Part shown: positions 1 to 64,000 of the stretch, piece by piece
Layout of the letters: each line of letters starts with the position of its first letter
How positions within the stretch are numbered: position 1 is the stretch's first letter
Source of the DNA: a candidate division WWE3 bacterium
Lineage (GTDB): Bacteria > Patescibacteriota > WWE3 > UBA101185 > UBA10185
Length of the DNA: 64,000 nucleotides
Assembly: GCA_012798115.1 (NCBI GenBank)
Contig: JAAZNV010000009.1
Location: forward strand, 10,156 to 74,155
Direction of reading: 5' to 3'
Position numbers and translations under genes: made by a program
Notes under the pieces: model-generated
What the model saw: only the letters and a program-made list of their open reading frames with translations
What the model was told of the DNA's origin: nothing
Databases searched by the model: none

Positions 1-1323
1 TTAGACGGGGATGGAAACATTGTTTCAGGAGGGAGCTCGGATACACATGAGTGTATGGAAGAAACTTATGAGGATGATATAGAAAATGCCAGGGAAAAAG
101 CTGAAGAAGAAGGAATACCATCATGTCCAACGGATGCACTTGCTTACGCATACCCACATACTACACGTGAAATATCATTAACAATCAATACTCCAGCTTG
201 CACTGTCTCTGCAGCAGGACCTTTTGTATGTAATGGGGATTTACAAAAAATATCAACGTTAAAATCAACACAGGAAGTTTTAAGAGCCAATAATGATGCT
301 GTAGCAGTTGATGACATAGCTATAGCAGACAATGAATTAAGAATGAGCCTTCAATCTCCACAAGAAGATATATATCATGAAGCCTTTACAGCAGTATCAC
401 ATGGAATATATTCAGCAGACAGTTCTATCAAACCAGCTGATACATCTAGAAATATATCAACAGGAAAAGATTCATATGGACTAGGAGCATCTAATGTAAA
501 TTCTGGATACATTAGAAGTTTATTTGCAGCACCTGCTGCAAAATCTTCTACTGTAACTTATAACCCTTATTCTATTCATTGTAAAAATACAGAATTATTA
601 GGAGCAGGAGGATGGGATTGTGAGACACAAGCAATGCCGGAGCCAGAAATCGCAGACATAGAAGCCTTGAATATAGATCAAAGTTGTGCGTTAAATATGT
701 CAAAAAAGTGCAAGGAGCTAATTTTTGCTCGTACTATTGCAAGTTCTTCAGCAAGTTCTGGTCTTGACATACCTCCTAACAGTATGGAATTTTCTGATAC
801 GTTCTACAGAATTATAAGTGCAGCTGGAACAAGGTTTAATGTACCAGCATCAGTCATTTTGACCTACATGGCCGGTATTGGAAAGCTTAATGAATATGAA
901 TATTATTGGAGTGAAGCTGGAGAAAAGAAATTATTGTTGGCTAGTGCGCCATGGTATGGAACTTTTCCTAGATGTGATGATACTGCCATTGGAGCAGTTG
1001 GATCATATGATTGGTTATTGTTTTGGTTCAATTTTTCAATCAAAAATATTGCTGTAGCACCAGTTGCTTTAGATGAAATAGCTGAAAACAGATCAACAAC
1101 AGCAAGTAGATGTAACTTTATGGACTCTACATATATTACTGCAGCAGCCCTCTACAACGAAGGTCCAAGAACTGGTTGTAGCGGTTGGACAATGGAAAAC
1201 AGTGCTAGAACTTTAAAGGCATTAACATTTGGGCAAGATTCAATAGGAACATCCTACTCCAGAGATACTAGATACTTTGGATGGCAAAATCTAAGAGATA
1301 TATTTACTTACTGCAAATATTGA
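1..1323 (+). CDS. 3'-portion of a larger ORF continuing upstream of the window; secreted/surface protein of unknown function
   Basis: Frame 1 is open from nt 1 (LDGDGNIVSGGSSDTHEC...) into the listed 55..1323 ORF. No motif recognised. Converges on the membrane-protein gene at 1348. Confidence 0.4.
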   Translation, partial: LDGDGNIVSGGSSDTHECMEETYEDDIENAREKAEEEGIPSCPTDALAYAYPHTTREISLTINTPACTVSAAGPFVCNGDLQKISTLKSTQEVLRANNDAVAVDDIAIADNELRMSLQSPQEDIYHEAFTAVSHGIYSADSSIKPADTSRNISTGKDSYGLGASNVNSGYIRSLFAAPAAKSSTVTYNPYSIHCKNTELLGAGGWDCETQAMPEPEIADIEALNIDQSCALNMSKKCKELIFARTIASSSASSGLDIPPNSMEFSDTFYRIISAAGTRFNVPASVILTYMAGIGKLNEYEYYWSEAGEKKLLLASAPWYGTFPRCDDTAIGAVGSYDWLLFWFNFSIKNIAVAPVALDEIAENRSTTASRCNFMDSTYITAAALYNEGPRTGCSGWTMENSARTLKALTFGQDSIGTSYSRDTRYFGWQNLRDIFTYCKY

Positions 1324-1347
1324 CTATTCCTAAAACAGATTTGATGG

Positions 1348-2703
1348 TTATTTCTTTTTCTTATCTTCTCCAAAGAAACCAGCCACTGTTTTATCTATGC
1401 TTAAAGCAGTAATAAAACCATAAACCACAACTCCAAGAGGAACTATAATCCTCATAATGTTCCCCCAACCAGAGGTTTCTGCATTAGCTTCAGCATATGC
1501 TCTCAATGTTGTAAAACCAAGAAGAACAATTACAGGTATTGTAAATCCCATTGCTGCTATTGATAATCCATGTTTAGCCATTCGTTTAAACCAGTCTGTC
1601 ATTCGAGCTTCACTCCCTGGTACCGTCCCAATTGCCATCTCAAAAGGAGCTGTTATAACTGCAAGGACCATTTTTAAATATATAAAACTAGCTTTTATGT
1701 TAACCACAAACCACAGAACAGCACATAAGATAGATATAACAATAGTCATAAGCAAAACACCATAACCCATACCAAAACGCATTTGTGCTACTTGAATAGC
1801 AGCAAATACTTCACCTGCTGAATGAACACCACCTCCCCAACCAAGCATACCAGGAACAAAACTCATAACTATCGAATAGCCACCTCTAAAAATACCCCAT
1901 GCAATTGCAACAATTGCAGCACCAATTGGATAGCTAAAAATAATAAGCAACAAACCTATGGCTATTTTAGGAATGGCATACTGTACACTAACAACTAATT
2001 GTTGGTTTACTTTCTTTCTCATAATTATTAGTATCCCAGTATAAAGAAGCACAATAGATATAATTCCTAGAGACACATTTCTACATAATTTCCATATTTC
2101 AAAAGCAGCTGATAGCAAAGGCATATTGTATCTTTCAACGGAAACAGGAGCTGCCCATGCTTTATTTACAAATGGGACCTTAGCTATAGACTTATTCCAG
2201 AAATACGCCAAGTTAAGCACTAATGGTTCTTTTCTATTAAAATCTTCAAGTGAATATGCAAGACCTAAAATACTGCCCCTAACTGATTTGGAAATATTAG
2301 ACTCGTTAGCAATATTTGTTCCACCACCAACTTTTACATTATTAACTATAATTCTGCATTCATCATCAGTGCGAGCACCACAAGCCTCGACGCCCTCAGG
2401 AAGAAAATCACTTGGGTACGCAAAACTTCTTGCTAAGTAAGATTCGCAACCAATCATATCAGTCAATGTAACCCCATTAATATTAGCGTACATGGATACA
2501 AATACTGAAGTGATCATATTACCAACAATTCTTCTAATATCTAAATCCCACCAATGGTCTGCTTGTTTATATATCAAATACTCAGGATCGCAGCTACTAT
2601 CTCCACCTTCTTCTTCAGCCAAAGCAGCTTTAGGAAAAATAAACAACGATGCTATAAAGAAAATCATCAAAGAAACAATTATTTTAGTCTTAAAATTTTT
2701 CAT
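1348..2703 (-). CDS. Signal-peptide plus polytopic membrane protein: ~200-aa extracytoplasmic domain then 5-6 TM helices; VirB6/TrbL-like architecture (tentative)
   Basis: N-terminus MKNFKTKIIVSLMIFFIASLFIFPKAALA looks like a signal peptide. The C-terminal half carries multiple hydrophobic helices and a KKKK tail. Adjacent to the CHAP-hydrolase and pilin-like genes. Confidence 0.35.
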   Translation of the reverse strand: MKNFKTKIIVSLMIFFIASLFIFPKAALAEEEGGDSSCDPEYLIYKQADHWWDLDIRRIVGNMITSVFVSMYANINGVTLTDMIGCESYLARSFAYPSDFLPEGVEACGARTDDECRIIVNNVKVGGGTNIANESNISKSVRGSILGLAYSLEDFNRKEPLVLNLAYFWNKSIAKVPFVNKAWAAPVSVERYNMPLLSAAFEIWKLCRNVSLGIISIVLLYTGILIIMRKKVNQQLVVSVQYAIPKIAIGLLLIIFSYPIGAAIVAIAWGIFRGGYSIVMSFVPGMLGWGGGVHSAGEVFAAIQVAQMRFGMGYGVLLMTIVISILCAVLWFVVNIKASFIYLKMVLAVITAPFEMAIGTVPGSEARMTDWFKRMAKHGLSIAAMGFTIPVIVLLGFTTLRAYAEANAETSGWGNIMRIIVPLGVVVYGFITALSIDKTVAGFFGEDKKKK

Positions 2704-2768
2704 AATTTATAATGATCTAAATATATTATATGCGTAAATCATTTTCAATTATAGAATAATATATACAT

Positions 2769-5700
2769 ATGGCAAATAACCCTCTTTATCCTGGATATCA
2801 ACCAGGAAAGAAAAACGATGAAAATATTAATCCGTTATATCCTGGCTATTATGCAGGTCAACCTTTGCAAAGGAGACCATCTCCTAAGAATTACTTAAGA
2901 CCAATTGAATATGAAGGGGATAAAATTGCACAAGCACTTGATGAAACAGAGCAAGGGGTTCTAAAAACCATGAATGTACCAAAGTGGATAATAGAAAGAG
3001 TAGCTGATGATTGGAAGAGCAAGTACAAAATATCAATTAAGCCACCGGATATAGAAACTACAGAATTAGATGATTATGCAACCGAAGATTTTCCAGGTGC
3101 TGTTACCACATTAAATGTAGATCCTGGAAGCTGGAAAAAAGATGCAAAGAAAGAAGCTGTAAAGACAATAAAATCATGGGTTAAAGAATCCACTGGATTT
3201 GATACAGATAACCCTCTTAAAACTGATTTTTCTGATATAGAAAACAAGGTGAATCATGAGTTGTGGATTAGAGCATTAGGTTATGGAAAACCAGATACTT
3301 GGCTTGAGGAAAAGACAAGTATGGGAGTAGCAAAAAGGGTAGCTGCCCCATTTCCAAACTTAAGTGAGAATCTACAAAAAGGAGAAAATCCTTTAAACGT
3401 TAGAGACGTGGCTGTATGGTACGTAGATGATAATGGAAACAAAGTAGTAAAAAAAGATATCTATCATAATACAGCAGCTGCTGCTGCAGAGTTTGCAGAG
3501 CAAAGCAGCAATCCTAAAGTTAGAGATAAGCTTCACTCTCAATTTATAGCAAATGCTATAAGCGCTACAAATACAGAAATTCAAGCTAAGTTTAGAAATC
3601 CTGGAATAAAAGATAGATCTTTTTTGGATAAGTATGAAGGAGATGTAAAACTTTTTGACATAAAAACTCAAACTATAGACGACATTCGTAACCTACAAGA
3701 AAAAACCTTAAAAGGAACTACAAAAGAAATAAAGAAATCAATATTAAAAGGGGCTAAAAGAGATTCTTATGCATCAACTTGGGAAGAACTAGAGATTGCA
3801 TTAAATAAAGCAAGCAATAATCAAAAGACTAGAATGAAGAATGCAGAAACTCTTTTATCTCAAGGAAAGATCTCAAAAGAAGCTTTTGATAAGCTACAAA
3901 AGAGTGTAAATGACTATAACAGTTTCTTAGATAATGCGTTAGACAAAGTTACAGGAGCTAAAGATGGAAAACTTTCACCAACTATAGTTTTACACTCGCT
4001 AACTGGGGTTGGAGAAAAAAGTCTTGTAGAAGAAAATCTTTTCACAAAAAGTATAGTAGGAAAACTACAAAAGGATGCTGAGTACAGTATGATAAGTACC
4101 AAACCAGGTGAGATTGGAAGAATGTTACGTGATGATAACTTGAAGGCTCAAGGAATGAGTTTTAGCGCAGAAAAGATAAGTGCTGTTGCATATAGACTAA
4201 GAAGAGAAAAGATAGGACAACAAACCACTGAATTTTTAGAAGCAGTAAACGACCCTAAAAAGGCATTAGAAAGATATGCATGGAACAGGGTAACAAGCAG
4301 AATGTCTCCAAGATTAGCTGCATTTACTACTGGTGAGTACATTGAAAACAGATTAAAAAAGAGAAACTACTTTGGACTAAAAGTTGATGAAAGTGGAATA
4401 CCAAGTACCCTTAGCGGTTCAAAAAGGGCTGTAAGAAAATTTGAAAGATTCGAGAGAAAGTATGGATACAAAGTGGATATTAAGTTAGAGAAGAAATATT
4501 TTGGTGTCGGGAAATTAACCGTTAGAGGAGGGGACCAGTTTAAGATTTTAAACAACAAGCTACTTAAAGGACTTGATTCTGAAATCGATAAAGAATTTTT
4601 ATTGCATACCCTTGGAGATGGGAAAGTTACAGCAGATATGTTATCTAAAAAGTTTTTTGGTAAAACTTTTAAAGATTTAACTGGAGGAGAGAAAAAAGAA
4701 ATAGCTGCATTTGCAAGAGAATCCAGAGCTTATAGAGAATGGGTTAATAGCTTATCAGATAAATTTGGCGATAAAACAAAGCAAGGACTTTTTGGGTATG
4801 AATTATTCAAGAGAGTAAAAGGCAAGAATGATGAACTACCAAATGGGTATAGTCTTACAAGAAAATACGCTGGAAGGTTAGAAAAAGTTCACAAGAAGAT
4901 GTTAGAGGCAAAAGCTAAGTTTGAAAAGAGTGCTATTGGTAAGTTAATAAAAATAGCCAGCAACTGGAGAGAGATGGCAGCAGAGAAGATTGCTGAGTTG
5001 GTCTCTAAGTTAGTAGCTAAGTTAATAGGAGCTGTTGCAGGCTCAACTGGAATATTTGCAGTACTTGGACCAATAATAGAAAAGGCTGTTAATTTTGTGG
5101 TCAAAGAGGTTGTGAAGAGAGTAACAGATTTCTTCAGTGCTGTTGTAAAAGGGGATATAGACAAAGCATTTGAGGTTCTTGAGGAAGCTGCTAAGAAGTT
5201 TGCACTTGGGTGTTCACTAATATTTGCTCCATTTTTTGCTGCCATAATAAGTATTGTATTGCTGTTAGGTTCCATACTAGGTGGATCTGAATCTCCAATT
5301 GATAGAACTGCCGACTCGACATTAATAAAAAGTCAGACAGAGTTTGTCTCAGGAGAAAATGCAGTCGTTAAAATAACAAAGGGTGCAACTGTAAAGGTAC
5401 TAGGAACTGGAGAAACAATTACTAATCCAAACCATTTTGAAAACAGTGTTTTAAGAAGCGGCCTGCAAGTAACATACAAAGTGCATGTAACTCCAAAGAT
5501 TACTTTACCAAACGGATCAGTATTTTTTATAGATGAAGTGTTGGCAAGAAATGAAATGGATTCATGGAGTGTTAAAAACTACGGTACAACAATGGTAAAC
5601 CCGTTTATAGCAGGAAATACAATAACATACGATCTTACGCCACCTATCATTATAAAAGGTGATAAGTTTAAAGATTCTGTAGTAGCCAATACTGCCACAG

Positions 5701-6362
5701 CATACACTCCAGAGGTTGAAGATGTGGCAGAGGCTGAATCAGTAAGTGCAGTTAGAAGCTTTTCTATAGGAGATGCAATGTCGGATGTTCAAGGGTGTGA
5801 AGGGTATGACGTAGGAATATTGCCAGCTAGAGACCCCAATGCTAATAGAGTAGCCCAAAGAGCTTACGACATAGCATCTGGACTAGAAAGAGGTTTCTGG
5901 TGTGATTTTAACCAAAGCCATGACTACCCGCAGTTATGGGATAGTGGGTGGTGGGCACAGTATGGGGCATGGGGGTTAGATGTTGAAAAAGCTAGCACGG
6001 AAGGCGCTTATAAGCTATTTTGGTGTACATGGTTAGTCATAAAATCATATCAAGAAACCACAGATGAAAACTTTCCTGTTGCTACATACGTTCCAAATAT
6101 GAAAAAGTTCTTTGAAGAAAATACAGCAAAAGGATATTCGTATACACCTAGAGATGCAATAACAATAGATGAGATTCAGTCAGGAGATGTATTGTTCTTT
6201 AAAGGCCACGTGGCAATAATATACTCAAAGACATCTGATAGTGTTACTACTGTTGAGTCTAACAATATAAAACTCTCAGTTCCAATAACAACTGCTGAAG
6301 ATGGCCACCTGCCAGGAAGTCTTGGCAGATTAGAAATTATCGGTATTGGTCATAAAAGATAA
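2769..6362 (+). CDS. Giant (1197 aa) protein: large Lys-rich coiled-coil cytoplasmic region, two central TM segments, C-terminal extracytoplasmic CHAP/NlpC-P60-like cysteine peptidase (peptidoglycan hydrolase) domain
   Basis: No signal peptide. N-terminal repeat NPLYPGY x2. Hydrophobic segments VAKLIGAVAGSTGIFAVLGPII and FALGCSLIFAPFFAAIISIVLLLGSILGG. C-terminus has Cys (FWCTW/GFWCDF) and a GDVLFFKGHVAIIYS His motif typical of CHAP/NlpC-P60 amidases. Confidence 0.6.
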   Translation: MANNPLYPGYQPGKKNDENINPLYPGYYAGQPLQRRPSPKNYLRPIEYEGDKIAQALDETEQGVLKTMNVPKWIIERVADDWKSKYKISIKPPDIETTELDDYATEDFPGAVTTLNVDPGSWKKDAKKEAVKTIKSWVKESTGFDTDNPLKTDFSDIENKVNHELWIRALGYGKPDTWLEEKTSMGVAKRVAAPFPNLSENLQKGENPLNVRDVAVWYVDDNGNKVVKKDIYHNTAAAAAEFAEQSSNPKVRDKLHSQFIANAISATNTEIQAKFRNPGIKDRSFLDKYEGDVKLFDIKTQTIDDIRNLQEKTLKGTTKEIKKSILKGAKRDSYASTWEELEIALNKASNNQKTRMKNAETLLSQGKISKEAFDKLQKSVNDYNSFLDNALDKVTGAKDGKLSPTIVLHSLTGVGEKSLVEENLFTKSIVGKLQKDAEYSMISTKPGEIGRMLRDDNLKAQGMSFSAEKISAVAYRLRREKIGQQTTEFLEAVNDPKKALERYAWNRVTSRMSPRLAAFTTGEYIENRLKKRNYFGLKVDESGIPSTLSGSKRAVRKFERFERKYGYKVDIKLEKKYFGVGKLTVRGGDQFKILNNKLLKGLDSEIDKEFLLHTLGDGKVTADMLSKKFFGKTFKDLTGGEKKEIAAFARESRAYREWVNSLSDKFGDKTKQGLFGYELFKRVKGKNDELPNGYSLTRKYAGRLEKVHKKMLEAKAKFEKSAIGKLIKIASNWREMAAEKIAELVSKLVAKLIGAVAGSTGIFAVLGPIIEKAVNFVVKEVVKRVTDFFSAVVKGDIDKAFEVLEEAAKKFALGCSLIFAPFFAAIISIVLLLGSILGGSESPIDRTADSTLIKSQTEFVSGENAVVKITKGATVKVLGTGETITNPNHFENSVLRSGLQVTYKVHVTPKITLPNGSVFFIDEVLARNEMDSWSVKNYGTTMVNPFIAGNTITYDLTPPIIIKGDKFKDSVVANTATAYTPEVEDVAEAESVSAVRSFSIGDAMSDVQGCEGYDVGILPARDPNANRVAQRAYDIASGLERGFWCDFNQSHDYPQLWDSGWWAQYGAWGLDVEKASTEGAYKLFWCTWLVIKSYQETTDENFPVATYVPNMKKFFEENTAKGYSYTPRDAITIDEIQSGDVLFFKGHVAIIYSKTSDSVTTVESNNIKLSVPITTAEDGHLPGSLGRLEIIGIGHKR

Positions 6363-6388
6363 GATGATGGTATTATAGAAATATATTT

Positions 6389-6841
6389 ATGCGAATATTT
6401 AAGGAAAACAAGATAATACTCATAGCCTTAGTTTTACTAGTAACTGTCCTCTTGCTTTTTACCCTTAAGAAAGATACTAAGAACACAGATTTAAGTAGTT
6501 ATAAGAAAACTACTAGCGAACAAAAAAAAGGACAAGCAGCAACTGACACAAGTACAGAGAACAGTCTTCCAAATGATTACGAACATGCAGAAGCTATAAA
6601 AGAACTTCTCAAAGAATATCCGTGGTACTCAAAATTACCAATAGACAATAATGAATATACAATAGTATGGGATCTTGATATAGAGAAATTTAGAATACGA
6701 TTAAAGATACCTGAAACAAGTCCTCAAGAATCAAAGGATTCTTTGATTGCAAAAGCAGTAGAAGATATAAAAACACTAACTGGAGAAGATTTTCAAAAGT
6801 ACACCTATTACGTACTATACCCAAGGACAACACAAGATTAA
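6389..6841 (+). CDS. Small N-terminally membrane-anchored protein, unknown function
   Basis: N-terminal TM (IILIALVLLVTVLLLFTL) followed by a charged domain. Immediately downstream of the CHAP protein. Confidence 0.45.
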   Translation: MRIFKENKIILIALVLLVTVLLLFTLKKDTKNTDLSSYKKTTSEQKKGQAATDTSTENSLPNDYEHAEAIKELLKEYPWYSKLPIDNNEYTIVWDLDIEKFRIRLKIPETSPQESKDSLIAKAVEDIKTLTGEDFQKYTYYVLYPRTTQD

Positions 6842-6848
6842 TACAGAG

Positions 6849-7307
6849 TTAATAAGGGGAGTCAGGAACATCTAACAAATCATTTAATGCACCAAAAATA
6901 TTGCCTAAGACAGACGATGGTGACGTTATGCTGGTTATTCCAAATATTTTAGCAACTATTATAAATATTGAAAAAAACAAAACTATCACAAAAAAACCAT
7001 AAACTGCGTATGTCCATGTCTGTTGAGCACCTTCAAGTCCCCTAGGATCCCCTGTAGCCAAAGAAGCTTTAATAACCCCGTAAGCTATTAAAGCAACTAG
7101 TACACCACCAGAAGCATAAACAAGCGTATTAAATATTCTTCCAATTATGCCGTTTATCTGATCAAGAGATGGATTGTTATCCAAATCTGCAGCAAATACC
7201 TTTAAGATAAACAATTCAGCTGTAAATAAAAATATCATTAAGCTAGGAAGTAAGGAAGATACTTTTCCATGTATAACAATTGGGCTTAATTTTTTGTCTT
7301 TTTTCAT
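6849..7307 (-). CDS. VirB2/TrbC-like pilin-type small membrane protein, paralog 1 of 4; start refined to internal Met
   Basis: The listed ORF 6849..7400 overlaps the upstream gene by 88 bp. An internal ATG at 7305-7307 gives MKKDKKLSP...VFA|AD with a long signal-peptide-like N-terminus. Two hydrophobic helices flank TGDPRGLEGAQQTWTYAVYG, the motif shared by the three neighbours. Confidence 0.5.
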   Translation of the reverse strand: MKKDKKLSPIVIHGKVSSLLPSLMIFLFTAELFILKVFAADLDNNPSLDQINGIIGRIFNTLVYASGGVLVALIAYGVIKASLATGDPRGLEGAQQTWTYAVYGFFVIVLFFSIFIIVAKIFGITSITSPSSVLGNIFGALNDLLDVPDSPY

Positions 7308-7312
7308 ATCTG

Positions 7313-7618
7313 TTATATACCATTTGCTCCAATTAACTTCACAAGAATATCCTTTAATGCAAATGCAATCAAGACGACCACAAGACCTATGACAGACCAT
7401 GTAGCAGAACTTTGAGCTTTTTTTAAGAGCTTTTCATCTCCACGGCTCATAGCAAACTGTACGAAAGCAAACGCTAAAGTAACTACAGTTATACCCACAG
7501 CTATGATAATGGCAACATTAGCAGCCAATATTACCATAGACTGAGCGTTGCCAAACCTACTTGCAGCCTTATCACCAGATGCAAAGCTTCTTACAGCTGT
7601 TTCTAATGGTTCAAACAT
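7313..7618 (-). CDS. VirB2/TrbC-like pilin-type small membrane protein, paralog 2 of 4
   Basis: 101 aa with two TM helices flanking SRGDEKLLKKAQSSATWSVIG. Gap to the downstream gene is 5 nt. Confidence 0.5.
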   Translation of the reverse strand: MFEPLETAVRSFASGDKAASRFGNAQSMVILAANVAIIIAVGITVVTLAFAFVQFAMSRGDEKLLKKAQSSATWSVIGLVVVLIAFALKDILVKLIGANGI

Positions 7619-7644
7619 GTCATTAACCTATTAAATAAATAAAG

Positions 7645-7986
7645 CTAGTCGTTACCACCCAACAGATCGTCTTTTTGCCCCACAAGATTAAGTATTACAC
7701 CCTTAATAGCATAGACAAGGAACAAACCAACTCCGCCAATAACTGCATAAGTAACCCATTTCTGTGCTTGTTCCGTTGCAACCTTATCACCTTGTGATGT
7801 AATAAATCTAATAAATCCCATTGCAAGGAATACCACTACTAATGCTAGTCCAAGAATTATGACTAAGTTTGTGATCCACACAAAAACACTATTCAAATCA
7901 GTAAGTCTACCTCCTAAAGGATTGATAGGCTCTGTAGGAATATCAGTTGACGCAGCAAACACTTTTGTAACAAGTAAATCAAACAT
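7645..7986 (-). CDS. VirB2/TrbC-like pilin-type small membrane protein, paralog 3 of 4
   Basis: 113 aa with two TM helices flanking SQGDKVATEQAQKWVTYAVIG. Confidence 0.5.
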   Translation of the reverse strand: MFDLLVTKVFAASTDIPTEPINPLGGRLTDLNSVFVWITNLVIILGLALVVVFLAMGFIRFITSQGDKVATEQAQKWVTYAVIGGVGLFLVYAIKGVILNLVGQKDDLLGGND

Positions 7987-8017
7987 TTTATTACACCTCC
8001 TTAAATTTAATTAAACC

Positions 8018-8815
8018 TTAAATACTAATATTTCCTCCAATAAGTGAGTTGATTATAACTCTCAATATTGCAGCTGACAACAAAACAAAAATTATACCAA
8101 TAATAGCAGCAGTAAGTTGTCCTTGAGCATCTTGTGTTTTTTTAGGATCTCCTTCACTAGTCATTAGCATATAACCAGATATAACAACATAGCAAAAGCC
8201 AATAAAAAGTGCACCATAATATAATATCCTTGCAACAGGTGATATTAATTCTTGCCAGTTGGTGATCTTTGGACCTTTATATGAATCATTCAGAGATGGA
8301 CCACAAGTATTTATATTACATGTCATACCTGTACAACAATCAGATGGCTTTTCACATGGTTCTCCATATTTAGCACAAAAGAGATCTACAATTTCCTTTT
8401 TACAGCAAACTTCATTACTACCACAATTTCCTATAGCAATCTCCTTACACTTACCAGTTGGAACACATTTATGGGTACATTCTGTAATTAAAGCCCAACA
8501 TTTATCTGCTGTGTTACTACAAGAATAGCTAACCTGTTTGTAAAGGCTACCTGGGCTAGTGGGTGAACAGGTATAGCCTTTATCTGTACACTCATTTCCT
8601 GTTGGCTTCACCTTGCAACAAACGTTATTCATAGAACACGCACCTAAAAGGATGTGCGTAGTAGGGCAAGTAACAGCACTATAACATGTTCCACCTTCAT
8701 CTTTACACTCCTGCGGAGTTGTTACTGATGCACCATAAGACTTAGTTGAGGACAGAAAAATTATGAACCCTAAGAGAAATGAAAATGTAAGACACTTTGA
8801 AAATCTAGTTTTCAT
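8018..8815 (-). CDS. Secreted cysteine-rich (knottin/defensin-like repeat) domain fused to a C-terminal VirB2/TrbC-like pilin module (paralog 4 of 4)
   Basis: Signal peptide MKTRFSKCLTFSFLLGFIIFLSSTKSYG|A. About 170 aa with more than 20 Cys arranged in repeated C..C..CC blocks. The C-terminus (two TM helices flanking SEGDPKKTQDAQGQLTAAIIG) is paralogous to the three preceding genes. Confidence 0.5.
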   Translation of the reverse strand: MKTRFSKCLTFSFLLGFIIFLSSTKSYGASVTTPQECKDEGGTCYSAVTCPTTHILLGACSMNNVCCKVKPTGNECTDKGYTCSPTSPGSLYKQVSYSCSNTADKCWALITECTHKCVPTGKCKEIAIGNCGSNEVCCKKEIVDLFCAKYGEPCEKPSDCCTGMTCNINTCGPSLNDSYKGPKITNWQELISPVARILYYGALFIGFCYVVISGYMLMTSEGDPKKTQDAQGQLTAAIIGIIFVLLSAAILRVIINSLIGGNISI

Positions 8816-8880
8816 AATTAAATATTAACATAATAAAATTAGAGAAATATACATATATTTAACTGATATAATCTTCATAT

Positions 8881-10674
8881 ATGATCTCTTGCCCACATAA
8901 AAAAAGTATAAGGAAGGGTATAACCTTCATAACAATACTTTTATTTGTAATTCCTATGTTACTTTCCCTTAAGATTCAAAACACGTATGCAGAAGATAAG
9001 TGTAAAAACATATCGGACAAGGATGATCAAACAGAATGTTATGAAAATCTAGAAAAGGAAACACAAGCTAAGTTAAGTAGTACAAAATCTAAATTAGATA
9101 ACACATTAAATTCAATCAATCAACTATCTTCTCAACTAAATGTAACACAAGCACAACTCAACGATGTCCAATCAGATATAAACGATATAAAAGAAGAACT
9201 AGATCAAATAAATTCTGTATTAGAAGACAGAAATAATAAATTATCGGAAAAGATAACATTCAGAAACAACTTACTTAGAAACTACTCTAAGAAGAATGTG
9301 GTAAACGACTTGGAACTATTCTTTTCTAGCAACAAGGAAACAAACTTGAGTGGTTTTCAAACAGCTACTTTTATATATGCATTTAACAAAGCAACTAGTG
9401 GGAATATTTTAAAAATAATAGGAGCATTAAACTCTGAAATTAGAAACTATGAAAAAAACAAAGAAGAATCAGAAGAAATTAAGAAAGACCTAGAAATTGC
9501 ACAAAACAACTTAATATCTTTAAAGAAGGATTTAGATGCAAGAAAAGCTAATGCACAAAGCGAAGCAAATAAACTAGAAGAACAAAAAACAGAATACGAA
9601 GAAAAGCTAGAAGAGCTTCAAAGTAAAATATTAAGCTTAAAATATGGTGATGAAAGTGGTTCCGTTGGGGATTATGAGTCACCTTCATCCAAAACACCAT
9701 CCCCTCCGTTTGACAATGCATTTGCAGCATTTTCTTATGGAGCATATACCCATTACAACGGCATGAGCCAATATGGGGCAAAAGGCAGGGCTGAAGATGA
9801 AAAAAGCTATAAAGATATTATTAAGTTTTATTATGGTGAAAGTGTAAAAGAAAAAGATGACTTTCCAGAAAAAATATGTGTTGAAGGTTACGGAAATATG
9901 AGTTTTCAAAAATATCTTTACGGTATAGCTGAAATGCCAAGCTCTTGGGATGAAGATGCTCTAAAAGCTCAAGCAGTAGCTGCTAGATCTTATGCATACA
10001 AAAGAACCAAAGGTGGGGGGTGCATATGCACTACCCAAAGCTGTCAGGTCTTTTCAAAAAGCAAGTCTGACAACCCACCAGGAAGTTGGAAAAAAGCTGT
10101 CGATAACACTGAGAATGAAATAATAGGGGGAGATACAGGAAAATCAGGGTATGGCTGGTATTCATCAACAACGGGAGGATATCTTAACCAAGCAGGGTGG
10201 GACTTAGATGGAAAGTGGCCTGGACAAGCCTACGAAAAAAAAGCAGGATCACCATGGTTCTATAAAGCATGGTATACAAAAAGTTATAGTGATTCATCAA
10301 CATGTGGTCATTCACATCCATGGCTTACAGAAGAAGAAATGGCTGACATTATTAACTCATGGGTGGTTTATACAAAAGGATCTTCAAGTGAGAAAAGTCA
10401 TATTACCCCAAGAACAGAAAGTTGTTGGGGAGGTGATCCTTACTCTCTTGATGAAATGGCATCAAAAGCAGATAAATATGGGGATAAATATACAAACGTA
10501 TCAAAAGTTTGGGTTGATATAAGCAATTCTGGATATACATCAAAAGTTCACTTCCAGACAAATAATGGAGAAGTATCTATTGATGGAGCAACATTCAAGA
10601 CAGTCTTTAACTTAAGAGCTCCTGGATACGTTGCAATAAGAAGCAGACTCTACGATCTTGAATTAAGAGACTAA
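8881..10674 (+). CDS. Membrane-anchored coiled-coil protein with C-terminal SpoIID/LytB-like peptidoglycan-remodelling domain
   Basis: N-terminal TM/signal, then a long Q/N/E/K-rich heptad-like region. The C-terminal domain has AQAVAARSYAY and CICTTQSCQVF, resembling the SpoIID/LytB signature (AQAVAART..., TTxCQVY). Confidence 0.55.
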   Translation: MISCPHKKSIRKGITFITILLFVIPMLLSLKIQNTYAEDKCKNISDKDDQTECYENLEKETQAKLSSTKSKLDNTLNSINQLSSQLNVTQAQLNDVQSDINDIKEELDQINSVLEDRNNKLSEKITFRNNLLRNYSKKNVVNDLELFFSSNKETNLSGFQTATFIYAFNKATSGNILKIIGALNSEIRNYEKNKEESEEIKKDLEIAQNNLISLKKDLDARKANAQSEANKLEEQKTEYEEKLEELQSKILSLKYGDESGSVGDYESPSSKTPSPPFDNAFAAFSYGAYTHYNGMSQYGAKGRAEDEKSYKDIIKFYYGESVKEKDDFPEKICVEGYGNMSFQKYLYGIAEMPSSWDEDALKAQAVAARSYAYKRTKGGGCICTTQSCQVFSKSKSDNPPGSWKKAVDNTENEIIGGDTGKSGYGWYSSTTGGYLNQAGWDLDGKWPGQAYEKKAGSPWFYKAWYTKSYSDSSTCGHSHPWLTEEEMADIINSWVVYTKGSSSEKSHITPRTESCWGGDPYSLDEMASKADKYGDKYTNVSKVWVDISNSGYTSKVHFQTNNGEVSIDGATFKTVFNLRAPGYVAIRSRLYDLELRD

Positions 10675-10730
10675 CACAACTAGAGCCTAACTAACTATTT
10701 GGTTATTTAGTTGATGGTATAATAACCTCA

Positions 10731-11294
10731 ATGAGTACATCAACTTTACTTAAATCATTCATCAAAAACCCACCAAATACTTCCTATCAAGGAAGAGATA
10801 ACGATGAACGCATAATACTTGTTATTAGGAAAAGTTTAGTTGCTGTTTACAAATGGGTACTTATGTTCATTTTGCTCTTAATCATTCCAATATTTTTAAT
10901 GCCTTGGTTAGCAAGTTTGCAATACAACAACTACTTCATATTCACTGCTGGATTCATTCGCTGCTTAACTGCCTTTTGGTACTTATTCTCTATTGGTTTT
11001 ACTTTTCAAAACTTCTTGAATTGGTATTTTGAAGTGCTTTTAGTTACAAATAAGAAAGTTGTAGATATAGACAACTCTTGTACCAATATTTCAGAAGCCA
11101 CCTTAAACAACATTCAAGATGTAACATCAAAAATAAGCAAAGGATGGGAACAAATATTAAATATTGGGTCGATATATATTCAAACAGCCGCAGAAAGAGA
11201 AGAGTTTGAGTTTGATACTATAGATAATCCTTCATTTGTCAGGGATGCTATAGCAGATTTAATTTCAAAACATAAAGGACACCATGGACATTAG
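10731..11294 (+). CDS. Membrane protein with two TM helices and bacterial PH (bPH_2/YdbS-like) domain (tentative)
   Basis: Two adjacent hydrophobic helices followed by a ~100-aa soluble domain with a His-rich tail (HKGHHGH). Confidence 0.35.
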   Translation: MSTSTLLKSFIKNPPNTSYQGRDNDERIILVIRKSLVAVYKWVLMFILLLIIPIFLMPWLASLQYNNYFIFTAGFIRCLTAFWYLFSIGFTFQNFLNWYFEVLLVTNKKVVDIDNSCTNISEATLNNIQDVTSKISKGWEQILNIGSIYIQTAAEREEFEFDTIDNPSFVRDAIADLISKHKGHHGH

Positions 11295-11526
11295 TAATTA
11301 TTCTATACAACAAATAATAAAAGTTGGTTCTGGAACCATTGAAATCTTCGTATTTTTAATGATGGTTCTTTACTTATTCTTTGCATTCATCTTAATTAGG
11401 AAACTAAGGATAATGAATTTAAATCTTAAAACCCCTTACAACAAGTTATTCTTGCTCCTAGCAAGGGTACACTTTGTGGCTTCCTTTATTGTTATTATTC
11501 TTACGTTTATAACCATAAGAAGGTAG
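11284..11526 (+). CDS. Small two-TM membrane protein
   Basis: 80 aa with two hydrophobic segments. Overlaps the upstream gene by 11 nt. Confidence 0.3.
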   Translation: MDISNYSIQQIIKVGSGTIEIFVFLMMVLYLFFAFILIRKLRIMNLNLKTPYNKLFLLLARVHFVASFIVIILTFITIRR

Positions 11527-11527
11527 A

Positions 11528-13375
11528 ATGATTAAAAAACTAACTGCAAAAACCCAAGAACTAAATCCAAAATTACCTCAATACAGTAATTCATTTTCAA
11601 AATGCGTAATCATCAAACCAGAGACACAAGAGTTGCTATTAAAAAAAGGCACTGTATACAGTGTGTTTGATGTATCAGGAGAATCTAATTTTGATACAGA
11701 GCTAGTAATTAAAGTGATAAATGATGTCATAAATAACCTCTACTTCCAATCAGAGAGTATATCTCCAATACAATCAATGGAAAAAGCTATTGTAGAAACC
11801 AAAGAAAAAGTTCTTCAACTATCCAACGATACATTAACTTCCAACCCGCAGAGCATTAACTTAAACATGATAACTGCAGTTTTATGGGGAAGCGTCTTGT
11901 ACATAATAAAATTTGGAGGTGCTAAAGGATATCTAATGAAAAACGGGGAAATATCCCCCTTAGAGATGATATCGGAAGGAAACTTCTCTACTGCTTCAAA
12001 GGTTGTTGATGAAGACGAAGTACTAATATTAGCTACAGAACATTTTGAGAGATCATTTCCCCCAGAAAGACTCTTAGCAACAAGCATTGGTGAAGGAGAC
12101 TTAGATCCCAATCAAGCATGTCTTCTCATGAGACTGATCATAGATACTACATTTTCAGATAATGAAGTGGTTGACTTTGGTTTGGGTGATGCAGTTTCAA
12201 AGAATAAAAACAGGGTAAGAGTAGAAAAACTTACAAGTATTATCGAAGATGCTTCAAGATGGATATTAAAATCTATTAAAAAAGTATGTGGAGTATTTGT
12301 TGCATTAGGAAAACTTTTAGCGGATGCTATTTCAAAAGTACTCCCGAGAAGGAAAGCTGTACTCTTAACAAGAAGTATAAGTCAATTATCAGGAAAAGGT
12401 GGAACAAAAACAAAAAGCTGGTTGCCTTTAAGCTTAATGTCAATATCTCTTGCTTTTCTGGTGTTTTTTATCTTAAGATCTACTGTACTTAAAAGCACCA
12501 ACAAGGAAAATATGGAAAGAAAAAATACAGGACAACAAACAGTTGAAACCAGTACAAAAGAAGTTGTAAATACAGAAACTGAAGACAAGTCAAAAGATGA
12601 GCAATATAAAATTAAACGAGTATCTCCGGAAGTATTTTATGACTTGAAAATTACGGATCAATCAGTAGAACCAAGTGAAATTGAAATAGTTGGAGACAAA
12701 GTTGTTATTGTAGATAAAATTACTGGGAAAATATATGTATCAGATATCTCAACTCCAAACTTTAAGCTTGGGGTAAATACGTTCCCTGGCATTAAATCAC
12801 TAGCATCTTCAGAAGACCTGTTGTCCTTTAATGATAATGAAGGCTACAAGACCTACAGTATTAAAAACTCTACCGTAATAAGCTCATATAAAGTAGAAGG
12901 TTTATCACTAACATTCCCATATGCAGGTTTTATATACTCAGTATCTTCAGATATTTTATCCAAGAATACAGAAAAAGATGGGAAACTAGATGGAGTAGTT
13001 TGGGCCCAAAGCCCAGATTTTGTAGATGCTAAGTCGATGTCAATTGCATACAGCATTTATATATTGAAGAAAGATGGAAACCTTGTTAATTATTCAGGCG
13101 GGTCTAAAACTAGCTTTGCCATTAACGGCCTTGAAAAACCTCTCTCCGATCCTTCAAAGGTTAGCACGAATATTGATTTTGAATACATTTACATAGCAGA
13201 TAAAGGAAATGAAGCTATAGTGGTTATTGATAACAAAGGAAATGTAGTAAAACAGTACAAGTATGAGGATAGTAGTACATGGAGTGATATTAAGAGCATT
13301 GCTATATCTTCGGATGAAAAGACCATCTTTGTTTTAAACTCAAGCAAAATATATAAACTAAATATAGAAAACTAA
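11528..13375 (+). CDS. Bitopic protein: N-terminal degenerate PP2C/SpoIIE-like phosphatase-like domain, one TM, C-terminal extracytoplasmic beta-propeller-like domain (tentative)
   Basis: The N-terminal region (VFDVSGES...ITAVLWGSVLYIIKFGGAKGYLMKNGE...DEDEVLILATEHF) follows the PP2C block pattern. TM is WLPLSLMSISLAFLVFFIL. C-terminal repeats resemble propeller blades (IYVSD, IYIADKGNEAIVVIDNKGNVV). Confidence 0.3.
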   Translation: MIKKLTAKTQELNPKLPQYSNSFSKCVIIKPETQELLLKKGTVYSVFDVSGESNFDTELVIKVINDVINNLYFQSESISPIQSMEKAIVETKEKVLQLSNDTLTSNPQSINLNMITAVLWGSVLYIIKFGGAKGYLMKNGEISPLEMISEGNFSTASKVVDEDEVLILATEHFERSFPPERLLATSIGEGDLDPNQACLLMRLIIDTTFSDNEVVDFGLGDAVSKNKNRVRVEKLTSIIEDASRWILKSIKKVCGVFVALGKLLADAISKVLPRRKAVLLTRSISQLSGKGGTKTKSWLPLSLMSISLAFLVFFILRSTVLKSTNKENMERKNTGQQTVETSTKEVVNTETEDKSKDEQYKIKRVSPEVFYDLKITDQSVEPSEIEIVGDKVVIVDKITGKIYVSDISTPNFKLGVNTFPGIKSLASSEDLLSFNDNEGYKTYSIKNSTVISSYKVEGLSLTFPYAGFIYSVSSDILSKNTEKDGKLDGVVWAQSPDFVDAKSMSIAYSIYILKKDGNLVNYSGGSKTSFAINGLEKPLSDPSKVSTNIDFEYIYIADKGNEAIVVIDNKGNVVKQYKYEDSSTWSDIKSIAISSDEKTIFVLNSSKIYKLNIEN

Positions 13376-13463
13376 CTCTTTTAGTCCTTTTCTGATACAA
13401 TAATTCATTATTGACCAACATAGGTATAAAAAGTAAAATACCCATGCCCAAGAGGATTTAGTC

Positions 13464-14141
13464 ATGCAATTAAAGGCAGAACAAAGAGAAAGGCTTGGAA
13501 AGGCCAACAAGTACATAAGAAGAGAAAATAAGATTCCAGCTGTGATATTCGGAAGAGGTATGGGGTCTGTAAGCATCACCCTTAACTACAATGACTTCAA
13601 TAAGGTTTATCAAGAATCAGGAGAGACAGACTTAATTGATATTGCATGTGGAAACAATAAATATAAGGTTCTTATTAAAGACGTGCAGTTTGATCCTGTA
13701 TCAGACAAAATTTCACATGTCGGATTTTATAAACCAGACTTGACAGAAAAAATAGAAGCTCAAGTGCCGGTGGAAGTTATTGGCGAAGACGTAAACGAGC
13801 TTATAAAAAGCGGTGCAGCAATTGCCCTGCAACTATTACAAGAGATTACTGTTGAAGCATTACCAGAAGACTTGCCACATGAGTTTAGGATTGACGTTTC
13901 TTCTATCAACGAACTTGGAAAAGGAATAACAATAGCAGATTTAGATTACGATAGGAGTAAGGTATCCATCCCAGACTTAGATCCCACAGAAGTAGTTGTT
14001 AGAATAGATGAGGTGACTGTCGAGGAAGAGCCTGTAGAAGAAGTGTCGGAAGAAGAAGCAATTGCAGGTTTAGAAGCAACAGAAGAAAAGAAGGAAGAAG
14101 AAACTGCAGAAAACAAAGAAGACCAAAACAAAAGCGAGTAG
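13464..14141 (+). CDS. rplY: 50S ribosomal protein L25 / general stress protein Ctc
   Basis: MQLKAEQRERLGKANKYIRRENKIPAVIFGRG...; conserved L25/Ctc N-terminal domain with an acidic C-terminal tail. Confidence 0.8.
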   Translation: MQLKAEQRERLGKANKYIRRENKIPAVIFGRGMGSVSITLNYNDFNKVYQESGETDLIDIACGNNKYKVLIKDVQFDPVSDKISHVGFYKPDLTEKIEAQVPVEVIGEDVNELIKSGAAIALQLLQEITVEALPEDLPHEFRIDVSSINELGKGITIADLDYDRSKVSIPDLDPTEVVVRIDEVTVEEEPVEEVSEEEAIAGLEATEEKKEEETAENKEDQNKSE

Positions 14142-14184
14142 GAAGATTACAGTCTGAATCTTTACACTTTAATTCTAATTTATG

Positions 14185-16398
14185 TTACTCCGGCCAACGA
14201 TTCTCTATTAATAGACCATTGGTCTCAATATTGCTCCATATAGCTTCTGTAACAAAAGGCATAAACGGATGAAGTACCTTCAAACCAGTGGTAAAAACAT
14301 ACTTTAAAACGCCTAAAGCTACTCCTTTATCTTCTCTTGTTTTAACATACTCAATATAGTTATCTGCAACTTCATGCCACATAAACTGATATATCAAATC
14401 AGAAGCATCTGAAAACCTAAACTTTTCTAGACTATTATTGACCCCATAAATTAAGCTCCTTAGCTTTTGAATAATCTCTTTATCTACATCAGTTATATTT
14501 TTATCATTTCCTTCTTTATACTCAACAACTTCATTATTTTCCATCAGTAGTAATATAAACCTTGCCATATTCCACAGTTTATTTGCAAAGTTTCTGTAAG
14601 CAACTACCTTGTCCCTAGGAAATGCAAAATCTTTTCCATTTGCAGTTCCTGATATAAGTCCCATTCTTAGTGCATCTGCTCCATACTCAGAAACATAATC
14701 TAAAGGATCAATAACATTTCCTAAACTCTTACTCATTTTCTTTCCATCTATAGCCCTAACCAAACCATGTAGATAAACATCACTAAACGGTGGCTTCCCA
14801 GTAAGATAGATACCAAACATAATCATTCTTGACACCCAAAATCTAATAATTTCCCATCCAGTTTCCATTACTGATGTAGGATAAAAATAGTGAAAATCAT
14901 CTGAATTTGGATAACCAAGAGTAACAAGAGGCCAGTGTCCAGAAGAAAACCAAGTATCAAATGTGTCTGTCTCTTGCAAGTAGTTTCCATTTGGTCTTGC
15001 CTTGGAAATGATACTCTTTGCGTTCTTTGGGGCAATTAAACTCTGTAGTCCTTCTTCTATTTCACTAAATGAATACTTTTTAATGAGATCAGATACCTTT
15101 CCAGTTATTCTTTCTTTTTTCTTATTCAAAAACGTAACCTGAATACTTGGGTTCTCTTCAACAGAATACCAAGCAGGTATTCTAATGCCCCACACAACTT
15201 GTCTGGATATTGGCCAGTCTCTCATTTCTTCCATCCATTTAACGTATGTGATTTCTCTCCATCTTGGGTATATCTTAACTTCTTTATTTATAACAACATC
15301 TAAAGCTGGTTTTTTGAAATTCTCAACCTTAATAAACCAATTAGGAAGAACTGTAGGTTCTATATCATGTCCACCTTTGTAACAAACAGAAACTGTATGT
15401 TCATAATCATAGTCTATTTTTATCATTAAACCTTTTCTCTGAAGGTCTTCAACAACTTTCTTTCTACCTTCTTCAACACTAAGACCTACATAAGGACCTG
15501 TGTTTTCATTTAATTTTCCATCAAGACCAATTACAGATTTGATTTCAAGACTATGTCTTCTGCCTGCTTCATAATCGTTCTTGTCATGTGCTGGAGTTAC
15601 TTTTACAACACCTGTTCCAAACTTTGGATCAACAAATGTATCCCCAATAACTTTAAGCTTAAGATTTCCATTCAGTCCTTCTACTTCTATTTCTTTTCCA
15701 ATGTATTCTTTATATCTCTCATCATTGGGATGAACTGCAACAGCAGTATCCCCAAATTTTGTTTCTGGCCTTGTTGTTGCAACAACAAAAGGTCCATACT
15801 TCATATAATACAGTGGGTCCTTTCTTGTTACGTGTCTTAACTCTAAGTCTGCAAAAGTCGTTCCACATTTTGGGCAATAGTTAACAATGTAATCATCCCT
15901 GTAGACCATGCCTTCTTCAACCATCCTTTGAAATGTCTCATAAACAGTGTCTACAACTTTATCATCAAGTGTAAATGTATATCGTGTCCAATCAAGGCCT
16001 GGGCCCATACTTTTAATCTGAGATTCAATTACTCCCTTGTTTTCTTGTACAAAATCCCATATTTCCTTGTACAAAGAGTCTCTATCATAATCAAATCTAG
16101 ACTTCCCTTTTTCTTTTAAATGCCTTTCAAATACAACCTGTGTTTCAAACCCTGCATGGTCTGTTCCTGGAACCCAAAGAGTTGAATATCCTTGCATTTT
16201 CTTCCACCTTATCAAAATATCTTCAATTGCAAGCATTAACACATGTCCTGTATGCAACTTTCCATTAGCATTTGGTGGTGGGAGAACTATTGTAAAAGGC
16301 TTTTTGTTCTTATCGATCTTGCCTGTAAATATTCCTTTCTCTTCCCACTTCTTTTGAATCTCTGGTTCTTGAATTTTATGATCATACTTTTTTTCCAT
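14185..16398 (-). CDS. valS: Valyl-tRNA synthetase, short form lacking the C-terminal coiled-coil
   Basis: HIGH motif PPPNANGKLHTGH, LWVPGTDHAGFETQ and KMSKSLGNVIDP. 737 aa. Confidence 0.85.
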   Translation of the reverse strand: MEKKYDHKIQEPEIQKKWEEKGIFTGKIDKNKKPFTIVLPPPNANGKLHTGHVLMLAIEDILIRWKKMQGYSTLWVPGTDHAGFETQVVFERHLKEKGKSRFDYDRDSLYKEIWDFVQENKGVIESQIKSMGPGLDWTRYTFTLDDKVVDTVYETFQRMVEEGMVYRDDYIVNYCPKCGTTFADLELRHVTRKDPLYYMKYGPFVVATTRPETKFGDTAVAVHPNDERYKEYIGKEIEVEGLNGNLKLKVIGDTFVDPKFGTGVVKVTPAHDKNDYEAGRRHSLEIKSVIGLDGKLNENTGPYVGLSVEEGRKKVVEDLQRKGLMIKIDYDYEHTVSVCYKGGHDIEPTVLPNWFIKVENFKKPALDVVINKEVKIYPRWREITYVKWMEEMRDWPISRQVVWGIRIPAWYSVEENPSIQVTFLNKKKERITGKVSDLIKKYSFSEIEEGLQSLIAPKNAKSIISKARPNGNYLQETDTFDTWFSSGHWPLVTLGYPNSDDFHYFYPTSVMETGWEIIRFWVSRMIMFGIYLTGKPPFSDVYLHGLVRAIDGKKMSKSLGNVIDPLDYVSEYGADALRMGLISGTANGKDFAFPRDKVVAYRNFANKLWNMARFILLLMENNEVVEYKEGNDKNITDVDKEIIQKLRSLIYGVNNSLEKFRFSDASDLIYQFMWHEVADNYIEYVKTREDKGVALGVLKYVFTTGLKVLHPFMPFVTEAIWSNIETNGLLIENRWPE

Positions 16399-16505
16399 AG
16401 TTATGGCTTGAGGTTATCATAAAAACACTGCTATCTCAATAACAACAAGTATTAGGAACACAAGTAAACCTGCTTTGGATATGTTTATTGTGATAAAATC
16501 CAAAT

Positions 16506-17756
16506 ATGCGTTATTCCCAACTAATTGGAAAGACAAAAAAAGATATTCAAAAAGATGAGGTAGGCATAAGTGCTCAATATCTCATAAGAGGAGGCTTCAT
16601 ACATAAGGAACTGGCAGGGGTATATACCCTACTGCCACTGGGTTTAAAGGTAGTAAATAAGATAACACAAATAATTAGAGAAGAAATTAATGCCATAGAT
16701 GCACAAGAATTGAGTATGACAGCTATTCAAAACCCTGATCCGTGGAAGAAATCAGGAAGATGGGATGATAACGTTGTTGATATATGGTTTAAAACACTTC
16801 TTAAAAATGGTTCTGAGGTTGGTCTTGCTACAACGCATGAAGAACCACTCACTAAACTCTTATCTCAACAAGTTAACTCATACAAAGACCTTCCGCTGTA
16901 TGTATATCAATTCCAAACAAAATTCAGAAACGAGCCAAGGCCAAGAAGTGGCCTACTAAGAGCAAGGGAGTTTATTATGAAAGATCTTTATTCCTTTAAC
17001 ACGAATAAAGAAAGTCATGAAGAATACTACGAAAGAGCAAAACAAGCTTATATCAAAATATGGGAAAGATTAGGCATCGGCAAACACACATATTTAACAT
17101 TTGCCAGTGGAGGAACATTCAGTAAGTATTCTCATGAATTCCAAACATTATGTGAAAATGGTGAAGATACTATTTATGTAGATAAGAAGAAAAAGATAGC
17201 AGTAAACAAAGAAGTATTTAATGACGAAGTACTAAAAGAACTAAACTTGAACAAGAAGGAAATGGAAGAAGAAAAAGCCATAGAAGTAGGAAATATCTTT
17301 CCTCTTGGAACAAAATATTCACAAGCATTGGGCTTGATGTTTACAGACGAAACCGGAGGAAAAAAGCCAGTGGTTATGGGAAGTTATGGTATAGGTATAG
17401 GAAGGGTAATGGCAACGATAGTGGAGTTAATACATGATGATAAAGGAATAATATGGCCAGAGAATGTGTCTCCATGCAAAGTGCATCTTATTGGCCTTAA
17501 TCTTGATGATGAAGATGTGAACAAGAGAGCAGAGGAAGTTTATTCAAGGCTTAAAGGAAAGAAGATTGATGTTTTATTTGACGATAGAAAAGAAGCAACA
17601 CCAGGAGAAAAGTTTGCAGATGCAGACTTAATTGGAATAACATACAGAGCAGTTGTTTCATCAAAAACAAGGGAAGACATAGAAATAAAAAGGAGAGATC
17701 AAGAAAAAGTATCATTGGTACCATTAGAAGATTTTATAGGCAATTTATTGAAGTAA
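16506..17756 (+). CDS. proS: Prolyl-tRNA synthetase, compact form without insertion/editing domain
   Basis: MRYSQLIGKTKKD...GVYTLLPLGLKVVNKI...NPDPWKKSGRWD; class II ProRS core plus a C-terminal anticodon-binding domain. Confidence 0.85.
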   Translation: MRYSQLIGKTKKDIQKDEVGISAQYLIRGGFIHKELAGVYTLLPLGLKVVNKITQIIREEINAIDAQELSMTAIQNPDPWKKSGRWDDNVVDIWFKTLLKNGSEVGLATTHEEPLTKLLSQQVNSYKDLPLYVYQFQTKFRNEPRPRSGLLRAREFIMKDLYSFNTNKESHEEYYERAKQAYIKIWERLGIGKHTYLTFASGGTFSKYSHEFQTLCENGEDTIYVDKKKKIAVNKEVFNDEVLKELNLNKKEMEEEKAIEVGNIFPLGTKYSQALGLMFTDETGGKKPVVMGSYGIGIGRVMATIVELIHDDKGIIWPENVSPCKVHLIGLNLDDEDVNKRAEEVYSRLKGKKIDVLFDDRKEATPGEKFADADLIGITYRAVVSSKTREDIEIKRRDQEKVSLVPLEDFIGNLLK

Positions 17757-17795
17757 TTACAAATCAACGAGAGCGTTGAGTAAACAAATACAAAG

Positions 17796-18827
17796 CTAAA
17801 GTTTATCCATTATTCCCAAAGAAGGGTTAACTTCAACGTTTTCATATCCAACGGATTTATTGTTGAAGTATGCTGCACTAGCAATATAAACAGCATTATC
17901 AGTACACAATCTAATTGGAGGTACTTGAGTTGAAATACCAAGTTTATCTGCTTCCTTTTTCACTTCTTCTCTTAAGTGGATATTTGCAGACACACCACCT
18001 CCTAACATTATTGTTTTAACATTAAACTTCCTAGCTGCTCTAATTGTTTTTTTTACTAATACTTCAACTACAGCTTCTTCAAATTCTCTAGCAATAACTT
18101 CCTGTGGATATTGATTAAGTTCTATTATCCTTTTAGATGCAGTTTTTAGACCAGAAAACGAAAAATCAAAGTTATCTTGATCAACCATAGGTCTTGGGAG
18201 TCTTCCTTTGATAGTATTTTCATCACACTCTAAAGCTTTCTTAGAAAGAATGGCTCCTCCTAAATACTTGGATAAACCTAAAAGCCTTGCCACCTTATCA
18301 TAAGCTTCTCCAACAGCATCATCTAAAGTTCCACCAAGATACTCAAAATTCCCATGATCTTTCATCAAAACCAAATCAGTATGCCCACCACTAACAAGCA
18401 AAACAATAGCTGGAAGTAATAACTCTTGTGTGTTATTCACAAAATTTCCATATATGTGGCCAACTAGGTGGTTAACAGGGATAAGGGGTTTATTTAAGAA
18501 CAAAGACAACGCTTTAGCAGCTTCAACCCCAACAACTAACGACCCTATAAGACCAGGTCCTACTGTCACTGCAACTGCATCTATACCCCTATAGCAATCT
18601 TCAAGTGTATCAAACTTTTTTTCTTTTCTATATTTTTCAAAACATTCAGAAATTACGGGGGTGATAAATTCAACTTGTTTTCTCGCTGCAACTTCAGGAA
18701 CAATACCCCCAGTTTTCTCATGAAACTCTTTTGACGATGCAACAACACTACATATTTCCCTTGTACCACTTTCAACGACTGCTGCTGCTGTTTCATCACA
18801 GGATGTTTCAATACCAAATATGATCAT
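17796..18827 (-). CDS. tsaD: tRNA N6-adenosine threonylcarbamoyltransferase (Kae1/YgjD family)
   Basis: MIIFGIETSCDETAAAVV...VSGGHTDL...GGVSAN; TsaD signature blocks. Confidence 0.9.
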   Translation of the reverse strand: MIIFGIETSCDETAAAVVESGTREICSVVASSKEFHEKTGGIVPEVAARKQVEFITPVISECFEKYRKEKKFDTLEDCYRGIDAVAVTVGPGLIGSLVVGVEAAKALSLFLNKPLIPVNHLVGHIYGNFVNNTQELLLPAIVLLVSGGHTDLVLMKDHGNFEYLGGTLDDAVGEAYDKVARLLGLSKYLGGAILSKKALECDENTIKGRLPRPMVDQDNFDFSFSGLKTASKRIIELNQYPQEVIAREFEEAVVEVLVKKTIRAARKFNVKTIMLGGGVSANIHLREEVKKEADKLGISTQVPPIRLCTDNAVYIASAAYFNNKSVGYENVEVNPSLGIMDKL

Positions 18828-18863
18828 GGGAGAAATATATCAGTAAAACATAATATATAAAAG

Positions 18864-20195
18864 CTAATTGGTTGAAGAAGCTTTCTTAGCACCAATTAAA
18901 GTTTCTTTGCAAGCTTTCAAAGCTTCTTCTGAAGTTAATTTCTTTTCTATACCACCTTCACCAAGAACTGCATTAACAGCAGTCTTTAAAGCTTCTACTT
19001 GTAGAGTATTTCCAACTCTTCCAGTAAAGTAGCCACTCTTAGCAAATGGTGCTGTATCTAGTACTGGTTTTATGTATTTGGATGCAGATCCTGATGCGGC
19101 TTGAGAGCTTAAAGCCACGCTACTAAAAGGCGCACCATAAGCTCTGTACTTTGAAGCTTCATTAAATATTGCTAACTGTTGTTCATCTTGAGTTAAAAAG
19201 TTTATTAAATCCCATGCTGCTTCTTGGTTCTCGCTACTTTTTGGAACGGCATACATCCAAAAATTGGCCCAAGAGGTAGGTGAATCAGCAACAGCTTGAG
19301 GAACTTGAGCAACCCCAATATCCATTGTTGGATTAGCTCTAATAATATCAAGTAAGTTCCATGTTGGAACAAAAATCATAGAAACTTTACCTTGAGAGAA
19401 TGCTTTGGTGGCCTCTGGAAAATTCTTATCCCATACCTTATCTTCAGTTACAAACATTGTATAGAAAGAAAGAGCATCTTGAGCAGCTTTTGTGTCTAAA
19501 TCACTCGGGATATTAATACCTGCCTGAGAAAACATCAAACCAAGTATATCTGCAAAGAAATCAATATTATCTGCAGTACCTATTGCAGCACCTGCTCTAA
19601 CAAACTCTCCATTTTCAGTCTTTACTGTCAAAGCAAGAGCTAACCTCCTAAACTCTTCCCAAGCTGTAGGAGGTGTAGTTTGATCTATTTCATCAAAATG
19701 TTGTTTATTATATACAAGAGCAATACCATCATAATAAACAGGAACTGCAAGAATCTTTCCATCTATTACAGCACTTTGAGAAGATACTGGATAAAAAGTT
19801 TGGTTATACTTTTCTACTGTCATTAACGAAGAAGGCATAGGTGATAAAAAATCTTTTATTTCAGGAATCCAACTATTATGAACAACAACTACATCGGGGG
19901 ATCCTGCTTGTTTTATTCTATTTAAGACTGTCTCTTTATATAAAGAAGATCCTACCACAGACCTATCATCATAAGTAATAGTAGTTGTAGGGCTTTTTTC
20001 CTTATACTTTTTAAGTAATGTATCCATAACCTCAGGGCTTTCCCACAATCCCCACATAGTAATTGATGCAGGTTTAGATACTACTTTCTTTCCTCCAAAT
20101 AAACTCCCAATAACAGGAAGGTCTTTAAGAGTGCAAGCTGTTAAAAGAAAAGGCAATACTAAAAGCAGGATGGCAGTAATTTTTTTGTTTTTCAT
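18864..20195 (-). CDS. Lipoprotein; ABC-transporter extracellular solute-binding protein (family-1-like), orphan
   Basis: Lipobox LLTAC after a signal peptide; 443-aa SBP-like fold. No permease or ATPase genes adjacent. Confidence 0.55.
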   Translation of the reverse strand: MKNKKITAILLLVLPFLLTACTLKDLPVIGSLFGGKKVVSKPASITMWGLWESPEVMDTLLKKYKEKSPTTTITYDDRSVVGSSLYKETVLNRIKQAGSPDVVVVHNSWIPEIKDFLSPMPSSLMTVEKYNQTFYPVSSQSAVIDGKILAVPVYYDGIALVYNKQHFDEIDQTTPPTAWEEFRRLALALTVKTENGEFVRAGAAIGTADNIDFFADILGLMFSQAGINIPSDLDTKAAQDALSFYTMFVTEDKVWDKNFPEATKAFSQGKVSMIFVPTWNLLDIIRANPTMDIGVAQVPQAVADSPTSWANFWMYAVPKSSENQEAAWDLINFLTQDEQQLAIFNEASKYRAYGAPFSSVALSSQAASGSASKYIKPVLDTAPFAKSGYFTGRVGNTLQVEALKTAVNAVLGEGGIEKKLTSEEALKACKETLIGAKKASSTN

Positions 20196-20283
20196 CCTTT
20201 TTATTATATATATACTAAAAGTTAAAATCCAGAAGACAAAATGTTATTAACATTAAATTACTCGACTACTAATATTTTTTAGT

Positions 20284-21591
20284 TTATTGAATAGATAATC
20301 CAATGATGATCCAAAACATAAGAAGGGTTTGATGCATAGTAAAGAAATAATGATCCAAACTACACAATAGAATTATTTGACTAAATGAAATTAAAAATAC
20401 ATAAAAGTAACTTGAATTCACTAATTTCTTGGAAACAAAAAGAAGAAACAGGATGAAAAACACAAAGGAAAATATACCACTTTCTGCTGCTACTAAAGCA
20501 AAAACATTATGTACCGGCTGAGTAAACCTAATGTCTTTGGATTTGAGCATATAGTCATCAATATGTACAGCCAAATTGTTTAAACCTACTCCAAACAATG
20601 GATATTCTTTAAATATTTTATAAGAAGAGGAAAGTAAACTAGATCTCCTATATAAAGAGGGGTGTGTAGACCTTGATATACATGGGAAAAGAGGAACAAC
20701 AAGCATACTTAAGGAAAAAAGAAGAGTTAGCAATAAGATTTTTATTTTCTTCTTGTGGTTACTAAAATATTTTAATTCTTCAGATGTATCAAACGTAGAC
20801 GGTAGTAAAAGGAAGAAATGAACAATTAGACCAAATAAAAACACCAACCATGATGAGTAGCTAAATGTACAGAATAAAGCTGATAGACCAATTATAAAAG
20901 AATATATATAAAATCTGTTTCTTTTAAGAAATGAAAATATTAGTATCAAAGATACCGTTAAGAAACCACCAAATGTATTAGGATGTCTAAATAATCCATA
21001 GGAAGGTATTACTAATTTTCCAAGTAAAGATTCTTTAGCAATTCCCCAAGTAGATGCAGTGTAAGGTTGCTCACCAAAAAATAAGTAATTGTTGAAAATA
21101 GAACCTTTGTTTAAATATTGAAGAACACCTAATATACTCACAAGAAAGACAGATATGGATAAAGCATCTAAAAACTTAAAGAAAAAATATTCAACTTTGA
21201 TTTCAACAAATGTATATAAAAATATGCAGAAATAAAGAAATAATCTAAACCAAAAATATATGGAAGGAATAAACCTAGAAGAAGAAAGAACAGAAAACAA
21301 CGTAGAAAAAACAAAAAGAAGAGAGAATTGTATTTCTTTCCTTGCTAGTAAATCTTTCCAGTTTATCTTCTTAATATCTCCGCTAAAGAGCCATAATATA
21401 ACTATTAAAAAAGCTAATATATCTTGAATATATACAGTAGGAATTAAATAATCTATGAGGACCCCTCCAAAGTACGAGCTAGAAACTAAAAAATGTTTTC
21501 CTAAGTTTAAAGGAATAAGAAAAACTAATACTAGGAAAAGTTTTTGAGATAAAGATAACAAATTTATTTTAGGTATTTTCATATACTTCAA
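20284..21591 (-). CDS. Polytopic (10 or more TM) membrane protein, O-antigen ligase/Wzy-like (tentative)
   Basis: Highly hydrophobic F/L-rich protein with many TM helices and one larger loop; architecture only. Confidence 0.3.
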   Translation of the reverse strand: MKYMKIPKINLLSLSQKLFLVLVFLIPLNLGKHFLVSSSYFGGVLIDYLIPTVYIQDILAFLIVILWLFSGDIKKINWKDLLARKEIQFSLLFVFSTLFSVLSSSRFIPSIYFWFRLFLYFCIFLYTFVEIKVEYFFFKFLDALSISVFLVSILGVLQYLNKGSIFNNYLFFGEQPYTASTWGIAKESLLGKLVIPSYGLFRHPNTFGGFLTVSLILIFSFLKRNRFYIYSFIIGLSALFCTFSYSSWLVFLFGLIVHFFLLLPSTFDTSEELKYFSNHKKKIKILLLTLLFSLSMLVVPLFPCISRSTHPSLYRRSSLLSSSYKIFKEYPLFGVGLNNLAVHIDDYMLKSKDIRFTQPVHNVFALVAAESGIFSFVFFILFLLFVSKKLVNSSYFYVFLISFSQIILLCSLDHYFFTMHQTLLMFWIIIGLSIQ

Positions 21592-22011
21592 GATATAGTG
21601 GTTCTTATTTACGATTTAACAGTGGGCAATGAACTATTTAATAAAGAGATAATTTATATTTATAATATAGCATTAATTTCTTACTATTAAATGTTTGTTT
21701 TCCACATTGGCATTCAATATATTTGAGTATATATAATACGTAGTACTAGATATAGGAGGTGTGGATATGTGCATTAACTGATTAATTGCTCTTGCTTAAA
21801 CTTATACGTAAATCAAGCATTGAAGACAACTTTTTTTGTTATTAATCCAACTAATAGTCACAACTAAACACCTAATTTCCTTTAGCTACCTTCTGTAACA
21901 TCTGTTGATAAAGCTATGTTTAATGTGCAAAACATTGTGGATAAATACCTTAGTTTATCAACACTTGTGATGCGGCGTTAACTTTCCCACATCTTAGTTT
22001 ATTTGCATACA
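21592..22011. promoter_or_regulatory. Candidate chromosomal replication origin (oriC): AT-rich spacer with multiple DnaA boxes downstream of dnaA
   Basis: Perfect TTATCCACA (as TGTGGATAA) at 21936-21944. 1-mismatch boxes at 21903-21911, 21955-21963, 21760-21768 and 21698-21706. Very AT-rich stretch 21641-21695 as a possible unwinding element. The largest non-coding gap in the window. Confidence 0.5.
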
Positions 22012-23415
22012 TTAGTTGTTAAATATGATTTGTTTAACATTTACTATATCTTGAGTAGTTTTTCCTGTTTGAGCCATTTCAGCTTGAATTTTTCCTACCC
22101 CATGCATAACAGTAGTATGGTCTCTTCCTCCTAGGAATTCTCCAATTGTCATAAATGGCATGTCTGTAATTTCTTTCATTAAGTACATAGCAACTTGTCT
22201 TGGTATCACAAGCTCTTTATTTCTCCTTTTTCCTTTTAAGTCTTGGGCTTTTACAGAATAATAAAGGCAAACTGCTTTTAATATTTCATTAACATTGACG
22301 TTTTTCACTGCCTTTTCTCTTATTGTTTGACCAAGGGCTTTTGCTGCTAGATCAACGTTTAATTCCAAACCATTTGCTTTAGCATATGTAACTGCTTGTA
22401 AATAAGCTCCTTCTAGCTCTCTAATGTTTGAGTCAACTTTTTCTGCTATGTAGTTTATGACCTCATTTGGTACAAAATCCTTATTTTCATCTCTTTTTGC
22501 TCGTAGTATTGCTGCTCTCATTTCCATGTCTGGGTTTTGAATATCTGCAATTATTCCACTAGAAAACCTTGATGTTATTCTTTCTTCTAAATTAGTAAAA
22601 TCTTTTGGTGGCCTATCCGATGTAATAACAATTTGTTTCCCAGCCATGTACAAAGTATTAAACGTGTGAAAAAACTCTTCTTGAGTTGCTTCTCTCCCGA
22701 TAATGAACTGAACATCGTCTATTAGAAGAACATCTGCTTTTCTAAACTTTTCTCTAAATTGATTAGTAGTATATTGACCTTTTCCTTTTCCACTTTGTAT
22801 TGCTTCAATAAGCTCGTTAGTGAAGGCCTCTCCAGTTGTGTAAACAACTCTTACTCCTGGTTTTGATTCTATTACCTTATTTCCTATAGCTTGAATTAAA
22901 TGAGTTTTTCCAAGCCCAACTCTTGAATAAATGAAAACAGGATTGTATAACTCACCTGGTTTTTCAGCTACAGCAGTTGCTATTGCATATGCAAGGTTAT
23001 TGTTTTTTCCTATGATGTAGTTTTCAAATGTAAATTTAGAACTAAGATTAGACTTCTGCCTCTTTTCTTCCACCACAACACTTGGGTCTCTTTGTGATGA
23101 AAACAATGGTCCTAATTCGCCTTTTCCTTCCTTATCCATCCTACCATTCTTATCTGTGCTAACTTTTAGCTTAGTTTTTAAGTCTCTTCCAGCAGTATTT
23201 CTGATTGCTTTCTCTACGATATCTAGATACTTTTTTTCTAGATTTTTCTTAACGAAATCATCCTCACATGTTATTACAACTAAATTATCGTTTAAAGATT
23301 CTGCTTGAGTGCGAGCAATAACTGATTTGTATACCATGGGAGATATTTCTATCTCCACTTGCCCAAGAACCGTTTTCCAGAACCCTTTTAAGCTGTCAAA
23401 AGACTCAATATTCAT
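22012..23415 (-). CDS. dnaA: Chromosomal replication initiator DnaA
   Basis: Walker A GLGKTHL, AAA+ core, C-terminal DNA-binding helix-turn-helix (KELVIPRQVAMYLMKEITD...TIGEFLGGRDHTTVMHG). Confidence 0.95.
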   Translation of the reverse strand: MNIESFDSLKGFWKTVLGQVEIEISPMVYKSVIARTQAESLNDNLVVITCEDDFVKKNLEKKYLDIVEKAIRNTAGRDLKTKLKVSTDKNGRMDKEGKGELGPLFSSQRDPSVVVEEKRQKSNLSSKFTFENYIIGKNNNLAYAIATAVAEKPGELYNPVFIYSRVGLGKTHLIQAIGNKVIESKPGVRVVYTTGEAFTNELIEAIQSGKGKGQYTTNQFREKFRKADVLLIDDVQFIIGREATQEEFFHTFNTLYMAGKQIVITSDRPPKDFTNLEERITSRFSSGIIADIQNPDMEMRAAILRAKRDENKDFVPNEVINYIAEKVDSNIRELEGAYLQAVTYAKANGLELNVDLAAKALGQTIREKAVKNVNVNEILKAVCLYYSVKAQDLKGKRRNKELVIPRQVAMYLMKEITDMPFMTIGEFLGGRDHTTVMHGVGKIQAEMAQTGKTTQDIVNVKQIIFNN

Positions 23416-23462
23416 AGTTTATATGGGAAGGAACTACTTAACGTTAGTGTAAGATATATTAG

Positions 23463-23471
23463 TTATCCACA
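23463..23471 (+). promoter_or_regulatory. Perfect DnaA box (TTATCCACA) in the dnaA upstream region; likely autoregulatory site or oriC element
   Basis: Exact 9-mer consensus 45 nt upstream of the dnaA start. A second weaker box (AATCCACA on the reverse strand) lies at 23484-23491. Confidence 0.5.
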
Positions 23472-23505
23472 ATTATCAAGCAATGTGGATTGTTAAATTA
23501 GATTC

Positions 23506-24327
23506 TTAGAGTGCTTTTTCTTGATCCCTTTGAGCTTTATTACCTTTTTTCCTCATAAGCTCTGTGTAGTCTTCTTCTAAGTTCCCAGGTAGTGGAGAAA
23601 AATCTTCAAAATGATAAATTATTCCTTTTCTAAACAAATATTTAGGAGTCTTTCTATCCCAAATAACTATAGTGTCCACCTTTGCTCTTATAGATGATTC
23701 AACGCCCACAGGAGAATCTTCAAAAGCTAAGACTTCCTTAGGCTTTAGTTTAAAGGATTTTAGTGCCTTTCTGTATATTTCAGGACTTGGTTTTATTCTT
23801 TTTACTTCATCACCGCATATTATTAAGTCAAAAGCATCTTTAATATCAAGTTTATTAATTACAACATCTGCAATAGATCTTTTAGTGTTTGTTAAAAGGG
23901 CTAGTTTACAAGACTTCTTTTCTTTTAATTCATAAATCAAATCCCAAAATCCTTCTGTAGGTTCTATTTTTGAATTGTTTATTATGTTTATATATGCTTT
24001 CTCTGTTAAATCAATTAATTCATCTAGTGGTTCCTTTACTGCATGACCATACGTGGCTTTTATTACTTTCCATGATTCTGAAATAGGGTAGCCATATAAT
24101 TTGTAATCCCTTGCGTTTATATAGCTTACTTCAATATCATCCAATACTTTTTGAATAGCATTAGTCATCAATTCTTCTGTTTCTTTTACTACTGTTCCAT
24201 CTAAGTCAAAAAATACTGCTTTTTTTCCTTCAAATAATTTTTTATACATACTGTTTCTTAATTTTATATTTAAATGCTTATTATTTCTAGTGATTTTAAT
24301 ACTTACGTATTTGAGATATAACATCAT
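23506..24327 (-). CDS. HAD-superfamily hydrolase (phosphatase/beta-phosphoglucomutase-like)
   Basis: Motif I FFDLDGTVV plus downstream HAD motifs (LLTNT..., ...FEDS). Confidence 0.7.
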   Translation of the reverse strand: MMLYLKYVSIKITRNNKHLNIKLRNSMYKKLFEGKKAVFFDLDGTVVKETEELMTNAIQKVLDDIEVSYINARDYKLYGYPISESWKVIKATYGHAVKEPLDELIDLTEKAYINIINNSKIEPTEGFWDLIYELKEKKSCKLALLTNTKRSIADVVINKLDIKDAFDLIICGDEVKRIKPSPEIYRKALKSFKLKPKEVLAFEDSPVGVESSIRAKVDTIVIWDRKTPKYLFRKGIIYHFEDFSPLPGNLEEDYTELMRKKGNKAQRDQEKAL

Positions 24328-24346
24328 TTTTTGTTAGTATTTTAGT

Positions 24347-24571
24347 ATGGAAGAAAAAGAGTTTGAAGAAAGTAAAAATATTAAATTTAAATGTCCTAAT
24401 TGTGGCTCTCTGCAGAGGGATGATGTAGTCTTTTTATGCAATAAATGCAATCAATCGGAAATGTTGTATAAGGATGGTGTTTATATGTGTCCTTCGTGCT
24501 TAAAGCCTGGAGAAAATTTCGAATGCTTGAGATGTGGCTCTAAAGAAGTAGTGATGAAGATAAAAGAGTAG
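24347..24571 (+). CDS. Small zinc-ribbon protein (four CxxC pairs)
   Basis: CPNCGS...CNKCNQ...CPSC...CLRCGS within 74 aa. Confidence 0.45.
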   Translation: MEEKEFEESKNIKFKCPNCGSLQRDDVVFLCNKCNQSEMLYKDGVYMCPSCLKPGENFECLRCGSKEVVMKIKE

Positions 24572-25015
24572 TTATTCTATTCCTTTATCATCGTAGTACA
24601 TTCTTAAAATATAAGCAGCTGCTAAATGGTCGTTTGTCTTTCTATGCTTCTCTGAAATTCCTAAATCTAATGCTTCCTCAAACGCTCTTGCTGAAGACCC
24701 ATACTCATTTTGAGTCTCAACAGGCCTTTTTGTGTTGGTTTTTAATATTTTTGCAAATCTTCTTATTTCAATAGACTCTGCAGTATCTTTTCCTTCCATT
24801 GTCAATGGCAGACCTAGAATAATGAGCTCTACTTTATTCTCAATAACTACCCTGTTTATTCTTATAAGAGCGTTGTTAGTGTTTTTAGCTGAAATTACTT
24901 CTAAAGGAGTAACTAACCCATTTCTCCCAAGTGCCAAGCCAATATTTGCTCTACCATAATCCACTCCAAGTATAGTAGCAGAATCGTATTTAATCTTTTT
25001 ACTATTCATTATCAT
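24572..25015 (-). CDS. ruvX: Putative pre-16S rRNA nuclease / Holliday-junction resolvase-like YqgF
   Basis: ILGVDYGRANIGLALG...ELIILGLP...AAAYILRMYYD; RuvX/YqgF blocks. Overlaps the upstream gene by 4 nt. Confidence 0.75.
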   Translation of the reverse strand: MIMNSKKIKYDSATILGVDYGRANIGLALGRNGLVTPLEVISAKNTNNALIRINRVVIENKVELIILGLPLTMEGKDTAESIEIRRFAKILKTNTKRPVETQNEYGSSARAFEEALDLGISEKHRKTNDHLAAAYILRMYYDDKGIE

Positions 25016-26565
25016 TCCTTCTCTATAGTAATTTGTATTCTGCTTATATCTTTGGGTATGTTTCTAAAAAATGGCACTGCTGGACTAAGACGAAACTCAT
25101 ATGAGTTAACGTTCTTAATTGATCCTAATAGACTCTGTGCTTCTGCTGCAGATTTTCCTCTAAGTTGGTTTTTAATATCTTCCTCATTAATATTAGGAAC
25201 AATAAAAGTTTTAAGAGTAACTTGAATGTCTGCTTCTTGTGAAGTTAAAACACTACTGGTAGAGCTTCCAAGTACCTCTACTTTAACTTCTCTGTCTTGT
25301 TCTGATAGTGCAAACCCTTCTGGTATTACATCTTTAACATATTCATCTATAAACTTATTTAGTTCACTTTCCATGTATGCTAAACCCTCTCCACTTACAG
25401 TTTGGGTGAGAGATATTTTTTCTGCTTCATCCCCAATATTTTTGGTAAAACTATCTTTAATTATTTGAACTTGAGTTGAGCCTGCAACTAGCTTTTGTCC
25501 AATACCCAACTTACTCTTGATGTCCTCCTCAGCCTTTTTTGTACTAACCAGTTTCAGCTCAGTAGATATATTGTTTCTATCATCTGATGTAACTATTTTT
25601 ACTTCCTCACTCTTTCCACCATCTATATCACTTTTGGTCTTTGCAGCAAGTTCACTCTTTTTATATCCAGAAACTTCAAGTGATTTTCCATCATCTATAT
25701 TAAAAGATTCCCCAACACTAGAAGCAATGATGTCCACAGTTGCTTCTCCTGCAATATTGACCTCAGGATTAGAAGAATTTTCTGTGCTAGCTGGAATATC
25801 AACATCGTCTTTAAGATAATAATTCAAGTCTGTTGATTTTCCTTCGTAAACAACCTTATCTCCTTTATCAAGACTTATTTCTTTGGATGTTTTATTGTAC
25901 AAGGTTATCTCTCCTTCAGCCTTTTCCCCAACTGTTTTTGTGCCAGTAGTATCCTTTTCTAAGGTTGACTCTATATTCGTTGCTATAGTAGTTCCTCTAA
26001 GAACCTTGTTTTGTACGCTTGTTGAAGCACTATTTTTAACTTTTATAGTTACACTTTTTGTTAATGCTTGTGAGTGAACAGATATTTTTACACTTGCTTT
26101 TGGGGCCTTTAAACCATAGAAAATGAAACTAGCAAGTAAAGTAAGTAATATAAGAACTGGAGTGAGCACCTTCTTCTTTCCACTTGTTAGTTTTCTTATA
26201 AAATTTAGCGGTGCAATATTAATCTTTTTAGATTTGAAAATATTCATGGGAAGAGTGATCACTTTTTGTTTTGATTGCTTTGCTGTAGCTTCTATTAATG
26301 TCTGGTCTTCTTCTATGTATGGTTGTTCGGGACCTCCTCCTATAACTGACGAAAGGAGGCTATTTCCTATTTCATCATCAGTTGCAAAATCAATACTTTT
26401 TTCCATCTTATCAGCTTCATACTGAATAAGCTTAATATTTAATGAGTTTTCAAATAAGACAGATTCTTTTGGGATGTTTACCTCGATATTTAAATCAGTA
26501 ATGCTTTTTATCTTGCTTATTGCGGTAACAACATCATCGTTGGGTTGTAAATATAGTTTAATCAT
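25012..26565 (-). CDS. Bitopic membrane protein: ~125-aa cytoplasmic N-domain, one TM, ~370-aa Ser/Thr/Lys/Glu-rich beta-rich extracytoplasmic domain; unknown function
   Basis: TM VLTPVLILLTLLASFIFYGL. No family recognised. Last-but-one gene of an operon with the actin-like and FtsK/HerA-like ATPase genes. Confidence 0.4.
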   Translation of the reverse strand: MIKLYLQPNDDVVTAISKIKSITDLNIEVNIPKESVLFENSLNIKLIQYEADKMEKSIDFATDDEIGNSLLSSVIGGGPEQPYIEEDQTLIEATAKQSKQKVITLPMNIFKSKKINIAPLNFIRKLTSGKKKVLTPVLILLTLLASFIFYGLKAPKASVKISVHSQALTKSVTIKVKNSASTSVQNKVLRGTTIATNIESTLEKDTTGTKTVGEKAEGEITLYNKTSKEISLDKGDKVVYEGKSTDLNYYLKDDVDIPASTENSSNPEVNIAGEATVDIIASSVGESFNIDDGKSLEVSGYKKSELAAKTKSDIDGGKSEEVKIVTSDDRNNISTELKLVSTKKAEEDIKSKLGIGQKLVAGSTQVQIIKDSFTKNIGDEAEKISLTQTVSGEGLAYMESELNKFIDEYVKDVIPEGFALSEQDREVKVEVLGSSTSSVLTSQEADIQVTLKTFIVPNINEEDIKNQLRGKSAAEAQSLLGSIKNVNSYEFRLSPAVPFFRNIPKDISRIQITIEKE

Positions 26566-26574
26566 ATATTTTAA

Positions 26575-27777
26575 CTAAATTCCTAGTATCTCCTTATAAA
26601 TAATAGACGCAGCTACTGTATACAACCAATCAGAACTTAATAACTCTCCTGTGGCATAAGATACTTTTGATAAATCAGATAAGGATAATTTGGCTATCTC
26701 TAGACTAGCTTTAAATGGAATTGTTTTAGTCCATGGTTCTTCTTTTAGAGCGTTTTCAATATCTGGTATTTCAGCTCCACATCCGGATAGAAATATTTTG
26801 TTTGAAAACATTTTTATTCCAGAAAAATCTTCAAATAGCAACTTAATTCCATCAATCCACAAGCTTGTTATTCCTTTCAAGCATTTCTCGACGGTTATCC
26901 TCTCACTTTCTGAAAGTTTTTCTTGGTTGTACATATTTAATACATTTTCAGCATCTTTTGGTGATAAACCCATGTTTAACCCCACTGCTTCTATGAAGTG
27001 TGTATGTCCAATATTTAGGGTTTTAGATGAAACTATGCCACCACCAAATACAACTCCTACATCAGTTGAGTCTTCTGCAATACTAATTAAGACAAAATCT
27101 AGAATGTTTTTTGGAGGGTTTTTAAACCATTCAACAACTGAATACATCTGAGATCCTAATGCAATTAATTCAAGGCCTGATTTTTTAATTATTCCTTGAA
27201 TGGATTTAACGTGAAAACTTGGAGCAAAAGAATTGTACACTGCAGCTTCAATTGTCTCCCCACGCTGGCCCTCAAGTATTGCTACATTTTGATTATCTAT
27301 TTTTAAATAAATGTCAGACGTTGTTATTGAATCTAGTTCTAAATCTGGATCTCCAGTGTTCTGAAGAACTTTGTTATGTGCTTGAATATATGAAGCTTCT
27401 GTAATTCTGGAGTAAAGTTCTTCCACCTCATCAGCCTTAATAGGATCTGTTGTTGCTCTTTTTAGTCTTACCGTTGTAGTAAGTCCTAGTGTAATTCCGC
27501 CATCAATAGCAATTATTGTTTTTCTTGTTTTATCCTCTAAATTTTCTGTTGCTTTACTAACAACCTCTTTTATTGCTTCGCTAACCCCTTCTTTATTAAT
27601 AACCATTCCATTCCTTACGTAACCTTTCTCTAGGTTCTTTTTTCCTGACCCAATTATTTTAAATAAATCCCCATCGAAAAAGAATGCAACACATCTAACA
27701 TCCTTAGCATTTACATTCAAAGATAAGAACTTATTTGTGTTGGTATCTACTTTTTCTAAAAAAGGCAGATTAAACAT
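26575..27777 (-). CDS. Actin-fold ATPase of the FtsA/PilM family
   Basis: N-terminal glycine-rich phosphate loop region and a GHTHFIEAVGLNMGLSPKDAENVL block resembling the FtsA/PilM GG...AE..K motif; 400 aa. No ftsZ nearby. Confidence 0.5.
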   Translation of the reverse strand: MFNLPFLEKVDTNTNKFLSLNVNAKDVRCVAFFFDGDLFKIIGSGKKNLEKGYVRNGMVINKEGVSEAIKEVVSKATENLEDKTRKTIIAIDGGITLGLTTTVRLKRATTDPIKADEVEELYSRITEASYIQAHNKVLQNTGDPDLELDSITTSDIYLKIDNQNVAILEGQRGETIEAAVYNSFAPSFHVKSIQGIIKKSGLELIALGSQMYSVVEWFKNPPKNILDFVLISIAEDSTDVGVVFGGGIVSSKTLNIGHTHFIEAVGLNMGLSPKDAENVLNMYNQEKLSESERITVEKCLKGITSLWIDGIKLLFEDFSGIKMFSNKIFLSGCGAEIPDIENALKEEPWTKTIPFKASLEIAKLSLSDLSKVSYATGELLSSDWLYTVAASIIYKEILGI

Positions 27778-27801
27778 TAGATTGATTATACAAATAGTAA
27801 G

Positions 27802-30210
27802 TTAAAACGGAAAGTTTGTTCGGTTTATGCTTGGTTCTTCTTGTGAGGCAGGTTCTTCTGAAAGTCTTCTGTTAATGAACTCTTCAACTTCTTGAACAGG
27901 AGTTCCATATTTTATTCTTGATAATTCTCTAATCTCGTCTGCTACCCTAGGATCTTTTTTGACAGAAGATAGGTCATTCCAATCTATCCATAAAGAAAAG
28001 GGTGGGGAAGGCTGCCCTCTTACTAAAAGCCTCATATAAGCATTTCCTGTTGGAAGATTGCTTAAATCTTGTTTTGTAAATGTTGGTGCAAACTGAGGTT
28101 CTAAAAATTCTGCATCTTCTACACCGACTCTAAAAGAACATATTGTTCCAACGTTTCCAAACACAGCTTCTTTTATATCTTCTTCAAGTTGTTGAATAAA
28201 CTGATGTGCTACAGTCAAATTAAGCTTGTATTTTCTAGCTTCTGAAAGGATAGTAGCAAAATCAGGTGTGGCAAAATTTTGAAACTCATCTACATACAAG
28301 AAGAAATTAGGAAAATCTCCATGAAGCTTGTGTCTTCTTAACGCTGATGCAAGTATTCTTGGGACGAACAATAATCCGATAAAGTTGGAGTTTTCTTCAC
28401 CAATTTTCCCTTTTGCAAGGTCCACCAAAAGTATTTTCTTCTCAGCCATTATTTGGTCAAAGTTGAATGAGGATTTAGGTTGTCCAATTATATTTCTCAT
28501 AGTTTTATCTGTTGTAATTCTGTCGAATTTAGACACAAAGTATCCCATTGTTTCGCCTTTCCTACTTGCTGTTGTTTTAGCCATCTCATCTGTCCAGTAT
28601 CTTCTAACAAGAGGATCAGTTAGCTTGTCTAAAAATTTCTTGGAGTAGCTCTCGTCAATAAATAATCTCAAAACATCTATCATTGTTGCTTCTGGATCAA
28701 CCATTGCAGTAAGCATCACATTTCTAATTGATCTCTCAAGAAGAGGGCCCATTATTCCTTGCTTGTTTGGATCATATAGTTTGTAGAGTAGGGCAATAAA
28801 TGCATTTATTATCATATTTTTTTCTTCATCAGTTTGAGCTTCAAGTAAGTTGAGTCCTAAAGGCCTTTCCGTATCTGCAGCATCAAACAAAATGACATCC
28901 TCTTTCCTTTCTGGGGGTATTTTTTGAAGTAGCTCGTCAATGTCTGTTCCATGGGGGTCAATAATTGCAACCCCTTCTCCTCTTTTAATATCTTGGAGTG
29001 CGCACCACATTAAGAATTGAGACTTTCCAGATCCTGTTTGTCCAACTATATACATATGTCTTGTTCTATCTTCGTCAAGCATATGAATTTCCTTTTCCAC
29101 TCCTCTAAATATACTTTTCCCTAAGAAGATTCCTTCATCTGGTAGCTCTACTGGAGCAGAGGATTTTCTAGCGATAAGCCACAAAATATTGGGTGTACCA
29201 ATGTCTTTGTTTGGAAAATGAAATACTGTAGCCATTTCTATATTGTTTAATACAGAAACGTTTGAGTATAACTGTATGCTAAGCATTGGAATGTTTATGT
29301 TTTTAATTCTTAATCTTCTGTATATGAAATCATTTACGTATTTTTTGGGGGATATTAAGAATCTTCTTACAAATCTGTTGTATGAAACATCTGTAAACTG
29401 TTCAAATGCCCCTACCATATTATGCATTTGAGAATCTGCAGTCATCTTATCACTTGCAACTGATACTATTCTTATTTTTATATAAAACCCTGGATTGGAT
29501 ATCTTGTTCTCAACTCCTTCAAGAAACTTTTCATCTATATTTATCTTCTTGTCTGGATTTGCTGCTTTTGCTCTAACATTAGATATAAATCTTCTACCTG
29601 CCATTCTCCAATCATCATCTGCAGGTTGGATTACGTACTGAACAGCAGTTACTTGATCCACCCTCATTTTACTCATAGCTGATGTTATAGGGCTTAAAGA
29701 ATCACTCTTTAAATCTTCATATTGTTTTATTGGATAGAAAGCAGGTCCTTTGAGCTTTAACTCTGTAATTCTAGTAAATTTTCCTCTATCCCATACTTCA
29801 TGTGGTTTTACTATATCTACTTGAGCAGCAGGGTACGCTGCATTTATTTGTTTTTCCACAAGAGATGCAATTTCATCAGGTGTTACGACGTAAAAAGCTA
29901 TTCCTTCTGCCTTAGAAACTATTTCAAAGGATATTCTATATTGCCCTGTAAATAATGCTTTCCAAAAACCTTTTTTAAACCCAATGAGGCTAGAAAACAT
30001 ATGTTCTGCGGCTTTTATTTCTATCTCATTGTCATTAGGTAAAAGAACTTGAAAAAACGTTAAGTTATATTGTGTTTGTTTCTCCTTTCTTTTCCTAAGC
30101 CATGAAGCAACTCCTAGAGTGATAAATGTCAATAAAAACACAGAAACTATCAAGTAAATAGAAATCCAAAATGTATTGTATAAAGTGTTATTTACTTCCA
30201 TGGGCAGCAA
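27802..30210 (-). CDS. FtsK/HerA-superfamily P-loop ATPase of the T4SS VirB4/VirD4 (TraC/TraG) type, N-terminal TM anchor
   Basis: One N-terminal TM. Walker A HMYIVGQTGSGKSQ followed by GEGVAIIDPHG. Walker B FLYVDEFQNF then SEARKYKLNLTVAHQ, matching the VirB4/VirD4 pattern DEF...aRKyg..l.l.tQ. Confidence 0.6.
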   Translation of the reverse strand: MLPMEVNNTLYNTFWISIYLIVSVFLLTFITLGVASWLRKRKEKQTQYNLTFFQVLLPNDNEIEIKAAEHMFSSLIGFKKGFWKALFTGQYRISFEIVSKAEGIAFYVVTPDEIASLVEKQINAAYPAAQVDIVKPHEVWDRGKFTRITELKLKGPAFYPIKQYEDLKSDSLSPITSAMSKMRVDQVTAVQYVIQPADDDWRMAGRRFISNVRAKAANPDKKINIDEKFLEGVENKISNPGFYIKIRIVSVASDKMTADSQMHNMVGAFEQFTDVSYNRFVRRFLISPKKYVNDFIYRRLRIKNINIPMLSIQLYSNVSVLNNIEMATVFHFPNKDIGTPNILWLIARKSSAPVELPDEGIFLGKSIFRGVEKEIHMLDEDRTRHMYIVGQTGSGKSQFLMWCALQDIKRGEGVAIIDPHGTDIDELLQKIPPERKEDVILFDAADTERPLGLNLLEAQTDEEKNMIINAFIALLYKLYDPNKQGIMGPLLERSIRNVMLTAMVDPEATMIDVLRLFIDESYSKKFLDKLTDPLVRRYWTDEMAKTTASRKGETMGYFVSKFDRITTDKTMRNIIGQPKSSFNFDQIMAEKKILLVDLAKGKIGEENSNFIGLLFVPRILASALRRHKLHGDFPNFFLYVDEFQNFATPDFATILSEARKYKLNLTVAHQFIQQLEEDIKEAVFGNVGTICSFRVGVEDAEFLEPQFAPTFTKQDLSNLPTGNAYMRLLVRGQPSPPFSLWIDWNDLSSVKKDPRVADEIRELSRIKYGTPVQEVEEFINRRLSEEPASQEEPSINRTNFPF

Positions 30211-30514
30211 ATCCTTTTAATGCTTCTTTTTCTTCTAGTGAAGCTAGGCTAGTAATTTTATCTGTTTTATCTAGCAGCTCCGTTTTTGTTTTTGGCTCTA
30301 ACTCTTCTGTTCCTATGAGCGATGAGATAGAATGATCCCCATTACTGTATTCTTGCTGGGGTACTTCTTCTTTTGCTATTGTTAGTACTGTGTCTGATTC
30401 TGCGCTACCTCCATCTTCTGGTATTATTCCAGAAACAAATTCTCGTGAAGCTGCTTGTTGTATGGAATCAGATTCTTCTTGTGGAACTTCACCAATAACA
30501 GGTAGTTTAATCAT
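30188..30514 (-). CDS. Small acidic, low-complexity protein; weakly supported
   Basis: 108 aa rich in E/S/T, overlapping the ATPase start by 23 nt. No motif. Confidence 0.25.
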   Translation of the reverse strand: MIKLPVIGEVPQEESDSIQQAASREFVSGIIPEDGGSAESDTVLTIAKEEVPQQEYSNGDHSISSLIGTEELEPKTKTELLDKTDKITSLASLEEKEALKGFAAHGSK

Positions 30515-30570
30515 AGAAATATTTTAGCATTAACAAGGAGAAAATTAACAATTTAACAATGTAGTGTAAA

Positions 30571-30975
30571 TTATCTTCTTTTAGTTCCTTTGAAATATCT
30601 CTTTCTTATCTTGTCTGCTTCATCTTCAACTGACTCTGAAAAATCTTGTATAGTGTCCATGATAGGACCTTTTTCTTTTTCAAATTCCTTCTTTGCCTTT
30701 TCTATTTTTTCTTTCGTTTCTTCGATCATTGGTTCTGTTTGTTCTTTAAGATCCTCGTACTTAACCTTTGCTTTTCCATACTCAACCTTAGCTTTCTCTG
30801 CATACTTCTTACCTTTATCTTCATATTCCTTTGCAATTTTCTTAACTTTCTTTCTTGTTTCTTCTCCTTTATCTGGAGCAAAAAGAACTCCAAATATAGT
30901 TCCAGCTATTGTTCCCCAAAACAACCCTTTGAAAAAAGAACCACCACTTCTACGATGATAATGCCTATCTGTCAT
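30571..30975 (-). CDS. YtxH-like membrane-anchored coiled-coil stress protein
   Basis: N-terminal TM (GLFWGTIAGTIFGVLFA) followed by a K/E-rich helix (KKYAEKAKVEYGKAKVKYEDLKEQ). Confidence 0.45.
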   Translation of the reverse strand: MTDRHYHRRSGGSFFKGLFWGTIAGTIFGVLFAPDKGEETRKKVKKIAKEYEDKGKKYAEKAKVEYGKAKVKYEDLKEQTEPMIEETKEKIEKAKKEFEKEKGPIMDTIQDFSESVEDEADKIRKRYFKGTKRR

Positions 30976-31257
30976 TTATATTTCCTCCTCATCATAATCA
31001 TCTTCGTCCTCAAAGGCCCCAACTATAGATCTGATGGTTTTTAAACCTTTTGATATTCCTCCAGCAATTCCCATAACTGTGGTCATAGGTATAGCTAGAG
31101 ATGAGGTAATTTTTTTACCTATCTTGGATATTTCTTTAACGTTTTCTGCAGTTTCCTTTATATCTTTTAAGACAAATATCAAATACAACGAAACAGCTGT
31201 TAAAGAAACAATAAAAACTATTAAGGAAATTGTTAAAATTATTTGTAGTGTTTCCAT
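30976..31257 (-). CDS. DUF948-like small membrane protein
   Basis: N-terminal TM plus an amphipathic helix and an acidic tail; frequently paired with YtxH-like genes. Confidence 0.4.
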   Translation of the reverse strand: METLQIILTISLIVFIVSLTAVSLYLIFVLKDIKETAENVKEISKIGKKITSSLAIPMTTVMGIAGGISKGLKTIRSIVGAFEDEDDYDEEEI

Positions 31258-31360
31258 AGGCAGTTTAATAAGTTAAGTATAATCCTGCTTTTAAATTATA
31301 GTCAATGTTTTGATATACTCTTAAGAGTTTAGAAATTTAAAATTGGAAGGGGTGTTTTAA

Positions 31361-31600
31361 ATGGACGATAATTTAACACAAGCAATACCAACAGACCAAG
31401 CGCAAGATACAGGACTACCACCTCAAGATGGTAATTCTGCAATCCCAGCAATGGATTCAACAGAAGAAAAAGTAGAAGAACCTACATTAGAAGAAGCTCC
31501 TATAACAGAGGCTCCTTTGGATGAAGGTTTAGAAGAGCCTGAAGAAGAGTCCTTTGAGGATGAAATAGTTGATGATGATTCTGGTGATAGCAAGCTTTAA
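31361..31600 (+). CDS. Small highly acidic, probably disordered protein
   Basis: 79 aa, about 35% D/E. SD-like GGAAGGGG 8 nt upstream of the ATG. Confidence 0.35.
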   Translation: MDDNLTQAIPTDQAQDTGLPPQDGNSAIPAMDSTEEKVEEPTLEEAPITEAPLDEGLEEPEEESFEDEIVDDDSGDSKL

Positions 31601-31634
31601 GTTCTGGTTTTTGTTTAACAAGTCTTGTTAAAGA

Positions 31635-31661
31635 AAGAAGGGCGCTTGAGGCGCCCTTCTT
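31635..31661 (-). terminator. Rho-independent terminator of dnaK (GC-rich 11-bp stem, 5-nt loop)
   Basis: AAGAAGGGCGC-ttgag-GCGCCCTTCTT. On the minus strand it is followed by TTCTTTCTTT. Lies 20 nt downstream of the dnaK stop. Confidence 0.7.
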
Positions 31662-31681
31662 ACGTGAACCTTAAGTAACTC

Positions 31682-33565
31682 TTACTCAACTACTTCGCCT
31701 TCAACAGGTTCATCTTTCTTATCTTTATTACCGTCTTCTGGATCTTTTTGCTCATTAGAATTGCCTTGCTCTCCTTGTTTATACATGTATTGTCCAATCT
31801 TTTGCATTGATAGAGAAAGTTCTTGAGTTTTTTGCTTTAAAGTTTCTGCTGATGCAGTTTGAAGATTGTCTTTAATATCTTTTACTTTATCTTCAATTTC
31901 CTTTTTAACATCTGCTGGTATTTTATCTCCAGCTTCTCTCAGTGATTTTTCTGCTGTATAACACAAACCATCTGCTTGATTTCTTGCTTCAACTTCTTCT
32001 TTTCTCTTTTTATCTTCTTCAGCATGAGATTCTGATTCTTTTACCATCTTTTCAACTTCTTCTTTTGATAATCCAGTTCCTCCTTGGATTGTTATCTTTT
32101 GTTCCTTTCCTGATGCTTTATCTTTTGCAGTAACATTTAAGATACCATTGGCATCAATATCAAAAGTAACTTCAACTTGAGGCATACCTCTTGGAGCTGG
32201 AGGAATTCCATCAAGAATGAATCTTCCAAGAGATTTATTGTCGGAAGCCATTTCTCTTTCTCCCTGCAATACATTTATTTCAACACTTGTTTGATTATCA
32301 GCAGCAGTAGAAAACACTTGGCTTTTTTGTGTTGGAATAGTCGTATTTCTGTTTATAAGAGGAGTGGAGACACCCCCAAGGGTTTCTATACCTAATGTCA
32401 AGGGAGTTACATCGAGTAAAAGTACATCTTTTACATCTCCTGCAAGTACGCCTCCTTGAATTGCTGCACCTACAGCAACAACTTCGTCAGGGTTAATGCT
32501 TTTATTTGGTTCTTTACCAAAAAAGTCTTTAACAATTTGATTAACCTTAGGCATTCTCGTCATTCCTCCAACTAAAACTACTTCGTCTATCTGGTTCTTT
32601 GAAAGACCTGAGTCTTTTAAGGCATTTTCAATAGGAGATATTGTCTTTTGGATTAAGTCATCCACCAGTTGTTCTAGTTTAGATCTGGAGAGTTTGATAT
32701 CTAAATGTTTAGGTCCGCTCTTGTCTGCTGTGATAAACGGGATATTAATTTCAGTTTCCATTGTTGAAGAAAGTTCTATCTTAGCTTTTTCTGCTGCATC
32801 CTTAAGTCTTTGCATTGCTTGTCTATCACTAGACAAGTCAATTCCGTTTTCTTTCTTAAATTCCTCAAGAAGGTAGTTTATTACTCTTTGATCAAAATCA
32901 TCCCCACCAAGATATGTATCTCCATTTGTAGCTTTTACTTCAAAGACGCCATCTCCAATCTCAAGTACTGATACATCAAAAGTTCCACCCCCAAGATCAT
33001 ATACGACAATCTTCTCATTCTTTTTCTTATCAAGACCATACGCTAAGGATGAAGCTGTGGGCTCGTTAATGATTCTTTTGACTTCAAATCCAGCTATCTG
33101 GCCTGCTTCCTTTGTAGCTGTTCTTTGGGAATCATTAAAGTATGCAGGAACTGTGATTATTGCTTCTGTTATTTTTTGGCCTAAGAAAGTTTCAGCATCA
33201 GATTTCATTTTAGCCAATATCTTTGCAGATACTTCTTGAGGTGTGTAAGTTTTTCCTTCTATTTCTACACATGCAAGACCGTTTTGTCCTTCAACTATCT
33301 CATAAGGATAGTTCTTCTTTATTTTTTGAACCTCAGGGTCTGAATACTTTCTACCCATTAATCTTTTGATTGAAAAGATAGTGTTTTTTGGGTTTACCAC
33401 TTGTTGTCTTTTTGCTGGAACACCAACTATGTTTTGGTCTGGCACTACTATTGAAGGAGTAGTGTTTCCACCTTCCACGTTTGGTATTACTTTTGTGGTG
33501 CCACCCTCCATTACAGCCATACAGCTGTTAGTTGTTCCTAAGTCTATTCCTAATATTTTTGACAT
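31682..33565 (-). CDS. dnaK: Chaperone DnaK (Hsp70)
   Basis: [18 protein letters not shown]...; full Hsp70 signatures. Confidence 0.97.
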
Positions 33566-33579
33566 ATTTTCCTCCTTAA

Positions 33580-34074
33580 TTATTTACCAACTACTACTTT
33601 GGCTGGTCTTAATAATTTTCCATTTAATAAGTAACCATTACTTAGTACTTTTAAAACTTTGTCTTTTTCACCTTCACCAGTCTCAACAGCTTCCATTTCA
33701 TTTGAATTAAAATCCTTTCCCAATGCTTTTATCTCTTCAACGCCCATAAATGAAAGTGTTTGCTTAAAATCTTTTAATGTTAGTTCTAAACCTTTATCTT
33801 TAATGTGTTCTCCAATTTTTTCTAAGTTATCCAAAAATGGAAGGATATCTTCTATTGTTTGTTTTTTTATATAAAAAGCTAGTTGTTCCTTATCTTCTAA
33901 TACTCTTTTTTCTAAATTTTTGTAATCAGCTAGTGCTCTTTTCCAATTATTCTCCAAGTCTTTCACTTTTCCTTCTAAATGTTTAATGTGTTTTTGGCAC
34001 TTTTCTAGCTCTTCAATTTTTTTGTCTTTCACTTCTTTCATATTTGAATCCAGGCAGTGAGTATCTATTACCAA
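33580..34074 (-). CDS. grpE: Nucleotide exchange factor GrpE
   Basis: Coiled-coil N-terminus and C-terminal GrpE beta-domain (…[14 protein letters not shown]). Positioned between hrcA and dnaK. Confidence 0.8.
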
Positions 34075-34790
34075 GAACCACCTAGTTCTTCCAAAAGTTT
34101 CTTAGTATATTTGACTATTGGAATTATTCTTGAGTAGTTCAGTCTTGATGGTCCTAAGACTGCAAGATAACCTCCCTTTTCACCTATCTTAAATGGTGTA
34201 AAAATTATTGTACCTTTTTGTAGATTTTCTGTTGGAATTTCGTCCCCAATTAGTGTGTAAATATCTTGTCCTGGAGCAACACTTTGAAATATTCTGTCTA
34301 ATATTTCATAGCTATCTAATATTCTTAATGCTGATTTAGCAATGTCTATATCCCAAAATTCTTTGTATTCAAGAACATTAACTGCTCCTGCATACGTTAC
34401 AAAACCTTCGTTTGTTGTTGCTATCGATAGGCATCCTGTTGCTTCTGACATTGCAAGGGTAGTTTCTCTAAGTAGTTTTTCTACCTCAAATCTATTTGTC
34501 CAAAGCCTTTGTTTTAAAGCTACTTCTTGAAGTACTGGTAACTCTTCTTCTTGCATCATTTCTTCTATGTACATTTTGTATGCCATTTTGGTTGGAACTC
34601 TCCCAGACGATGTATGAAGCATTTCAAGAAAACCCATGTCAATGAGTTTTGCCATTTCATTCCTTATTGTTGCTGGAGAGCAGTGTAAGTTATGGTTTCT
34701 GACTATCTCAACAGACCCAACGGGTTCTGCTGTGTTTATGTAGTCATCTATTATTGCTTGAAGTAGTTCTATTTGTCTTTCTGTTAACAT
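34068..34790 (-). CDS. hrcA: Heat-inducible transcription repressor HrcA (compact, 240 aa)
   Basis: MLTERQIELLQAIIDDYINTAEPVGSVEI...; winged-helix N-terminus typical of HrcA. Overlaps grpE by 7 nt. Confidence 0.8.
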   Translation of the reverse strand: MLTERQIELLQAIIDDYINTAEPVGSVEIVRNHNLHCSPATIRNEMAKLIDMGFLEMLHTSSGRVPTKMAYKMYIEEMMQEEELPVLQEVALKQRLWTNRFEVEKLLRETTLAMSEATGCLSIATTNEGFVTYAGAVNVLEYKEFWDIDIAKSALRILDSYEILDRIFQSVAPGQDIYTLIGDEIPTENLQKGTIIFTPFKIGEKGGYLAVLGPSRLNYSRIIPIVKYTKKLLEELGGSW

Positions 34791-34791
34791 A

Positions 34792-34827
34792 TTATCAGTA
34801 ATATACCATGAGTGCTAAGAGTGTCAA
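34792..34827 (-). promoter_or_regulatory. hrcA-grpE-dnaK promoter (-35 TTGACA, 16-nt spacer, -10 TATATT) giving an essentially leaderless hrcA mRNA, overlapped by a CIRCE-like inverted repeat
   Basis: Minus-strand reading: ggggTTGACActcttagcactcatggTATATTactgataatATG. The element TTAGCACTC-N9-TACTGATAA (34792-34818) has a perfect left CIRCE half-site and 9-nt spacer, but only 6 of 9 matches in the right half. Confidence 0.5.
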
Positions 34828-34945
34828 CCCCTATTTGCAAAACATTATGCGGTATCCGATCAGATTGTATTGCTGACTTTAAAATGAGGGACTGCATTAG
34901 GGAGAAAATACTAGAAAAAGACAAAGTGAAGAAGTAATAAAAGAT

Positions 34946-34973
34946 TAGCCAATCTAAAACACCTGATTGGCTA
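34946..34973 (-). terminator. Rho-independent terminator of lepA (9-bp stem TAGCCAATC/GATTGGCTA, 10-nt loop)
   Basis: The inverted repeat overlaps the lepA stop codon. On the minus strand it is followed by TCTTTTATT. Confidence 0.55.
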
Positions 34974-36767
34974 TTTTGTTAGTATCTGTCTAAATGCTTC
35001 TTGAGGTATATCTACTTTTCCTATCCTCTTCATTCTTTCTTTCCCTTTCTTTTGAATGTCTAAAAGCTTATCCTTTCTTTCTCTATGTCCACCAGACATT
35101 TTGGCAAGCACATTCTTCCTTAGTGCTGGTATATCTTCTCTTGAAATTATCTTTCCTCCAACTGCTGCTTGGAGAGACACTGCAAATTGTTGTCTTGGAA
35201 TAACATCTTTAAGTTTCTTAAGAAGGGATTTTCCTATTACATCTGCCTTTGATCTTAAAACAACGTTAGATAAAGGTTCCACTATACTTCCATGAACTAA
35301 AATATCTAATTTTACTGCATCGACAGCTCTATAATCCAAGAATTCGTAATCCAAACTTGCAAATCCAGAAGATACACTTTTCAAGTCATCAAAGAAATTA
35401 TAAATAAGCTCGGAAAGAGGAAGTTCATATTCAAAGACTATATTGTTTTCATTTGGATACTCCATCTTTTTTAATATTCCTCTTCTGTCATTGCACAAGG
35501 ACATAACATTTCCTGAATATTGAGAAGGGCATATAATTGTGCACAGTATCCAAGGCTCCTTGATTTCTTGGATGCTTGATCTGTCTGGGAGGTCTGATGG
35601 TGTTCTAACATAAAGTGTTTCTTCTTTTGTATTTAAGATTTCATATTCCACTGCCGGGGTAGTGGATATTAAGTTTAAGCTATACTCCCTTTCTAATCTT
35701 TCTTGAATAATATCTGCATGAAGAAGGCCCAAAAAACCACATCTAAATCCAAATCCTAATGCAGAGTTGCTTTCTGGTTCATAGTACAGTGATGAGTCTG
35801 AAAGAGATAACCTTTCTAAAGCTTCCCTTAATTGGTTAAACTTTGAATTATCTATTGGATAAAGAGATACAAATACAAATGGTTTTACCTCTTTATACCC
35901 AGCTAGGGGAGTTGCAGGCTCATTTTCCCAGCATACGGTATCTCCAACCTTAACAGAATGAATATCTTTTAAACCTGTTGCAATGTATCCAACCTCTCCT
36001 GTTTTAAGAGAGTTTGTCTTGAATCGTTTAAGCTTAAAATAGCCAACTTCTTCTGGGATAGATGCTTTTCTTGTAGCTAAGAACTTTATCTTTCTTCCAT
36101 TTTCTATATTGAACTCTCCATCTACTACTTTTATTGCAGCAACTACGCCAAGATATTCATCATAAGCTGAGTCAAAGATTAATGCTCTTGAAGGGCTTTT
36201 TTCCATTCCAATTGGAGCTGGAATTACCTTAATTATCCTTTCTAGCATTTCTTTTACCCCCTCACCTGTTTTTGCAGATACCTTTAAAATGTCTTCTTTC
36301 TTGAAACCAAATGTACTTGAAATATCTTCTTCAAGTGTTTCTACATCACCAATGTTCATATCTATTTTGTTTATTACAGGAATAATTTTTAAATTAGCCT
36401 CCTTGGCTTTATAGTAGTTTGATACTGTTTGAGCTTGTATACCTTGTGTTTTATCAATTAGAAGTACGGCTCCTTCACAGGCTGCAAGAGATCTAAATAC
36501 TTCATATGTAAAGTCTACATGCCCGGGGGTATCAATAAGATTTAGTTGATAGTCTTTATATTGCATTCTTACTGCCTTAAGTTTTATTGTTATTCCTTTT
36601 TCTCTTTCTAGATCCATTGAATCAAGTGTTTGTTTTACTATATTTCTTTGATCTACAGCATGTGTTATTTCTAATAATCTATCTGCTAAGGTAGATTTTC
36701 CATGATCTATGTGGGCTATTATACAAAAGTTTCTAATTTGAGACTGATTCATGAGGTGATTATACAT
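34971..36767 (-). CDS. lepA: Elongation factor 4 (LepA)
   Basis: IRNFCIIAHIDHGKSTLADRLL...; GTPase G1-G4 motifs plus the LepA C-terminal domain. Confidence 0.95.
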   Translation of the reverse strand: MYNHLMNQSQIRNFCIIAHIDHGKSTLADRLLEITHAVDQRNIVKQTLDSMDLEREKGITIKLKAVRMQYKDYQLNLIDTPGHVDFTYEVFRSLAACEGAVLLIDKTQGIQAQTVSNYYKAKEANLKIIPVINKIDMNIGDVETLEEDISSTFGFKKEDILKVSAKTGEGVKEMLERIIKVIPAPIGMEKSPSRALIFDSAYDEYLGVVAAIKVVDGEFNIENGRKIKFLATRKASIPEEVGYFKLKRFKTNSLKTGEVGYIATGLKDIHSVKVGDTVCWENEPATPLAGYKEVKPFVFVSLYPIDNSKFNQLREALERLSLSDSSLYYEPESNSALGFGFRCGFLGLLHADIIQERLEREYSLNLISTTPAVEYEILNTKEETLYVRTPSDLPDRSSIQEIKEPWILCTIICPSQYSGNVMSLCNDRRGILKKMEYPNENNIVFEYELPLSELIYNFFDDLKSVSSGFASLDYEFLDYRAVDAVKLDILVHGSIVEPLSNVVLRSKADVIGKSLLKKLKDVIPRQQFAVSLQAAVGGKIISREDIPALRKNVLAKMSGGHRERKDKLLDIQKKGKERMKRIGKVDIPQEAFRQILTK

Positions 36768-36834
36768 AAAATCCTAAAAAGGAGCTTATATTAAAATAAA
36801 AGTGCGAAGTTATTTATTTCTCCGCACTTAAATG

Positions 36835-37104
36835 TTAAGTACTCTCTACCTTTTCAATACCTGGCTGATCTTTTAGGAAAATAATTATTTCCTCAGCCAT
36901 TTTCTTAGAACAGCTTAATTTGAGCTTCGTTCCATTTTCGTAGTTCTCCCCAACCACTGGTATCGCAAACTTTCTTATCAAAAAGAGTTCAAGATTAGGG
37001 TTGCAAGGTTCAACCCAAATGTATTGCTTACCAAAGATACACATGAACACTCTCCTTCTTGTATGTTTAGCAGAGATTATATAGATATGATACTTTTTAA
37101 TCAA
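36835..37104 (-). CDS. Small hypothetical protein
   Basis: 89 aa, no recognised motif. Ends 2 nt after the murJ stop. Confidence 0.3.
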   Translation of the reverse strand: MIKKYHIYIISAKHTRRRVFMCIFGKQYIWVEPCNPNLELFLIRKFAIPVVGENYENGTKLKLSCSKKMAEEIIIFLKDQPGIEKVEST

Positions 37105-37105
37105 A

Positions 37106-38770
37106 TCACAACGACTCTGTTTCCGTCTCCACTAAATTTATAGATTCTGTAGTTAAATTAGTCTTTGAAACTCGAACCTTTTTTAAGAGTTTATAGAAAA
37201 GTTCAACTTCTTCTACTTTTAGTAAGCTTGTTATTAAAAGGTAGGCACTCATTCCAATAACACCTGCAGTTATTGTTAATGCTATTAAGTTTATTGTTCT
37301 TGTTGTATCAAAAACAAATTCATCTAAGAATCTCATTGGAATATAAAGCATAATACCCATAAATGCTGTAGACCAAGCTATTTTGGTGAAAGGAATAATT
37401 AGTCGTTTTTTGTCAAACCCGCCAACCTTTCTATCAAGTAGGAATAAAAGTACACCCATGTCTATTAAGGAAGTAATTGAATATGCAAAAGCTATTGACC
37501 AAACCCCAAACTTTAAATGAGTAACAAAAGTTAAGGAAACTAAAACATTAATTATAGCTGTGGATATATTTACAATAACAGGTGTAAGGGTGTCTTTTAA
37601 AGCATAGTAAGCTCTTGTTATTAAATAGTTTGCACTTTGAGCAAAAATTGCAATGCTAAAAAAGGCTAATGTATGAGCTGTCTTTATTGTGGCTTCCCAT
37701 GGGAAATTATGAACTCCATAAACAATTCTAACCACTGGAACCCTCAGTATTAAAAGAATCATACTGACGGGCATAACTAGATACATCATTTGATGAAGGG
37801 ATGTTAAGAAAGTTTCTTTGTATTTTTCTTTGTCTTCTTCTACCCCTTCTGCTGAAAGTGTTGGTAAGCTTGCAGAAGCCATTGATATTCCAAATAGGGT
37901 AATAGGCAACGTCTGGAGCTGATCCGCGAATTTTAGATATATTACAGAAGATGTGGAGACTAGAATAGCTAGACTGTTGTTTATTGTTTGAGTCAAGTTT
38001 GATATTAAGACGGAAACTATCCTTGGGGGCACAAGAGCAGTTACCTTTTTGAAATTGCTATTCTTTAAGTTTAAAGAAGGCGAAAATCTAAACCCTGTTT
38101 TCTTAAGCAATGGAAGCTGAATCCCAAGGTGAAGTACAGATCCTACCGCAACTCCTACTGCAGGTCCATATATTCCCATACTCTTGGATAAGAAGAAAAT
38201 TCCTCCTATCATTCCTAAGTTGTACATAACAGGTGCTAAAGCAGGAATTGCAAAGAAGCTAAAAGATTGAAGGATACTTGTAGATAAGCTTCCTGCAACT
38301 AACAAGGTTTGGGATGCTAACATTATTCTCATTAAATCAACTCCAAGACTTATCTCTTTGTTAGTGAAGTTTCCCACTGATAGTAGCTTAATGATTTGAG
38401 GTGCAAAAATAAACATGATTATCCCTATGAATATGAAGAATGATAAGGTAGCGTTTATTATTGATGACGCCATATTGAAAGCTTCTTCTTTATCTATCTT
38501 TAACAGCCCAGTAAATACTGGTATGAATACTGTTGATATAGCTCCTACTACTAAAACTGAGTATATAAGGTTTGGAATTCTGTCTGCTGTGTAAAAGACG
38601 GCAAGTTCATTTGATATACCAAAGTTTGAAGCTAAAAGCCTTGTTTTAACAAATCCTAAAATTGCACTTATCCCACTGGCTAAGGACAAGATTAATGTTG
38701 CTGATAAAATAGTATTTTGCGTTTTGAAAAGAAATACATTTATTGGTTTTTGTTTTATCTTAAGTTGCAT
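37106..38770 (-). CDS. murJ: Lipid II flippase MurJ (MviN), MOP superfamily
   Basis: About 14 predicted TM helices; N-terminal block ...LGFVKTRLLASNFGISNELAVFYTADRIPNLIY matches the MurJ conserved region. Confidence 0.8.
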   Translation of the reverse strand: MQLKIKQKPINVFLFKTQNTILSATLILSLASGISAILGFVKTRLLASNFGISNELAVFYTADRIPNLIYSVLVVGAISTVFIPVFTGLLKIDKEEAFNMASSIINATLSFFIFIGIIMFIFAPQIIKLLSVGNFTNKEISLGVDLMRIMLASQTLLVAGSLSTSILQSFSFFAIPALAPVMYNLGMIGGIFFLSKSMGIYGPAVGVAVGSVLHLGIQLPLLKKTGFRFSPSLNLKNSNFKKVTALVPPRIVSVLISNLTQTINNSLAILVSTSSVIYLKFADQLQTLPITLFGISMASASLPTLSAEGVEEDKEKYKETFLTSLHQMMYLVMPVSMILLILRVPVVRIVYGVHNFPWEATIKTAHTLAFFSIAIFAQSANYLITRAYYALKDTLTPVIVNISTAIINVLVSLTFVTHLKFGVWSIAFAYSITSLIDMGVLLFLLDRKVGGFDKKRLIIPFTKIAWSTAFMGIMLYIPMRFLDEFVFDTTRTINLIALTITAGVIGMSAYLLITSLLKVEEVELFYKLLKKVRVSKTNLTTESINLVETETESL

Positions 38771-38833
38771 TTTTCTTCAGGAGGTAAAATCTCTTTTTAC
38801 TTCATCGCAGTTATGTTATTATACATCCCGAAC

Positions 38834-39163
38834 ATGGCAAATACTAAGTCTGCAAAAAAGAATATTAGAGCTTCTTTAAAGAAGAGATCCCACAATAATA
38901 TGTGGGAGAAGAGATTTAAGAATGCAATCAAGTCCCTTTCCAGGTCAATAAAGGAAAAGGAAGAAGAAGGTGTTGTAAAGGAGAAACTTAAGGTTCTTCA
39001 AAAGGTGTTGGATAAAGCTTCAAAAGAAAAAGTTATTCATAAGAATAAAGCAAATAGAGTAAAATCAAAATATGCTCTTAAAGTTTCTGCCCTTTTCTCA
39101 AAAGAAGGAGAAAAACCAAAACTTAAACCTGAAAGAAAGTCTTCAAAGTCAAAAGCAAAATGA
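38834..39163 (+). CDS. rpsT: 30S ribosomal protein S20 with Lys-rich C-terminal extension; start refined
   Basis: MANTKSAKKNIRASLKKRSHNNMWEKRFKNAIK is the S20 N-terminus. The listed ORF start at 38717 would overlap the murJ start on the other strand; the in-frame ATG at 38834 is preferred. Confidence 0.8.
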   Translation: MANTKSAKKNIRASLKKRSHNNMWEKRFKNAIKSLSRSIKEKEEEGVVKEKLKVLQKVLDKASKEKVIHKNKANRVKSKYALKVSALFSKEGEKPKLKPERKSSKSKAK

Positions 39164-39182
39164 AGCGTTTCTTAACTTAGGT

Positions 39183-39737
39183 TTGAACCTCCTTTCTAGT
39201 ACTGATACTACTAATTCTAATAACCCTAGTATCCTTAAGAATAAAAAGATTAAGTTCATTTCTGATGACTCTGATGAGGTGGTGCCTTTCTTTAAAAAAC
39301 TTATTCTCTGTTTATGTATTATCTTTTCGGTTGTGATCATCCTTAACCTTTTAACGACTCAGATTATTAAGTCTCTTAAGGTAAAACAAGATAGTTTGAT
39401 ACGACAAGTACAAAGTTACTCTGAGATTGAAAAGTCAGCAAAATACGTTGATAAAAGAGTTTCTTATTACAAGAAAATCCTTTCACAAAGAGAAAGTATG
39501 TCTCCTAGGTTGGATTTTATCTTAAGTAATACTGACGAAAGTATATATATAAAAGATGCTAGATATTCGTTAAGTAGCTTTAGCATTTTTGCAGAAGGTC
39601 CTAATGCTTATACGTTCACAAATTTAATATCTAAATATTTGAGTGGAGGTGTTGTATCTGAAATCTCAATTAAAGGAGCTAGGTTGAATACAAGAACTGG
39701 AATGTTTGAAGTCGATATGGAAGGGAGGTTTAAATGA
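39183..39737 (+). CDS. PilN-like bitopic protein (short cytoplasmic N-terminus, one TM, periplasmic-type domain); start uncertain (probably TTG/GTG)
   Basis: The listed ATG at 39072 would overlap rpsT by 92 nt. In-frame TTG at 39183 gives an LNLL N-terminus (compare the PilN INLLP motif); a GTG at ~39279 is preceded by GAGG. TM is LILCLCIIFSVVIILNLL. Confidence 0.3.
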   Translation: MNLLSSTDTTNSNNPSILKNKKIKFISDDSDEVVPFFKKLILCLCIIFSVVIILNLLTTQIIKSLKVKQDSLIRQVQSYSEIEKSAKYVDKRVSYYKKILSQRESMSPRLDFILSNTDESIYIKDARYSLSSFSIFAEGPNAYTFTNLISKYLSGGVVSEISIKGARLNTRTGMFEVDMEGRFK

Positions 39738-40291
39738 AAGAAAAGTTTAATCTAGTTGTAAGCAATTTAAAAAGAGTGTTATCAAATAGTGATCTATCTT
39801 ACAAGATATATATGGTTTTTGCTATACTAACGTTTATTTTGATTGGTGTGTTTGGAATTGTTCCTTCCTCTAAGGTTTTTATTGCAAATATAAAGTTAGC
39901 TATAGATATGAACAAGAGTAATAGTATGCTTTCTAGTAAATTAGTTGAATTAAAGAAAGTTGAAGGTGATCTAAAAGCTGTGGAAGATAGCATCTTCTTC
40001 CTTGAAAATTACCTTCCAGAACAATTCAATGTTCAAGATTATATTGTTGATTTTGTTTTTTCATCTGGAGAAACAGATTTTTCAATAGATAGAGTTACAC
40101 CTGTAAAAGAAGCAGGAGATGTTATTAATTTAGCCATTGTGTTTGTTGGTAACGGTAATCCAGTTGAGTTGGTTAATATTTTGGAATCTCTAAATAGAGT
40201 TACTGAAATACAAGATCTTAAGGTGTCACAAAACGAAGGATATACAACTTTAAGCATGTTGGTTAAAACGTTTATTATGGAAAAACAATGA
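39734..40291 (+). CDS. PilO-like bitopic protein (TM, coiled coil, C-terminal domain)
   Basis: TM IYMVFAILTFILIGVFGIV, then a coiled coil (LSSKLVELKKVEGDLKAVEDSIFFLEN). 4-nt overlap with the preceding gene. Confidence 0.3.
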   Translation: MKEKFNLVVSNLKRVLSNSDLSYKIYMVFAILTFILIGVFGIVPSSKVFIANIKLAIDMNKSNSMLSSKLVELKKVEGDLKAVEDSIFFLENYLPEQFNVQDYIVDFVFSSGETDFSIDRVTPVKEAGDVINLAIVFVGNGNPVELVNILESLNRVTEIQDLKVSQNEGYTTLSMLVKTFIMEKQ

Positions 40292-40473
40292 AAGACTTTA
40301 TTAAAATTTTAATTGCATTTATAACAGTTTTACTTCTTTGGGCAGCAATAGGTGTGAAAAAGCTAGATAGGAATAATTTTCTTTCTTCTTCAACTCTTGA
40401 CATGTCCCGTCCTCTAAATGTTACTATAGATGTAGAGTTTATTAATAAGTTAAATCCTGCCTATGGAAAATAG
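40288..40473 (+). CDS. Small N-terminally anchored membrane protein
   Basis: 61 aa, TM ILIAFITVLLLWAAIGV; translationally coupled to its neighbours. Confidence 0.3.
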   Translation: MKDFIKILIAFITVLLLWAAIGVKKLDRNNFLSSSTLDMSRPLNVTIDVEFINKLNPAYGK

Positions 40474-40927
40474 TAGTTTTAGTGTAAAAGAAAATGCTGG
40501 AAAAAGTTTTAAAACATTTGTTTTAACTTTATCTGTTTCTCTTATTATCTTTAGTGTTGTTTATTATGTGATGAGTGTTAACTCATCTAACCAAGAATCT
40601 TTTGATAATTCTTTAAGTGATAATGTGGTTGAGAAAGAAGTAAAAGGAGTAGAGCAAAAGTCAGTATTTAATGAGATTGCTAGCAAAGATCCAGGGGTAC
40701 AAGCAAAGGAGGTCTTAGCAGGTTCTACTGTTGCTACAACAGCAGAGGTTCAGCAAACAACTCAAAGTGCAGCAGATCTTCAAACTGGAACTTTCAGCAT
40801 AACTGCTGGATTGTTCATTGCTTTGATAATATTTTTGTCTACTCTTGTCTTTGTTTTAAACAACCCTAGGAAACTAGCTTTATCTTCTTTTGAAAAGAAT
40901 GCTTTAAGAGACGTTGAAGAGAAGTAG
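40463..40927 (+). CDS. Small surface protein with N-terminal signal anchor and C-terminal tripartite sorting-signal-like tail (LQTGT motif, hydrophobic helix, basic tail); candidate sortase substrate
   Basis: C-terminus ...AADLQTGTFSITAGLFIALIIFLSTLVFVLNNPRK. A sortase gene lies 570 nt downstream. Confidence 0.35.
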   Translation: MENSSFSVKENAGKSFKTFVLTLSVSLIIFSVVYYVMSVNSSNQESFDNSLSDNVVEKEVKGVEQKSVFNEIASKDPGVQAKEVLAGSTVATTAEVQQTTQSAADLQTGTFSITAGLFIALIIFLSTLVFVLNNPRKLALSSFEKNALRDVEEK

Positions 40928-40939
40928 TTTTGGAATAAA

Positions 40940-40968
40940 AAGAGCTGAAGTTTTTGTTTTCAGCTCTT
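40940..40968. terminator. Bidirectional rho-independent terminator between convergent genes (10-bp stem AAGAGCTGAA/TTCAGCTCTT)
   Basis: Perfect inverted repeat with a 9-nt T-rich loop. Flanked by an A-run on the + side, which reads as a U-run on the minus strand. Confidence 0.6.
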
Positions 40969-40977
40969 TGCCAAGAT

Positions 40978-41397
40978 TTAAATGTTTGTAGATACCGCAA
41001 ACTTTTCCAGTGCATTTTTGAGAGACATCCACACGTTGTTCTTGCCATCATAGAACGTGAGGAACAAATGTGGGAACTGCTTGACATACCAGTTTAGATC
41101 CTCTTCTGAAGTCGCTTCTCCCACCCACATTGCGTTCTTATGAGATCTTAGTTCTTTCTCTGACTGGAAGCCGTAAACTGAAACGAAAGGTCTGTTATCC
41201 AATCCACTTTTGAACAGCCTTTCGTCTTGTCTGTTTGTGGCAGGAAGACGAGGGCCAAAATAGTATCTTCCACATTTTTCGCATGGATAAGCACATGAAT
41301 ATGAGGAACATCCTGTTTGGAGGACTACGCGATCCTCACTAGAAGGATTTACATATCCATCACACCCAGGCATTTTACATACAAATTTCTCACTCAT
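40978..41397 (-). CDS. Cys-rich (zinc-ribbon-like N-terminus) hypothetical protein
   Basis: CKMPGCDG...CSSYSCAYPCEKCG cluster in the first 45 aa. Confidence 0.35.
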   Translation of the reverse strand: MSEKFVCKMPGCDGYVNPSSEDRVVLQTGCSSYSCAYPCEKCGRYYFGPRLPATNRQDERLFKSGLDNRPFVSVYGFQSEKELRSHKNAMWVGEATSEEDLNWYVKQFPHLFLTFYDGKNNVWMSLKNALEKFAVSTNI

Positions 41398-41497
41398 TTT
41401 CTCTCCTTTAGATGTTTTTGTTCTGATGATTGTACCTTACCTTGGCAACGTTGTCAAACACTACAGGTTCTTGGAGTAATAGTTAAATAATACATAT

Positions 41498-42211
41498 TTA
41501 TTCTAAAAGAGAAGCTTTGACTAGTAATCTTTTTGTTTTTGTTCCTGCTGGCCAACAGGTCATTAAGCTGACCGTTGATTCATTTAAGTACCCTGGTTTC
41601 CAGTTTTCAAGTGGGTTTACTTGGTTTGGATAAAATACCTCTTTTTCCTCAACCTTGTAGCTTAAGTCCTTATTGTTGTACTTGATAGTGAACATATCTC
41701 CTGCTTCTAAATCTCCAAGGGTAGAAAATATTGTTTTATAGTTTCTTGGGTTATAAAACCATGGGAGAACAGAATGACCATATATGAAAGAATTGCCTTT
41801 TTCACCAGGAAGACTTGATCCTTTATAGTGTCCTAAAAATTCTTCTGGACTTGAACCTGTAAAATCTGTTTTAACTTTTGCGTTTTCTATTTTCAGCTTA
41901 GGTATGGAAAGAAAAAAGAATTCAGGGACGTTTTGTTCTTCTGCTTCTATATTTTTGTTATCTTTTAACTCTGAGAAGCTAAAGTCCTTGAATCCTGTAG
42001 CTACACCAAGAACTGTAGACTCCATTGGTTTGGACACTTTATCTTGTGTTTTAAATGATACAAGTGGAAGAATAACTTGAGTTCCAAGTACAAAAAACCC
42101 AAGGGCCATAAGTGCCCCAGACAATATCCTTGCTTTAAAGAGGAATGGAAAATTTACAGACTTGTAAATTGGATCAAAGGATTCATTTTTAATATATACT
42201 TTTTTAGGCAT
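41498..42211 (-). CDS. Sortase-family transpeptidase, N-terminally membrane-anchored
   Basis: N-terminal TM, catalytic His region FIYGHSV and catalytic Cys motif LMTCWP (sortase TLxTC). 237 aa. Confidence 0.65.
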   Translation of the reverse strand: MPKKVYIKNESFDPIYKSVNFPFLFKARILSGALMALGFFVLGTQVILPLVSFKTQDKVSKPMESTVLGVATGFKDFSFSELKDNKNIEAEEQNVPEFFFLSIPKLKIENAKVKTDFTGSSPEEFLGHYKGSSLPGEKGNSFIYGHSVLPWFYNPRNYKTIFSTLGDLEAGDMFTIKYNNKDLSYKVEEKEVFYPNQVNPLENWKPGYLNESTVSLMTCWPAGTKTKRLLVKASLLE

Positions 42212-42213
42212 TG

Positions 42214-42915
42214 TTAAGAGTTTAACACTGTTTCTATAGCCATTGGAATTATCAATTCTTCATCTATTTCACTAAGTTTTGATCTCATATCTATTTTTCT
42301 GAATTCCTCAAATATACTTACTAATTGTTTAGTTGTATAAAGATTAGCTTGGGATAAAGACTTCCTTTTAACAAAGTCATGTAGTTTAACAAATGAAGGG
42401 GATCCGAACTTTGCTGAAGCAATTGATCTTAATCCATAAAAAAACAAAGAAAATATTTCATATGGGGAGATTTGATCAGATATTAACTTTGAAAGTTCAT
42501 TGTATGCATTTTCTCTTTGTTTATAAAATACAAAGTCCACAAGTTTAAATGTACTACTGGTAGGGATAGCGTCATTTAGATTTGTTTTTGCCTTCAGTTT
42601 TGCTGCATTTTTGATGAAAGCATTTGTTTTAGGAAGGGACTTTGCAGACAAAATTATTAATGTCGTAGATAAAGGTAGCTTAGTTATTACTTCAATAAAC
42701 TTATCCATATTCATTCTTCCTGCTGAAGTTATGTCAATAACAATAAAAGGTGGGTTTCCAAATAAGTCGCTAGAATGACCTTTCTCATACAAATCTTCTG
42801 GTGTTATATCACTAATATTTACTTCTATCCTAGATTCAATGTTTAGTTTCTTTTGTTGATTTTGAATTAATGCCCTTGATTTAGGAAGATCATCCCCATG
42901 AACTATGTAAATCAT
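42214..42915 (-). CDS. holA: DNA polymerase III delta subunit-like (compact)
   Basis: N-terminus MIYIVHGDDLPKSRALIQ... resembles the delta N-terminal domain (..lyGeD..l). Reduced length of 233 aa. Confidence 0.4.
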   Translation of the reverse strand: MIYIVHGDDLPKSRALIQNQQKKLNIESRIEVNISDITPEDLYEKGHSSDLFGNPPFIVIDITSAGRMNMDKFIEVITKLPLSTTLIILSAKSLPKTNAFIKNAAKLKAKTNLNDAIPTSSTFKLVDFVFYKQRENAYNELSKLISDQISPYEIFSLFFYGLRSIASAKFGSPSFVKLHDFVKRKSLSQANLYTTKQLVSIFEEFRKIDMRSKLSEIDEELIIPMAIETVLNS

Positions 42916-42950
42916 ATTTTTATTTTAACTTATAACTTGAAATTGAATAG

Positions 42951-44060
42951 CTACTTATCACCAAACAAATATTTTTGGACATAAGCATGTATTTGAGAAA
43001 AATCTCCAGTTTGGGGAATGAGAACGTAAGCACCACCATAAAGTGTTGAATCTACAGGGTGATACAAAAGTCCACCGCTGTTAGCATCACTTCTATCATC
43101 TAATACGATAGATTCTATCTTACTAAGATCTAGTTTTTGAGATAGCATGTAAAAGTTTTCCAGCGTCTGAAAATCAATATTTGTGTCTACGTTTTGTGCA
43201 TAGGCATCATACAGTCCTTTTATCTTTGCAGGACTGAGAACAGTTTCAAGAGAAAAAATCTTATCTTTTATTGCAGAAATGACTTTTTGTTGTCTTTTTG
43301 CTCTTGCAAAATCCGTATTCTCATCATTATCTCCATGCCTAGATCTAGCGTACTTTAAAGCTGTCTTACCATCCATCTTTTGCAGTCCAGATTTAAACTC
43401 AACGCGTTCAAATCTGCAAGGAAAGTCATATTCACTTATCTTGTCTCCAAGTTTTTTTATCTCTTCTTCATTCTTTCCACAAGTATCATTTTCCTTTCCT
43501 TCTATTGGGTAAAAGTTATCGACAAAAGCATTTTCCACATTAACTTCAATGCCATTTAAGACTTCTATTGCTTGTTCAAATAAGTTAAACGTTACAAGTA
43601 TGTGGTAGTGTATTGGTATTCCCATCACTTTTTCTATTTGTTCTTTTAAACCATCTATTCCTTTGTAGGCATAAACTGCGTTTATCTTTGTTTGATAGTC
43701 ACTAACCCATAAATCTCTAGGCAAGGAAATTAATACCACATCGTTTTCTGTTGTTCCTATTGATGCAACAAGAATAGTGTCCGTTAATGTAGCCCTTCCT
43801 TGTTCTGCTCCTACATCTCTTTTGTCTGATCCAAGGACAAGTATATTTATTCTCCCATCTGTTTCTTTAAGGTTTGCAGCTGCTACATTTGAAACAATAG
43901 ATATTGGATTGAATGTTTGTTTAATTCTGCCTCTAAAAACATATAAGGAGGCACCTATTACACAAAGTACAACTAAAAGCAGGATAAACTTTACTAATCC
44001 TTTATTGTTTACCTCTTTTCTTAAGATACTTTTTTGTTTGTATATGTCTGTATAGTTCAT
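42951..44060 (-). CDS. LytR-CpsA-Psr (LCP) family cell-wall polymer phosphotransferase
   Basis: N-terminal TM; NILVLGSDKRD...GRATLTDTILVASIG LCP core motif. Confidence 0.8.
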   Translation of the reverse strand: MNYTDIYKQKSILRKEVNNKGLVKFILLLVVLCVIGASLYVFRGRIKQTFNPISIVSNVAAANLKETDGRINILVLGSDKRDVGAEQGRATLTDTILVASIGTTENDVVLISLPRDLWVSDYQTKINAVYAYKGIDGLKEQIEKVMGIPIHYHILVTFNLFEQAIEVLNGIEVNVENAFVDNFYPIEGKENDTCGKNEEEIKKLGDKISEYDFPCRFERVEFKSGLQKMDGKTALKYARSRHGDNDENTDFARAKRQQKVISAIKDKIFSLETVLSPAKIKGLYDAYAQNVDTNIDFQTLENFYMLSQKLDLSKIESIVLDDRSDANSGGLLYHPVDSTLYGGAYVLIPQTGDFSQIHAYVQKYLFGDK

Positions 44061-44068
44061 GGTTGATT

Positions 44069-44734
44069 TTAGTTATAAGTCCTAATTATATCTGCAAAAG
44101 TTTTAGGATCAAGACTTGCATTTCCAACTAAAACTCCATTCAAGTTAGTTATTTTGGCTATATGCTCAATATTATTTTCATTCACAGACCCCCCATATAT
44201 TAGTGGGGTATTGCTTGAGATTATCTTTCTAATCTCATTAACTATAAGCACTATCTTGCTTGGATCCTCTGCATTATAAACACCATTTTTTGATATATTA
44301 ACAGGATTTTCCCATGCCATTATTACACCTTCTTTGTGTAGCCTTACTAAATCTTCTGGGTTGGTAAAACAAATGATAGGAGTTATCTTTTCTTTCAAGC
44401 ATATGTCTCTTTTTGCTACTACTACGTTTACTTCTTCTTTTCTTTCACTATGTCCTATAATTGCATATTTGCAGAACTCCTTAACTTGAAATGCACCTGT
44501 TTCTCCAGTGTTTGCACCTTTTTCTTTTAAGGATATATCTTGTGCAGCTACCTTTAACATACTCTTCTTTGAGAGTTCATAAATTACTGGGATAAAAGGA
44601 AAGGATGGTGCAATTATTATTTCATTCTCCGGAGATAAGAATTTAAGAAATCCAGAGAAGCCATCAACCCAAGATATGGTATCTTCAAACCCCATGTTTT
44701 CTTTCCAATTTGCAACTATGTATTTATTTATCAT
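44069..44734 (-). CDS. tpiA: Triosephosphate isomerase
   Basis: ...NTGETGAFQVKEFCKYAIIGHSERK...; TIM active-site His/Glu context. Confidence 0.85.
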   Translation of the reverse strand: MINKYIVANWKENMGFEDTISWVDGFSGFLKFLSPENEIIIAPSFPFIPVIYELSKKSMLKVAAQDISLKEKGANTGETGAFQVKEFCKYAIIGHSERKEEVNVVVAKRDICLKEKITPIICFTNPEDLVRLHKEGVIMAWENPVNISKNGVYNAEDPSKIVLIVNEIRKIISSNTPLIYGGSVNENNIEHIAKITNLNGVLVGNASLDPKTFADIIRTYN

Positions 44735-44735
44735 C

Positions 44736-45581
44736 TTAAGATATCCTTCTAATAGTTTCTTCTATCAACTTTGGCAGGTTCTCTATATCTTCATGTGTAT
44801 AACTGTATCCTAATGTATTTAAACACGAAAAAACTACTCCTATGTCCGTATATATTTTATCCGCAAATTGGCAAGCAACAAGACTGTTAATCAAGACGTT
44901 TCCACCAATTTCCCCGATTTTTGATTTGCCACAACCCATTGGACAGTTTGAACATGATGGGTATATTCCCATATCTACACGAAGTTCGTCCTTCTTGGAA
45001 AGAATCTCGTTATATAGCTTTTCATATTCATCAAAGTTTAATGGTTTGTCAATTTCCGTTCCTGTAATAACTACTCCTTTGATGTTTTTTTCGGTAAATA
45101 TTTTTTCAAGAAAGCTTTCTGGGGTAGTGAAGTAATCATCAAGAAGTATCTTATTGTTCTCAAAGTTTATAGCACTTCTTTTCCCAGGAAGTCCTAGTGA
45201 GTCTGTACTTGTTTCTTCTCCAAGGAAGTCTACTTTAGCATTACATATGTCTAGTACAGTTGGTTGATCTGACCTCCCAAATATTGCTATAGCATCTACT
45301 CCTGCAAACCTCATTCTTAACGATAAGCTTCCACCTATGTATATGTCTTCTATTACACCACCATCATTTAAAACTACTGCAGTCTTTGACGCAAAGGGAA
45401 AAAAGCCATTTAGTGGCCCAATAGCAAGCACGACAGGGTTTAAGTCTGAGTACATCTCGTGAAGTTTTATTCCAAGAGCAACACCACCTAGGTATTTGTT
45501 AAGATCTGCAAAGCTTTTTAAATCAGCTTCCTTCTTATTTAAGTCTATTGTTAGTACCTTTTTAGCTAAAAAATCTATCAT
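44736..45581 (-). CDS. Truncated aldehyde:ferredoxin oxidoreductase (AOR)-family protein: AOR N-terminal domain plus Cys cluster, lacking most of the tungstopterin-binding domains
   Basis: LTIDLNKKEADLKSFADLNKYLGGVALGIKL, VVLAIGPLNG and MRFAGVDAIAIFGRSDQPTVLDI align with the AOR_N blocks. YPSCSNCPMGCGK resembles the AOR [4Fe-4S]-ligand region. 281 aa against ~600 aa for AOR/GAPOR. Confidence 0.5.
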   Translation of the reverse strand: MIDFLAKKVLTIDLNKKEADLKSFADLNKYLGGVALGIKLHEMYSDLNPVVLAIGPLNGFFPFASKTAVVLNDGGVIEDIYIGGSLSLRMRFAGVDAIAIFGRSDQPTVLDICNAKVDFLGEETSTDSLGLPGKRSAINFENNKILLDDYFTTPESFLEKIFTEKNIKGVVITGTEIDKPLNFDEYEKLYNEILSKKDELRVDMGIYPSCSNCPMGCGKSKIGEIGGNVLINSLVACQFADKIYTDIGVVFSCLNTLGYSYTHEDIENLPKLIEETIRRIS

Positions 45582-45853
45582 TCTTCGTTTTTTCCTTCTA
45601 TTTCTTCGTGGTTTTCTACCTCAAACACATCTTTAGGACATATCTTTGATATTTTTTCTACATGAAGCATGTTTATTCTAGGATCTATCTCTATTTGCAT
45701 TTCTAACTTTTGGTTATCATCTCTTTTCTTTTTGAATATTCTGATTAAAGCTTCTTCAAGCCCCACCTTTTTTAACTGTCTTTGTGATTCTAGCAAACAC
45801 AATTCACATCCGTTGCATTTATCTGTTTGTGTTGGTTTTAATATCTTAGCCAT
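45578..45853 (-). CDS. Small ferredoxin-like protein (split CxxCxxC...CP 4Fe-4S motif)
   Basis: CNGCELC near the N-terminus and a distal KICPKD motif; 91 aa. Translationally coupled (4-nt overlap) to the AOR-like gene. Confidence 0.4.
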   Translation of the reverse strand: MAKILKPTQTDKCNGCELCLLESQRQLKKVGLEEALIRIFKKKRDDNQKLEMQIEIDPRINMLHVEKISKICPKDVFEVENHEEIEGKNEE

Positions 45854-45857
45854 ATCT

Positions 45858-46832
45858 TTATGATTCTAGGGCTTTTATTCCTGGCAAGGTATCCTCAGCA
45901 AGGTATTGAAGCATAGCACCTCCACCTGTGGATACAAAGCTAAACTTATTTAGTATTCCTAGTTTGTCTACTGCAGCGATAGTATCGCCGCCGCCTATGA
46001 CAGAAAATACACCTTTTTCTTGAGTCAGTTTAACAGTTTCATTAGCTATTTCCTTTGTACCTGTTATATATTCTTCTTTTTCATACATTCCAAGAGGTCC
46101 TGCCCAAAGTATTGTTTTTGCACTGTTAATTATTTGTTTAAATTTTTCTATTGTTTTTGTATCTATATCTTTAGATTCTACACTACTGTTATCTGATAAA
46201 ACTAAGTTCTGAGGTATTTCTTTACTCCAATTTGCAGAAAGTATTGAGTTTAAAAGTACGTAATCTGCTTTTTGGATAAATTTATCTATCACCGGGAGTT
46301 TACTCTCAAGTTTTATACCGCCAATTATTACAATTAATGGCTTGTCTGGGTTTGTAGTTACTTTGTTTAGTGTTTCAATCTCCTTTTGAAATCTAAATCC
46401 TACGTAAGAAGGTAAATACCTTGTTATTCCAACAATAGAAGTATGTTCTCTATGTGATGTTGCAAAGCTTTCATTTACATATATATCTGCCTTTGAAGCA
46501 AGTTCTTTTGCGAAGTTAGTGTCATTTTGTTCTTCTCTTGAGTCGAATCTTAAGTTCTCCAGTATTTCATATCTACTTTCTCCTATTTTTTCATTAAAGT
46601 ATGGAATTAAATGCTTAGTGCTTAACTCTTCTTTGAATACGCCTTCTGGCTTTCCAATGTGGCCTGCAATTAAAGGAATTCCACCTTTTTCTATGATGAA
46701 TTTAAGTGTAGGAAGAAGGTTATCTAGTCTGTATGTTTCTCTAATAACATTATTTTCTATTGGTACATCAATATCACATCTTACAAATACCTTTGTTCCT
46801 TGTTTGATAGGAGCATCAATTAAAGACTGCAT
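45858..46832 (-). CDS. pgk: Phosphoglycerate kinase (compact)
   Basis: Hinge and ATP-binding blocks (...GGGDTIAAVDKLG..., GGGAML). 324 aa. Confidence 0.9.
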   Translation of the reverse strand: MQSLIDAPIKQGTKVFVRCDIDVPIENNVIRETYRLDNLLPTLKFIIEKGGIPLIAGHIGKPEGVFKEELSTKHLIPYFNEKIGESRYEILENLRFDSREEQNDTNFAKELASKADIYVNESFATSHREHTSIVGITRYLPSYVGFRFQKEIETLNKVTTNPDKPLIVIIGGIKLESKLPVIDKFIQKADYVLLNSILSANWSKEIPQNLVLSDNSSVESKDIDTKTIEKFKQIINSAKTILWAGPLGMYEKEEYITGTKEIANETVKLTQEKGVFSVIGGGDTIAAVDKLGILNKFSFVSTGGGAMLQYLAEDTLPGIKALES

Positions 46833-46916
46833 GAAGATATTCTAGCATTTATTGGTTTGACTTTATAAATTCTTAATAGTATAACCAAGAAAAATATTAG
46901 AAAGGGAGATGTTGTC

Positions 46917-47570
46917 ATGAGTAAGAAGACGGGTAATGCTGTCCAAGACGACAAGCTAACGAACGAGGAGCTTGGTGCTTTATATCGCAGGGTTTTGGAA
47001 ATTAGTCGCCGCTTGAACGACGGAACTATTAAGTATACTTCTGTGATGGGGGGTCTTCAGGAAATTATTGAGGGTCAAGGGGCAGAGGATCGGTCAGTCT
47101 GGAACTGGAAGACTATTGAGATCGGAACTTACAAGGATATGGAGTCCCTGCGCAAAGCTCTGGAAGAAGCAGGTGCTGCTATTAGGGGTCAGGCAAGTGA
47201 TGTTCTCAACAGGGTATATTTAAGTAAATCCAAACAGTCCTTGGATCTGGTGGTTTTGTCCGTCAAAGAGCTGGGATTTTCTCAAAGAGCCCAACTAGAA
47301 AGCATCCACAAAATCGGTGACGTACAGGGTTTGGGCAAGCCTCCAGCTGAAGCAGCTCCGCAGTACCTATTGGAGCACGGTAATAACCTAAAACCTGGAG
47401 AGGTTCTAATCTTTGCAATGGAACCTATTATAGACTCCTTTTGCGATCTGCGCCTGTTCTTCGTCAAGCGCTTTGGCGATGTTCTTAGTCTCGGCGCGTT
47501 CCGCGTTCGCCCTGATGACTTCTGGGATGTTGACGATCGCTTCGTGTTCGTTCGTGTTCGTTGCAAGTAG
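46917..47570 (+). CDS. Compositionally foreign (GC-rich, ~48% GC) gene of unknown function inserted between gap and pgk on the opposite strand
   Basis: GC content is visibly higher than the flanks (~33%). The 3' end contains a GTTCGT hexamer repeat; no motif recognised. Followed by a hairpin terminator. The 47282..47629 minus-strand ORF is an Arg-rich mirror artefact. Confidence 0.45.
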   Translation: MSKKTGNAVQDDKLTNEELGALYRRVLEISRRLNDGTIKYTSVMGGLQEIIEGQGAEDRSVWNWKTIEIGTYKDMESLRKALEEAGAAIRGQASDVLNRVYLSKSKQSLDLVVLSVKELGFSQRAQLESIHKIGDVQGLGKPPAEAAPQYLLEHGNNLKPGEVLIFAMEPIIDSFCDLRLFFVKRFGDVLSLGAFRVRPDDFWDVDDRFVFVRVRCK

Positions 47571-47578
47571 GTTCTTTG

Positions 47579-47620
47579 AACTCCGTGTTTTTGGATTTTT
47601 CTATACCAAAGCACGGAGTT
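47579..47620 (+). terminator. Hairpin terminator after the GC-rich gene, abutting the gap stop codon
   Basis: AACTCCGTG...CACGGAGTT (9-bp outer stem with an inner TTTGG/CCAAA pairing) followed by TTTTATT. Confidence 0.5.
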
Positions 47621-47621
47621 T

Positions 47622-48698
47622 TTATTCACTCATCATTATTGCCATATCAACAAGTCTATTACTGTATCCCCATTCATTGTCATACCAAGCAAATATCTTA
47701 ACTAAATTCTTATCTATAACCTTAGTCATAGACAAATCTACTACTGCAGAGTAGGGGTTTCCAATAATATCTGAAGATACAATAGGTTCATAAGTAACTT
47801 GGATAACATCCTTGTAAATTGAATTTTTAGAAGCTTCTTCAAATGCTTTATTTACTTCATCTTCAGTAACATTCTTTTCAACCAAAGCTGTAATATCAGA
47901 TAAAGACCCTGTAACAATTGGAACTCTAAGAGATACACCATCAAATTTTCCCTTAAGATTTGGCAATGCTTCTGTTGTTGCGTCTGCAGCACCAGTAGTT
48001 GTAGGTATTATATTGTAACCAGATGACCTAGCCCTTCTTAAATCTACCTTTTCTCCAGATGGTGGAGTATCCACAACACTCTGATTATTTGTTATTGCAT
48101 GAATAGTACTCATTCCAGCTTTAATAATCTTGAAATTCTTGTCAAGAATAGCTAGCACTGGAGAAATACAGTTCGTTGTACAAGAAGCATTTGAGATAGC
48201 ATTTTGACCTAAATACTGTGAATCATTAACCCCTTTCATAAATGTTTGAATAGTTCCACCTTTTGTTGGAGCAGACACTATTACTTTCTTAGCTCCTGCC
48301 TTTATATGTTCCAATGCACTGTCATCTTTAGTAAATCTTCCTGTGCATTCCAAAACAATATCAATATTTAGCTTTTTCCATGGTAATTTGCTTGGTTCTT
48401 TTTCTGAAGTTACTAAAGTTCTTTTTCCGTCTACAATAAGATAATTTTCATTTCCCTTAATATCAAAAAACTCCTTTTCTCCCTTATTGTCTTCCAGTCT
48501 TGTCTTTTTACCATCTTCTTCTATGTATATTTCCTTGTTGTAAACTCCATAAACCGTGTCATATTTTAAAAGGTGAGCTAAGACTCGAGGATTAGTTAAA
48601 TCATTGATAGCAGCAATGCTTAATCCTTTTTCAAGAGCAATCTTGAAAGAAGATCTCCCTATTCTTCCAAATCCATTTATTGCAAGCTGGGCAGTCAT
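47622..48698 (-). CDS. gap: Glyceraldehyde-3-phosphate dehydrogenase (type I)
   Basis: INGFGRIGR N-terminus and the active-site context ASCTTNC. Confidence 0.9.
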   Translation of the reverse strand: MTAQLAINGFGRIGRSSFKIALEKGLSIAAINDLTNPRVLAHLLKYDTVYGVYNKEIYIEEDGKKTRLEDNKGEKEFFDIKGNENYLIVDGKRTLVTSEKEPSKLPWKKLNIDIVLECTGRFTKDDSALEHIKAGAKKVIVSAPTKGGTIQTFMKGVNDSQYLGQNAISNASCTTNCISPVLAILDKNFKIIKAGMSTIHAITNNQSVVDTPPSGEKVDLRRARSSGYNIIPTTTGAADATTEALPNLKGKFDGVSLRVPIVTGSLSDITALVEKNVTEDEVNKAFEEASKNSIYKDVIQVTYEPIVSSDIIGNPYSAVVDLSMTKVIDKNLVKIFAWYDNEWGYSNRLVDMAIMMSE

Positions 48699-48719
48699 AT
48701 TTTAATTCTACAACATTAA

Positions 48720-48986
48720 CTAATTTAAAAGTGAATTCAACCAAGTTTTTAACATCTCTTTAGGCATTGCACCTGTTCTTCTATCTATTTCTTTATCATC
48801 TTTCAAGGCTACAAATGTTGGAATGCTCATAATATTAAACTTTGATGCTAGATCTGATTCTGCTTCTACATCAGATTTCTGGAATTGTATCTTTCCTTGG
48901 TAATCACCTTCAATTTCTTCAAATATTGGGGCCATTATCTTGCACGGTCCACACCAATCTGCATAAAAATCTATTAATTTAATCAT
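48720..48986 (-). CDS. trxA: Thioredoxin (minimal, 88 aa)
   Basis: WCGPC active site. Confidence 0.85.
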   Translation of the reverse strand: MIKLIDFYADWCGPCKIMAPIFEEIEGDYQGKIQFQKSDVEAESDLASKFNIMSIPTFVALKDDKEIDRRTGAMPKEMLKTWLNSLLN

Positions 48987-49066
48987 TTCAAATCTCCTAA
49001 GATGAAAATATATTTACTAAATAAAACTGCTGGGATCTATGATAACATAATCTTTGTTTACTCACT

Positions 49067-50080
49067 ATGAAAAATATTTCAAGAAGAAAATATACTCTTT
49101 TTCTATTGATTTTAATGCTTCTTATAACCGTCTTTATTTTTGGGGAAGGACTTTTTAAGAAAGTATTTAAAGATGAGTTTCTTGTTAAAGAAGATTTAAC
49201 AGAAAAAAATTATTATTCTACGCTTTTAATCAACACATTAAGTGATTCCGGAAGCTCACCTGATTTTAGTATCCTCCAGTCTAATTGGAATCCTGGAGAA
49301 GAGTATGGTACGTCCAATCAGCCTGAGATATCAGGAGAAAGTGGCATAGTTGTAGACATAAATTCTGGGAGGATTCTTTATGAGAAAAATTCTACACAAA
49401 GGTTAAAAATTGCAAGTTTAACTAAAATTATGACTGCTGTAGTTGCTTTAGAACATAAGAATATTAATGATGAGATTGTTGTTTCCTTAAAAGCTTCATC
49501 TATTGGAGAAAATGTTATGGGTATATCAGAAAGTGAAGTATACACACTAGAAGAACTTCTTTATGGGCTGATTTTAAATTCTGGAAATGATGCTGCATAT
49601 GCAATTGCAGAAGGAGTTGCTGGGAACTCCGACACATTTGTTAAGTGGATGAATATGAAAGCAAAGGAATTGAATTTAAATGATACGTATTTTACTGACC
49701 CTTGTGGTTTAAACGATGAAACTTATTCCACTTCAGTAGATTTAGTTAAGTTATCTAGGTATGCAATGCAAAAAGAAGAGTTTAGGAAGATAGTAAGTAC
49801 GGTTAGTATGGAGCTTCCTTATTCTGAAAAACATAAATATATTTATTTGGAAAACCAAACTAATCTTTTAACTACATATCCTGGAGTTGCAGGAATAAAA
49901 ACAGGGTATACAGAAGAAGCAGGGTATTGTTTAGTTTCTTATACAAAGAATAATAACATTGAGCTAATTGGAGCAGTCTTAAATAGTGAAAATAGGAAGT
50001 TTGATATGATTTTTATGCTCGATCACAGTTATTCCACATTGGGAGTTGTAATCGAGCATCCTTTACTTCAATTTTATTAA
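49067..50080 (+). CDS. D-alanyl-D-alanine carboxypeptidase (serine-type, PBP5/6-like)
   Basis: N-terminal TM, SxxK motif (ASLTK), SGN motif (LNSGND) and a KTG motif (IKTGYT). Confidence 0.8.
   Translation: MKNISRRKYTLFLLILMLLITVFIFGEGLFKKVFKDEFLVKEDLTEKNYYSTLLINTLSDSGSSPDFSILQSNWNPGEEYGTSNQPEISGESGIVVDINSGRILYEKNSTQRLKIASLTKIMTAVVALEHKNINDEIVVSLKASSIGENVMGISESEVYTLEELLYGLILNSGNDAAYAIAEGVAGNSDTFVKWMNMKAKELNLNDTYFTDPCGLNDETYSTSVDLVKLSRYAMQKEEFRKIVSTVSMELPYSEKHKYIYLENQTNLLTTYPGVAGIKTGYTEEAGYCLVSYTKNNNIELIGAVLNSENRKFDMIFMLDHSYSTLGVVIEHPLLQFY
49995..50079 (+). repeat. 85-bp perfect direct repeat, copy 1 (3' end of the carboxypeptidase gene)
   Basis: GGAAGTTTGATATGATTTTTATGCTCGATCACAGTTATTCCACATTGGGAGTTGTAATCGAGCATCCTTTACTTCAATTTTATTA, identical to 50615-50699. 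Confidence 0.85.
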
Positions 50081-50081
50081 T

Positions 50082-50588
50082 TCAATCGGTGGCTTTAACA
50101 ATAACAATTCCTTTGGCCTCACCTACTTGCGTATAAAGACCTGAGGACAGCTTTTCTCCAGTCGGTATTGTTATTGGGCCCATTCTAAAACTATCGCGTT
50201 GAGGAAAATAAATCTTTTGTATTCTTGGTTCGTACCCCTTAAGTTTATACAGAATGTATCCCATAAGTGTGTTTTTTACGTAGTTTATGAAATGTTTGTT
50301 TTCACGTAGAACGCAAGCTGATGCCAACTCGTCATCGGTTCTTGTTCCTTTTTTTGGTTTCACATATAAAACAAAACTTACACTAGCAAACCATTCCAGG
50401 GCAGAACTAGGATGCTTCTCTTTCCAAATTGCCATACGACTAAGATCTGTGTCAAGAGAATAAATTACCCATTCTATACCGCTGCTTGGTGCCTTAAAGC
50501 ACTTGTCGTAATAATCCATTTGTCGCTCCTTTTCTAGTCTTTTCCTTTTGATTTTCTGGATTGTAGCAGTAAAGAGTTTTGTATTCAA
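50082..50588 (-). CDS. Hypothetical protein encoded between the two direct-repeat copies (cargo of a small insertion)
   Basis: 168-aa ORF in a slightly more GC-rich 535-bp segment bounded by the 85-bp repeats. No motif recognised. Confidence 0.4.
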   Translation of the reverse strand: MNTKLFTATIQKIKRKRLEKERQMDYYDKCFKAPSSGIEWVIYSLDTDLSRMAIWKEKHPSSALEWFASVSFVLYVKPKKGTRTDDELASACVLRENKHFINYVKNTLMGYILYKLKGYEPRIQKIYFPQRDSFRMGPITIPTGEKLSSGLYTQVGEAKGIVIVKATD

Positions 50589-50614
50589 CTCTGCAAGTCT
50601 TGGTTATTTAAGTG

Positions 50615-50699
50615 GGAAGTTTGATATGATTTTTATGCTCGATCACAGTTATTCCACATTGGGAGTTGTAATCGAGCATCCTTTACTTCAATTTTATTA
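50615..50699 (+). repeat. 85-bp perfect direct repeat, copy 2 (non-coding duplicate of the carboxypeptidase 3' end)
   Basis: Identical to 49995-50079. The next base differs (G vs A), turning the TAA stop context into TAG. Confidence 0.85.
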
Positions 50700-51131
50700 G
50701 TTGTTTACCTGTGTTGGTATTGATCGCATTACAGAAGCTACACCTCTTAACACATAACATTCTGAGTTAGACATGTAAGTGTCTCTTCTGGTTTTTGCAA
50801 GTACCCTGTCATAAACTCTTATTTCAACCCCTTCTTTTTTAAGCAATACTCTAGCTCTTGGAGCAACTTTCCTTGATACTGTAGATAACAGGTTGTTGGT
50901 GTATTTCCTGGATTCATAGTCTACCCCATTTAATATCTCTTGAAGATCAAGTTTCTTGTCTTTTGGCTTCGACCTTAAAATTGCTTGGAATGATACCTGT
51001 GCTATCTTGACGTGCCCATCTAATTTCTTTGCATAGGGATACTTGTATACTACTTTTGGAAACCATACTAAAAAGACCGTTACTGATTTTTGGTGTATAA
51101 ATACCGTAAATTCTGTGCCTTCTCCTCCCAT
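50697..51131 (-). CDS. Hypothetical basic protein abutting repeat copy 2
   Basis: 144 aa, K/R-rich, no motif recognised. Its 3' end overlaps the end of repeat copy 2. Confidence 0.35.
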   Translation of the reverse strand: MGGEGTEFTVFIHQKSVTVFLVWFPKVVYKYPYAKKLDGHVKIAQVSFQAILRSKPKDKKLDLQEILNGVDYESRKYTNNLLSTVSRKVAPRARVLLKKEGVEIRVYDRVLAKTRRDTYMSNSECYVLRGVASVMRSIPTQVNN

Positions 51132-51235
51132 CGTCTTTCCTTTCTTTATTTATCGCTTGGATTCTACCAATAAACATCTTGTATTTCAATTCTATAAGCT
51201 TTGATTATAAATTGCATATTTGTAATAATAAAGAC

Positions 51236-51766
51236 ATGGAAAACAATAAACGTAAGAGTATATTCCCTTTAGTTGTAATATTTCTATTCATTGGAATTCT
51301 AGTATTTGGAGCTTATTGGTATGGTAAACAATCTTCCTTAGAAAACACAAAGAATGAAATAGAAGAGTCAAAAGAATCTACTTCTTCAAAAGACGAGGAG
51401 AAAAAAGATGAAGGAGAAAATGGCAAAGAAGATGAATCTGAAAAGATGAAAGAAGAAGATACAGAAGAAGAAATAAAAACAGAGCTAAAGAAGCTATTTG
51501 CAGTTAAATATAATAAAGAAATTGAAGATGTAAGTATAACAATAAGTCAAAGAAAAGGAGACTACATTGTAGGTGGCGTTAAATTTACTGGAGAAATGGC
51601 TGGTGGGTATTTGTTAGGTGCTAAGGTCAATGGGGAGTGGAAGATAATATTTGATGGTAATGGGACTATTCCATGTAGTTCAGTAGATAAAGTAGATTTT
51701 CCGTCTGATTTAGTTACAGAATGCTGGGATACAGTAAACATGGAATCTGTTGATAGAACAAAGTAA
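51236..51766 (+). CDS. N-terminally anchored protein with acidic linker and small C-terminal domain; start refined to second ATG
   Basis: MENNKRKSIFPLVVIFLFIGILVFGAYWYG is the TM; the E/K-rich linker encodes ~100 aa. The upstream ATG at 51179 adds a non-hydrophobic leader. Confidence 0.4.
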   Translation: MENNKRKSIFPLVVIFLFIGILVFGAYWYGKQSSLENTKNEIEESKESTSSKDEEKKDEGENGKEDESEKMKEEDTEEEIKTELKKLFAVKYNKEIEDVSITISQRKGDYIVGGVKFTGEMAGGYLLGAKVNGEWKIIFDGNGTIPCSSVDKVDFPSDLVTECWDTVNMESVDRTK

Positions 51767-51835
51767 CAAACAATAAACAAAACCATCAATTGATTTTCTT
51801 AAGGTTACTAAGTTAATAGGTGATATTATATTTTC

Positions 51836-53815
51836 GTGTCTAAAAATAATTCCCAAGATAAATCTGAACTACTTAAGAAGTTAAACCTCCAGCAGATAGA
51901 AGCTGTGAAGCACTTAAATGGTCCTGCACTTGTTGTAGCAGGTCCTGGAAGTGGTAAAACAAGAGTATTGACCCACAGAGTTGCTTATTTAATAAAAGAA
52001 AAGAAAATCCCGGAGGCTAATATCTTATGTGTGACTTTTACAAATAAAGCAGCTGATGAAATAAAGTCTAGAGTTAGTGTTTTACTTTCTAATAATCAAG
52101 AATCTTCAAAACTTCCTTGGAGTGGAACATTTCACTCAATATGTTCAAAAATCCTTAGAAAGGATGGAATAAACATTGAAATACCCCCATCTTATGTGAT
52201 TTATGATACGGATGATTCGTCAGATGTAATAAAAGGAATACTTAAGGATTTTGGAATTGATTCTAAGAGATTTCATCCCAAGGCTGTATGGGAAACAATA
52301 TCTAGTGCCAAGTCAGAGCTTGTTCCACCGCTTGATTATGAAGGCTATGCTCAAGGTTATTACCAAAGGACAGTTGCTAAAGTTTATCCTGAGTATCAAA
52401 AGAGATTAAAAGATAACAACGCCTTGGACTTTGATGATCTTCTTTTTGAAACAGTAAGATTATTTGACGAGATTCCTCACATTTTGGAGAAATATCAAAA
52501 CTTATTTAAGTACATTCTTGTGGATGAATATCAAGATACAAATAAAGCACAATATATTTTGACTAAACAATTATCTAATTCCCACAAGAATATATTTGTG
52601 GTTGGAGATATGTCGCAAGCTATTTACTCTTTTAGAGGAGCTGATTTTAGAAATATACTTAACTTTCAAAAAGATTACCCTGAAGCCAAAATATACAACT
52701 TAGAACAAAATTATAGATCAACCCAAAACATCTTAGATGCTGCTAAGAACGTGATAAAGAATAATTCCACTCATATCCCTCTTGATTTATGGACTGAAAA
52801 TGAAGGTGGGGAGAAAGTAGTGGTTTTTTCTGGAGGTACAGACAAAGAAGAAATATCTTTTGTCATAAATGAAATAACTAATCAAATATCTTTAGGTAAG
52901 TCATTTGGTGATGTTGCTGTCTTGTATAGAACTAATGCTCAGTCTAGAGCAATGGAAGAGGCTTTAATTAAAAATAATATCCCATATAGAATATTTGGAG
53001 GTGTAAGGTTTTACTCTAGGAAGGAAATAAAAGATATTGTTGCTTACCTTCGTGTTATTCATAACCCTAAGGACTCTGTTTCATGGAAAAGAATAATAAA
53101 TATACCTCCAAGAGGAATAGGACAAAAAACTATGGAAAAGCTAAAAGAAGGAAAATGGGACATTGAAGAAGTGGAGAAGGTGTCTAAACTCCCACTTTCT
53201 AAATGGATAAAAAGCAAAGAAGCTTTATCCACCAATGAGCTAATGGATATAGTCTTAAATGACACAGGGTATATTAAGTGGCTTGATGATGGCGCAGAAG
53301 AAGCTTTGTCTAGAGTGGAAAACGTCAAAGAACTAAGATCTGTTGCTTCTCTTTTTGTAAATCTTGAAGATTTTCTTGAGAATATTTCTTTAATAGAAAA
53401 TACAGAAAAGCCTAGTGATGTAAAAAATACAAACTCTGTAACTTTGCTTACCGTTCATTCTGCAAAAGGACTAGAGTTTGGTGTTGTCTTTATCATTGGA
53501 ATGGAGGAAGGGTTGTTTCCTCATGCTCAGTCTATTGGGGAAGCACAAGATTTGGAAGAAGAAAGGAGGCTTTGTTATGTCGCAATTACGAGAGCAAAAG
53601 AAAAAGTTTATTTAACTAATGCTAAGTCAAGACTTTACTTTGGAAATATTCAAGCAAATCTTCCAAGTAGATTTTTGTTGGAGATTCCAAGTAAGTTGAT
53701 TGATTTTAAGGGAATTAATTTTACTAACTACTTTGGCAATCATTTTAAGAGTACATCCGACAATGATTTTTTAGATGACTTAGATTTAAATAGAAACTTT
53801 TTTAAGTGGGAATAG
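51836..53815 (+). CDS. UvrD/PcrA-family SF1 DNA helicase (compact, 659 aa)
   Basis: QQIEAVKH..GPALVVAGPGSGKTRVLTHRVAYLI, DEYQDTN and the other UvrD motifs. Confidence 0.85.
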   Translation: MSKNNSQDKSELLKKLNLQQIEAVKHLNGPALVVAGPGSGKTRVLTHRVAYLIKEKKIPEANILCVTFTNKAADEIKSRVSVLLSNNQESSKLPWSGTFHSICSKILRKDGINIEIPPSYVIYDTDDSSDVIKGILKDFGIDSKRFHPKAVWETISSAKSELVPPLDYEGYAQGYYQRTVAKVYPEYQKRLKDNNALDFDDLLFETVRLFDEIPHILEKYQNLFKYILVDEYQDTNKAQYILTKQLSNSHKNIFVVGDMSQAIYSFRGADFRNILNFQKDYPEAKIYNLEQNYRSTQNILDAAKNVIKNNSTHIPLDLWTENEGGEKVVVFSGGTDKEEISFVINEITNQISLGKSFGDVAVLYRTNAQSRAMEEALIKNNIPYRIFGGVRFYSRKEIKDIVAYLRVIHNPKDSVSWKRIINIPPRGIGQKTMEKLKEGKWDIEEVEKVSKLPLSKWIKSKEALSTNELMDIVLNDTGYIKWLDDGAEEALSRVENVKELRSVASLFVNLEDFLENISLIENTEKPSDVKNTNSVTLLTVHSAKGLEFGVVFIIGMEEGLFPHAQSIGEAQDLEEERRLCYVAITRAKEKVYLTNAKSRLYFGNIQANLPSRFLLEIPSKLIDFKGINFTNYFGNHFKSTSDNDFLDDLDLNRNFFKWE

Positions 53816-53897
53816 TTTGATTTATTTTGACTTGCTTGATTTGCTAACCTATCTTTTTTTATGTTACATTTACGCAAATAAGTAAAAAGGAGGATGA

Positions 53898-54218
53898 ATG
53901 AGCAGGATGATCCCATGTGTAGTTAAGCTCACTGGTGACCCTAGGTTTTATGTAGTTGGATCAAGCAATGGTAAGGTGATTTCAATCCTTATTTCTTGTG
54001 AAGGTAAGCAAATTTTTGAGCCCTTATCAAATAAGGAAATTCGTTTAAAACCTGCTGACAGTGCTAGCTTCCTTAATTGTATAAAGGACTTAAGAAACAA
54101 ACCTTCTATCTTGGTCTGTGAGTTTAAAACTTATGAAGAAGCTGAATTTGCAGCTGCTAAAGCATATGGAGTTGATTATGACTTAGTCGATTTTATATGC
54201 TTGTATACCCCCGTATGA
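53898..54218 (+). CDS. Small hypothetical protein with strong SD
   Basis: AAGGAGG 5 nt upstream of the ATG; 106 aa, no motif. Confidence 0.4.
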   Translation: MSRMIPCVVKLTGDPRFYVVGSSNGKVISILISCEGKQIFEPLSNKEIRLKPADSASFLNCIKDLRNKPSILVCEFKTYEEAEFAAAKAYGVDYDLVDFICLYTPV

Positions 54219-54231
54219 AATTTATACGGGG
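54209..54231 (+). terminator. Rho-independent terminator overlapping the stop codon (CCCCGTAT/ATACGGGG stem)
   Basis: 8-bp GC-containing stem with a 7-nt loop, followed by a T-rich tract. Confidence 0.5.
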
Positions 54232-54258
54232 AGTTTCATTTTAATGTAAAATATCCAT

Positions 54259-55035
54259 ATGTATGAGCCGATTAAATCTCTTGGGCAAAACTTCCTTGTG
54301 GATATGAATGTTGCAAGAAATATGGTTGATTCTCTTTATATTGTTGATGGCGATGAGATTATTGAAGTAGGGCCGGGGCATGGGGCCTTGACGGAGTTTT
54401 TGGTTGATAAGATAAGAAATACCAACTCAAGGCTTTACTCTATTGAAATAGATGAAAGATTTTATGAAAAGCTTCTTGGTATGTACACTGCTAGTAACGT
54501 TGAGATAATAAACCAAAACATCTTAGATTATCTTCCAAAATTTAGCCCTTCCATAGATTTTAAAGTTATTGGTTCTTTGCCTTATTACATAACATCACCA
54601 ATTATTCACAACATTGTTTATATGTTTAAGAAGCCAAAGATTTGTGTATTTCTTGTTCAAAAAGAAGTTGCTGAGAAAATCAAAAGCAAAGCACCAGACT
54701 CTTCTTATATGTCTTGTTTTATTCAAACCTTCTTTGAAGTTGAATACATTGGTAAAGTCCCAAAGAATAAGTTCAAACCTGAGCCTAAAGTAGATGGCGG
54801 AATAATTAAACTTACAAGAAAAGACTTGAGTAGAGATTTGAATACTAATCAAAGTTTCGTTAGGAAGTATGAAGGATTCTTACATAAGGCATTTTCTAAT
54901 CCTAGAAAAATGCTAAACAAAGTCTTTTCTAAGGAAGAATTAGAAACTGGAAATATTAGTCCTTCTTTGAGAGCCCAAAATTTAAATGCAAATGATTGGT
55001 TAAGTTTTTATAAAATTTTAAATAAGGTTAATTAA
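54259..55035 (+). CDS. rsmA: 16S rRNA (adenine1518/1519-N6)-dimethyltransferase
   Basis: LGQNFLVD...VEVGPGHGALTEFL; KsgA/Dim1 SAM-binding motif. Confidence 0.9.
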   Translation: MYEPIKSLGQNFLVDMNVARNMVDSLYIVDGDEIIEVGPGHGALTEFLVDKIRNTNSRLYSIEIDERFYEKLLGMYTASNVEIINQNILDYLPKFSPSIDFKVIGSLPYYITSPIIHNIVYMFKKPKICVFLVQKEVAEKIKSKAPDSSYMSCFIQTFFEVEYIGKVPKNKFKPEPKVDGGIIKLTRKDLSRDLNTNQSFVRKYEGFLHKAFSNPRKMLNKVFSKEELETGNISPSLRAQNLNANDWLSFYKILNKVN

Positions 55036-55039
55036 AATT

Positions 55040-55774
55040 ATGAGATTTAGTATTTGCATCCCATCTTTGAATGAAGAGAAGTATATAGACAAACTCCTTA
55101 ATTGCTTAGTGAGACAAACGTTTAAGGATTATGAGGTGATTGTGTCTGATGGTAAATCAGAGGACAACACAAGAGGAATTGTTTCGGGATTTAAAGATAA
55201 GTTAAACATTAAATTTATGGATTCACCAAAAAGAGGGGTTTCTTTTCAAAGAAATTATGCTGCTAAGAACTCCAGTGGTGACTACGTTATATTTTTTGAT
55301 GCAGACGTACAAATAAGTGATGATTTTCTTGAAAGAATAAACAAGTTTATAGAAAAAAGAGGTGTAGATGTACTGACTTCATGGAACAGGCCTTTATCTA
55401 GTAGGTTGGATGATAAGTTTTTATTTTTTCTTTACAACATTGTTTGTTTGGAATTGGTAAAAAAGATAGCACCTGGGGCAGTAGGTGTTTTTATATGTGT
55501 AAGAAGATCTTCTTTTGAAAGAATAGAAGGATTTAAAGAAGATATTAGTTTTGCTGAAGATTATGAATTAGTTAGAAGATTGCATAAAAATGGCTTCAAG
55601 TACGCTTTATTAAAAAGTCCACCAATAGAAGTATCTGTTAGAAGATTAGAAAAAGAAGGAAGGTTACATATGGTTGCTAAAACGCTGAAGACTGCTGTTT
55701 ATTATCTTTTGTTTGGAAACAACTTTGCTGAAAAATTAAAAGGCAAGATAATTCACGAGTCTGGAAAGTTTTAA
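55040..55774 (+). CDS. Family-2 glycosyltransferase
   Basis: ICIPSLNEEKYI...VIVSDGKSEDNT...FFDADV; GT-A DXD context. Confidence 0.75.
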   Translation: MRFSICIPSLNEEKYIDKLLNCLVRQTFKDYEVIVSDGKSEDNTRGIVSGFKDKLNIKFMDSPKRGVSFQRNYAAKNSSGDYVIFFDADVQISDDFLERINKFIEKRGVDVLTSWNRPLSSRLDDKFLFFLYNIVCLELVKKIAPGAVGVFICVRRSSFERIEGFKEDISFAEDYELVRRLHKNGFKYALLKSPPIEVSVRRLEKEGRLHMVAKTLKTAVYYLLFGNNFAEKLKGKIIHESGKF

Positions 55775-55801
55775 TGTCTTAGGTATTGTGGTTAAAAGAT
55801 C

Positions 55802-55838
55802 GAAGCCCGTTGTACTTAAGCTTAACGGGCCTCTTTTT
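55802..55838 (+). terminator. Rho-independent terminator after the glycosyltransferase gene
   Basis: GAAGCCCGTT-gtacttaagctt-AACGGGCCTC followed by TTTTT. Confidence 0.65.
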
Positions 55839-55953
55839 GGCCCAAAGTTTATCTTTAAGCCTGTACTCTATGATCCCGTCCAAAAGGACGATATTTAATT
55901 GTTAATAAGAAAATAGCTTATATACTAATTTAAGTCAATGTTATACTTGGTCC

Positions 55954-56889
55954 ATGAAGAGACATGTACTTCAATCCCATCTTTGGGAGAAATTTAAAAA
56001 TGACTATGGAACACCAGCAGTAAGGGTTGGAAATGTAGTTTATACAAAACATAAGATACCATTTATCCCATACTTTTATGGTTACTGCCCAAGAGTAAAT
56101 CCTTTTGATATAAACTTTGATGATATTAAAAAATCTCTGAAGGAAAACTCATGTGTTGCTATTCATTTTGATGTTCCAAATGTTACTAAAGATGATTCTT
56201 CTGCTAGAGATGCAGAAAAAATACTTAAAGACAAATGTGTTTTATCCTCGAGAGTAGAGTTTGCAAAAGGTAATTTTCTTCTTGATTTAACTAAATCAGA
56301 AGAAGAAATACTTGCAAATATGCATAAGAAACATAGGTACAACATTAAAGTTGCACAAAAAAAGGGTGTTGTGGTGAGAGAAAGTACGGATGATAAGGAT
56401 TTTGATATTTTCTTTAATTTGTATGAGGAAACTGGAAAGAGGCAGAAGTTCTTTTCAAGGTCAAGAAATTACTTAAGTAAAGTATGGAGTACATTTAAAG
56501 AAGAAGGCATTGCTTATGTTTTAATTGCTGAATATGAAAGTAGACCCTTAGCTTCTTGGTTACTCATTATTTACGATGGTGTCTTATACTACCCATACGG
56601 AGGCTCTGCTCAAGAAGATAAAGGCGTACAAGCAAATTGCTTGTTGGGTTGGGAAGCAATAAAATTTGGAAAGAAAATGGGGTGCACTTTATTTGATATG
56701 TGGGGAGCATCTGAGGATATGAGTAATACAAGTGATCCATATTATGGTTTCTCCTTGTTTAAGCAAAAGTTTGGAGCAAGACATGTTACTTATATTCCAT
56801 CCTATGACTATGTAATTAATAGTTCAGTTTATAGATTGTTTACCATGGCAAATGATGCTAGGTGGAAGATTCTAAACATTTTAAAATGA
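55954..56889 (+). CDS. FemAB-family (FemX/MurM-like) peptidoglycan cross-bridge aminoacyltransferase, paralog 1
   Basis: N-terminal ...LQSHLWEKFKNDYG... resembles the FemX ..QS..lGWakvk.. start; ~310 aa tandem GNAT-like size. Confidence 0.55.
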   Translation: MKRHVLQSHLWEKFKNDYGTPAVRVGNVVYTKHKIPFIPYFYGYCPRVNPFDINFDDIKKSLKENSCVAIHFDVPNVTKDDSSARDAEKILKDKCVLSSRVEFAKGNFLLDLTKSEEEILANMHKKHRYNIKVAQKKGVVVRESTDDKDFDIFFNLYEETGKRQKFFSRSRNYLSKVWSTFKEEGIAYVLIAEYESRPLASWLLIIYDGVLYYPYGGSAQEDKGVQANCLLGWEAIKFGKKMGCTLFDMWGASEDMSNTSDPYYGFSLFKQKFGARHVTYIPSYDYVINSSVYRLFTMANDARWKILNILK

Positions 56890-57788
56890 TCCCAGTTTCT
56901 GACATCAGACAATCTGATAAATGGGCATTGTATTTAAAAGGACTTGGATGGAGTTCTCATAGAACAACAAGGGGAATTTGTGTTGAATATATAAAAACAA
57001 TACTTGGAACCATGGTCAAGATTCAACACCCTATTCCTCTAACATTAGAAGATCTTAAAGAAATAGAGGATTTTTGTGTTAAACAAAAGGCGTTGTTTAT
57101 TAAGATAGAACCATTTGTTGGGCAGGATGTTAGTATCTTAGAAAGATCTGGCTACAAGAAGAATTTCTATCCACTTTCACCTCCATCAACAATATATATA
57201 GATTTAACTAAGTCGGAGGAAGATCTTTGGGATAATCTTTCTCATAGTGCAAGATACTCAATTAGAAGAGCTCAAAGGGAGGGGACAGTTACTAGGTTTT
57301 ATCAAAATCCTCTGCCAGAGAAGGTGCCTGATTACTTTGAAATGTTAAAAAGTACAGCAAGAAGGAAGCACTTTTATGTTCAACCGCTTAAAGATTTTCT
57401 AGCAAAAATAAAAATTTTTGGGAAGGATTGTCATCTCGTTTTATCTTATGATAGCAATGGAAAATTACTTAGCGGCAAGTTTTATCTTTGCCATGGGGAT
57501 ATGGTCTTGTATTCTACAGGTGGAACTTCAAAAGAAGGTTTAAAAACAAAAGCAGGATATGAGCTTTTATGGAGATCTATTTTATATTTTAAAGGCTTGG
57601 GATATAAGGTTTTTGACTTAGAAGGAAAAGATGATAGTAGATTTGAATCTATTACAAAAAATTGGGGAGGGTTTAGCCATTTCAAGGAAAAATTTAACGG
57701 GGAAGAAATAGAATTTCCATATCCTTATGTTAAGTACCTTAATCCTCTCTTAAAGTTTGCCTCTAAATTTGGTAATTTACCTTTTTAG
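56886..57788 (+). CDS. FemAB-family aminoacyltransferase, paralog 2 (start refined to the ATGA overlap)
   Basis: MIPVSDIRQSDKWALYLKGLGW...; same family as the upstream gene. The listed 56862 start would overlap by 28 nt; the ATG at 56886 overlaps the upstream TGA. Confidence 0.55.
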   Translation: MIPVSDIRQSDKWALYLKGLGWSSHRTTRGICVEYIKTILGTMVKIQHPIPLTLEDLKEIEDFCVKQKALFIKIEPFVGQDVSILERSGYKKNFYPLSPPSTIYIDLTKSEEDLWDNLSHSARYSIRRAQREGTVTRFYQNPLPEKVPDYFEMLKSTARRKHFYVQPLKDFLAKIKIFGKDCHLVLSYDSNGKLLSGKFYLCHGDMVLYSTGGTSKEGLKTKAGYELLWRSILYFKGLGYKVFDLEGKDDSRFESITKNWGGFSHFKEKFNGEEIEFPYPYVKYLNPLLKFASKFGNLPF

Positions 57789-57819
57789 CTTTTCGTTTTC
57801 ACTTCACTACTAGAATTCA

Positions 57820-60711
57820 TTAACCCTTTTCTGCAAAAGGACATATACCCTTATAATCACACCAAGTGCAATGTTTCCCTGGATTAGCCTCAAACTCTCC
57901 TTTTTTTATTCCCTTAACAACCTCTTTTATTTTTTCCTTCTCAGCTTCTATCTGCTTGTCTGTTCTTTTTGTTGATATCTTTTCTCCGGTTTCTACGTAA
58001 TAAAGAACTAAGTCTTTTGGATTTAAATTCAAAGCTTCCTTTACAGCCATTGCGTAAATAGTCATTTGAGCATCTTGGTTTGCTTCTTTTTGGCTTTTCT
58101 CGTTTCCTGTTTTGTAATCAATAATTTCTATATCTCCACTTGGAAGTTCATCTATCCTGTCTATTTTTCCAAATAGTTTTATCCCATCTATTTTTAAATT
58201 AAATGACTTCTCAATACCTAAATGTTTAACGTCCAAGTTCTTATTCTTGTTGTAGTAGTCCTCTAAAAGTTTAATACCGCTTTCAAATCTTAATTTCCTA
58301 TGCTTTTCATCAATATAACCTAATGGATTCCAATTCTTTTCGTAAATATCTAAAAGCTGATCGATAGAAATGTCTTTCCCAAACATTTTTTGGGTGTGAA
58401 ATTCCTTTAAAGTTTCATGAATAGTGTTTCCAAAACTTAAAGAATGATTTGGAGCTGTTGGTATTTTTAAAACATAAGAATATTTATATCTCAAAGGACA
58501 TATTAAGTAATTGTCTACTTGAGAGTAGCTGATAAAATCAGGGGCGAAACCTGTAAGCTTTTTGACTTTAGGTTCTCTAAAACCTGTTCCTACTGCAAAT
58601 AAAGTAGACTGCTCCTCTTTTTTTCTAATACTGTCTACTTTTACTTCCTTAATGCTTAATTCTGTTTCTTCAAGGAACCCACTAGGCGTGGTTTCTCTTT
58701 TACCTCCGTAATCCTTTCCTAAAGTCATAAAAAGATACTTTTTTGCTCTTGTCATACCAACATAAAACAATCGTCTTTCTTCTTGTATATGCTCATCTCC
58801 AATTGGAAGAGTTTCTTTTATTAGATCGTCTGGTAGTTCTATTAAATCCCCCTTGTTTCTTGTTGGAAATCTTCCTGAGACAAGGTTTATTATGAAAACA
58901 ACAGGGAACTCCAGTCCTTTTGCAGAATGAACGGTAAGTAAATTAATTGTGTCAACATCTTCTACTTCTGCTTGAGCTGGGTTTTCGCCAGCTTCAATTA
59001 CAAGATCAATATAGTCTACAAAATCAATAAGGGTTGGCATTTCTTTTGTTTCTGAATGAAAGTCCACTTCAAATTTTTGTATTTTATTTAAAAACAAATT
59101 CAAATTTTTTATACTTAGTTCATTTTCAATAGTTTCTTCTTCTAGAAAATGATTAATGTAGCCAATTGAATTTACTAAGTTGTATACAATTTCAGTAGGG
59201 GATGATTTAGTAAGATTATTTTGAAATTCCAGTATCAAGCTTTTAATACGCTCAACATTCTCATCTTTTGACTCTTTGACTTGAGTCCATAAATCTGTTT
59301 TTTTAAATCTTGTTTGCGATAAAAGTTTTGATATTTCTTCATAAGAAATGTTTAAAGAATCTATATTTAATACCCTGTATAGGCTTGTACCATCTGTGGG
59401 GTCAACAATGGCCTTTAGAAGGGCCAAAATGTCCCTTATTTCCTCTCTATCATATAATCCTCTGTTTCCTACTAGTTGATAAGGAAGATTATGTTTTCGA
59501 AGAGCCATGAAAATCGGATCAAGATGGTTATTTGCTCTTGCTAGTATGGCAAAATCCTTGTATGTATATTGAGGTTCCTTAGCTAGTATTTCTAGTATTT
59601 TTGAAATAATAAACTCAACTTCATCCTCAAGGGTTTCTGTTTGAATTATCTCTGGAGTAATTCCCTTTTCTTTAGTTTCACTTTTTAGTTCTTTTGAGAT
59701 TCCTAACTTTGACTCCAAAGTATCTGGGTTGTTATTCTTGATTAGTTTATATGCAGGATCTAGAATTTTTTGAGAAGATCTGTAATTCTTAAGAAGAGTT
59801 ACCATTGTTGAATCTTTAAAGTCTTCCATAAATTGAAGAATATTTGAAACAGCAGCTCCCCTAAATTTATATATTGATTGGGAGTCATCCCCAACTACTA
59901 GAAGACTTCTTTCTTGATAATCATTGCTTCTTCTAGTGTTTTTATTAGGGAAGAGAAGTTTTATTAATTCATATTGAGCATAATTTGTATCTTGAAACTC
60001 ATCTACAAGTATGTGTTTGAACTGCTCTTGATATTTTTTTAAAATATTTGGTCTTTCTTTGAATAGTTTTATTGTCCACGTTATTAAATCTCCAAAGTCT
60101 AGCTTTGAATTTTGTATTTTTAATTGTTCATATCTTTCGTAAATATAGACAAGCTCCTCCCATCTTTGTTTTTCTTCATCGTCCTCCCTATTCTTGTTTG
60201 ATTTGATTACAAATTCACTGAACTCCTTGGAGGATATATTCTCATCTTGGAGTCTGGATATGAATTTAATTATTGCTGATATGAACTTAGTGGGGTTTCC
60301 TAATGGTCTAAAATATCTTAAATCAAATTCAAAAATGTTCTTTCTAAACAATAACCACTGGTCTGAAGGAGAAAGTATTTTATATGATGGGTCAAGACCA
60401 ATCTCTAATCCTTCTGCTTTTAAAATTCGATCTGCAAATGAATGAAAAGTATATACCCATGGTTCCTCATACCCTAATGGCATTATGTCTCCAATTCTTA
60501 AAATCATCTCTTGTGATGCTTTTTCAGTGAATGTTAAAGCTAGTATTTCTTGTGGTTTTACTTTTTTATCTTGAATTAAGTATCTTATTCTTTCTGTTAT
60601 TACTCTTGTTTTACCTGTTCCGGCTCCAGCAACTACTAGGATAGGCCCTGATTTGTGCTTTATTGCTTTAATTTGGTCTTCGTTAAGTTGTGTTTTTGTA
60701 TCTTTGGACAC
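57820..60711 (-). CDS. UvrD-like SF1 helicase fused to a C-terminal PD-(D/E)xK nuclease with a Cas4/AddB-type 4-Cys cluster
   Basis: N-terminal GPILVVAGAGTGKTRVITERIRYLI and DEFQDTN. C-terminal CPLRYKY...DRIDEL..IIDYKTG...CTWCDYKGICP gives a RecB-family nuclease core plus a Cys cluster. Confidence 0.7.
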   Translation of the reverse strand: MSKDTKTQLNEDQIKAIKHKSGPILVVAGAGTGKTRVITERIRYLIQDKKVKPQEILALTFTEKASQEMILRIGDIMPLGYEEPWVYTFHSFADRILKAEGLEIGLDPSYKILSPSDQWLLFRKNIFEFDLRYFRPLGNPTKFISAIIKFISRLQDENISSKEFSEFVIKSNKNREDDEEKQRWEELVYIYERYEQLKIQNSKLDFGDLITWTIKLFKERPNILKKYQEQFKHILVDEFQDTNYAQYELIKLLFPNKNTRRSNDYQERSLLVVGDDSQSIYKFRGAAVSNILQFMEDFKDSTMVTLLKNYRSSQKILDPAYKLIKNNNPDTLESKLGISKELKSETKEKGITPEIIQTETLEDEVEFIISKILEILAKEPQYTYKDFAILARANNHLDPIFMALRKHNLPYQLVGNRGLYDREEIRDILALLKAIVDPTDGTSLYRVLNIDSLNISYEEISKLLSQTRFKKTDLWTQVKESKDENVERIKSLILEFQNNLTKSSPTEIVYNLVNSIGYINHFLEEETIENELSIKNLNLFLNKIQKFEVDFHSETKEMPTLIDFVDYIDLVIEAGENPAQAEVEDVDTINLLTVHSAKGLEFPVVFIINLVSGRFPTRNKGDLIELPDDLIKETLPIGDEHIQEERRLFYVGMTRAKKYLFMTLGKDYGGKRETTPSGFLEETELSIKEVKVDSIRKKEEQSTLFAVGTGFREPKVKKLTGFAPDFISYSQVDNYLICPLRYKYSYVLKIPTAPNHSLSFGNTIHETLKEFHTQKMFGKDISIDQLLDIYEKNWNPLGYIDEKHRKLRFESGIKLLEDYYNKNKNLDVKHLGIEKSFNLKIDGIKLFGKIDRIDELPSGDIEIIDYKTGNEKSQKEANQDAQMTIYAMAVKEALNLNPKDLVLYYVETGEKISTKRTDKQIEAEKEKIKEVVKGIKKGEFEANPGKHCTWCDYKGICPFAEKG

Positions 60712-60849
60712 TGGTTGTATTATAAACGATTAAGGTTCTTCTTAGAAAAAACAAACAGATTTTGTATTTTATTTACAAAGGCTTTGGTTATCCCATGTTG
60801 TAGTTGGCAGTATGTTTAAGCATACACCAAACTTAAGTTCTTTCCTTAA

Positions 60850-60879
60850 TTGAATCGAAGTATTCATTAGGGTTATAAT
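60850..60879 (+). promoter_or_regulatory. Near-consensus sigma70-type promoter (TTGAAT-18 nt-TATAAT) for the small ORF
   Basis: -35 at 60850-60855, perfect -10 TATAAT at 60874-60879, then AAGGAGGG SD at 60894-60901. Confidence 0.5.
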
Positions 60880-60905
60880 GACGTTCCAACACGAAGGAGG
60901 GAAGA

Positions 60906-61010
60906 ATGAGTAATTTTAGTCCAATAATTTATTTTGTTCTTTTCGTTGTGGTAGTTCTGATTGGTCTTTTCTGCATAGCTGGTTTCTATGGTAAGTCTAA
61001 CGGTAAGTAG
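60906..61010 (+). CDS. 34-aa hydrophobic single-TM peptide (MSNFSPIIYFVLFVVVVLIGLFCIAGFYGKSNGK), not in the ORF track
   Basis: Bracketed by a consensus promoter, a strong SD with 4-nt spacing, and a hairpin terminator with U-tract. Such canonical signals are rare among the neighbouring genes. Confidence 0.45.
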   Translation: MSNFSPIIYFVLFVVVVLIGLFCIAGFYGKSNGK

Positions 61011-61039
61011 GGGAAGTGATTAAGTTTATTGTTCACACT

Positions 61040-61069
61040 AAAGCCCTTCTTTATTCCAGGAGGGGCTTT
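61040..61069 (+). terminator. Rho-independent terminator for the small ORF, overlapping the 3' end of rmuC on the other strand
   Basis: AAAGCCCTTC...GAGGGGCTTT (one mismatch) followed by TCTTTCTCT. Confidence 0.5.
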
Positions 61070-62109
61070 TCTTTCTCTGGTTCTATTGCTTGAACTTTTT
61101 CTATCTTTCCAAATAGTCTAGTGAATTTATTTTTAACCCCATCCATAGATTTATATGTATTTGATATATGCCTTCCAAGAACATCTAGTTCTTCATTAAA
61201 CTTTTGAGCATCTACTTTTATTCCAGCTAGAGATTTTAATATCTTATCTGCATGTTTTTGAAGCTCGTGTTGTTGATAGGCAACTAGAAGTACTTTTAAG
61301 AAGTAAGTTAAAGTGTTTGGAGATGCTAGTATTATATTTTTAGCTTTTGAATATTCTTCTATTTCTGGTGTGTTTACAACAAGTTCGTAATATACATTTT
61401 CTGATGGAACATACATTATTGCCTGATCTGTGGTCTTTTCTTCTGGGAGAATATATTTACTTGATATTTCTTCTATCCTTTTTTTGACGTCTGATACAAA
61501 TACTTTCTTAAACCTATCCCTTTCTGCTTGTGTCTCTGCGGTTATCATTGCTTTAAAGTTTTCCATTGGAAACTTGGAATCTATTGGGATAATTCCTCTG
61601 TCTGTGAAGACTACAGCATCACAAGCATTACCGTCTTTAAACTTATATTGTGTTTTGTATAAGTCTTTAGGTAGGAAGTTTTCTAGTATTTCATATAAAA
61701 ATTGTTCACCAAGACCACCTCTTAGCTTTGGGGATTTTAAAATATTGCTTAAATCCTTCATATCTGTACCAAATTCTTGTATTCCACCCAACTGTTTTTG
61801 TACTTCTCTAATTACATCTGATGATTTTTCTAGTCTCTCAGATATGAATTTTGTTTGTTGGCTTAATGTATCTCTTTGATTTTTCATTTGTTCTTCCATA
61901 CTTGTTCTTTGATCTTTTAGCTGTCTTTCCATAACTTCTGTGTTTTTCTCTACTGACCCCTTCATTTCTTTCAGCCATTCCATAAGGACAGTGTCTTCTG
62001 TTTTTTGAGACCTTTTGATTTGCTGGATTATGAAATAACCAATGGATATTAAAGAACCAACGGTTAAGAAGATTATTAATACTATCGTTTGAGAAGTCAT
62101 TGTTATCAT
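61051..62109 (-). CDS. rmuC: DNA recombination protein RmuC
   Basis: N-terminal TM, long coiled coil and the RmuC C-terminal nuclease-like domain (...VMYVPSENVYYEL...). Confidence 0.75.
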   Translation of the reverse strand: MITMTSQTIVLIIFLTVGSLISIGYFIIQQIKRSQKTEDTVLMEWLKEMKGSVEKNTEVMERQLKDQRTSMEEQMKNQRDTLSQQTKFISERLEKSSDVIREVQKQLGGIQEFGTDMKDLSNILKSPKLRGGLGEQFLYEILENFLPKDLYKTQYKFKDGNACDAVVFTDRGIIPIDSKFPMENFKAMITAETQAERDRFKKVFVSDVKKRIEEISSKYILPEEKTTDQAIMYVPSENVYYELVVNTPEIEEYSKAKNIILASPNTLTYFLKVLLVAYQQHELQKHADKILKSLAGIKVDAQKFNEELDVLGRHISNTYKSMDGVKNKFTRLFGKIEKVQAIEPEKEKPLLE

Positions 62110-62167
62110 TCTAGCACAGGAAAGAAAAATACCGTCTGAGTATTGTCATCGACGGTATTTGTTGTGT

Positions 62168-62401
62168 TTATCTTTTTGTTTTTGCTATTTCGTAAAATTT
62201 GCCTAAAGCTTGTGAGCTTAGTTTTTGGACTTTTTCTTCAAGTACAGTTCCTTTAACTGTGGACTCAACAGATGTAATTAAATCTTGTATTAAAAGGCAC
62301 TCTCCTTGAGTTTTAGCTGTGTTAAGTGCCCTTTCAATTTCCTTGATTATATCTTCTACACTATACTCTCCCTGTTCCTTAGAGACTTTTGTTCTATTCA
62401 T
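62168..62401 (-). CDS. Small hypothetical helical protein
   Basis: 77 aa, no motif. Confidence 0.3.
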   Translation of the reverse strand: MNRTKVSKEQGEYSVEDIIKEIERALNTAKTQGECLLIQDLITSVESTVKGTVLEEKVQKLSSQALGKFYEIAKTKR

Positions 62402-62462
62402 TTCTCCTCCTTATCTATTGTTTTGATAGGATTATATAAACAAGGAATGATAAAATCAATTT

Positions 62463-62825
62463 ATGCCTAAGTTTATTAAGTTTGTTGGTGTTTTAACTAT
62501 ACTTTTGTGGTCTTTGCTTATAACTTTAGTTTTTACCACTCTCCCTAATTCTTATACAAACATATTTATGTTTTTGGTTGTTTTGTTTTTGTGTTTAGGG
62601 TTTACTTTATCCTTACCTTTTTATTTTATTTACACAAAGAAGCTTCCAAATTTTATTAACTTGAAGTTACTCTATAGAAAAGGGTTAAAGTGGGGGGTGT
62701 TTATTAGCTTTGGGGTCGTGTGCTTCCTCTTTCTTAAAGCTTTAAATCTAATTAATCTACTTAATATTGGTCTGCTTCTCCTTTTCTACATTGGTATCTT
62801 CTTTCAAATAAAGGGTAAAAGGTAA
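62463..62825 (+). CDS. Small multi-TM membrane protein
   Basis: 120 aa with 3-4 hydrophobic helices. Confidence 0.35.
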   Translation: MPKFIKFVGVLTILLWSLLITLVFTTLPNSYTNIFMFLVVLFLCLGFTLSLPFYFIYTKKLPNFINLKLLYRKGLKWGVFISFGVVCFLFLKALNLINLLNIGLLLLFYIGIFFQIKGKR

Positions 62826-62879
62826 ATATCTTTGATTGTGTTTATTACCTCTAAGTAGCATAAATGTTAAAATTCTCCT

Positions 62880-64000
62880 GTGAAGAAGAAAATATTAATT
62901 ACAACAGCAATAGATTACGTAAATGATGTAATTCATATTGGTCATGCTTATCAAAAAATATTAGCTGATTGTATAGCTAGGTACCAAAGACTAAGAAGAG
63001 GAGAAAACAACGTATTTTTTGTAACTGGCACCGATGAACATGGTCAAAAGGTATTTAACGTAGCTAAAGAAAAAGGAATTGATGTTAAACAGTTTGTAGA
63101 TGAAATATCCAAAAAAGATCAAGAGCAGCAAGACTCTTTGAACATATCATATGATAGATTTATTAGAACTACGGATGAAGACCATAAAAGGATAGCAACT
63201 GAATTCTTTAAAAAAGTTTATGATGCAGGATATATATACAAGGGAACATATAAAGGACTTTATTGTGAAGGATGTGAAGAATACAAAACAGAAAAGGAAC
63301 TAGTTGATGGAAGATGCACCCTTCATCCTAATGGAGAAATACAGATTGTTGAAGAAGAAAACTACTTCTTTAAGTTCTCTGAATTTAGAGCTTTCCTTAA
63401 AGATTTATTTGATAAGAACAGTGATTTTGTGTTGCCAAAGCAACGTTTTAACGATATGTATTCTTTAGTGGATAAGGTGGAAGATATACCTGTAACCAGA
63501 AGAAAAGAGAAACTTCCATGGGGTATTGAATGTCCAATAGATAGTAATCATGTTCTATGGGTGTGGTTTGATGCTCTTGTTAACTACTTAACGTTTGGAT
63601 TGCAGAAAAACTGCTGGGATAGTGATACTCAAATAGTTCATTTCCTAGGAAAAGACAATGCAAGAATGCATGCACTTTTATGGCCCTCAATGCTAAAAGC
63701 CGCTGGTTATGAAATTCCATCGAATGTTTATGTAAATGCATTCTTGAGTTTGAATGGTAAAAAGATTAGCAAAAGTTTAGGAAATGTAGTTAGTCCTAAA
63801 GAATTAGTAGAGAAGTATGGGGTAGATCCTGTTAGGTACTACTTCTTAAGATATGGGCCTATTGTTGAGGATAGTGATTTCTCCGAAGAACACTTTAAAA
63901 GTGTGTACAATGGAGATCTTGCAAATGGTCTTGGAAACACAGTATCTAGGCTTTTTAAGCTTTCTGACAGAGCTAAAATGTCATTCACTGTCAATAAGAC
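62880..64000 (+). CDS. metG: Methionyl-tRNA synthetase, 5' portion (continues beyond the window); GTG start
   Basis: ILITTAIDYVNDVIHIGHAYQKILADCIARYQRLRRGENNVFFVTGTDEHGQKV; class I HIGH region. The frame is open to the window end, and the first in-frame start after the TAA at 62868 is GTG at 62880. Confidence 0.85.
   Translation, partial: MKKKILITTAIDYVNDVIHIGHAYQKILADCIARYQRLRRGENNVFFVTGTDEHGQKVFNVAKEKGIDVKQFVDEISKKDQEQQDSLNISYDRFIRTTDEDHKRIATEFFKKVYDAGYIYKGTYKGLYCEGCEEYKTEKELVDGRCTLHPNGEIQIVEEENYFFKFSEFRAFLKDLFDKNSDFVLPKQRFNDMYSLVDKVEDIPVTRRKEKLPWGIECPIDSNHVLWVWFDALVNYLTFGLQKNCWDSDTQIVHFLGKDNARMHALLWPSMLKAAGYEIPSNVYVNAFLSLNGKKISKSLGNVVSPKELVEKYGVDPVRYYFLRYGPIVEDSDFSEEHFKSVYNGDLANGLGNTVSRLFKLSDRAKMSFTVNK

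Follow-up and report, generated by a model that had tools for sequence, protein, structure and literature searches.

An array of four secretion-system-type pilin genes in a WWE3 bacterium, with an exchangeable cysteine-rich ectodomain on the lead pilin

The stretch of DNA analysed here (the window, 64,000 nucleotides) comes from a candidate division WWE3 bacterium and carries an array of four pilin-type genes, A to D (Table 1). All four lie on the minus strand within positions 6849-8815 and, as the earlier note had said, they are closely packed, with intergenic gaps of 31, 26 and 5 nt for A-B, B-C and C-D. The lead protein, A, is identical to NCBI NMB91721.1 from candidate division WWE3 bacterium. 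The open reading frame of D was listed as 7400..6849; the start that fits the operon is an inner ATG at 7307 (MKKDKK...), 5 nt past the stop codon of C, and the same 152-aa gene call is found in a related locus, L001. Gene B has the strongest ribosome-binding site of the array (AAGGAGG) and is a candidate for the major subunit. The promoter-like site within the 3' portion of A might serve B-D as an internal promoter; it is treated only as a lead, because such sites are no more numerous in the region than shuffling would predict.

Table 1. Genes and features of the array and its surroundings, in window coordinates.
Feature	Position	Strand	Description
Gene A, lead pilin	8018..8815	-	265 aa; signal peptide, cysteine-rich ectodomain and T4SS_pilin hairpin
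Signal peptide of A	8732..8815	-	Residues 1 to ~28; MKTRFSK, hydrophobic core, SYG/AS
Cysteine-rich ectodomain of A	8282..8731	-	Residues 29-178; 22 Cys (14.6% by the cut used for counting)
Pilin module of A	8021..8281	-	Residues 179-265; helix 187-219, loop TSEGDPKKTQDAQ, helix 224-260
Strain-variable cassette of A	8340..8811	-	Codons 2 to ~158; signal peptide and most of the ectodomain
Gene B, plain pilin	7645..7986	-	113 aa; PF18895 match
Gene C, plain pilin	7313..7618	-	101 aa; paralog of B
Gene D, pilin	6849..7307	-	152 aa; long signal peptide, ~35-aa C-terminal tail
Promoter-like site	8052..8080	-	TTGTCA-17-TATAAT, 11/12 matches; within the 3' end of A, upstream of B
Divergent intergenic region	8816..8880	.	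65 nt between A and the SpoIID-like gene; conserved between strains up to the ATG of A
Secreted coiled-coil protein with SpoIID domain	8881..10674	+	597 aa; PF08486, 67 bits; conserved neighbour
150-aa protein	6389..6841	+	One N-terminal TM segment; conserved neighbour in 24 related loci
Membrane protein with C-terminal CHAP-like peptidoglycan hydrolase domain	2769..6362	+	1197 aa; conserved neighbour
VirB4/VirD4-like ATPase	27802..30210	-	802 aa; DUF87, TraG-D_C and T4SS-DNA_transf matches

The Pfam profile PF18895 (T4SS_pilin, cut-off 26.6 bits) matches A (27.3 bits, residues 189-254), B (28.2 bits) and D (30.0 bits). With 20.0 bits C stays under the cut-off, and it is tied to the family as a paralog of B (z = 18.1). 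All 47 of the 47 sampled family members match the same profile at E<=0.01, and on these profile matches the array is assigned to PF18895, the VirB2-like pilins of Patescibacteria. The four motif strings that the earlier note had quoted for the modules are exact in the sequence, and its view of the genes as paralogs whose shared motif is conserved beyond compositional bias is borne out: pairwise local alignments of the A-D modules give z = 5.8 to 18.1 against 1000 residue shuffles, with the observed score reached by at most 1 of the 1000. The invariant columns are G-D, A-Q, T and G, and identity of the array paralogs to A is 19-29%. Hydropathy plots place two long hydrophobic stretches in each module, with an additional N-terminal signal-type stretch in A and D, and the AlphaFold model of B is a hairpin with helices at 31-63 and 68-102 (pLDDT 85-95). 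The label "pilin" thus holds as to type, while its identity as a VirB2-like pilin of the type IV secretion system (T4SS) had been overlooked. A type IV pilus (T4P) assignment is rejected in view of the two C-terminal hydrophobic helices, the lack of a G/FxxxE motif and the lack of any T4P family match.

The connection to conjugative pilins is more distant. PF04956 (TrbC/VirB2, cut-off 27.9 bits) does not match any of the four window proteins even at E<=1, and has sub-threshold matches on the same module in relatives: L068 (23.0 bits, E 9e-5), L024 (18.5 bits, E 2e-3) and L058 (17.6 bits, E 4e-3). When the family profile was run against PDB sequences, designed proteins and unrelated TM segments were matched and no conjugative pilin was. 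Fold searches return generic helical hairpins, with the archaeal conjugative pilin 8dfu at ranks 4 and 2 (E >=0.95).

The earlier note had also assigned a cleavable signal peptide, and this stands for A and extends to D; B and C have no real signal peptide but a leader-like N-terminus of 12-13 residues. In A, a hydrophobic 19-mer spans residues 5-23, AlphaFold predicts a helix at 2-23, and the cleavage site is a by-eye estimate using the -3/-1 rule. What follows is an extracytoplasmic, disulfide-rich ectodomain on a pilin scaffold, as previously described for the first gene, although at ~150 aa it is somewhat shorter than the ~170 aa first given. The claim of more than 20 cysteines is accurate, as A has 24, of which the mature ectodomain holds 22 and the signal peptide and TM1 contribute one each. 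The other three proteins are free of cysteine. An even number of cysteines is found in 43 of 44 distinct ectodomains from this locus and its relatives (binomial p = 2.6e-12), nearly all of which are preceded by a signal-type N-terminal hydrophobic segment. This parity indicates that the ectodomain cysteines are probably all disulfide-paired and that the domain lies outside the cell. CPR genomes are enriched in an MdbA-like oxidoreductase and VKOR (bioRxiv 10.1101/335083); among the annotated ORFs of the 64-kb window, no disulfide-forming enzyme of the MdbA, VKOR or Dsb type is present.

The fold of this domain is a separate matter. A contains one ICK-like C-C-CC-C-C pattern starting at about residue 147 and two beta-defensin-like patterns, with spacings C-x6-C-x5-CC-x4-C-x4-C and C-x6-C-x5-C-x9-C-x5-CC. 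With 22 cysteines in ~150 aa, shuffled sequences reach these counts at p = 0.28 and 0.057, respectively. Residues 1-188 have no Pfam match at E<=1, including to the curated knottin, beta-defensin-like and EGF-like families. The cysteine spacing therefore does not bear out the description of the domain as knottin-like. Tandem copies of such patterns do occur in cassette P0002 and in the relative P0003, and another relative, P0119, has exactly six cysteines in a C-C-CC-C-C-type pattern (p = 0.001). An AlphaFold2 model of full-length A, built from a 9-sequence alignment, has pLDDT ~30 over residues 25-184 and is thus unusable for fold assignment; the pilin module reaches ~70-77. A search with the ectodomain alone against 1.84 billion representative proteins recovered only itself and, via the membrane-proximal part, P0003. 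Within that collection the cassette of the window is an orphan, with no relative outside its own locus family.

The architecture of the array is conserved well beyond this strain. The A-B-C-D order recurs in 36 loci, and B, C and D are distinct orthologues, each conserved in its position. An N-terminal extension of 100 aa or more marks the first gene in 41 of 59 arrays, and 38 of these 41 extensions contain at least 6 cysteines, with up to 58 in proteins of 603 and 620 aa; the ectodomains are often very large, reaching ~560 aa. Other lead pilins carry fn3 or CarboxypepD_reg domains, and pilin modules from other classes bear Ig-like domains (Big_5, Big_2 or IPT/TIG) at their C-terminal end. The lead module is 95-100% identical between loci where B is only 72-89% identical.

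Against this conserved background, the ectodomain is replaced as a unit. The window and L001 are 98.9% identical over flanks of 10.0 kb and 8.3 kb, and have no similarity (blastn) across 472/436 nt inside A. In a base-level alignment, identity stops one base past the ATG of A, and similarity resumes ~20 codons ahead of the pilin module, which is 100% identical between the two strains (56-74% to other species). The bases upstream of A are identical at 70 of 70 positions, and the intergenic region to which they belong is presumed to be the 5' anchor for recombination. At least four further clades have the same pattern (L003/L005, L079/L080/L081, L011/L012 and L024/L036). Altogether, 42 ectodomain types are found among 52 loci, and 13 loci with modules at least 95% identical have five types between them. 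Identical ectodomains also adjoin B genes that are just 72-89% identical. The ectodomain of L001 shares homology with the one in the distant L007 (57% identity, with B 60% identical) and not with the one in the window, its sibling strain. Two lead genes with identical modules stand in tandem in L008, and L106, which is the same locus at 99.9% identity, has a single one. The cassettes P0001 and P0002 occur on 6 and 10 contigs, respectively, from several independent sources. There is thus cassette replacement with defined breakpoints, along with gain or loss of tandem lead genes. The earlier note did not remark on the exchange of ectodomains between near-identical strains. A metagenome scan for near-identical strains of the window recovered only the L001 contig, the other loci being from different species.

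Mutagenesis by a diversity-generating retroelement (DGR) was considered as a source of this variation and is rejected: over 436-472 nt the alleles cannot be aligned, having been replaced and not point-mutated, and no reverse transcriptase is seen among the annotated ORFs of the window. The 64-kb window likewise contains no silent donor cassette and no second cysteine-rich ORF.

The immediate neighbours of the array point to the cell wall. The SpoIID-like gene, whose domain is associated with cell-wall remodelling, adjoins the array in 37 related loci, and the gene for the 1197-aa protein is present in 29. The CHAP match of the latter is 24 bits against a cut-off of 26, its L003 relative has a weak Peptidase_M23 match, and no relative is found among PDB sequences; the protein is a candidate VirB1-like wall-opening enzyme. 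Relatives of the 150-aa protein have a weak match to Big_5, an Ig-like domain. The VirB4/VirD4-like ATPase is the only recognisable T4SS motor in the window, and is separated from the array by 19 kb and 16 genes, with housekeeping genes between. No Pfam matches to VirB3, VirB6 or VirB8 are found beside it. It lies 4.4 kb from dnaA (22012-23415), and a T4SS is often found near dnaA in Patescibacteria, in which no PrgB-type adhesin has been found (PMC12102498). In none of the related loci does VirB4 occur in the 4-6 kb that flank the matched pilin on either side.

We favour the reading of the locus as a T4SS pilin operon in which A is a variable adhesin or tip subunit that sets target specificity, with a probability of roughly one half. 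This agrees with the earlier suggestion of an adhesin or tip domain accompanied by three plain subunits, which is strengthened by the fusion of related pilins to adhesin-type domains (fn3, Big_2, Big_5 and TIG). In this reading B, C and D are plain VirB2-like helical-hairpin pilins of the WWE3 T4SS, and the conserved C-terminal hairpin of A would dock into the same assembly. The ectodomain of A would be exported by Sec, fully disulfide-bonded and pointed outward; in the F- and T-pilus structures, both termini of VirB2-type pilins face outside, which would permit an N- or C-terminal passenger domain. A may start assembly and end at the filament tip, or at least on the surface, as suggested by its place as the first gene in the operon and its bulky head. 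At the tip it would serve as the binding (adhesin) subunit, and could fill the adhesin slot of patescibacterial T4SSs, in which VirB5 is not recognised and PrgB is not found. Homologous recombination would then swap the ectodomain alleles, which are numerous and unrelated or very distant, with the upstream intergenic region and the pilin module as anchors, and each swap would alter the binding of the filament (its host or target specificity) or what recognises the filament. Host specificity may accordingly be the selective driver.

Several observations speak against this reading: no filament has ever been demonstrated for any patescibacterial T4SS (PMC12857230), the window proteins lack a PF04956 match, the family profile has no PDB match, fold searches are only generic, the array is 19 kb from the VirB4-like ATPase, and B and C lack a normal signal peptide. 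The adhesin-tip reading also has to accommodate an ectodomain with no recognisable binding fold (no Pfam match, pLDDT ~30).

An alternative, with perhaps a chance in four, is a cell-surface anchor that forms no pilus, in which the module would be only a membrane anchor or a part of the secretion channel embedded in the membrane, the cysteine-rich domain an adhesin, receptor or shield at the cell surface, and B-D small membrane subunits of the same complex. Gram-positive-type T4SSs are normally pilus-free, with no pili observed in Patescibacteria (PMC12102498, PMC12857230), fold and PDB searches provide no specific link to solved conjugative pilins, and the array is grouped with wall-remodelling enzymes and not with VirB4, all of which fit such an anchor. 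Yet the lead module is far better conserved than B and the four-gene order is fixed across species, which argues for a specific multi-subunit assembly over a generic anchor; the sub-threshold TrbC/VirB2 matches fall exactly on the module; and a sortase is encoded in the window, so that an ordinary route to surface display exists. We thus consider a pilus-free anchor unlikely, though deserving of weight. A similarity driven by composition between unrelated holin- or immunity-like membrane proteins, with the strain difference an assembly artefact, is hardly credible. The modules are short and hydrophobic and their Pfam scores barely exceed the cut-off, but the reading is already contradicted by the shuffles (z 5.8-18), the 47/47 PF18895 matches, the synteny in 36 loci, the recurrence of P0001 and P0002 on independent contigs (6 and 10) and the even cysteine counts (43/44).

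Other explanations concern what drives the variation of the head. It might vary because phages, predators or competitors use the pilus or surface protein as a receptor, with cassette turnover as a means of evasion and binding, if any, secondary. Conjugative pili are classical phage receptors, and allele replacement in strains that are 98.9% identical, many unrelated alleles per clade and sharing of alleles across diverged backgrounds are the marks that negative frequency-dependent selection leaves on an exposed structure. Escape from enemies nevertheless leaves unexplained why adhesin domains (fn3, Big_2, Big_5, TIG) are fused to the same module, and why a domain of up to ~560 aa is retained, and this reading is improbable. 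Enemy escape and target recognition are mutually compatible as drivers. It is very improbable that the head is a tethered or released toxin, with knottin- or defensin-like membrane-active modules that are delivered to the host envelope on the end of the apparatus or cut off and set free, and that vary in the manner of polymorphic toxins. This notion takes its appeal from the ICK- and defensin-like patterns in A, their tandem copies in P0002/P0003 and the P0119 motif (p = 0.001), but the patterns in A are not above chance given its cysteine density (p = 0.28, 0.057), no toxin, knottin or defensin family is matched in Pfam, no cleavage site or toxin-type domain is found, and the swapped segment is wholly intragenic, so that no immunity gene travels along.

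The adhesin-tip reading can be extended to a wider, more tentative proposal, which we regard as possible but doubtful. In it, the cysteine-rich head would be the host- or target-recognition determinant of the essential T4SS of ultra-small, episymbiotic bacteria, borne at the tip of a Gram-positive-type pilus, replacing VirB5 or PrgB and swapped as a cassette to re-target the host, in a system general across Patescibacteria. The recombination that exchanges heads, with natural transformation as its probable source of DNA, would shift a strain from one host to another. A common plan of a pilin plus a swappable head would take the form of N-terminal disulfide-rich heads in WWE3 and Microgenomatia, and of C-terminal Ig-like heads in Paceibacteria-type groups and Saccharibacteria.

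The closest known systems are the PF18895 arrays, including the essential 6-gene array of Southlakia epibionticum ML1 (PMC10633639; PMC12857230) and those surveyed by Quinonero-Coronel et al. 2025, in which VirB2-like pilins were found in 1948 Patescibacteria assemblies, with 441 arrays of 2-11 genes in 383 of them (PMC12102498). The present array shares with these the family, the phylum, tandem divergent paralogs (~25-30% identity), a chromosomal location and a VirB4-like ATPase near dnaA. With tandem arrays of these pilins already on record, and essential to one cultured species, the array as such is no novelty. Published accounts, however, are of sets of small, variable pilins, and the array here is not adjacent to virB4; the large cysteine-rich lead ectodomain, its cassette replacement and the fixed A-B-C-D orthology go unmentioned in the accessible descriptions of published arrays. 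No adhesin for the patescibacterial T4SS emerged from a survey of 3,035 genomes (PMC12102498).

Compared with VirB2/TrbC/TraA (PF04956), the array has the same two hydrophobic helices with a short polar loop, and a signal or leader peptide in A and D, but the window proteins lack a significant sequence or fold match, the envelope is monoderm, and B and C have no long leader. We know of no passenger domain on a canonical VirB2 pilin. The proposed role of A resembles that of the VirB5 tip protein, a minor subunit that starts assembly and makes contact at the tip (model in PMC12857230), although no homology is detected or expected, and the tip function would here reside on a VirB2-type module whose location is inferred. 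FimH and PapG of the chaperone-usher systems offer another parallel, as a receptor-binding domain is joined to a docking pilin domain in one subunit beside plain ones, with unrelated folds and assembly machinery. These two-domain tip adhesins occur one per operon alongside plain subunits, and the variation of FimH consists of point mutations, with no replacement of whole domains. Multiple divergent genes for the pilus surface are also found in Bartonella Trw (trwL/trwJ) and among the Anaplasma virB2 paralogs, and the variants are thought to serve host-specific binding or immune evasion (PMC12102498). Neisseria pilE/pilS and phage tail-fibre mosaics bear a looser likeness, through the allele-like mosaic exchange between conserved flanks. 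In contrast to these variable systems, silent donors are absent from the 64-kb window, the variation is seen between strains or populations, and a complete disulfide-rich domain is exchanged together with its signal peptide.

The patescibacterial T4SS is essential for growth on the host in S. epibionticum (PMC10633639, PMC12857230), and in methanogen-parasitising Paceibacterales, T4SS pilins rank among the unknown genes with the highest expression (PMC10936435). A 2024 perspective called the role of the Patescibacteria T4SS "completely unknown". In the locus described here, no piece of an otherwise 99%-identical region changes as fast as the outward-facing, disulfide-rich domain of A. This makes the lead pilin a tangible candidate, open to testing, for the T4SS component that touches the outside world. 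A VirB2-type pilin that carries a passenger domain would be the first case known to us, and bears on how monoderm-type T4SSs build a pilus. The ectodomains also constitute a large untapped pool of small disulfide-rich folds without known relatives. For an ultra-small WWE3 bacterium, the head of the lead pilin is a candidate means of recognising the cells on which it lives. If the head does set host range, the cassette type could serve to match uncultivated CPR populations with their hosts in metagenomic data, and could guide attempts at co-culture.

The pilin modules at the C-termini of A, B, C and D, the four genes of the array, are genuinely related, and the sequence strings by which the earlier note had defined them proved exact. 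Each module contains two long hydrophobic stretches, and local alignments between modules scored 5.8 to 18.1 SD above 1000 residue shuffles. Their likeness is thus not a by-product of hydrophobic composition. Together with matches to PF18895 (T4SS_pilin, Patescibacteria) of 27.3, 28.2 and 30.0 bits for A, B and D (20.0 for C, below the cut-off of 26.6 bits), this confirms the claim of four paralogous pilin-type genes. They are separated by 31, 26 and 5 nt (A-B, B-C and C-D), the ribosome-binding site of B is AAGGAGG, and the same 152-aa call for D is made in L001, the contig of a near-identical strain. AlphaFold models both B (pLDDT 85-95) and the module of A (pLDDT about 75) as helix-loop-helix hairpins. 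Links in sequence and fold to canonical VirB2/TrbC are weak: no window protein matched PF04956 (TrbC/VirB2), a 47-member family profile found no match among PDB sequences, and in some relatives sub-threshold PF04956 matches fall exactly on the module. The four genes are therefore filed under PF18895, and "VirB2-like" is for them a structural annotation taken over from the literature. A is identical to NMB91721.1 (candidate division WWE3 bacterium), whose public name, "DUF4282 domain-containing protein", derives from a 16-bit match over the pilin module (cut-off 27) and is probably a mis-annotation, as the family passing its cut-off is PF18895.

A and D have an extra N-terminal signal-type hydrophobic stretch. 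A has 22 cysteines between signal peptide and module, in contrast to the cysteine-free B, C and D, so that the first gene does fuse a pilin module to a secreted cysteine-rich part, here called the ectodomain. B and C lack a real signal peptide and share a conserved, leader-like start of 12-14 residues. This start, M-(L/I/F)-K-x-x-L-(V/I)-x-x-V-(Y/F)-A|A, is common to B-type pilins across many species (P0011-P0104), and its VFA|A ending (or SYG|A) recurs behind the true signal peptides of D and A, possibly as a site of dedicated processing. Beyond the second helix, D and its orthologues extend into a C-terminal tail of about 35 aa (ITSITSPSSVLGNIFGALNDLLDVPDSPY) that is missing from the other pilins. 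A promoter-like, near-consensus TTGTCA-17-TATAAT lies within the 3' end of A, directly upstream of B, and could allow B-D to be expressed independently of A, at a higher level.

Positions of the array genes and of the other features discussed (window coordinates unless a related locus is named)
Feature	Position	Strand	Remark
Gene A	8815..8018	-	265 aa
Gene B	7986..7645	-	113 aa
Gene C	7618..7313	-	101 aa
Gene D	7307..6849, from the ATG at 7307 (listed ORF from 7400)	-	152 aa; start fitting the operon
Tail of D	6849-6950	-
Leader-like start of B	7948-7986	-
Leader-like start of C	7577-7618	-
Promoter-like site	8052-8080	-
Segment unlike that of L001	8340-8811; L001 10005-10440
Tandem lead genes	L008 297-2911		319 and 445 aa
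Single lead gene	L106 2861-3820
1197-aa neighbour	2769-6362; L003 6103-9699; L005 5024-8566	+ (window)	CHAP-like C-terminal end in window
VirB4/VirD4-like ATPase	27802-30210	-	4.4 kb from dnaA, 19 kb from array
ATPase-dnaA region	22012-30514	-
Oxidoreductase ORF	44736-45581	-	281 aa
Phosphoglycerate kinase ORF	45858-46832	-	324 aa
Pilin-Ig fusions	L050, L057, L065, L071, L073 (Uhr-, Magasanikbacteria); L068 (Saccharibacteria)		often two in tandem

This architecture is widespread. A search of 5.8 billion proteins returned eight homologues of A, all of which keep the C-terminal module (8/8) and whose cysteine-rich N-terminal parts are unalignable. A profile of the A-type module led, in species-representative genomes, to 67 loci in WWE3, Levy-, Woese-, Roizman-, Uhr-, Magasanikbacteria and others. 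In 41 of 59 arrays the first gene is extended N-terminally by 100 aa or more, and 38 of these 41 extensions have at least six cysteines; the largest, with up to 58, belong to proteins 603 and 620 aa long from two WWE3 genomes. Pilins that come after the lead gene or genes have no comparable extension. The order of paralog types A-B-C-D recurs in 36 loci, with variants such as AABCD and AAABCD, and two or three lead genes stand in tandem in L031, L034, L041, L043, L056 and L058. The recurring order indicates that the four genes are position-specific orthologues and not recent duplicates; they presumably have differing structural roles. Domains of fn3 or CarboxypepD_reg type occur on some lead pilins. 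In Uhr- and Magasanikbacteria and one Saccharibacteria genome, proteins of 525 to >2100 aa have the module at or close to their N-terminus, and their remainder consists of Big_5, Big_2 and IPT/TIG Ig-like domains. Such fusions are consistent with passenger display at either end of the pilin.

Nearly every lead gene begins with a hydrophobic signal-type segment, and after its crude removal the cysteine count was even in 43 of 44 distinct ectodomains (binomial p = 2.6e-12), as is expected if every cysteine is paired. This indicates an ectodomain that is extracytoplasmic and fully disulfide-bonded. An MdbA-like oxidoreductase, along with VKOR, is enriched across CPR genomes (bioRxiv 10.1101/335083); neither was found in the 64-kb window. 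The ectodomain of A has a single C-x6-C-x5-CC-x4-C-x4-C pattern plus two beta-defensin-like ones, for which shuffle p values were 0.28 and 0.057 against a background of 22 cysteines in about 150 residues, a Pfam search of the ectodomain region gave no family match, and its AlphaFold model was noise. The label "knottin-like" in the earlier note is thus unproven, whereas its pilin array and secreted cysteine-rich fusion stand. The six-cysteine pattern is significant solely in the related protein P0119, which has exactly six cysteines (p = 0.001), and it occurs in three tandem copies in P0002 and P0003. Among 1.84 billion representative proteins, the ectodomain type of the window had no relatives outside its own locus family.

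The main new result is that the ectodomain is exchanged as a cassette between near-identical strains. In L001 (the 285-kb contig Ga0302250_1000031), identity to the window is 98.9% along flanks of 10.0 kb and 8.3 kb, where gene content and gene lengths agree; within the swapped segment between these flanks, similarity is undetectable. Aligned base by base, the two strains agree throughout the 70 nt upstream of the gene and in its ATG, diverge abruptly one base past the ATG, regain identity little by little within the last cysteine repeat, and match perfectly from about codon 159 on. These breakpoints define the swapped piece as the signal peptide and most of the ectodomain. The window carries an ectodomain type unlike that of its sibling, and the ectodomain of L001 is a normal orthologue of that in the distant L007 (57% identity, with B 60% identical). 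Similarly, in L003 and L005, two populations from one sample, identity is 99% in the module and no better than noise in the ectodomain; in L079, L080 and L081, B is 100% and the module 99-100% identical, with 27-35% identity in the ectodomain. L011/L012 and L024/L036 independently show the same pattern. Altogether, 42 ectodomain types were found among 52 loci, and a group of 13 loci with modules at least 95% identical has five types of 235-362 aa. Some pairs of types are very distant homologues (about 33-36% identity), yet their modules are 99-100% identical; conversely, B genes that are 72-89% identical stand beside identical ectodomains.

Recombination between the conserved parts is directly demonstrated by L008, in which two tandem lead genes have identical modules and a duplicated upstream region, and L106, the same locus at 99.9% identity with the first lead gene only. 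Assembly artefact was ruled out, as each cassette is present on 6 or 10 contigs of independent sources. The 64-kb window contained no silent cassette copies, and there was no sign of a diversity-generating retroelement.

The window is ordinary chromosome of a patescibacterium, of low GC (about 0.34), with dnaA, the ribosomal protein L25 gene, tRNA synthetases, dnaK, lepA, glycolysis genes, a sortase and murJ. An ORF matching the N-terminal domain only of aldehyde:ferredoxin oxidoreductase and a phosphoglycerate kinase ORF, whose PGK profile matched in two stretches, both look short for their families. The closeness of the VirB4/VirD4-like ATPase to dnaA agrees with the published near-origin tendency of patescibacterial type IV secretion system (T4SS) genes, which are frequently near dnaA (PMC12102498). 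The ORFs of 517, 400 and 108 aa that flank this ATPase had no Pfam match and may be divergent VirB6-, VirB8- or VirB3-like partners. The array itself is flanked by a SpoIID-domain protein (kept in 37 loci), a membrane protein of 1197 aa that ends in a wall hydrolase of CHAP or M23 type (kept in 29 loci) and three conserved small or unknown proteins, a neighbourhood compatible with an apparatus that crosses the cell wall. The relative of the 1197-aa protein in L003 has a weak Peptidase_M23 match, and in the L003/L005 comparison this protein shows the lowest conservation (69% identity, gapped); its wall-hydrolase end may also be swapped among lineages.

A signal peptide ahead of the ectodomain and the disulfide bonds within it imply that the first transmembrane helix of A runs inward. 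In the membrane state, the conserved loop (S/T-x-G-D...A-Q) would then be cytoplasmic and the C-terminus again outside. In the F- and T-pilus structures, the two ends of VirB2-type pilins point outward in the assembled pilus, the same topology as that deduced for A, and consequently a passenger domain at either end would be displayed. We infer that the apparatus would use A as its adhesin subunit, which probably enters the assembly before the others and would therefore come to lie at the tip. The shaft or base would be made of B, C and D, and cassette exchange would alter binding specificity. This adhesin or tip role, already suggested in the earlier note, is plausible; A would thereby do what VirB5 does in Gram-negative systems (PMC12857230). 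The analysis establishes the pilin family, the logic of the topology, the disulfide state and the cassette exchange, whereas a filament, the place of A at its tip, binding and the force behind selection are inferences.

Other readings of the lead pilin have to be set against this one. A could be purely a cell-surface anchor, with no pilus formed. Alternatively, evasion of phages or antagonists, in place of binding specificity, could drive the variation of the ectodomain. The ectodomain might also be a tethered or released toxin, a notion weakened by the finding that no immunity gene moves along with the cassette.

The array as such is already known. VirB2-like pilins have been reported in 1948 Patescibacteria assemblies, as have 441 arrays of 2-11 pilin genes with within-array identity of about 25%, and PrgB-type adhesins were absent from the Patescibacteria surveyed (Quinonero-Coronel et al., PMC12102498). 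In Southlakia epibionticum, a six-gene pilin array lying inside the T4SS cluster is essential according to Wang et al. (PMC10633639) and a 2025 review (PMC12857230), which also allow for a pilus on a Gram-positive-type T4SS. In Paceibacterales that parasitise methanogens, T4SS pilins rank among the most highly expressed unknown genes (PMC10936435). These four papers and full-text literature searches contained no mention of a cysteine-rich or hypervariable lead pilin. What is new relative to the known arrays is a lead pilin that is hypervariable, cassette-exchanged and disulfide-rich. It is a concrete candidate for the component by which an essential machine recognises its target.

Follow-up and report, generated by a model that had tools for sequence, protein, structure and literature searches.

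The locus analysed here raises the question of where chromosome replication starts in a lineage whose dnaA gene is not followed by dnaN. Box clusters and skews were analysed over 64 kb, hereafter called the window, out of a contig that measures 285 kb or more. In it, dnaA encodes a complete DnaA, box-binding domain included, and a spacer separates it from a gene for a membrane protein.

22012 to 23415, minus strand: dnaA, 467 aa (Pfam DnaA_N, Bac_DnaA at 1e-64, Bac_DnaA_C at 6e-28)
21592 to 22011, no strand assigned: very probable oriC, in the intergenic DNA that separates dnaA from the Wzy_C gene (box enrichment, seven-species alignment, AT3 breakpoint)
20284 to 21591, minus strand: Wzy_C (O-antigen-ligase-like) polytopic membrane protein, at the usual dnaN position (Pfam Wzy_C, 4e-14)

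Judged from its sequence, this spacer downstream of dnaA is very likely the chromosomal replication origin of WWE3-related Patescibacteria (candidate phyla radiation), because DnaA boxes are enriched in it, an architecture of boxes, trios and AT-rich DNA is conserved, and strand composition switches there with origin polarity. The initial annotation had proposed an oriC candidate beside dnaA, and these three lines of evidence bear it out. Full-text searches of a paper library on WWE3 dnaA, and on WWE3 GC skew and origin of replication, returned nothing. For a WWE3-related candidate-phyla lineage, the locus offers an origin model at the level of sequence, comprising boxes, trios, a candidate unwinding tract and a probable autoregulatory site. 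We use the term "WWE3-related" since some of the related assemblies are labelled "Saccharibacteria", while the nearest named DnaA homologues belong to candidate division WWE3.

All of the boxes previously claimed for the spacer, one perfect and four with one mismatch, were found. At the density of the remaining window, 420 bp should contain 0.24 boxes with at most one mismatch; the spacer has five (Poisson P about 5e-6), which confirms the proposed enrichment over background. The spacer is also the only 420-bp segment of the 64 kb with at least four boxes, and none of 5,000 dinucleotide shuffles of its sequence reached three, making this a statistically enriched DnaA-box cluster. Together with boxes carrying two mismatches, the boxes are arranged as follows.

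21903 to 21991, no strand assigned: distal DnaA-box cluster, adjoining the dnaA stop codon (box scan; alignment)
21903-21911, minus strand: one-mismatch box TTATCAACA, distal cluster
21924-21932, minus strand: two-mismatch box TTTTGCACA, distal cluster
21936-21944, minus strand: perfect box TTATCCACA, distal cluster
21955-21963, plus strand: one-mismatch box TTATCAACA, distal cluster
21983-21991, plus strand: two-mismatch box TTTCCCACA, distal cluster
21760 to 21776, minus strand: tandem proximal boxes, TAATGCACA (21776-21768) abutting the 8-mer TATCCACA (21767-21760) (box scan)
21698-21706, plus strand: one-mismatch box TTTTCCACA, facing the tandem boxes from the far side of the trios and an AT-rich tract (box scan)

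In the tandem pair, the box at 21768 has two mismatches, and the 8-mer is part of ATATCCACA, a one-mismatch box at 21760 (minus strand). The inverted pair TGTGGATAA-N10-TTATCCACA and the boxes after it align in all seven species compared, and the tandem 9-mer and 8-mer boxes are conserved in relatives (the seven-species alignment and loci L095 and L096). The facing box reads TTGTGG(A/T)AA without exception in the seven aligned species and is present in L096; L095 has TGGGGATAA at this position. Such a cluster could be purely regulatory, titrating DnaA or controlling transcription, both of dnaA and of the envelope operon downstream; replication would then start elsewhere. DnaA indeed doubles as a transcription factor, and in L096 the facing box precedes the murT start by 17 nt. 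However, the 64 kb holds no second box cluster, and the boxes of the spacer belong to a larger conserved module.

This module corresponds to the basal unwinding system, for which the published rule (Richardson 2016/2019, Pelliciari 2021) calls for a box with at most two mismatches and an optional second with at most four, both in fixed orientation, a spacer of at most 16 bp with a GC-rich gap between the first box and the first trio, and at least three consecutive central-A trinucleotides (3'-NAN-5', ideally GAT). The two-mismatch TAATGCACA abutting TATCCACA has the same orientation as in B. subtilis, and the 8-mer box plus the tetranucleotide CCTC gives a spacer of 12 bp.

21756 to 21759, minus strand: GC-rich gap CCTC, 4 bp, from boxes to trios (total spacer 12 bp, the length listed for Bacillus, Listeria and Staphylococcus; Pelliciari 2021)
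21729 to 21755, plus strand: DnaA-trio array, in dnaA sense CTA TAT CTA GTA CTA CGT ATT ATA TAT (seven-species alignment; trio reading)
21707 to 21740, no strand assigned: conserved AT-rich tract adjoining the trios, best candidate for the unwinding element (DUE) (duplex stability at the 99.6-99.9th percentile of the window)
21629 to 21690, no strand assigned: second, very AT-rich tract, holding the least stable 27-mer of the window

On the plus strand the array reads 3'-GAT ATA GAT CAT GAT GCA TAA TAT ATA-5'. The longest strict central-A run in this array is three (GAT CAT GAT), which equals the minimum of the published rule, and the strict runs of relatives reach five to six (GAT AAT GAT CAT GAT in L001, GAT GAT GAT TAT GAT GAA in L003); L095 has a poor trio array. 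The pattern of a box end, four nucleotides and CTA-N3-CTA-N3-CTA, which was chosen post hoc, occurs once in the window where 0.02 occurrences are expected. The layout recurs in eight related genomes. Conservation of the boxes, the trios, the AT tract and the facing box extends over seven species with 74-90% DnaA identity, and at 63-66% these elements are still recognisable. A mirror-image trio array beside the facing box at 21698-21706, which would have made a symmetric second unwinding module, was also sought by eye, and no frame with a consistent central base was found.

An AT-rich element that should melt easily, by computed stability, lies beside the boxes. The initial annotation had described an AT-rich spacer with a possible unwinding tract; the spacer does include the 27-mer of lowest nearest-neighbour stability in the window (21642-21669), but overall it is only modestly richer in AT than the window (71% versus 66%). 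The unwinding tract proposed there was probably the stretch near 21640-21690, which relatives with shorter spacers do not share: L002 and L005 lack the entire 21629-21690 tract. The conserved candidate is the trio-side tract at 21707-21740. Within the latter, the segment 21712-21739 beside the trios ranks at the 99.87th percentile of computed instability, and the sequence TTATTTTATATAC...ATATTGA is conserved in seven species. The 21629-21690 tract carries promoter-like matches on both strands, an overlap that would suit a purely regulatory cluster, and probably serves the Wzy_C gene as promoter or leader, possibly also extending the DUE. Promoter assignments at this locus are weak, because promoter-like sites number 8 against 10.2 expected and are thus not above chance. 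Nothing points to a concealed gene for an RNA or a small protein, as Rfam gave no match between 20 and 25 kb at E<=1 and only three short ORFs (30-43 aa) touch the spacer; no intrinsic terminator-like site was found after dnaA.

Strand composition provides the third line of evidence. The cumulative GC-skew curve suggested as a check has, in its raw form, no minimum at the spacer over the window, which taken alone would favor an origin elsewhere and a regulatory role for the boxes. The raw curve misses the switch because most genes on the dnaA side are head-on and the coding-strand effect (0.159 over all codon positions, five times the replication effect of 0.031) masks the replication effect, and we therefore rejected raw cumulative GC skew as an origin test. 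Strand-corrected third-position skews, in contrast, do switch here. AT3 on the plus strand is +0.17/+0.15 (plus/minus-strand genes) to the left of the spacer and -0.15/-0.16 to the right, corresponding to a side effect of -0.142 +/- 0.013 and an orientation effect of 0.011 +/- 0.013, and its best breakpoint in the 64-kb window lies at 21-22 kb. GC3 has a side effect of +0.097 +/- 0.019, with G exceeding C on the plus strand to the right, which is the polarity of an origin; its breakpoint is less sharp, with a best fit at 19-20 kb. Within the 64 kb examined the skews thus change sign in the sense expected of an origin. AT3 also flips across the spacer between same-strand genes in all eight relatives (pooled +0.16 before and -0.11 after).

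The box, trio and AT-rich elements, their enrichment and conservation, and the long-term switch of strand composition with origin polarity at the spacer are thus directly established. A strand-independent AT3/GC3 switch exactly at the spacer, in the window and eight relatives, together with conservation of the full box, GC-gap, trio and AT-rich module, makes it very improbable that the cluster is only regulatory and the origin elsewhere. For genome curation, these data carry a warning: raw GC skew here is dominated by the coding strand and would mislead origin finders, while third-position AT skew pinpoints the origin.

Taking the spacer as the origin, we considered whether the other side of dnaA belongs to it as well. 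The initial annotation had placed a perfect DnaA box 45 nt upstream of the dnaA start; the box is present, at a distance of 47 nt.

23416 to 23505, no strand assigned: dnaA upstream region, 90 bp, with two boxes around a promoter-like TTGCTT-N16-TAATAT (box scan; promoter by eye), a probable autoregulatory site
23463-23471, plus strand (opposite to dnaA): perfect DnaA box, 47 nt from the dnaA ATG
23484-23492, minus strand: two-mismatch box CAATCCACA (box scan)

A promoter scan gave a weaker match overlapping the element seen by eye. A perfect box occupies the same place in six of six related species, frequently accompanied by another box at a distance of about 12 bp. This conservation, and the precedent of B. 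subtilis, C. difficile and H. pylori, whose bipartite origins have dnaA in the middle, could mean that 23416-23505 is a second subregion looping to the downstream spacer for unwinding. We consider this unlikely. A bipartite origin should have at least three boxes upstream of dnaA too, and these 90 bp contain only two, with 0 and 2 mismatches, whereas B. subtilis oriC1 has 13 in 620 bp. The two boxes flank a promoter-like element, so that autoregulation alone explains them, and in B. subtilis the minimal module of proximal boxes and trios suffices for unwinding. The upstream boxes are therefore read here as a probable autoregulatory site.

The same locus departs from the common arrangement in its gene order. 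As the initial annotation stated, the gene following dnaA and the spacer encodes a polytopic membrane protein, identified by its Pfam match as Wzy_C, and dnaN is found neither next to dnaA nor elsewhere in the 64-kb window. A DnaN profile built from 43 dnaN genes (46-row alignment A3) matched neither the window nor any of 11 related loci, even with the cutoff relaxed to E<=10. By comparison, dnaN adjoins dnaA in 43 of 56 unrelated metagenomic dnaA loci, which came from a single metagenome scan with the DnaA alignment; their DnaA genes (36-48% identity) are too distant to trace this lineage. The order dnaA, box-rich spacer, Wzy_C, SBP and TsaD is kept in six related species with DnaA 74-90% identical, and recurs with murT-gatD inserted in WWE3 relatives at 63-66% DnaA identity. 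In total, ten of ten related loci (63-90% DnaA identity) are without dnaN, all having the order RuvX-HAD-dnaA-spacer-(murT-gatD)-Wzy_C-SBP-TsaD, with Wzy_C likewise as the neighbor.

Rearrangement at the origin had been offered as the cause of the broken linkage, and a recent event splitting an ancestral dnaA-dnaN pair in this genome would fit both the prevalence of linkage among unrelated loci and the fact that this clade has no origin-adjacent murT-gatD, unlike its WWE3 relatives, which indicates some local change. The ten related loci share both the absence of dnaN and the flanking order, though, and the third-position skews to the left and right of the spacer have reached full equilibrium with the present direction of replication, so that a recent, local event is unsupported and has very little probability. 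Because the dnaN-less order is common to relatives down to 63% DnaA identity, the unlinking of dnaA and dnaN is ancient and lineage-wide, with cell-envelope genes following the origin instead. The missing dnaN is thus a stable lineage trait and should not be mistaken for misassembly or recent rearrangement.

Co-directional gene bias is near-universal. Gene orientation around this origin is the reverse of what is usual, an observation that was counted against the oriC reading. About 66% of coding bases in the origin-proximal 64 kb are head-on to replication (lagging strand), and a conserved block extending at least 16.7 kb from the origin, with dnaA, HAD, ruvX, ftsA-like, virB4-like, dnaK-grpE-hrcA, lepA and murJ, is transcribed against the departing fork. 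Should the head-on excess hold genome-wide, the WWE3-related lineage would lack or even invert the co-directional bias, which we regard as improbable; if true, it would provide a natural test case for tolerance of replication-transcription conflict in very slow-growing, reduced bacteria.

By analogy with the basal unwinding system of B. subtilis, we infer DnaA binding, an unwinding site and autoregulation at the dnaA/oriC locus. DnaA would bind the distal cluster beside its own stop codon and the tandem boxes at 21776-21760. ATP-DnaA would then oligomerise from the tandem pair, over the 4-bp GC gap, onto the trios (3'-GAT-5' type, plus strand, 21755-21729). The oligomer would stretch and open the adjoining AT-rich tract at 21740-21707, where the helicase would be loaded, and forks would depart both ways. 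Most likely, DnaA also represses its own promoter through the two boxes upstream of dnaA.

The origin next to dnaA is well-formed and conventional, and belongs to a known kind of oriC. Origin-proximal type IV secretion genes have been described in several Patescibacteria classes (PMC12102498, Microb Genom 2025), and the VirB4-like and T4SS pilin genes found here less than 15 kb from dnaA agree with that arrangement. That study reports an abundance of DnaN as well as DnaA near virB4 in most classes, Paceibacteria and Microgenomatia among them, whereas in the WWE3-related lineage dnaN is not near dnaA. In Clostridioides difficile, oriC2 (the dnaA-dnaN spacer) has the same succession of boxes, GC cluster, trio array and DUE in the same orientation to dnaA, and its trios CACCTACTACTATTACTACTATGA (CACC TAC TAC TAT TAC TAC TAT) have the same form as those of the window; there, oriC1 is also required for melting in vitro and dnaN lies downstream. 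The bipartite oriC of Helicobacter pylori, with dnaA between oriC1 and oriC2, likewise carries an unwinding module downstream of dnaA, made up of boxes, GC gap and GAT trios and followed, so far as is known, by a gene other than dnaN. It differs in its atypical topology-sensitive boxes and clear upstream subregion, where our locus has canonical TTATCCACA boxes and only two upstream boxes.

The likeness to incC of B. subtilis oriC (the basal unwinding system of DnaA-boxes 6/7, GC gap, DnaA-trios and AT-rich 27-mer) extends to its position directly downstream of dnaA, the 9-mer box abutting an 8-mer, the 4-bp GC-rich gap, CTA-type trios in dnaA sense leading into AT-rich DNA, and a distal box cluster upstream of the unwinding module. 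In contrast to B. subtilis, where dnaN follows, our origin is followed by the Wzy_C membrane protein, the better box of the tandem pair is the downstream one, the module is faced across the AT-rich tract by an additional conserved box, and dnaA lacks a large box cluster on its upstream side. The module itself, TAATGCACA, TATCCACA, CCTC and CTATATCTAGTACTA..., matches the B. subtilis form of TTATCCACA, AATCCACA, GGCC and CTACTATTACTT... (Pelliciari 2021, Tables S1/S2), both with a 12-bp spacer. The locus adds to the evidence for an ancient, widespread box-plus-trio unwinding module.

The 420-bp spacer downstream of dnaA is predicted from its sequence, with high confidence, to be a standard DnaA-dependent origin with a box-plus-trio unwinding module in the ancestral position. 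The window forms part of a 285.6-kb metagenomic contig; the nearest named homologues of its DnaA come from candidate division WWE3 (61-66% identity), and closer relatives are labeled Patescibacteria or, inconsistently, Saccharibacteria. Six related species with DnaA proteins 74-90% identical share the order FtsA-like / 517-aa protein / RuvX / HAD / dnaA / spacer / Wzy_C / solute-binding protein / TsaD, and each carries a box cluster in its spacer (330-430 bp).

Features of the dnaA locus and candidate origin (boxes, gap and trios in dnaA sense unless stated)
Upstream of dnaA: 90-bp spacer, then a HAD hydrolase gene; perfect DnaA box at 23463-23471 with a two-mismatch partner at 23484-23492
22012-23415 (-): dnaA, encoding a complete DnaA with N-terminal domain, AAA+ domain (1e-64) and box-binding C-terminal domain (6e-28)
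21592-22011: intergenic spacer, 420 bp, downstream of dnaA
21991-21903 (-): distal group of five boxes directly past the dnaA stop codon, including the inverted pair TGT(T/G)GATAA-N10-TTATCCACA
Between distal and tandem boxes: poorly conserved stretch of about 125 bp
21776-21760 (-): tandem boxes TAATGCACA-TATCCACA, directly followed by the 4-bp gap CCTC
21755-21729 (-): DnaA-trio triplets CTA TAT CTA GTA CTA CGT ATT ATA TAT
Up to 21707: AT-rich tract adjoining the trios
21706-21698: facing box TGTGGAAAA, oriented opposite to the tandem boxes (+ strand reading TTTTCCACA)
21690-21629: second, very AT-rich tract, ahead of the Wzy_C start
20284-21591 (-): next gene past the spacer, Wzy_C (O-antigen-ligase-like) polytopic protein, 435 aa

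The perfect box (TTATCCACA) and four one-mismatch boxes that the initial annotation had read in the spacer were recovered, together with three two-mismatch boxes. The five boxes with at most one mismatch are a clear enrichment, given an expectation of 0.24 boxes per 420 bp at the rate of the rest of the window (Poisson P ~5e-6). No other 420-bp stretch in the 64 kb held at least four boxes, and 5000 dinucleotide-shuffled versions of the spacer never reached three. When seven spacers were aligned, the conserved islands corresponded exactly to the distal and tandem boxes, the trios, the TTATTTTATATA tract beside them and the facing box TTGTGGAAAA. The trio consensus over these spacers was CTA CTA NTA CTA C, the relatives having better trios than the window (5-6 consecutive triplets with central A). 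A WWE3 relative with 63% DnaA identity (L096) carries the module TTCCCCACA-AATCCACA-GACT-CTA TAC GTA CTA CTT CTT ATT, with AT-rich DNA and then TTGTGGAAAA beyond it, while another at 66% (L095) has clear boxes and poor trios. By computed duplex stability, the trio-adjoining tract ranks in the least stable 0.13% of the window, and within the 64 kb no 27-mer is less stable than one in the second AT-rich tract.

The facing box (21698-21706, +) is directed back towards the tandem boxes, from which the trios and AT-rich tract separate it. Seven species share it as an invariant element and L096 has it too, 17 nt ahead of the murT start; a search by eye for a mirror-image trio array beside it gave none. 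This box may mark the limit of the DnaA filament, or it may repress the operon downstream.

The raw GC-skew curve, proposed as a check in the initial annotation, shows no dip at the spacer, which at face value is the outcome that the initial annotation had named as refuting an origin there. The dip is missing because genes are strongly G-rich on their coding strand and those right of the spacer lie mostly on the - strand; raw GC skew in the window follows the coding strand, which masks the origin. We therefore rely on a regression of per-gene + strand skews against gene orientation and side of the spacer.

Regression effects on + strand skew (GC3 and AT3, skews at third codon positions)
GC skew, all positions: orientation 0.159 +/- 0.013; side 0.031 +/- 0.013
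GC3: orientation 0.108 +/- 0.019; side +0.097 +/- 0.019
AT3: orientation 0.011 +/- 0.013; side -0.142 +/- 0.013

Left of the spacer, mean AT3 was +0.17 in plus-strand and +0.15 in minus-strand genes; on the right it was -0.15 and -0.16, respectively. A scan of all possible breakpoints placed the AT3 residual minimum at 21-22 kb and a broader GC3 minimum at 19-20 kb, and both raw and third-position AT skew change sign sharply at ~22 kb. Since the + strand right of the spacer has G>C and T>A, the polarity is that of an origin, not a terminus. In each of the eight relatives whose sequence covers both flanks, AT3 of same-strand genes likewise flips across the spacer (pooled AT3, +0.16 before and -0.11 after; pooled GC3, -0.02 to +0.07). 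The third-position skews, in the window and its relatives, are long-term evidence that forks diverge from the spacer.

The perfect box noted earlier upstream of dnaA is real and was measured 47 nt from the ATG; a perfect box occurs there in each of the six related species. The sequence of this 90-bp region in dnaA sense is CAATCCACA-TTGCTT-N16-TAATAT. It contains a putative promoter, read by eye, whose 16-bp spacer encloses the perfect box (TGTGGATAA); a consensus scan gave an overlapping weaker match. DnaA bound to this box would occlude the promoter and autoregulate dnaA, a box within a promoter being the usual autoregulatory arrangement. An alternative but unlikely reading is that these boxes are a second, small subregion of a bipartite origin; two boxes fall short of the clusters found in such origins.

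As initially annotated, dnaN does not follow dnaA, and no window gene has a DNA_pol3_beta domain. In a baseline sample of 56 unrelated dnaA loci from metagenomes, all extending far enough downstream, the next gene was dnaN in 43. A profile from a 46-row alignment of these downstream proteins (A3; 43 dnaN and three unrelated) matched nothing, even at E<=10, in six-frame ORFs of the window and eleven related loci. WWE3 relatives (63-66% DnaA identity) have the order dnaA / ~300-bp spacer / murT / gatD / Wzy_C / SBP / TsaD. The dnaA-dnaN linkage is thus missing throughout the lineage, so the departure from the common order is old, and the rearrangement suggested initially finds no support as a recent event. 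The only more recent change is the absence of murT-gatD, a peptidoglycan amidation pair, at this position in the window's clade: murT (Mur_ligase_M + MurT_C) and gatD (GATase_3) lie between origin and Wzy_C in L095 (7711-9620) and L096 (7722-9646), not at window 21592.

On the dnaA side, all genes over 16.7 kb (22012-38770, -) run towards the origin, head-on to the departing fork: dnaA, HAD, ruvX, the 517-aa protein, ftsA-like, virB4-like, dnaK, grpE, hrcA, lepA and murJ. Only ~34% of coding bases in the window (19.2 of 57.2 kb) are co-directional, and in 8/8 relatives every large ORF in the available 2.8-10 kb upstream of dnaA is on the dnaA strand. Type IV secretion genes near dnaA have been reported in Patescibacteria (PMC12102498), a pattern that the window fits, with type IV secretion-like genes on both sides of the origin:

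2769-6362: 1197-aa protein with C-terminal CHAP domain
6849-7400, 7645-7986, 8018-8815: three T4SS_pilin-domain proteins
27802-30210: VirB4-like DUF8128/DUF87/TraG-D_C protein

Elsewhere in the window, a zinc-ribbon-like ORF of 74 aa (24347-24571, +; four CxxC motifs, no Pfam match) lies between ruvX and the HAD gene, on the opposite strand, and is annotated in all same-strain contigs; in WWE3 relatives, an ORF of 83-84 aa instead occupies the opposite strand between HAD and dnaA. Five proteins of 400-615 aa had no Pfam family at E<=0.001 (55-1323, +; 1348-2703, -; 11528-13375, +; 25012-26565, -; 26575-27777, -), and two of them, of 400 and 517 aa, are conserved in every relative as part of the block upstream of dnaA. 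Between the RmuC and 963-aa AddB/UvrD-like helicase genes, separated by only 340 bp in the window (60711-61051), a contig of another strain (L014, 11100-16154) has ~5.5 kb of extra genes (FemAB, DegT aminotransferase, Mur ligase, hydrolase, CxxCxxCC protein).

No description of this lineage's origin was found; full-text searches for work on WWE3 dnaA, or on WWE3 GC skew and replication origin, gave no papers. The locus offers a clean example of an origin and a caution on naive GC skew, as origin finders based on cumulative GC skew could put this genome's origin in the wrong place. Its module is built like that of B. subtilis, which reads on the same strand TTATCCACA-AATCCACA-GGCC-CTA CTA TTA CTT CTA CTA (Pelliciari et al. 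2021, supplementary tables); both pair a 9-mer box with an 8-mer box and have the 12-bp spacer common to Bacillus, Listeria and Staphylococcus (Pelliciari et al. 2021). Trio form and orientation are also those of C. difficile oriC2, where CACC TAC TAC TAT TAC TAC TAT precedes the experimentally mapped unwinding region. Three features set the window apart from model origins without altering the category: a neighbour gene other than dnaN, a conserved box that faces the module from the far side of the unwinding tract, and, on the dnaA side, a long block of head-on genes.

Follow-up and report, generated by a model that had tools for sequence, protein, structure and literature searches.

HrcA and its operator, CIRCE, are among the most widespread of bacterial heat-shock controls, and their presence before an hrcA-grpE-dnaK operon is ordinary. 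Here we describe an operon of this kind from a WWE3-like Patescibacterium—an uncultured, ultra-small organism—in which, and this is new, the operator and the core promoter appear to be one composite element. The operon lies within a 64-kb stretch of DNA, referred to below as 'the window', the whole of which was analysed.

Control by CIRCE and HrcA of hrcA-grpE-dnaK operons of the Bacillus subtilis type is credited in PMC4245973 to Zuber and Schumann (1994). As controls with this classical layout we used loci L093-L119, which encode long HrcA proteins (~335 aa) and come from the same metagenome scan as the close relatives discussed below. The promoter of these loci is TTGACA-17-TGnTATTTT, and a perfect (18/18) CIRCE lies downstream of the -10, in the transcribed leader, followed by a GGAGG-type ribosome-binding site and, 10-20 nt past the repeat, by the start codon. 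The window operon shares with the B. subtilis type a repeat of the TTAGCACTC-N9-GAGTGCTAA kind, hrcA as first gene (self-regulation), and a housekeeping promoter of the sigma-70 type, in which TTGACA is combined with a TG-extended -10. It differs from the controls in having next to no predicted leader, and in the position of the repeat, which lies ~25 nt farther upstream; the -10 therefore falls within the repeat's spacer, and base 1 of the right arm has to be T.

Mollicutes furnish a second comparison. In Mycoplasma gallisepticum, CIRCE sites have been found by allowing at most two mismatches, and transcripts mostly carry leaders of ~15 nt (PMC4245973). Common to Mollicutes and to the window lineage are a reduced genome, HrcA as one of few regulators, and CIRCE at dnaK and at other chaperone genes (PMC4245973); in the window lineage, unlike the Mollicutes, the consensus itself has been altered by fusion with the promoter. 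A third comparison is with the leaderless genes of Actinobacteria and Deinococcus (e.g. those of Mycobacterium tuberculosis; Cortes et al. 2013, as cited in PMC12641261). Shared with these, and genome-wide, is the placing of a -10 immediately before the start codons of the first genes of operons, which lack a ribosome-binding site. The phylum, however, is a different one, and at the window's hrcA the need to accommodate the operator arm widens the gap from 6-7 nt to 9. CPR ribosomes have a shortened bS1, and the anti-Shine-Dalgarno motif has been lost in some Parcubacteria (PMC9297842). In the literature searched, we found no description of leaderless initiation in Patescibacteria, and nothing relevant on HrcA and CIRCE in CPR/Patescibacteria or on the inserted domain of HrcA.

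THE TRANSCRIPTION UNIT

The original prediction identified the operon as hrcA-grpE-dnaK, and Pfam matches bear this out for all three genes, each on the minus strand. The first, hrcA (34068..34790), encodes a protein of 240 aa with matches to PF01628 (HrcA C-terminal) and PF03444 (DNA-binding); grpE (33580..34074) matches PF01025 (E = 2e-32), and dnaK (31682..33565) matches PF00012 (Hsp70/DnaK; E = 5e-265). The longest grpE reading frame opens with a TTG overlapping the stop codon of hrcA, and the position of its start is uncertain. No dnaJ is present downstream of dnaK in the operon; groES and groEL are absent from the window and from every Patescibacteria locus examined. The best protein matches to HrcA are ~240 aa long, and those that are named belong to candidate division WWE3 or the 'Patescibacteria group'; the host is a WWE3-like Patescibacterium.

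The gene upstream of hrcA is lepA (Pfam). At its end lies a hairpin terminator (34946..34973, minus strand), a 9-bp stem followed by a U-rich tract, with a folding energy of -11.9 kcal/mol (z = -3.2); it would shield the hrcA promoter from transcription arriving from upstream. Past the dnaK stop codon lies an intrinsic terminator (31629..31661, minus strand), an 11-bp G+C-rich stem followed by UUCUUU, with an energy of -20.7 kcal/mol (z = -4.5) that none of 200 shuffled sequences equalled in stability. Because terminators stand both after lepA and after dnaK, hrcA-grpE-dnaK is delimited as one transcription unit. A scan of the whole window against Rfam returned zero matches.

The start codon of hrcA is well defined. 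An in-frame TAG at 34817-34815 makes any start upstream of the ATG at 34790 impossible, so this ATG is the earliest that can be used. It is also the homologous one, since the N-terminus of the protein, MLTERQ, aligns with that of all relatives; ML[TS][ED]RQ is common to 20 of the 20 homologues aligned.

PROMOTER AND OPERATOR

The minus-strand stretch that carries the promoter, the operator and the start of hrcA is gggTTGACActcTTAGCACTCaTGgTATATTACTGATAAtATG. The -35 hexamer, TTGACA (34827-34822), was located both by reading the sequence and by promoter scan, and it is followed, inside the -35/-10 spacer, by the left arm of CIRCE, TTAGCACTC (34818-34810), which agrees with the canonical arm at 9/9 positions. 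The spacer of the repeat (atggtatat, exactly 9 nt) is occupied by the extended -10, TGgTATATT (34808-34800), made up of a TG at 34808-34807 and the hexamer TATATT at 34805-34800, and the final T of this element is base 1 of the right arm, TACTGATAA (34800-34792). The right arm takes in the discriminator and the point at which transcription is expected to start. The whole repeat thus runs from 34818 to 34792 and spans the -10, and the ATG of hrcA (34790-34788) begins 1 nt past the end of the operator. The two hexamers are 16 nt apart, and 9 nt (actgataat) separate the -10 from the ATG. Agreement of the right arm with the canonical GAGTGCTAA is 6/9, and all three mismatches of the repeat are found there. 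All of this had been set out in the original prediction—TTGACA-16 nt-TATATT with the ATG 9 nt on, the coordinates of the repeat, its overlap with the -10, the perfect left arm, the 9-nt spacer and the 6/9 right arm—and every sequence statement is correct to the base.

The promoter scan gives this site a match of 11/12 plus the upstream TG, the top score in the region, and the promoter has what is expected of the sigma-70 type: both hexamers, a distance of 16-18 nt between them, and TG upstream of the -10. A search of the window for TTAGCACTC-N9-GAGTGCTAA with at most three mismatches returns the hrcA site as the single match. Taken from the window alone, neither match stands out: four promoter sites of at least 11/12 occur where 3.3 are expected by chance, and a CIRCE match with at most three mismatches turns up in 7 of 100 shuffles of the window (34% G+C). 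The significance of the hrcA promoter and its CIRCE comes from position and conservation, and not from the motif match alone. An alternative promoter, TTAGCA-16-GATAAT (9/12), was considered and rejected; transcription from it would begin inside the coding region, and HrcA would lose its conserved N-terminus. Another CIRCE-like site, at 37067-37093, we regard as noise: it has two mismatches in the core, chance alone would yield some 5.6 sites of this kind, and it scores 4.4 bits on the matrix introduced below.

Judged by the features that usually define CIRCE, the site stands directly upstream of a class I heat-shock operon, hrcA-grpE-dnaK; the genome encodes a cognate HrcA, recognizable by PF01628, PF03444 and the 1stz fold; and both arms are kept at orthologous positions in relatives. 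With three mismatches it falls outside the limit of two that published scans apply (PMC4245973).

CONSERVATION IN CLOSE RELATIVES

The close relatives comprise 12 metagenome loci (11 unique clade sequences) whose HrcA proteins are 74-92% identical to that of the window. All 12 keep cTTGACAc-N2-TTAGCACTC-RTGnTATAT-TAYTGATAA-t-ATG, nearly unchanged and with identical spacing. These loci have different genes upstream and flanks that cannot be aligned, yet the distance from promoter to ATG is equal in all. Among the 12, the fraction of sequences that carry the majority base is 0.82-0.92 from -38 to -1, ~0.44 farther upstream than -38, and 0.70 at third positions within the first 20 codons of hrcA; in the discriminator region it reaches 0.92, against 0.70 at synonymous sites. 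The left arm, TTAGCACTC, is essentially invariant in the clade (L090 alone has C at arm position 1), and the right arm, TACTGATAA, is kept in 9 of the 11 unique sequences. Position 6 of the right arm (A34795) is A in 11/11 clade members, and C in 73 of 76 other loci. The block from -38 to -1, the 'degenerate' arm included, is, to judge from these fractions, under purifying selection. The original prediction had staked itself on the half-site being conserved in related genomes, and all 12 relatives keep both arms, the spacing between them and the distance to the ATG.

A COMPOSITE ELEMENT ACROSS THE PHYLUM

The same arrangement extends well beyond this clade. A more distant set consists of 80 genome loci from WWE3 and Microgenomates-type Patescibacteria, with HrcA proteins 35-60% identical to that of the window. 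With the close relatives included, the total is 93 loci, and in 89 of them a CIRCE-like repeat with TGnTATAW in its spacer follows TTGACA at a distance of 2-5 nt; the promoter-operator module precedes hrcA in ~87 unique Patescibacteria loci. The 76 unique sites from outside the window's clade were assembled into a position matrix, the consensus of which is TTGACA-N2-5-TTAGCA-S-TC-RTGnTATAW-TA-B-TGCTAA. The 9-nt spacer of CIRCE is, in this consensus, the extended -10 (RTGnTATAW), and the last T of the -10 opens the right arm. Right-arm position 1 coincides with the closing T of the -10, and for this reason 61 of the 76 sites have T there and only eight the canonical G. Position 3 of the same arm is divided among G (29 sites), T (26) and C (20). 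We found no covariation between this position and left-arm position 7; every combination occurs, and so the two are presumably not read symmetrically.

From the phylum consensus, the window site deviates at one base, the C to A at right-arm position 6. A log-odds matrix built from 75 Patescibacteria sites, none of them from the window's clade, gives the hrcA 27-mer 34.3 bits, compared with a median of 33.5 for the training sites; it is thus a match to the form of the operator that precedes hrcA in the same phylum. The maximum over 100 random 64-kb sequences is 19.5 bits, and the runner-up in the window scores 7.6. The composite geometry explains why such sites appear 'degenerate' under the textbook consensus, and scans that allow two mismatches would miss them. 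The layout in Patescibacteria is best described, on these comparisons, as a distinct geometry of the CIRCE/HrcA system, with the operator apparently fused to the core promoter.

The module is also seen at other heat-shock genes, identified as such by Pfam. It precedes dnaK in L064 and hsp20 in L049 and L056, embedded in the promoter in the same way, and at the two hsp20 genes it carries the right arm TACTGATAA. Sites of the L049/L056 type have TGATAA, while the hrcA operators of the same genomes are canonical at that base; because the two occur side by side, TGATAA would seem to be at least tolerated within the predicted HrcA regulon.

Could the block be conserved as a promoter and translation-start signal alone, its likeness to CIRCE being incidental? 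The -35, the TG, the -10 and the start codon do all lie within it, and a CIRCE match as good as this one has a chance expectation of ~7% in the window. Sigma-70 promoters and RNA polymerase impose no sequence constraint on the -35/-10 spacer, however, and TTAGCACTC, which lies in that spacer, hardly varies; the discriminator, over which the right arm extends, is likewise free of such constraint and is likewise conserved. Outside WWE3, 49 of 72 Patescibacteria loci, with the same short HrcA, have the exact two-fold symmetric core TTAGCA-N15-TGCTAA; the arms are absent from all other leaderless-type promoters of the window; and the module has been seen at heat-shock genes only. We regard a chance resemblance as scarcely credible. 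The repeat is, by its arms, its symmetry and its recurrence at heat-shock genes, the predicted operator of HrcA.

A second possibility is that the operator is decaying: the right arm would have drifted, HrcA would no longer bind usefully, and the operon would be expressed constitutively from a strong promoter. A 6/9 match to GAGTGCTAA, failure to reach the two-mismatch threshold of published scans (PMC4245973), and a change from C to A where 73 of 76 other loci have C are what decay might look like, and the original prediction accordingly spoke of a 'half-degenerate' arm. That description does not hold up. Two of the three mismatches are the norm for the phylum, and the third, at position 6, is common to the whole clade (11/11), which argues that the arm is not in decay. 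The clade sequences keep the arm (9/11) while their flanks have become randomised, and the discriminator is better conserved than synonymous sites. Promoters of hsp20 in other Patescibacteria carry the identical arm, the score on the lineage matrix exceeds the training median, and the hrcA gene itself is intact and conserved. Decay is, in our estimation, very improbable.

OPERATOR ASYMMETRY IN WWE3

Although the window operator is of the phylum's type, its core has a peculiarity that it shares with its nearest kin. The perfect 6+6 core (TTAGCA/TGCTAA) is found in none of 15 WWE3-like loci, as against 49 of 72 others. In the window's clade, the core is TTAGCA...TGATAA; in L001 and L090 it is TTAGCA or CTAGCA...TGACAA; in L002 and L003, TTATCA...TGATAA, a symmetric double change (TTATCAC...GTGATAA); and in L004, TTATCA...TGCCAA. 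The original prediction suggested that operator symmetry might be relaxed in the lineage. For WWE3-like loci this agrees with the lack of perfect cores, but it does not carry over to the other Patescibacteria with short HrcA, in which the core is usually perfect.

The A in place of a near-invariant C at right-arm position 6 may lower the affinity of HrcA for the site. Alternatively, HrcA of the WWE3 type might have shifted or broadened its specificity so as to accept TTATCA/TGATAA, and the window site would then be of full strength rather than tuned down. The total lack of perfect cores in WWE3-like loci suggests this, as does the symmetric double change in L002 and L003. HrcA proteins of the WWE3 type also differ systematically from the others beside the recognition helix and wing (VEIV vs ETLE, and EML vs xKP). 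These residue differences follow phylogeny, with which they are confounded, and WWE3-type HrcAs have the same recognition helix (S[PA]AT[IV]RNEM) and wing (HTS[SA]GR.PT) as the others. The left arm in the window's clade, moreover, retains the canonical G, and the hsp20 promoters with TGATAA beside canonical hrcA operators speak for tolerance rather than for a shift. A change of specificity is thus possible but rather doubtful. More tentatively, the asymmetric or shifted core of the WWE3 branch (TGATAA, TTATCA) may point to altered half-site recognition by an HrcA that lacks the insert described next.

A SHORT HrcA REPRESSOR

The window HrcA, at 240 aa, is considerably shorter than the HrcA of Thermotoga maritima (338 aa; PDB 1stz). 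It is a form proper to the lineage and not a truncation, since its best 120 homologues are all ~240 aa. Alignment with long HrcAs opens a single clean gap, 101 columns wide, that separates ...LSIATT from NEGFVTYAG..., and the match to the Pfam HrcA domain covers profile positions 64-215 of 215, with 1-63 absent. The protein therefore departs from the textbook form, a full C-terminal HrcA domain with an insert of ~100 aa. It does have the winged helix-turn-helix expected of an HrcA (SxATIRNEM helix, HTSxGRxPT wing): residues 2-81 align to 15-94 of 1stz (E = 2e-14), the N-terminal winged helix. An AlphaFold (AF2) model has a pLDDT of 89, and its best match in the PDB is 1stz (TMq 0.80, TMt 0.60). 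The T. maritima and window proteins thus share the N-terminal winged helix and the C-terminal GAF-like domain, and differ by the block of ~101 columns that long HrcAs have and the window protein does not. This missing block we take to be the inserted domain of T. maritima HrcA, which in that structure reportedly mediates dimerisation. A repressor some 100 residues shorter that still faces an inverted repeat is new, and offers a natural test of the role of the insert.

By function, the site is a predicted member of the HrcA/CIRCE family that departs from the textbook on two counts: its repeat exceeds the limit of two mismatches to the canonical sequence, and its HrcA domain is not full-length. 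In each case the reason applies to the whole lineage. One might go further, and see in the Microgenomates/WWE3-type arrangement a rebuilt, minimal heat-shock switch, composed of an insert-less HrcA, a CIRCE fused with the promoter, targets that are often leaderless and, in WWE3, an asymmetric or shifted core; we put this forward tentatively, with somewhat less than even confidence. If true, the minimal switch would sit in genomes in which leaderless initiation is a major mode for the first genes of operons.

PROPOSED REGULATION OF THE OPERON

From the computed anatomy of the sequence, the identities of the genes, the boundaries of the operon, the conservation of the element and the recurrence of the module at heat-shock genes, we infer HrcA binding, promoter occlusion, induction by stress and the approximate point at which transcription begins. 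We consider it likely that hrcA-grpE-dnaK is served by a single sigma-70-type promoter, 34792-34827 (minus strand), that this promoter is interleaved with CIRCE and occluded by HrcA, and that it yields a message with a leader of 0-3 nt. At normal temperature, HrcA would sit on 34792-34818, over the -10 and the start site, and RNA polymerase would be unable to form an open complex on the covered promoter. Under stress (heat or unfolded protein), HrcA would be inactivated and the strong promoter would fire; negative autoregulation by newly made HrcA would then re-establish repression.

LEADER AND TRANSLATION START

The tricistronic message would have an unusual 5'-end. The original prediction called it leaderless. 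There is indeed no room for a ribosome-binding site before the hrcA ATG, and the 9 nt in question contain no purine-rich tract and no Shine-Dalgarno sequence. The word 'leaderless' itself needs qualification, since a leader of up to 3 nt is possible and the gap at leaderless-type genes of this genome is 6-7 nt, not 9. Of 62 long open reading frames in the window, 20 have a -10-like hexamer that ends 4-10 nt before the start. The gap is exactly 6 nt in 11 of these (seven with TG) and 7 nt in four, i.e. 6-7 nt in 15/62, a peak so sharp that the architecture evidently recurs in the genome. The share of open reading frames preceded by a -10-like hexamer at a gap of 6 is 20% for the window and 6.7% for the Patescibacteria loci, and falls to 0% among the controls with long HrcA.

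A distance of 9 nt from the end of the -10 to the ATG leads one to expect a leader of 0-3 nt, and a near-leaderless message is plausible. Transcription would begin 0-3 nt before the AUG, the candidates being A34793 and A34790. The genome's 6-nt rule predicts A34793 (5'-AAUAUG); a start at A34790 would require an unusually long discriminator. Strict leaderlessness, with transcription starting at the A of the ATG, appears less likely than a leader of 2-3 nt, because a gap of 9 nt lies at the tail of the genome's distribution (mode 6). The gap has this length because the 9-bp right arm begins with the final T of the -10 and takes up eight more bases past the hexamer. In the relatives, hrcA starts cluster at the nearest position that the operator permits: 24 loci have the start codon -1 to +1 nt from the end of the operator arm, and in 39 of 87 it is no more than 7 nt away. 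A Shine-Dalgarno-like 4-mer occurs in one of these 39.

In the remaining 48 of the 87 related loci, the operator lies 10-183 nt from the start codon, mostly with no obvious ribosome-binding site between, and these organisms can therefore initiate on leaders of such lengths. Use of a Shine-Dalgarno site by the long-leader relatives was considered and is unsupported, the 4-mer being present in only 6 of the 48. The long leaders lend some colour to another account of the window operon, that hrcA mRNA is leadered after all, by read-through from lepA or from an unrecognised upstream promoter, and is initiated internally and independently of Shine-Dalgarno pairing. A hairpin terminator follows lepA, however; in the close relatives the genes and sequences upstream are wholly different, with the promoter at an unchanged distance; conservation upstream of -38 is nil; and the spacer between lepA and hrcA contains no further promoter match of at least 10/12. 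A leadered message is improbable on this evidence.

With a near-leaderless message, hrcA would be translated leaderless and without a Shine-Dalgarno sequence, like roughly a third of the window's genes. The locus is new as a clear and conserved case within a wider signal of heavy leaderless translation in uncultured, ribosome-reduced bacteria, and reliance on this mode bears on gene calling and on the assignment of start codons in thousands of metagenome-assembled genomes. Internal genes of the window's operons carry AGGAGG-type ribosome-binding sites, from which dnaK, and perhaps grpE, would be translated. The AGGAGG site precedes dnaK within the upstream sequence taaggaggaaaatATG.

Short HrcA and its distribution

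The HrcA of the window (34068-34790, minus strand) is a short form of 240 aa, and the same form occurs across WWE3 and Microgenomates-type Patescibacteria, including all of its 120 best protein homologues (P0001-P0120). One clean block of ~101 residues, present in canonical HrcAs of ~340 aa, is missing from the window protein and from these homologues; this block probably corresponds to the dimerising domain that is inserted in the HrcA of T. maritima. Many MAG records with the Patescibacteria-type 240-aa HrcA are titled ‘uncultured Gammaproteobacteria’, ‘Pseudomonadales’, ‘Nevskiaceae’, ‘Methylococcaceae’ or ‘Vitreimonas’ (genome contigs L005, L006, L008, L009, L012, L013, L019 and others among the related hrcA loci), and these also bear the promoter-embedded CIRCE, the predicted HrcA operator whose spacer holds an extended -10. 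Probably, either their recorded taxonomy is wrong or the bins are contaminated.

Further CIRCE and CIRCE-like sites

Several Microgenomates-type genomes have a second promoter-embedded CIRCE 5' of dnaK, between grpE and dnaK, and in such genomes another lies 5' of an hsp20 gene, where the right arm reads TACTGATAA. These additional dnaK and hsp20 sites are found at L064:4225-4263, L043:4292, L047:1480, L053:2319, L076:4265, L049:540-575 and L056:406. At a few sites (L018:4133, L033:4148), TTGACA lies inside the CIRCE spacer instead of the -10. Elsewhere in the window, the stretch that separates murJ from a small ORF holds a weak CIRCE-like sequence, TTAGCAGAG-N9-ATATGATAC, at 37067-37093. This sequence was rejected as a second CIRCE: with two core mismatches and 4.4 bits against the matrix of Patescibacteria hrcA operators, it is within chance expectation.

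Leaderless-type starts across the window

A -10-like hexamer, often TG-extended, ends 4-10 nt 5' of the start codon in 20 of the 62 long ORFs of the whole window (~1/3), and the gap between the two has a sharp maximum at 6 nt (11 ORFs). Examples of such hexamers 5' of start codons occur on the plus strand at 10731, 51836, 55954 and 62463, and on the minus strand at 17796-18827, 26575-27777 and 30188-30514. In related Patescibacteria loci the maximum at gap 6 is less pronounced, with 6.7% of ORFs, and the control loci that encode long HrcAs lack it. As judged from sequence, the hexamers just 5' of start codons, with their peak at 6 nt, point to widespread leaderless transcription in this genome, a phenomenon of which we found no description for Patescibacteria in the literature searched.

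Neighboring genes

The longest grpE ORF (33580-34074, minus strand) opens with a TTG codon and has a 7-nt overlap with the hrcA stop; 11 codons 3' of this candidate start there is an in-frame ATG, and residue 15 is the first of the Pfam GrpE match. Convergent with dnaK is a 79-aa ORF (31361-31600, plus strand) with the ribosome-binding site GGAAGGGG and no match in a Pfam search. The hairpin and U-tract (31629-31661) of the strong terminator of dnaK begin 28 nt beyond the end of this ORF, so this terminator may act in both directions. The gene for an 802-aa protein (27802-30210, minus strand) lies a few genes 3' of the chaperone operon, flanked by ORFs for which a Pfam search gave no matches. 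The weak matches of this protein to HerA/TraG/VirD4-type NTPases make it a possible ATPase of the type IV coupling-protein-like kind.
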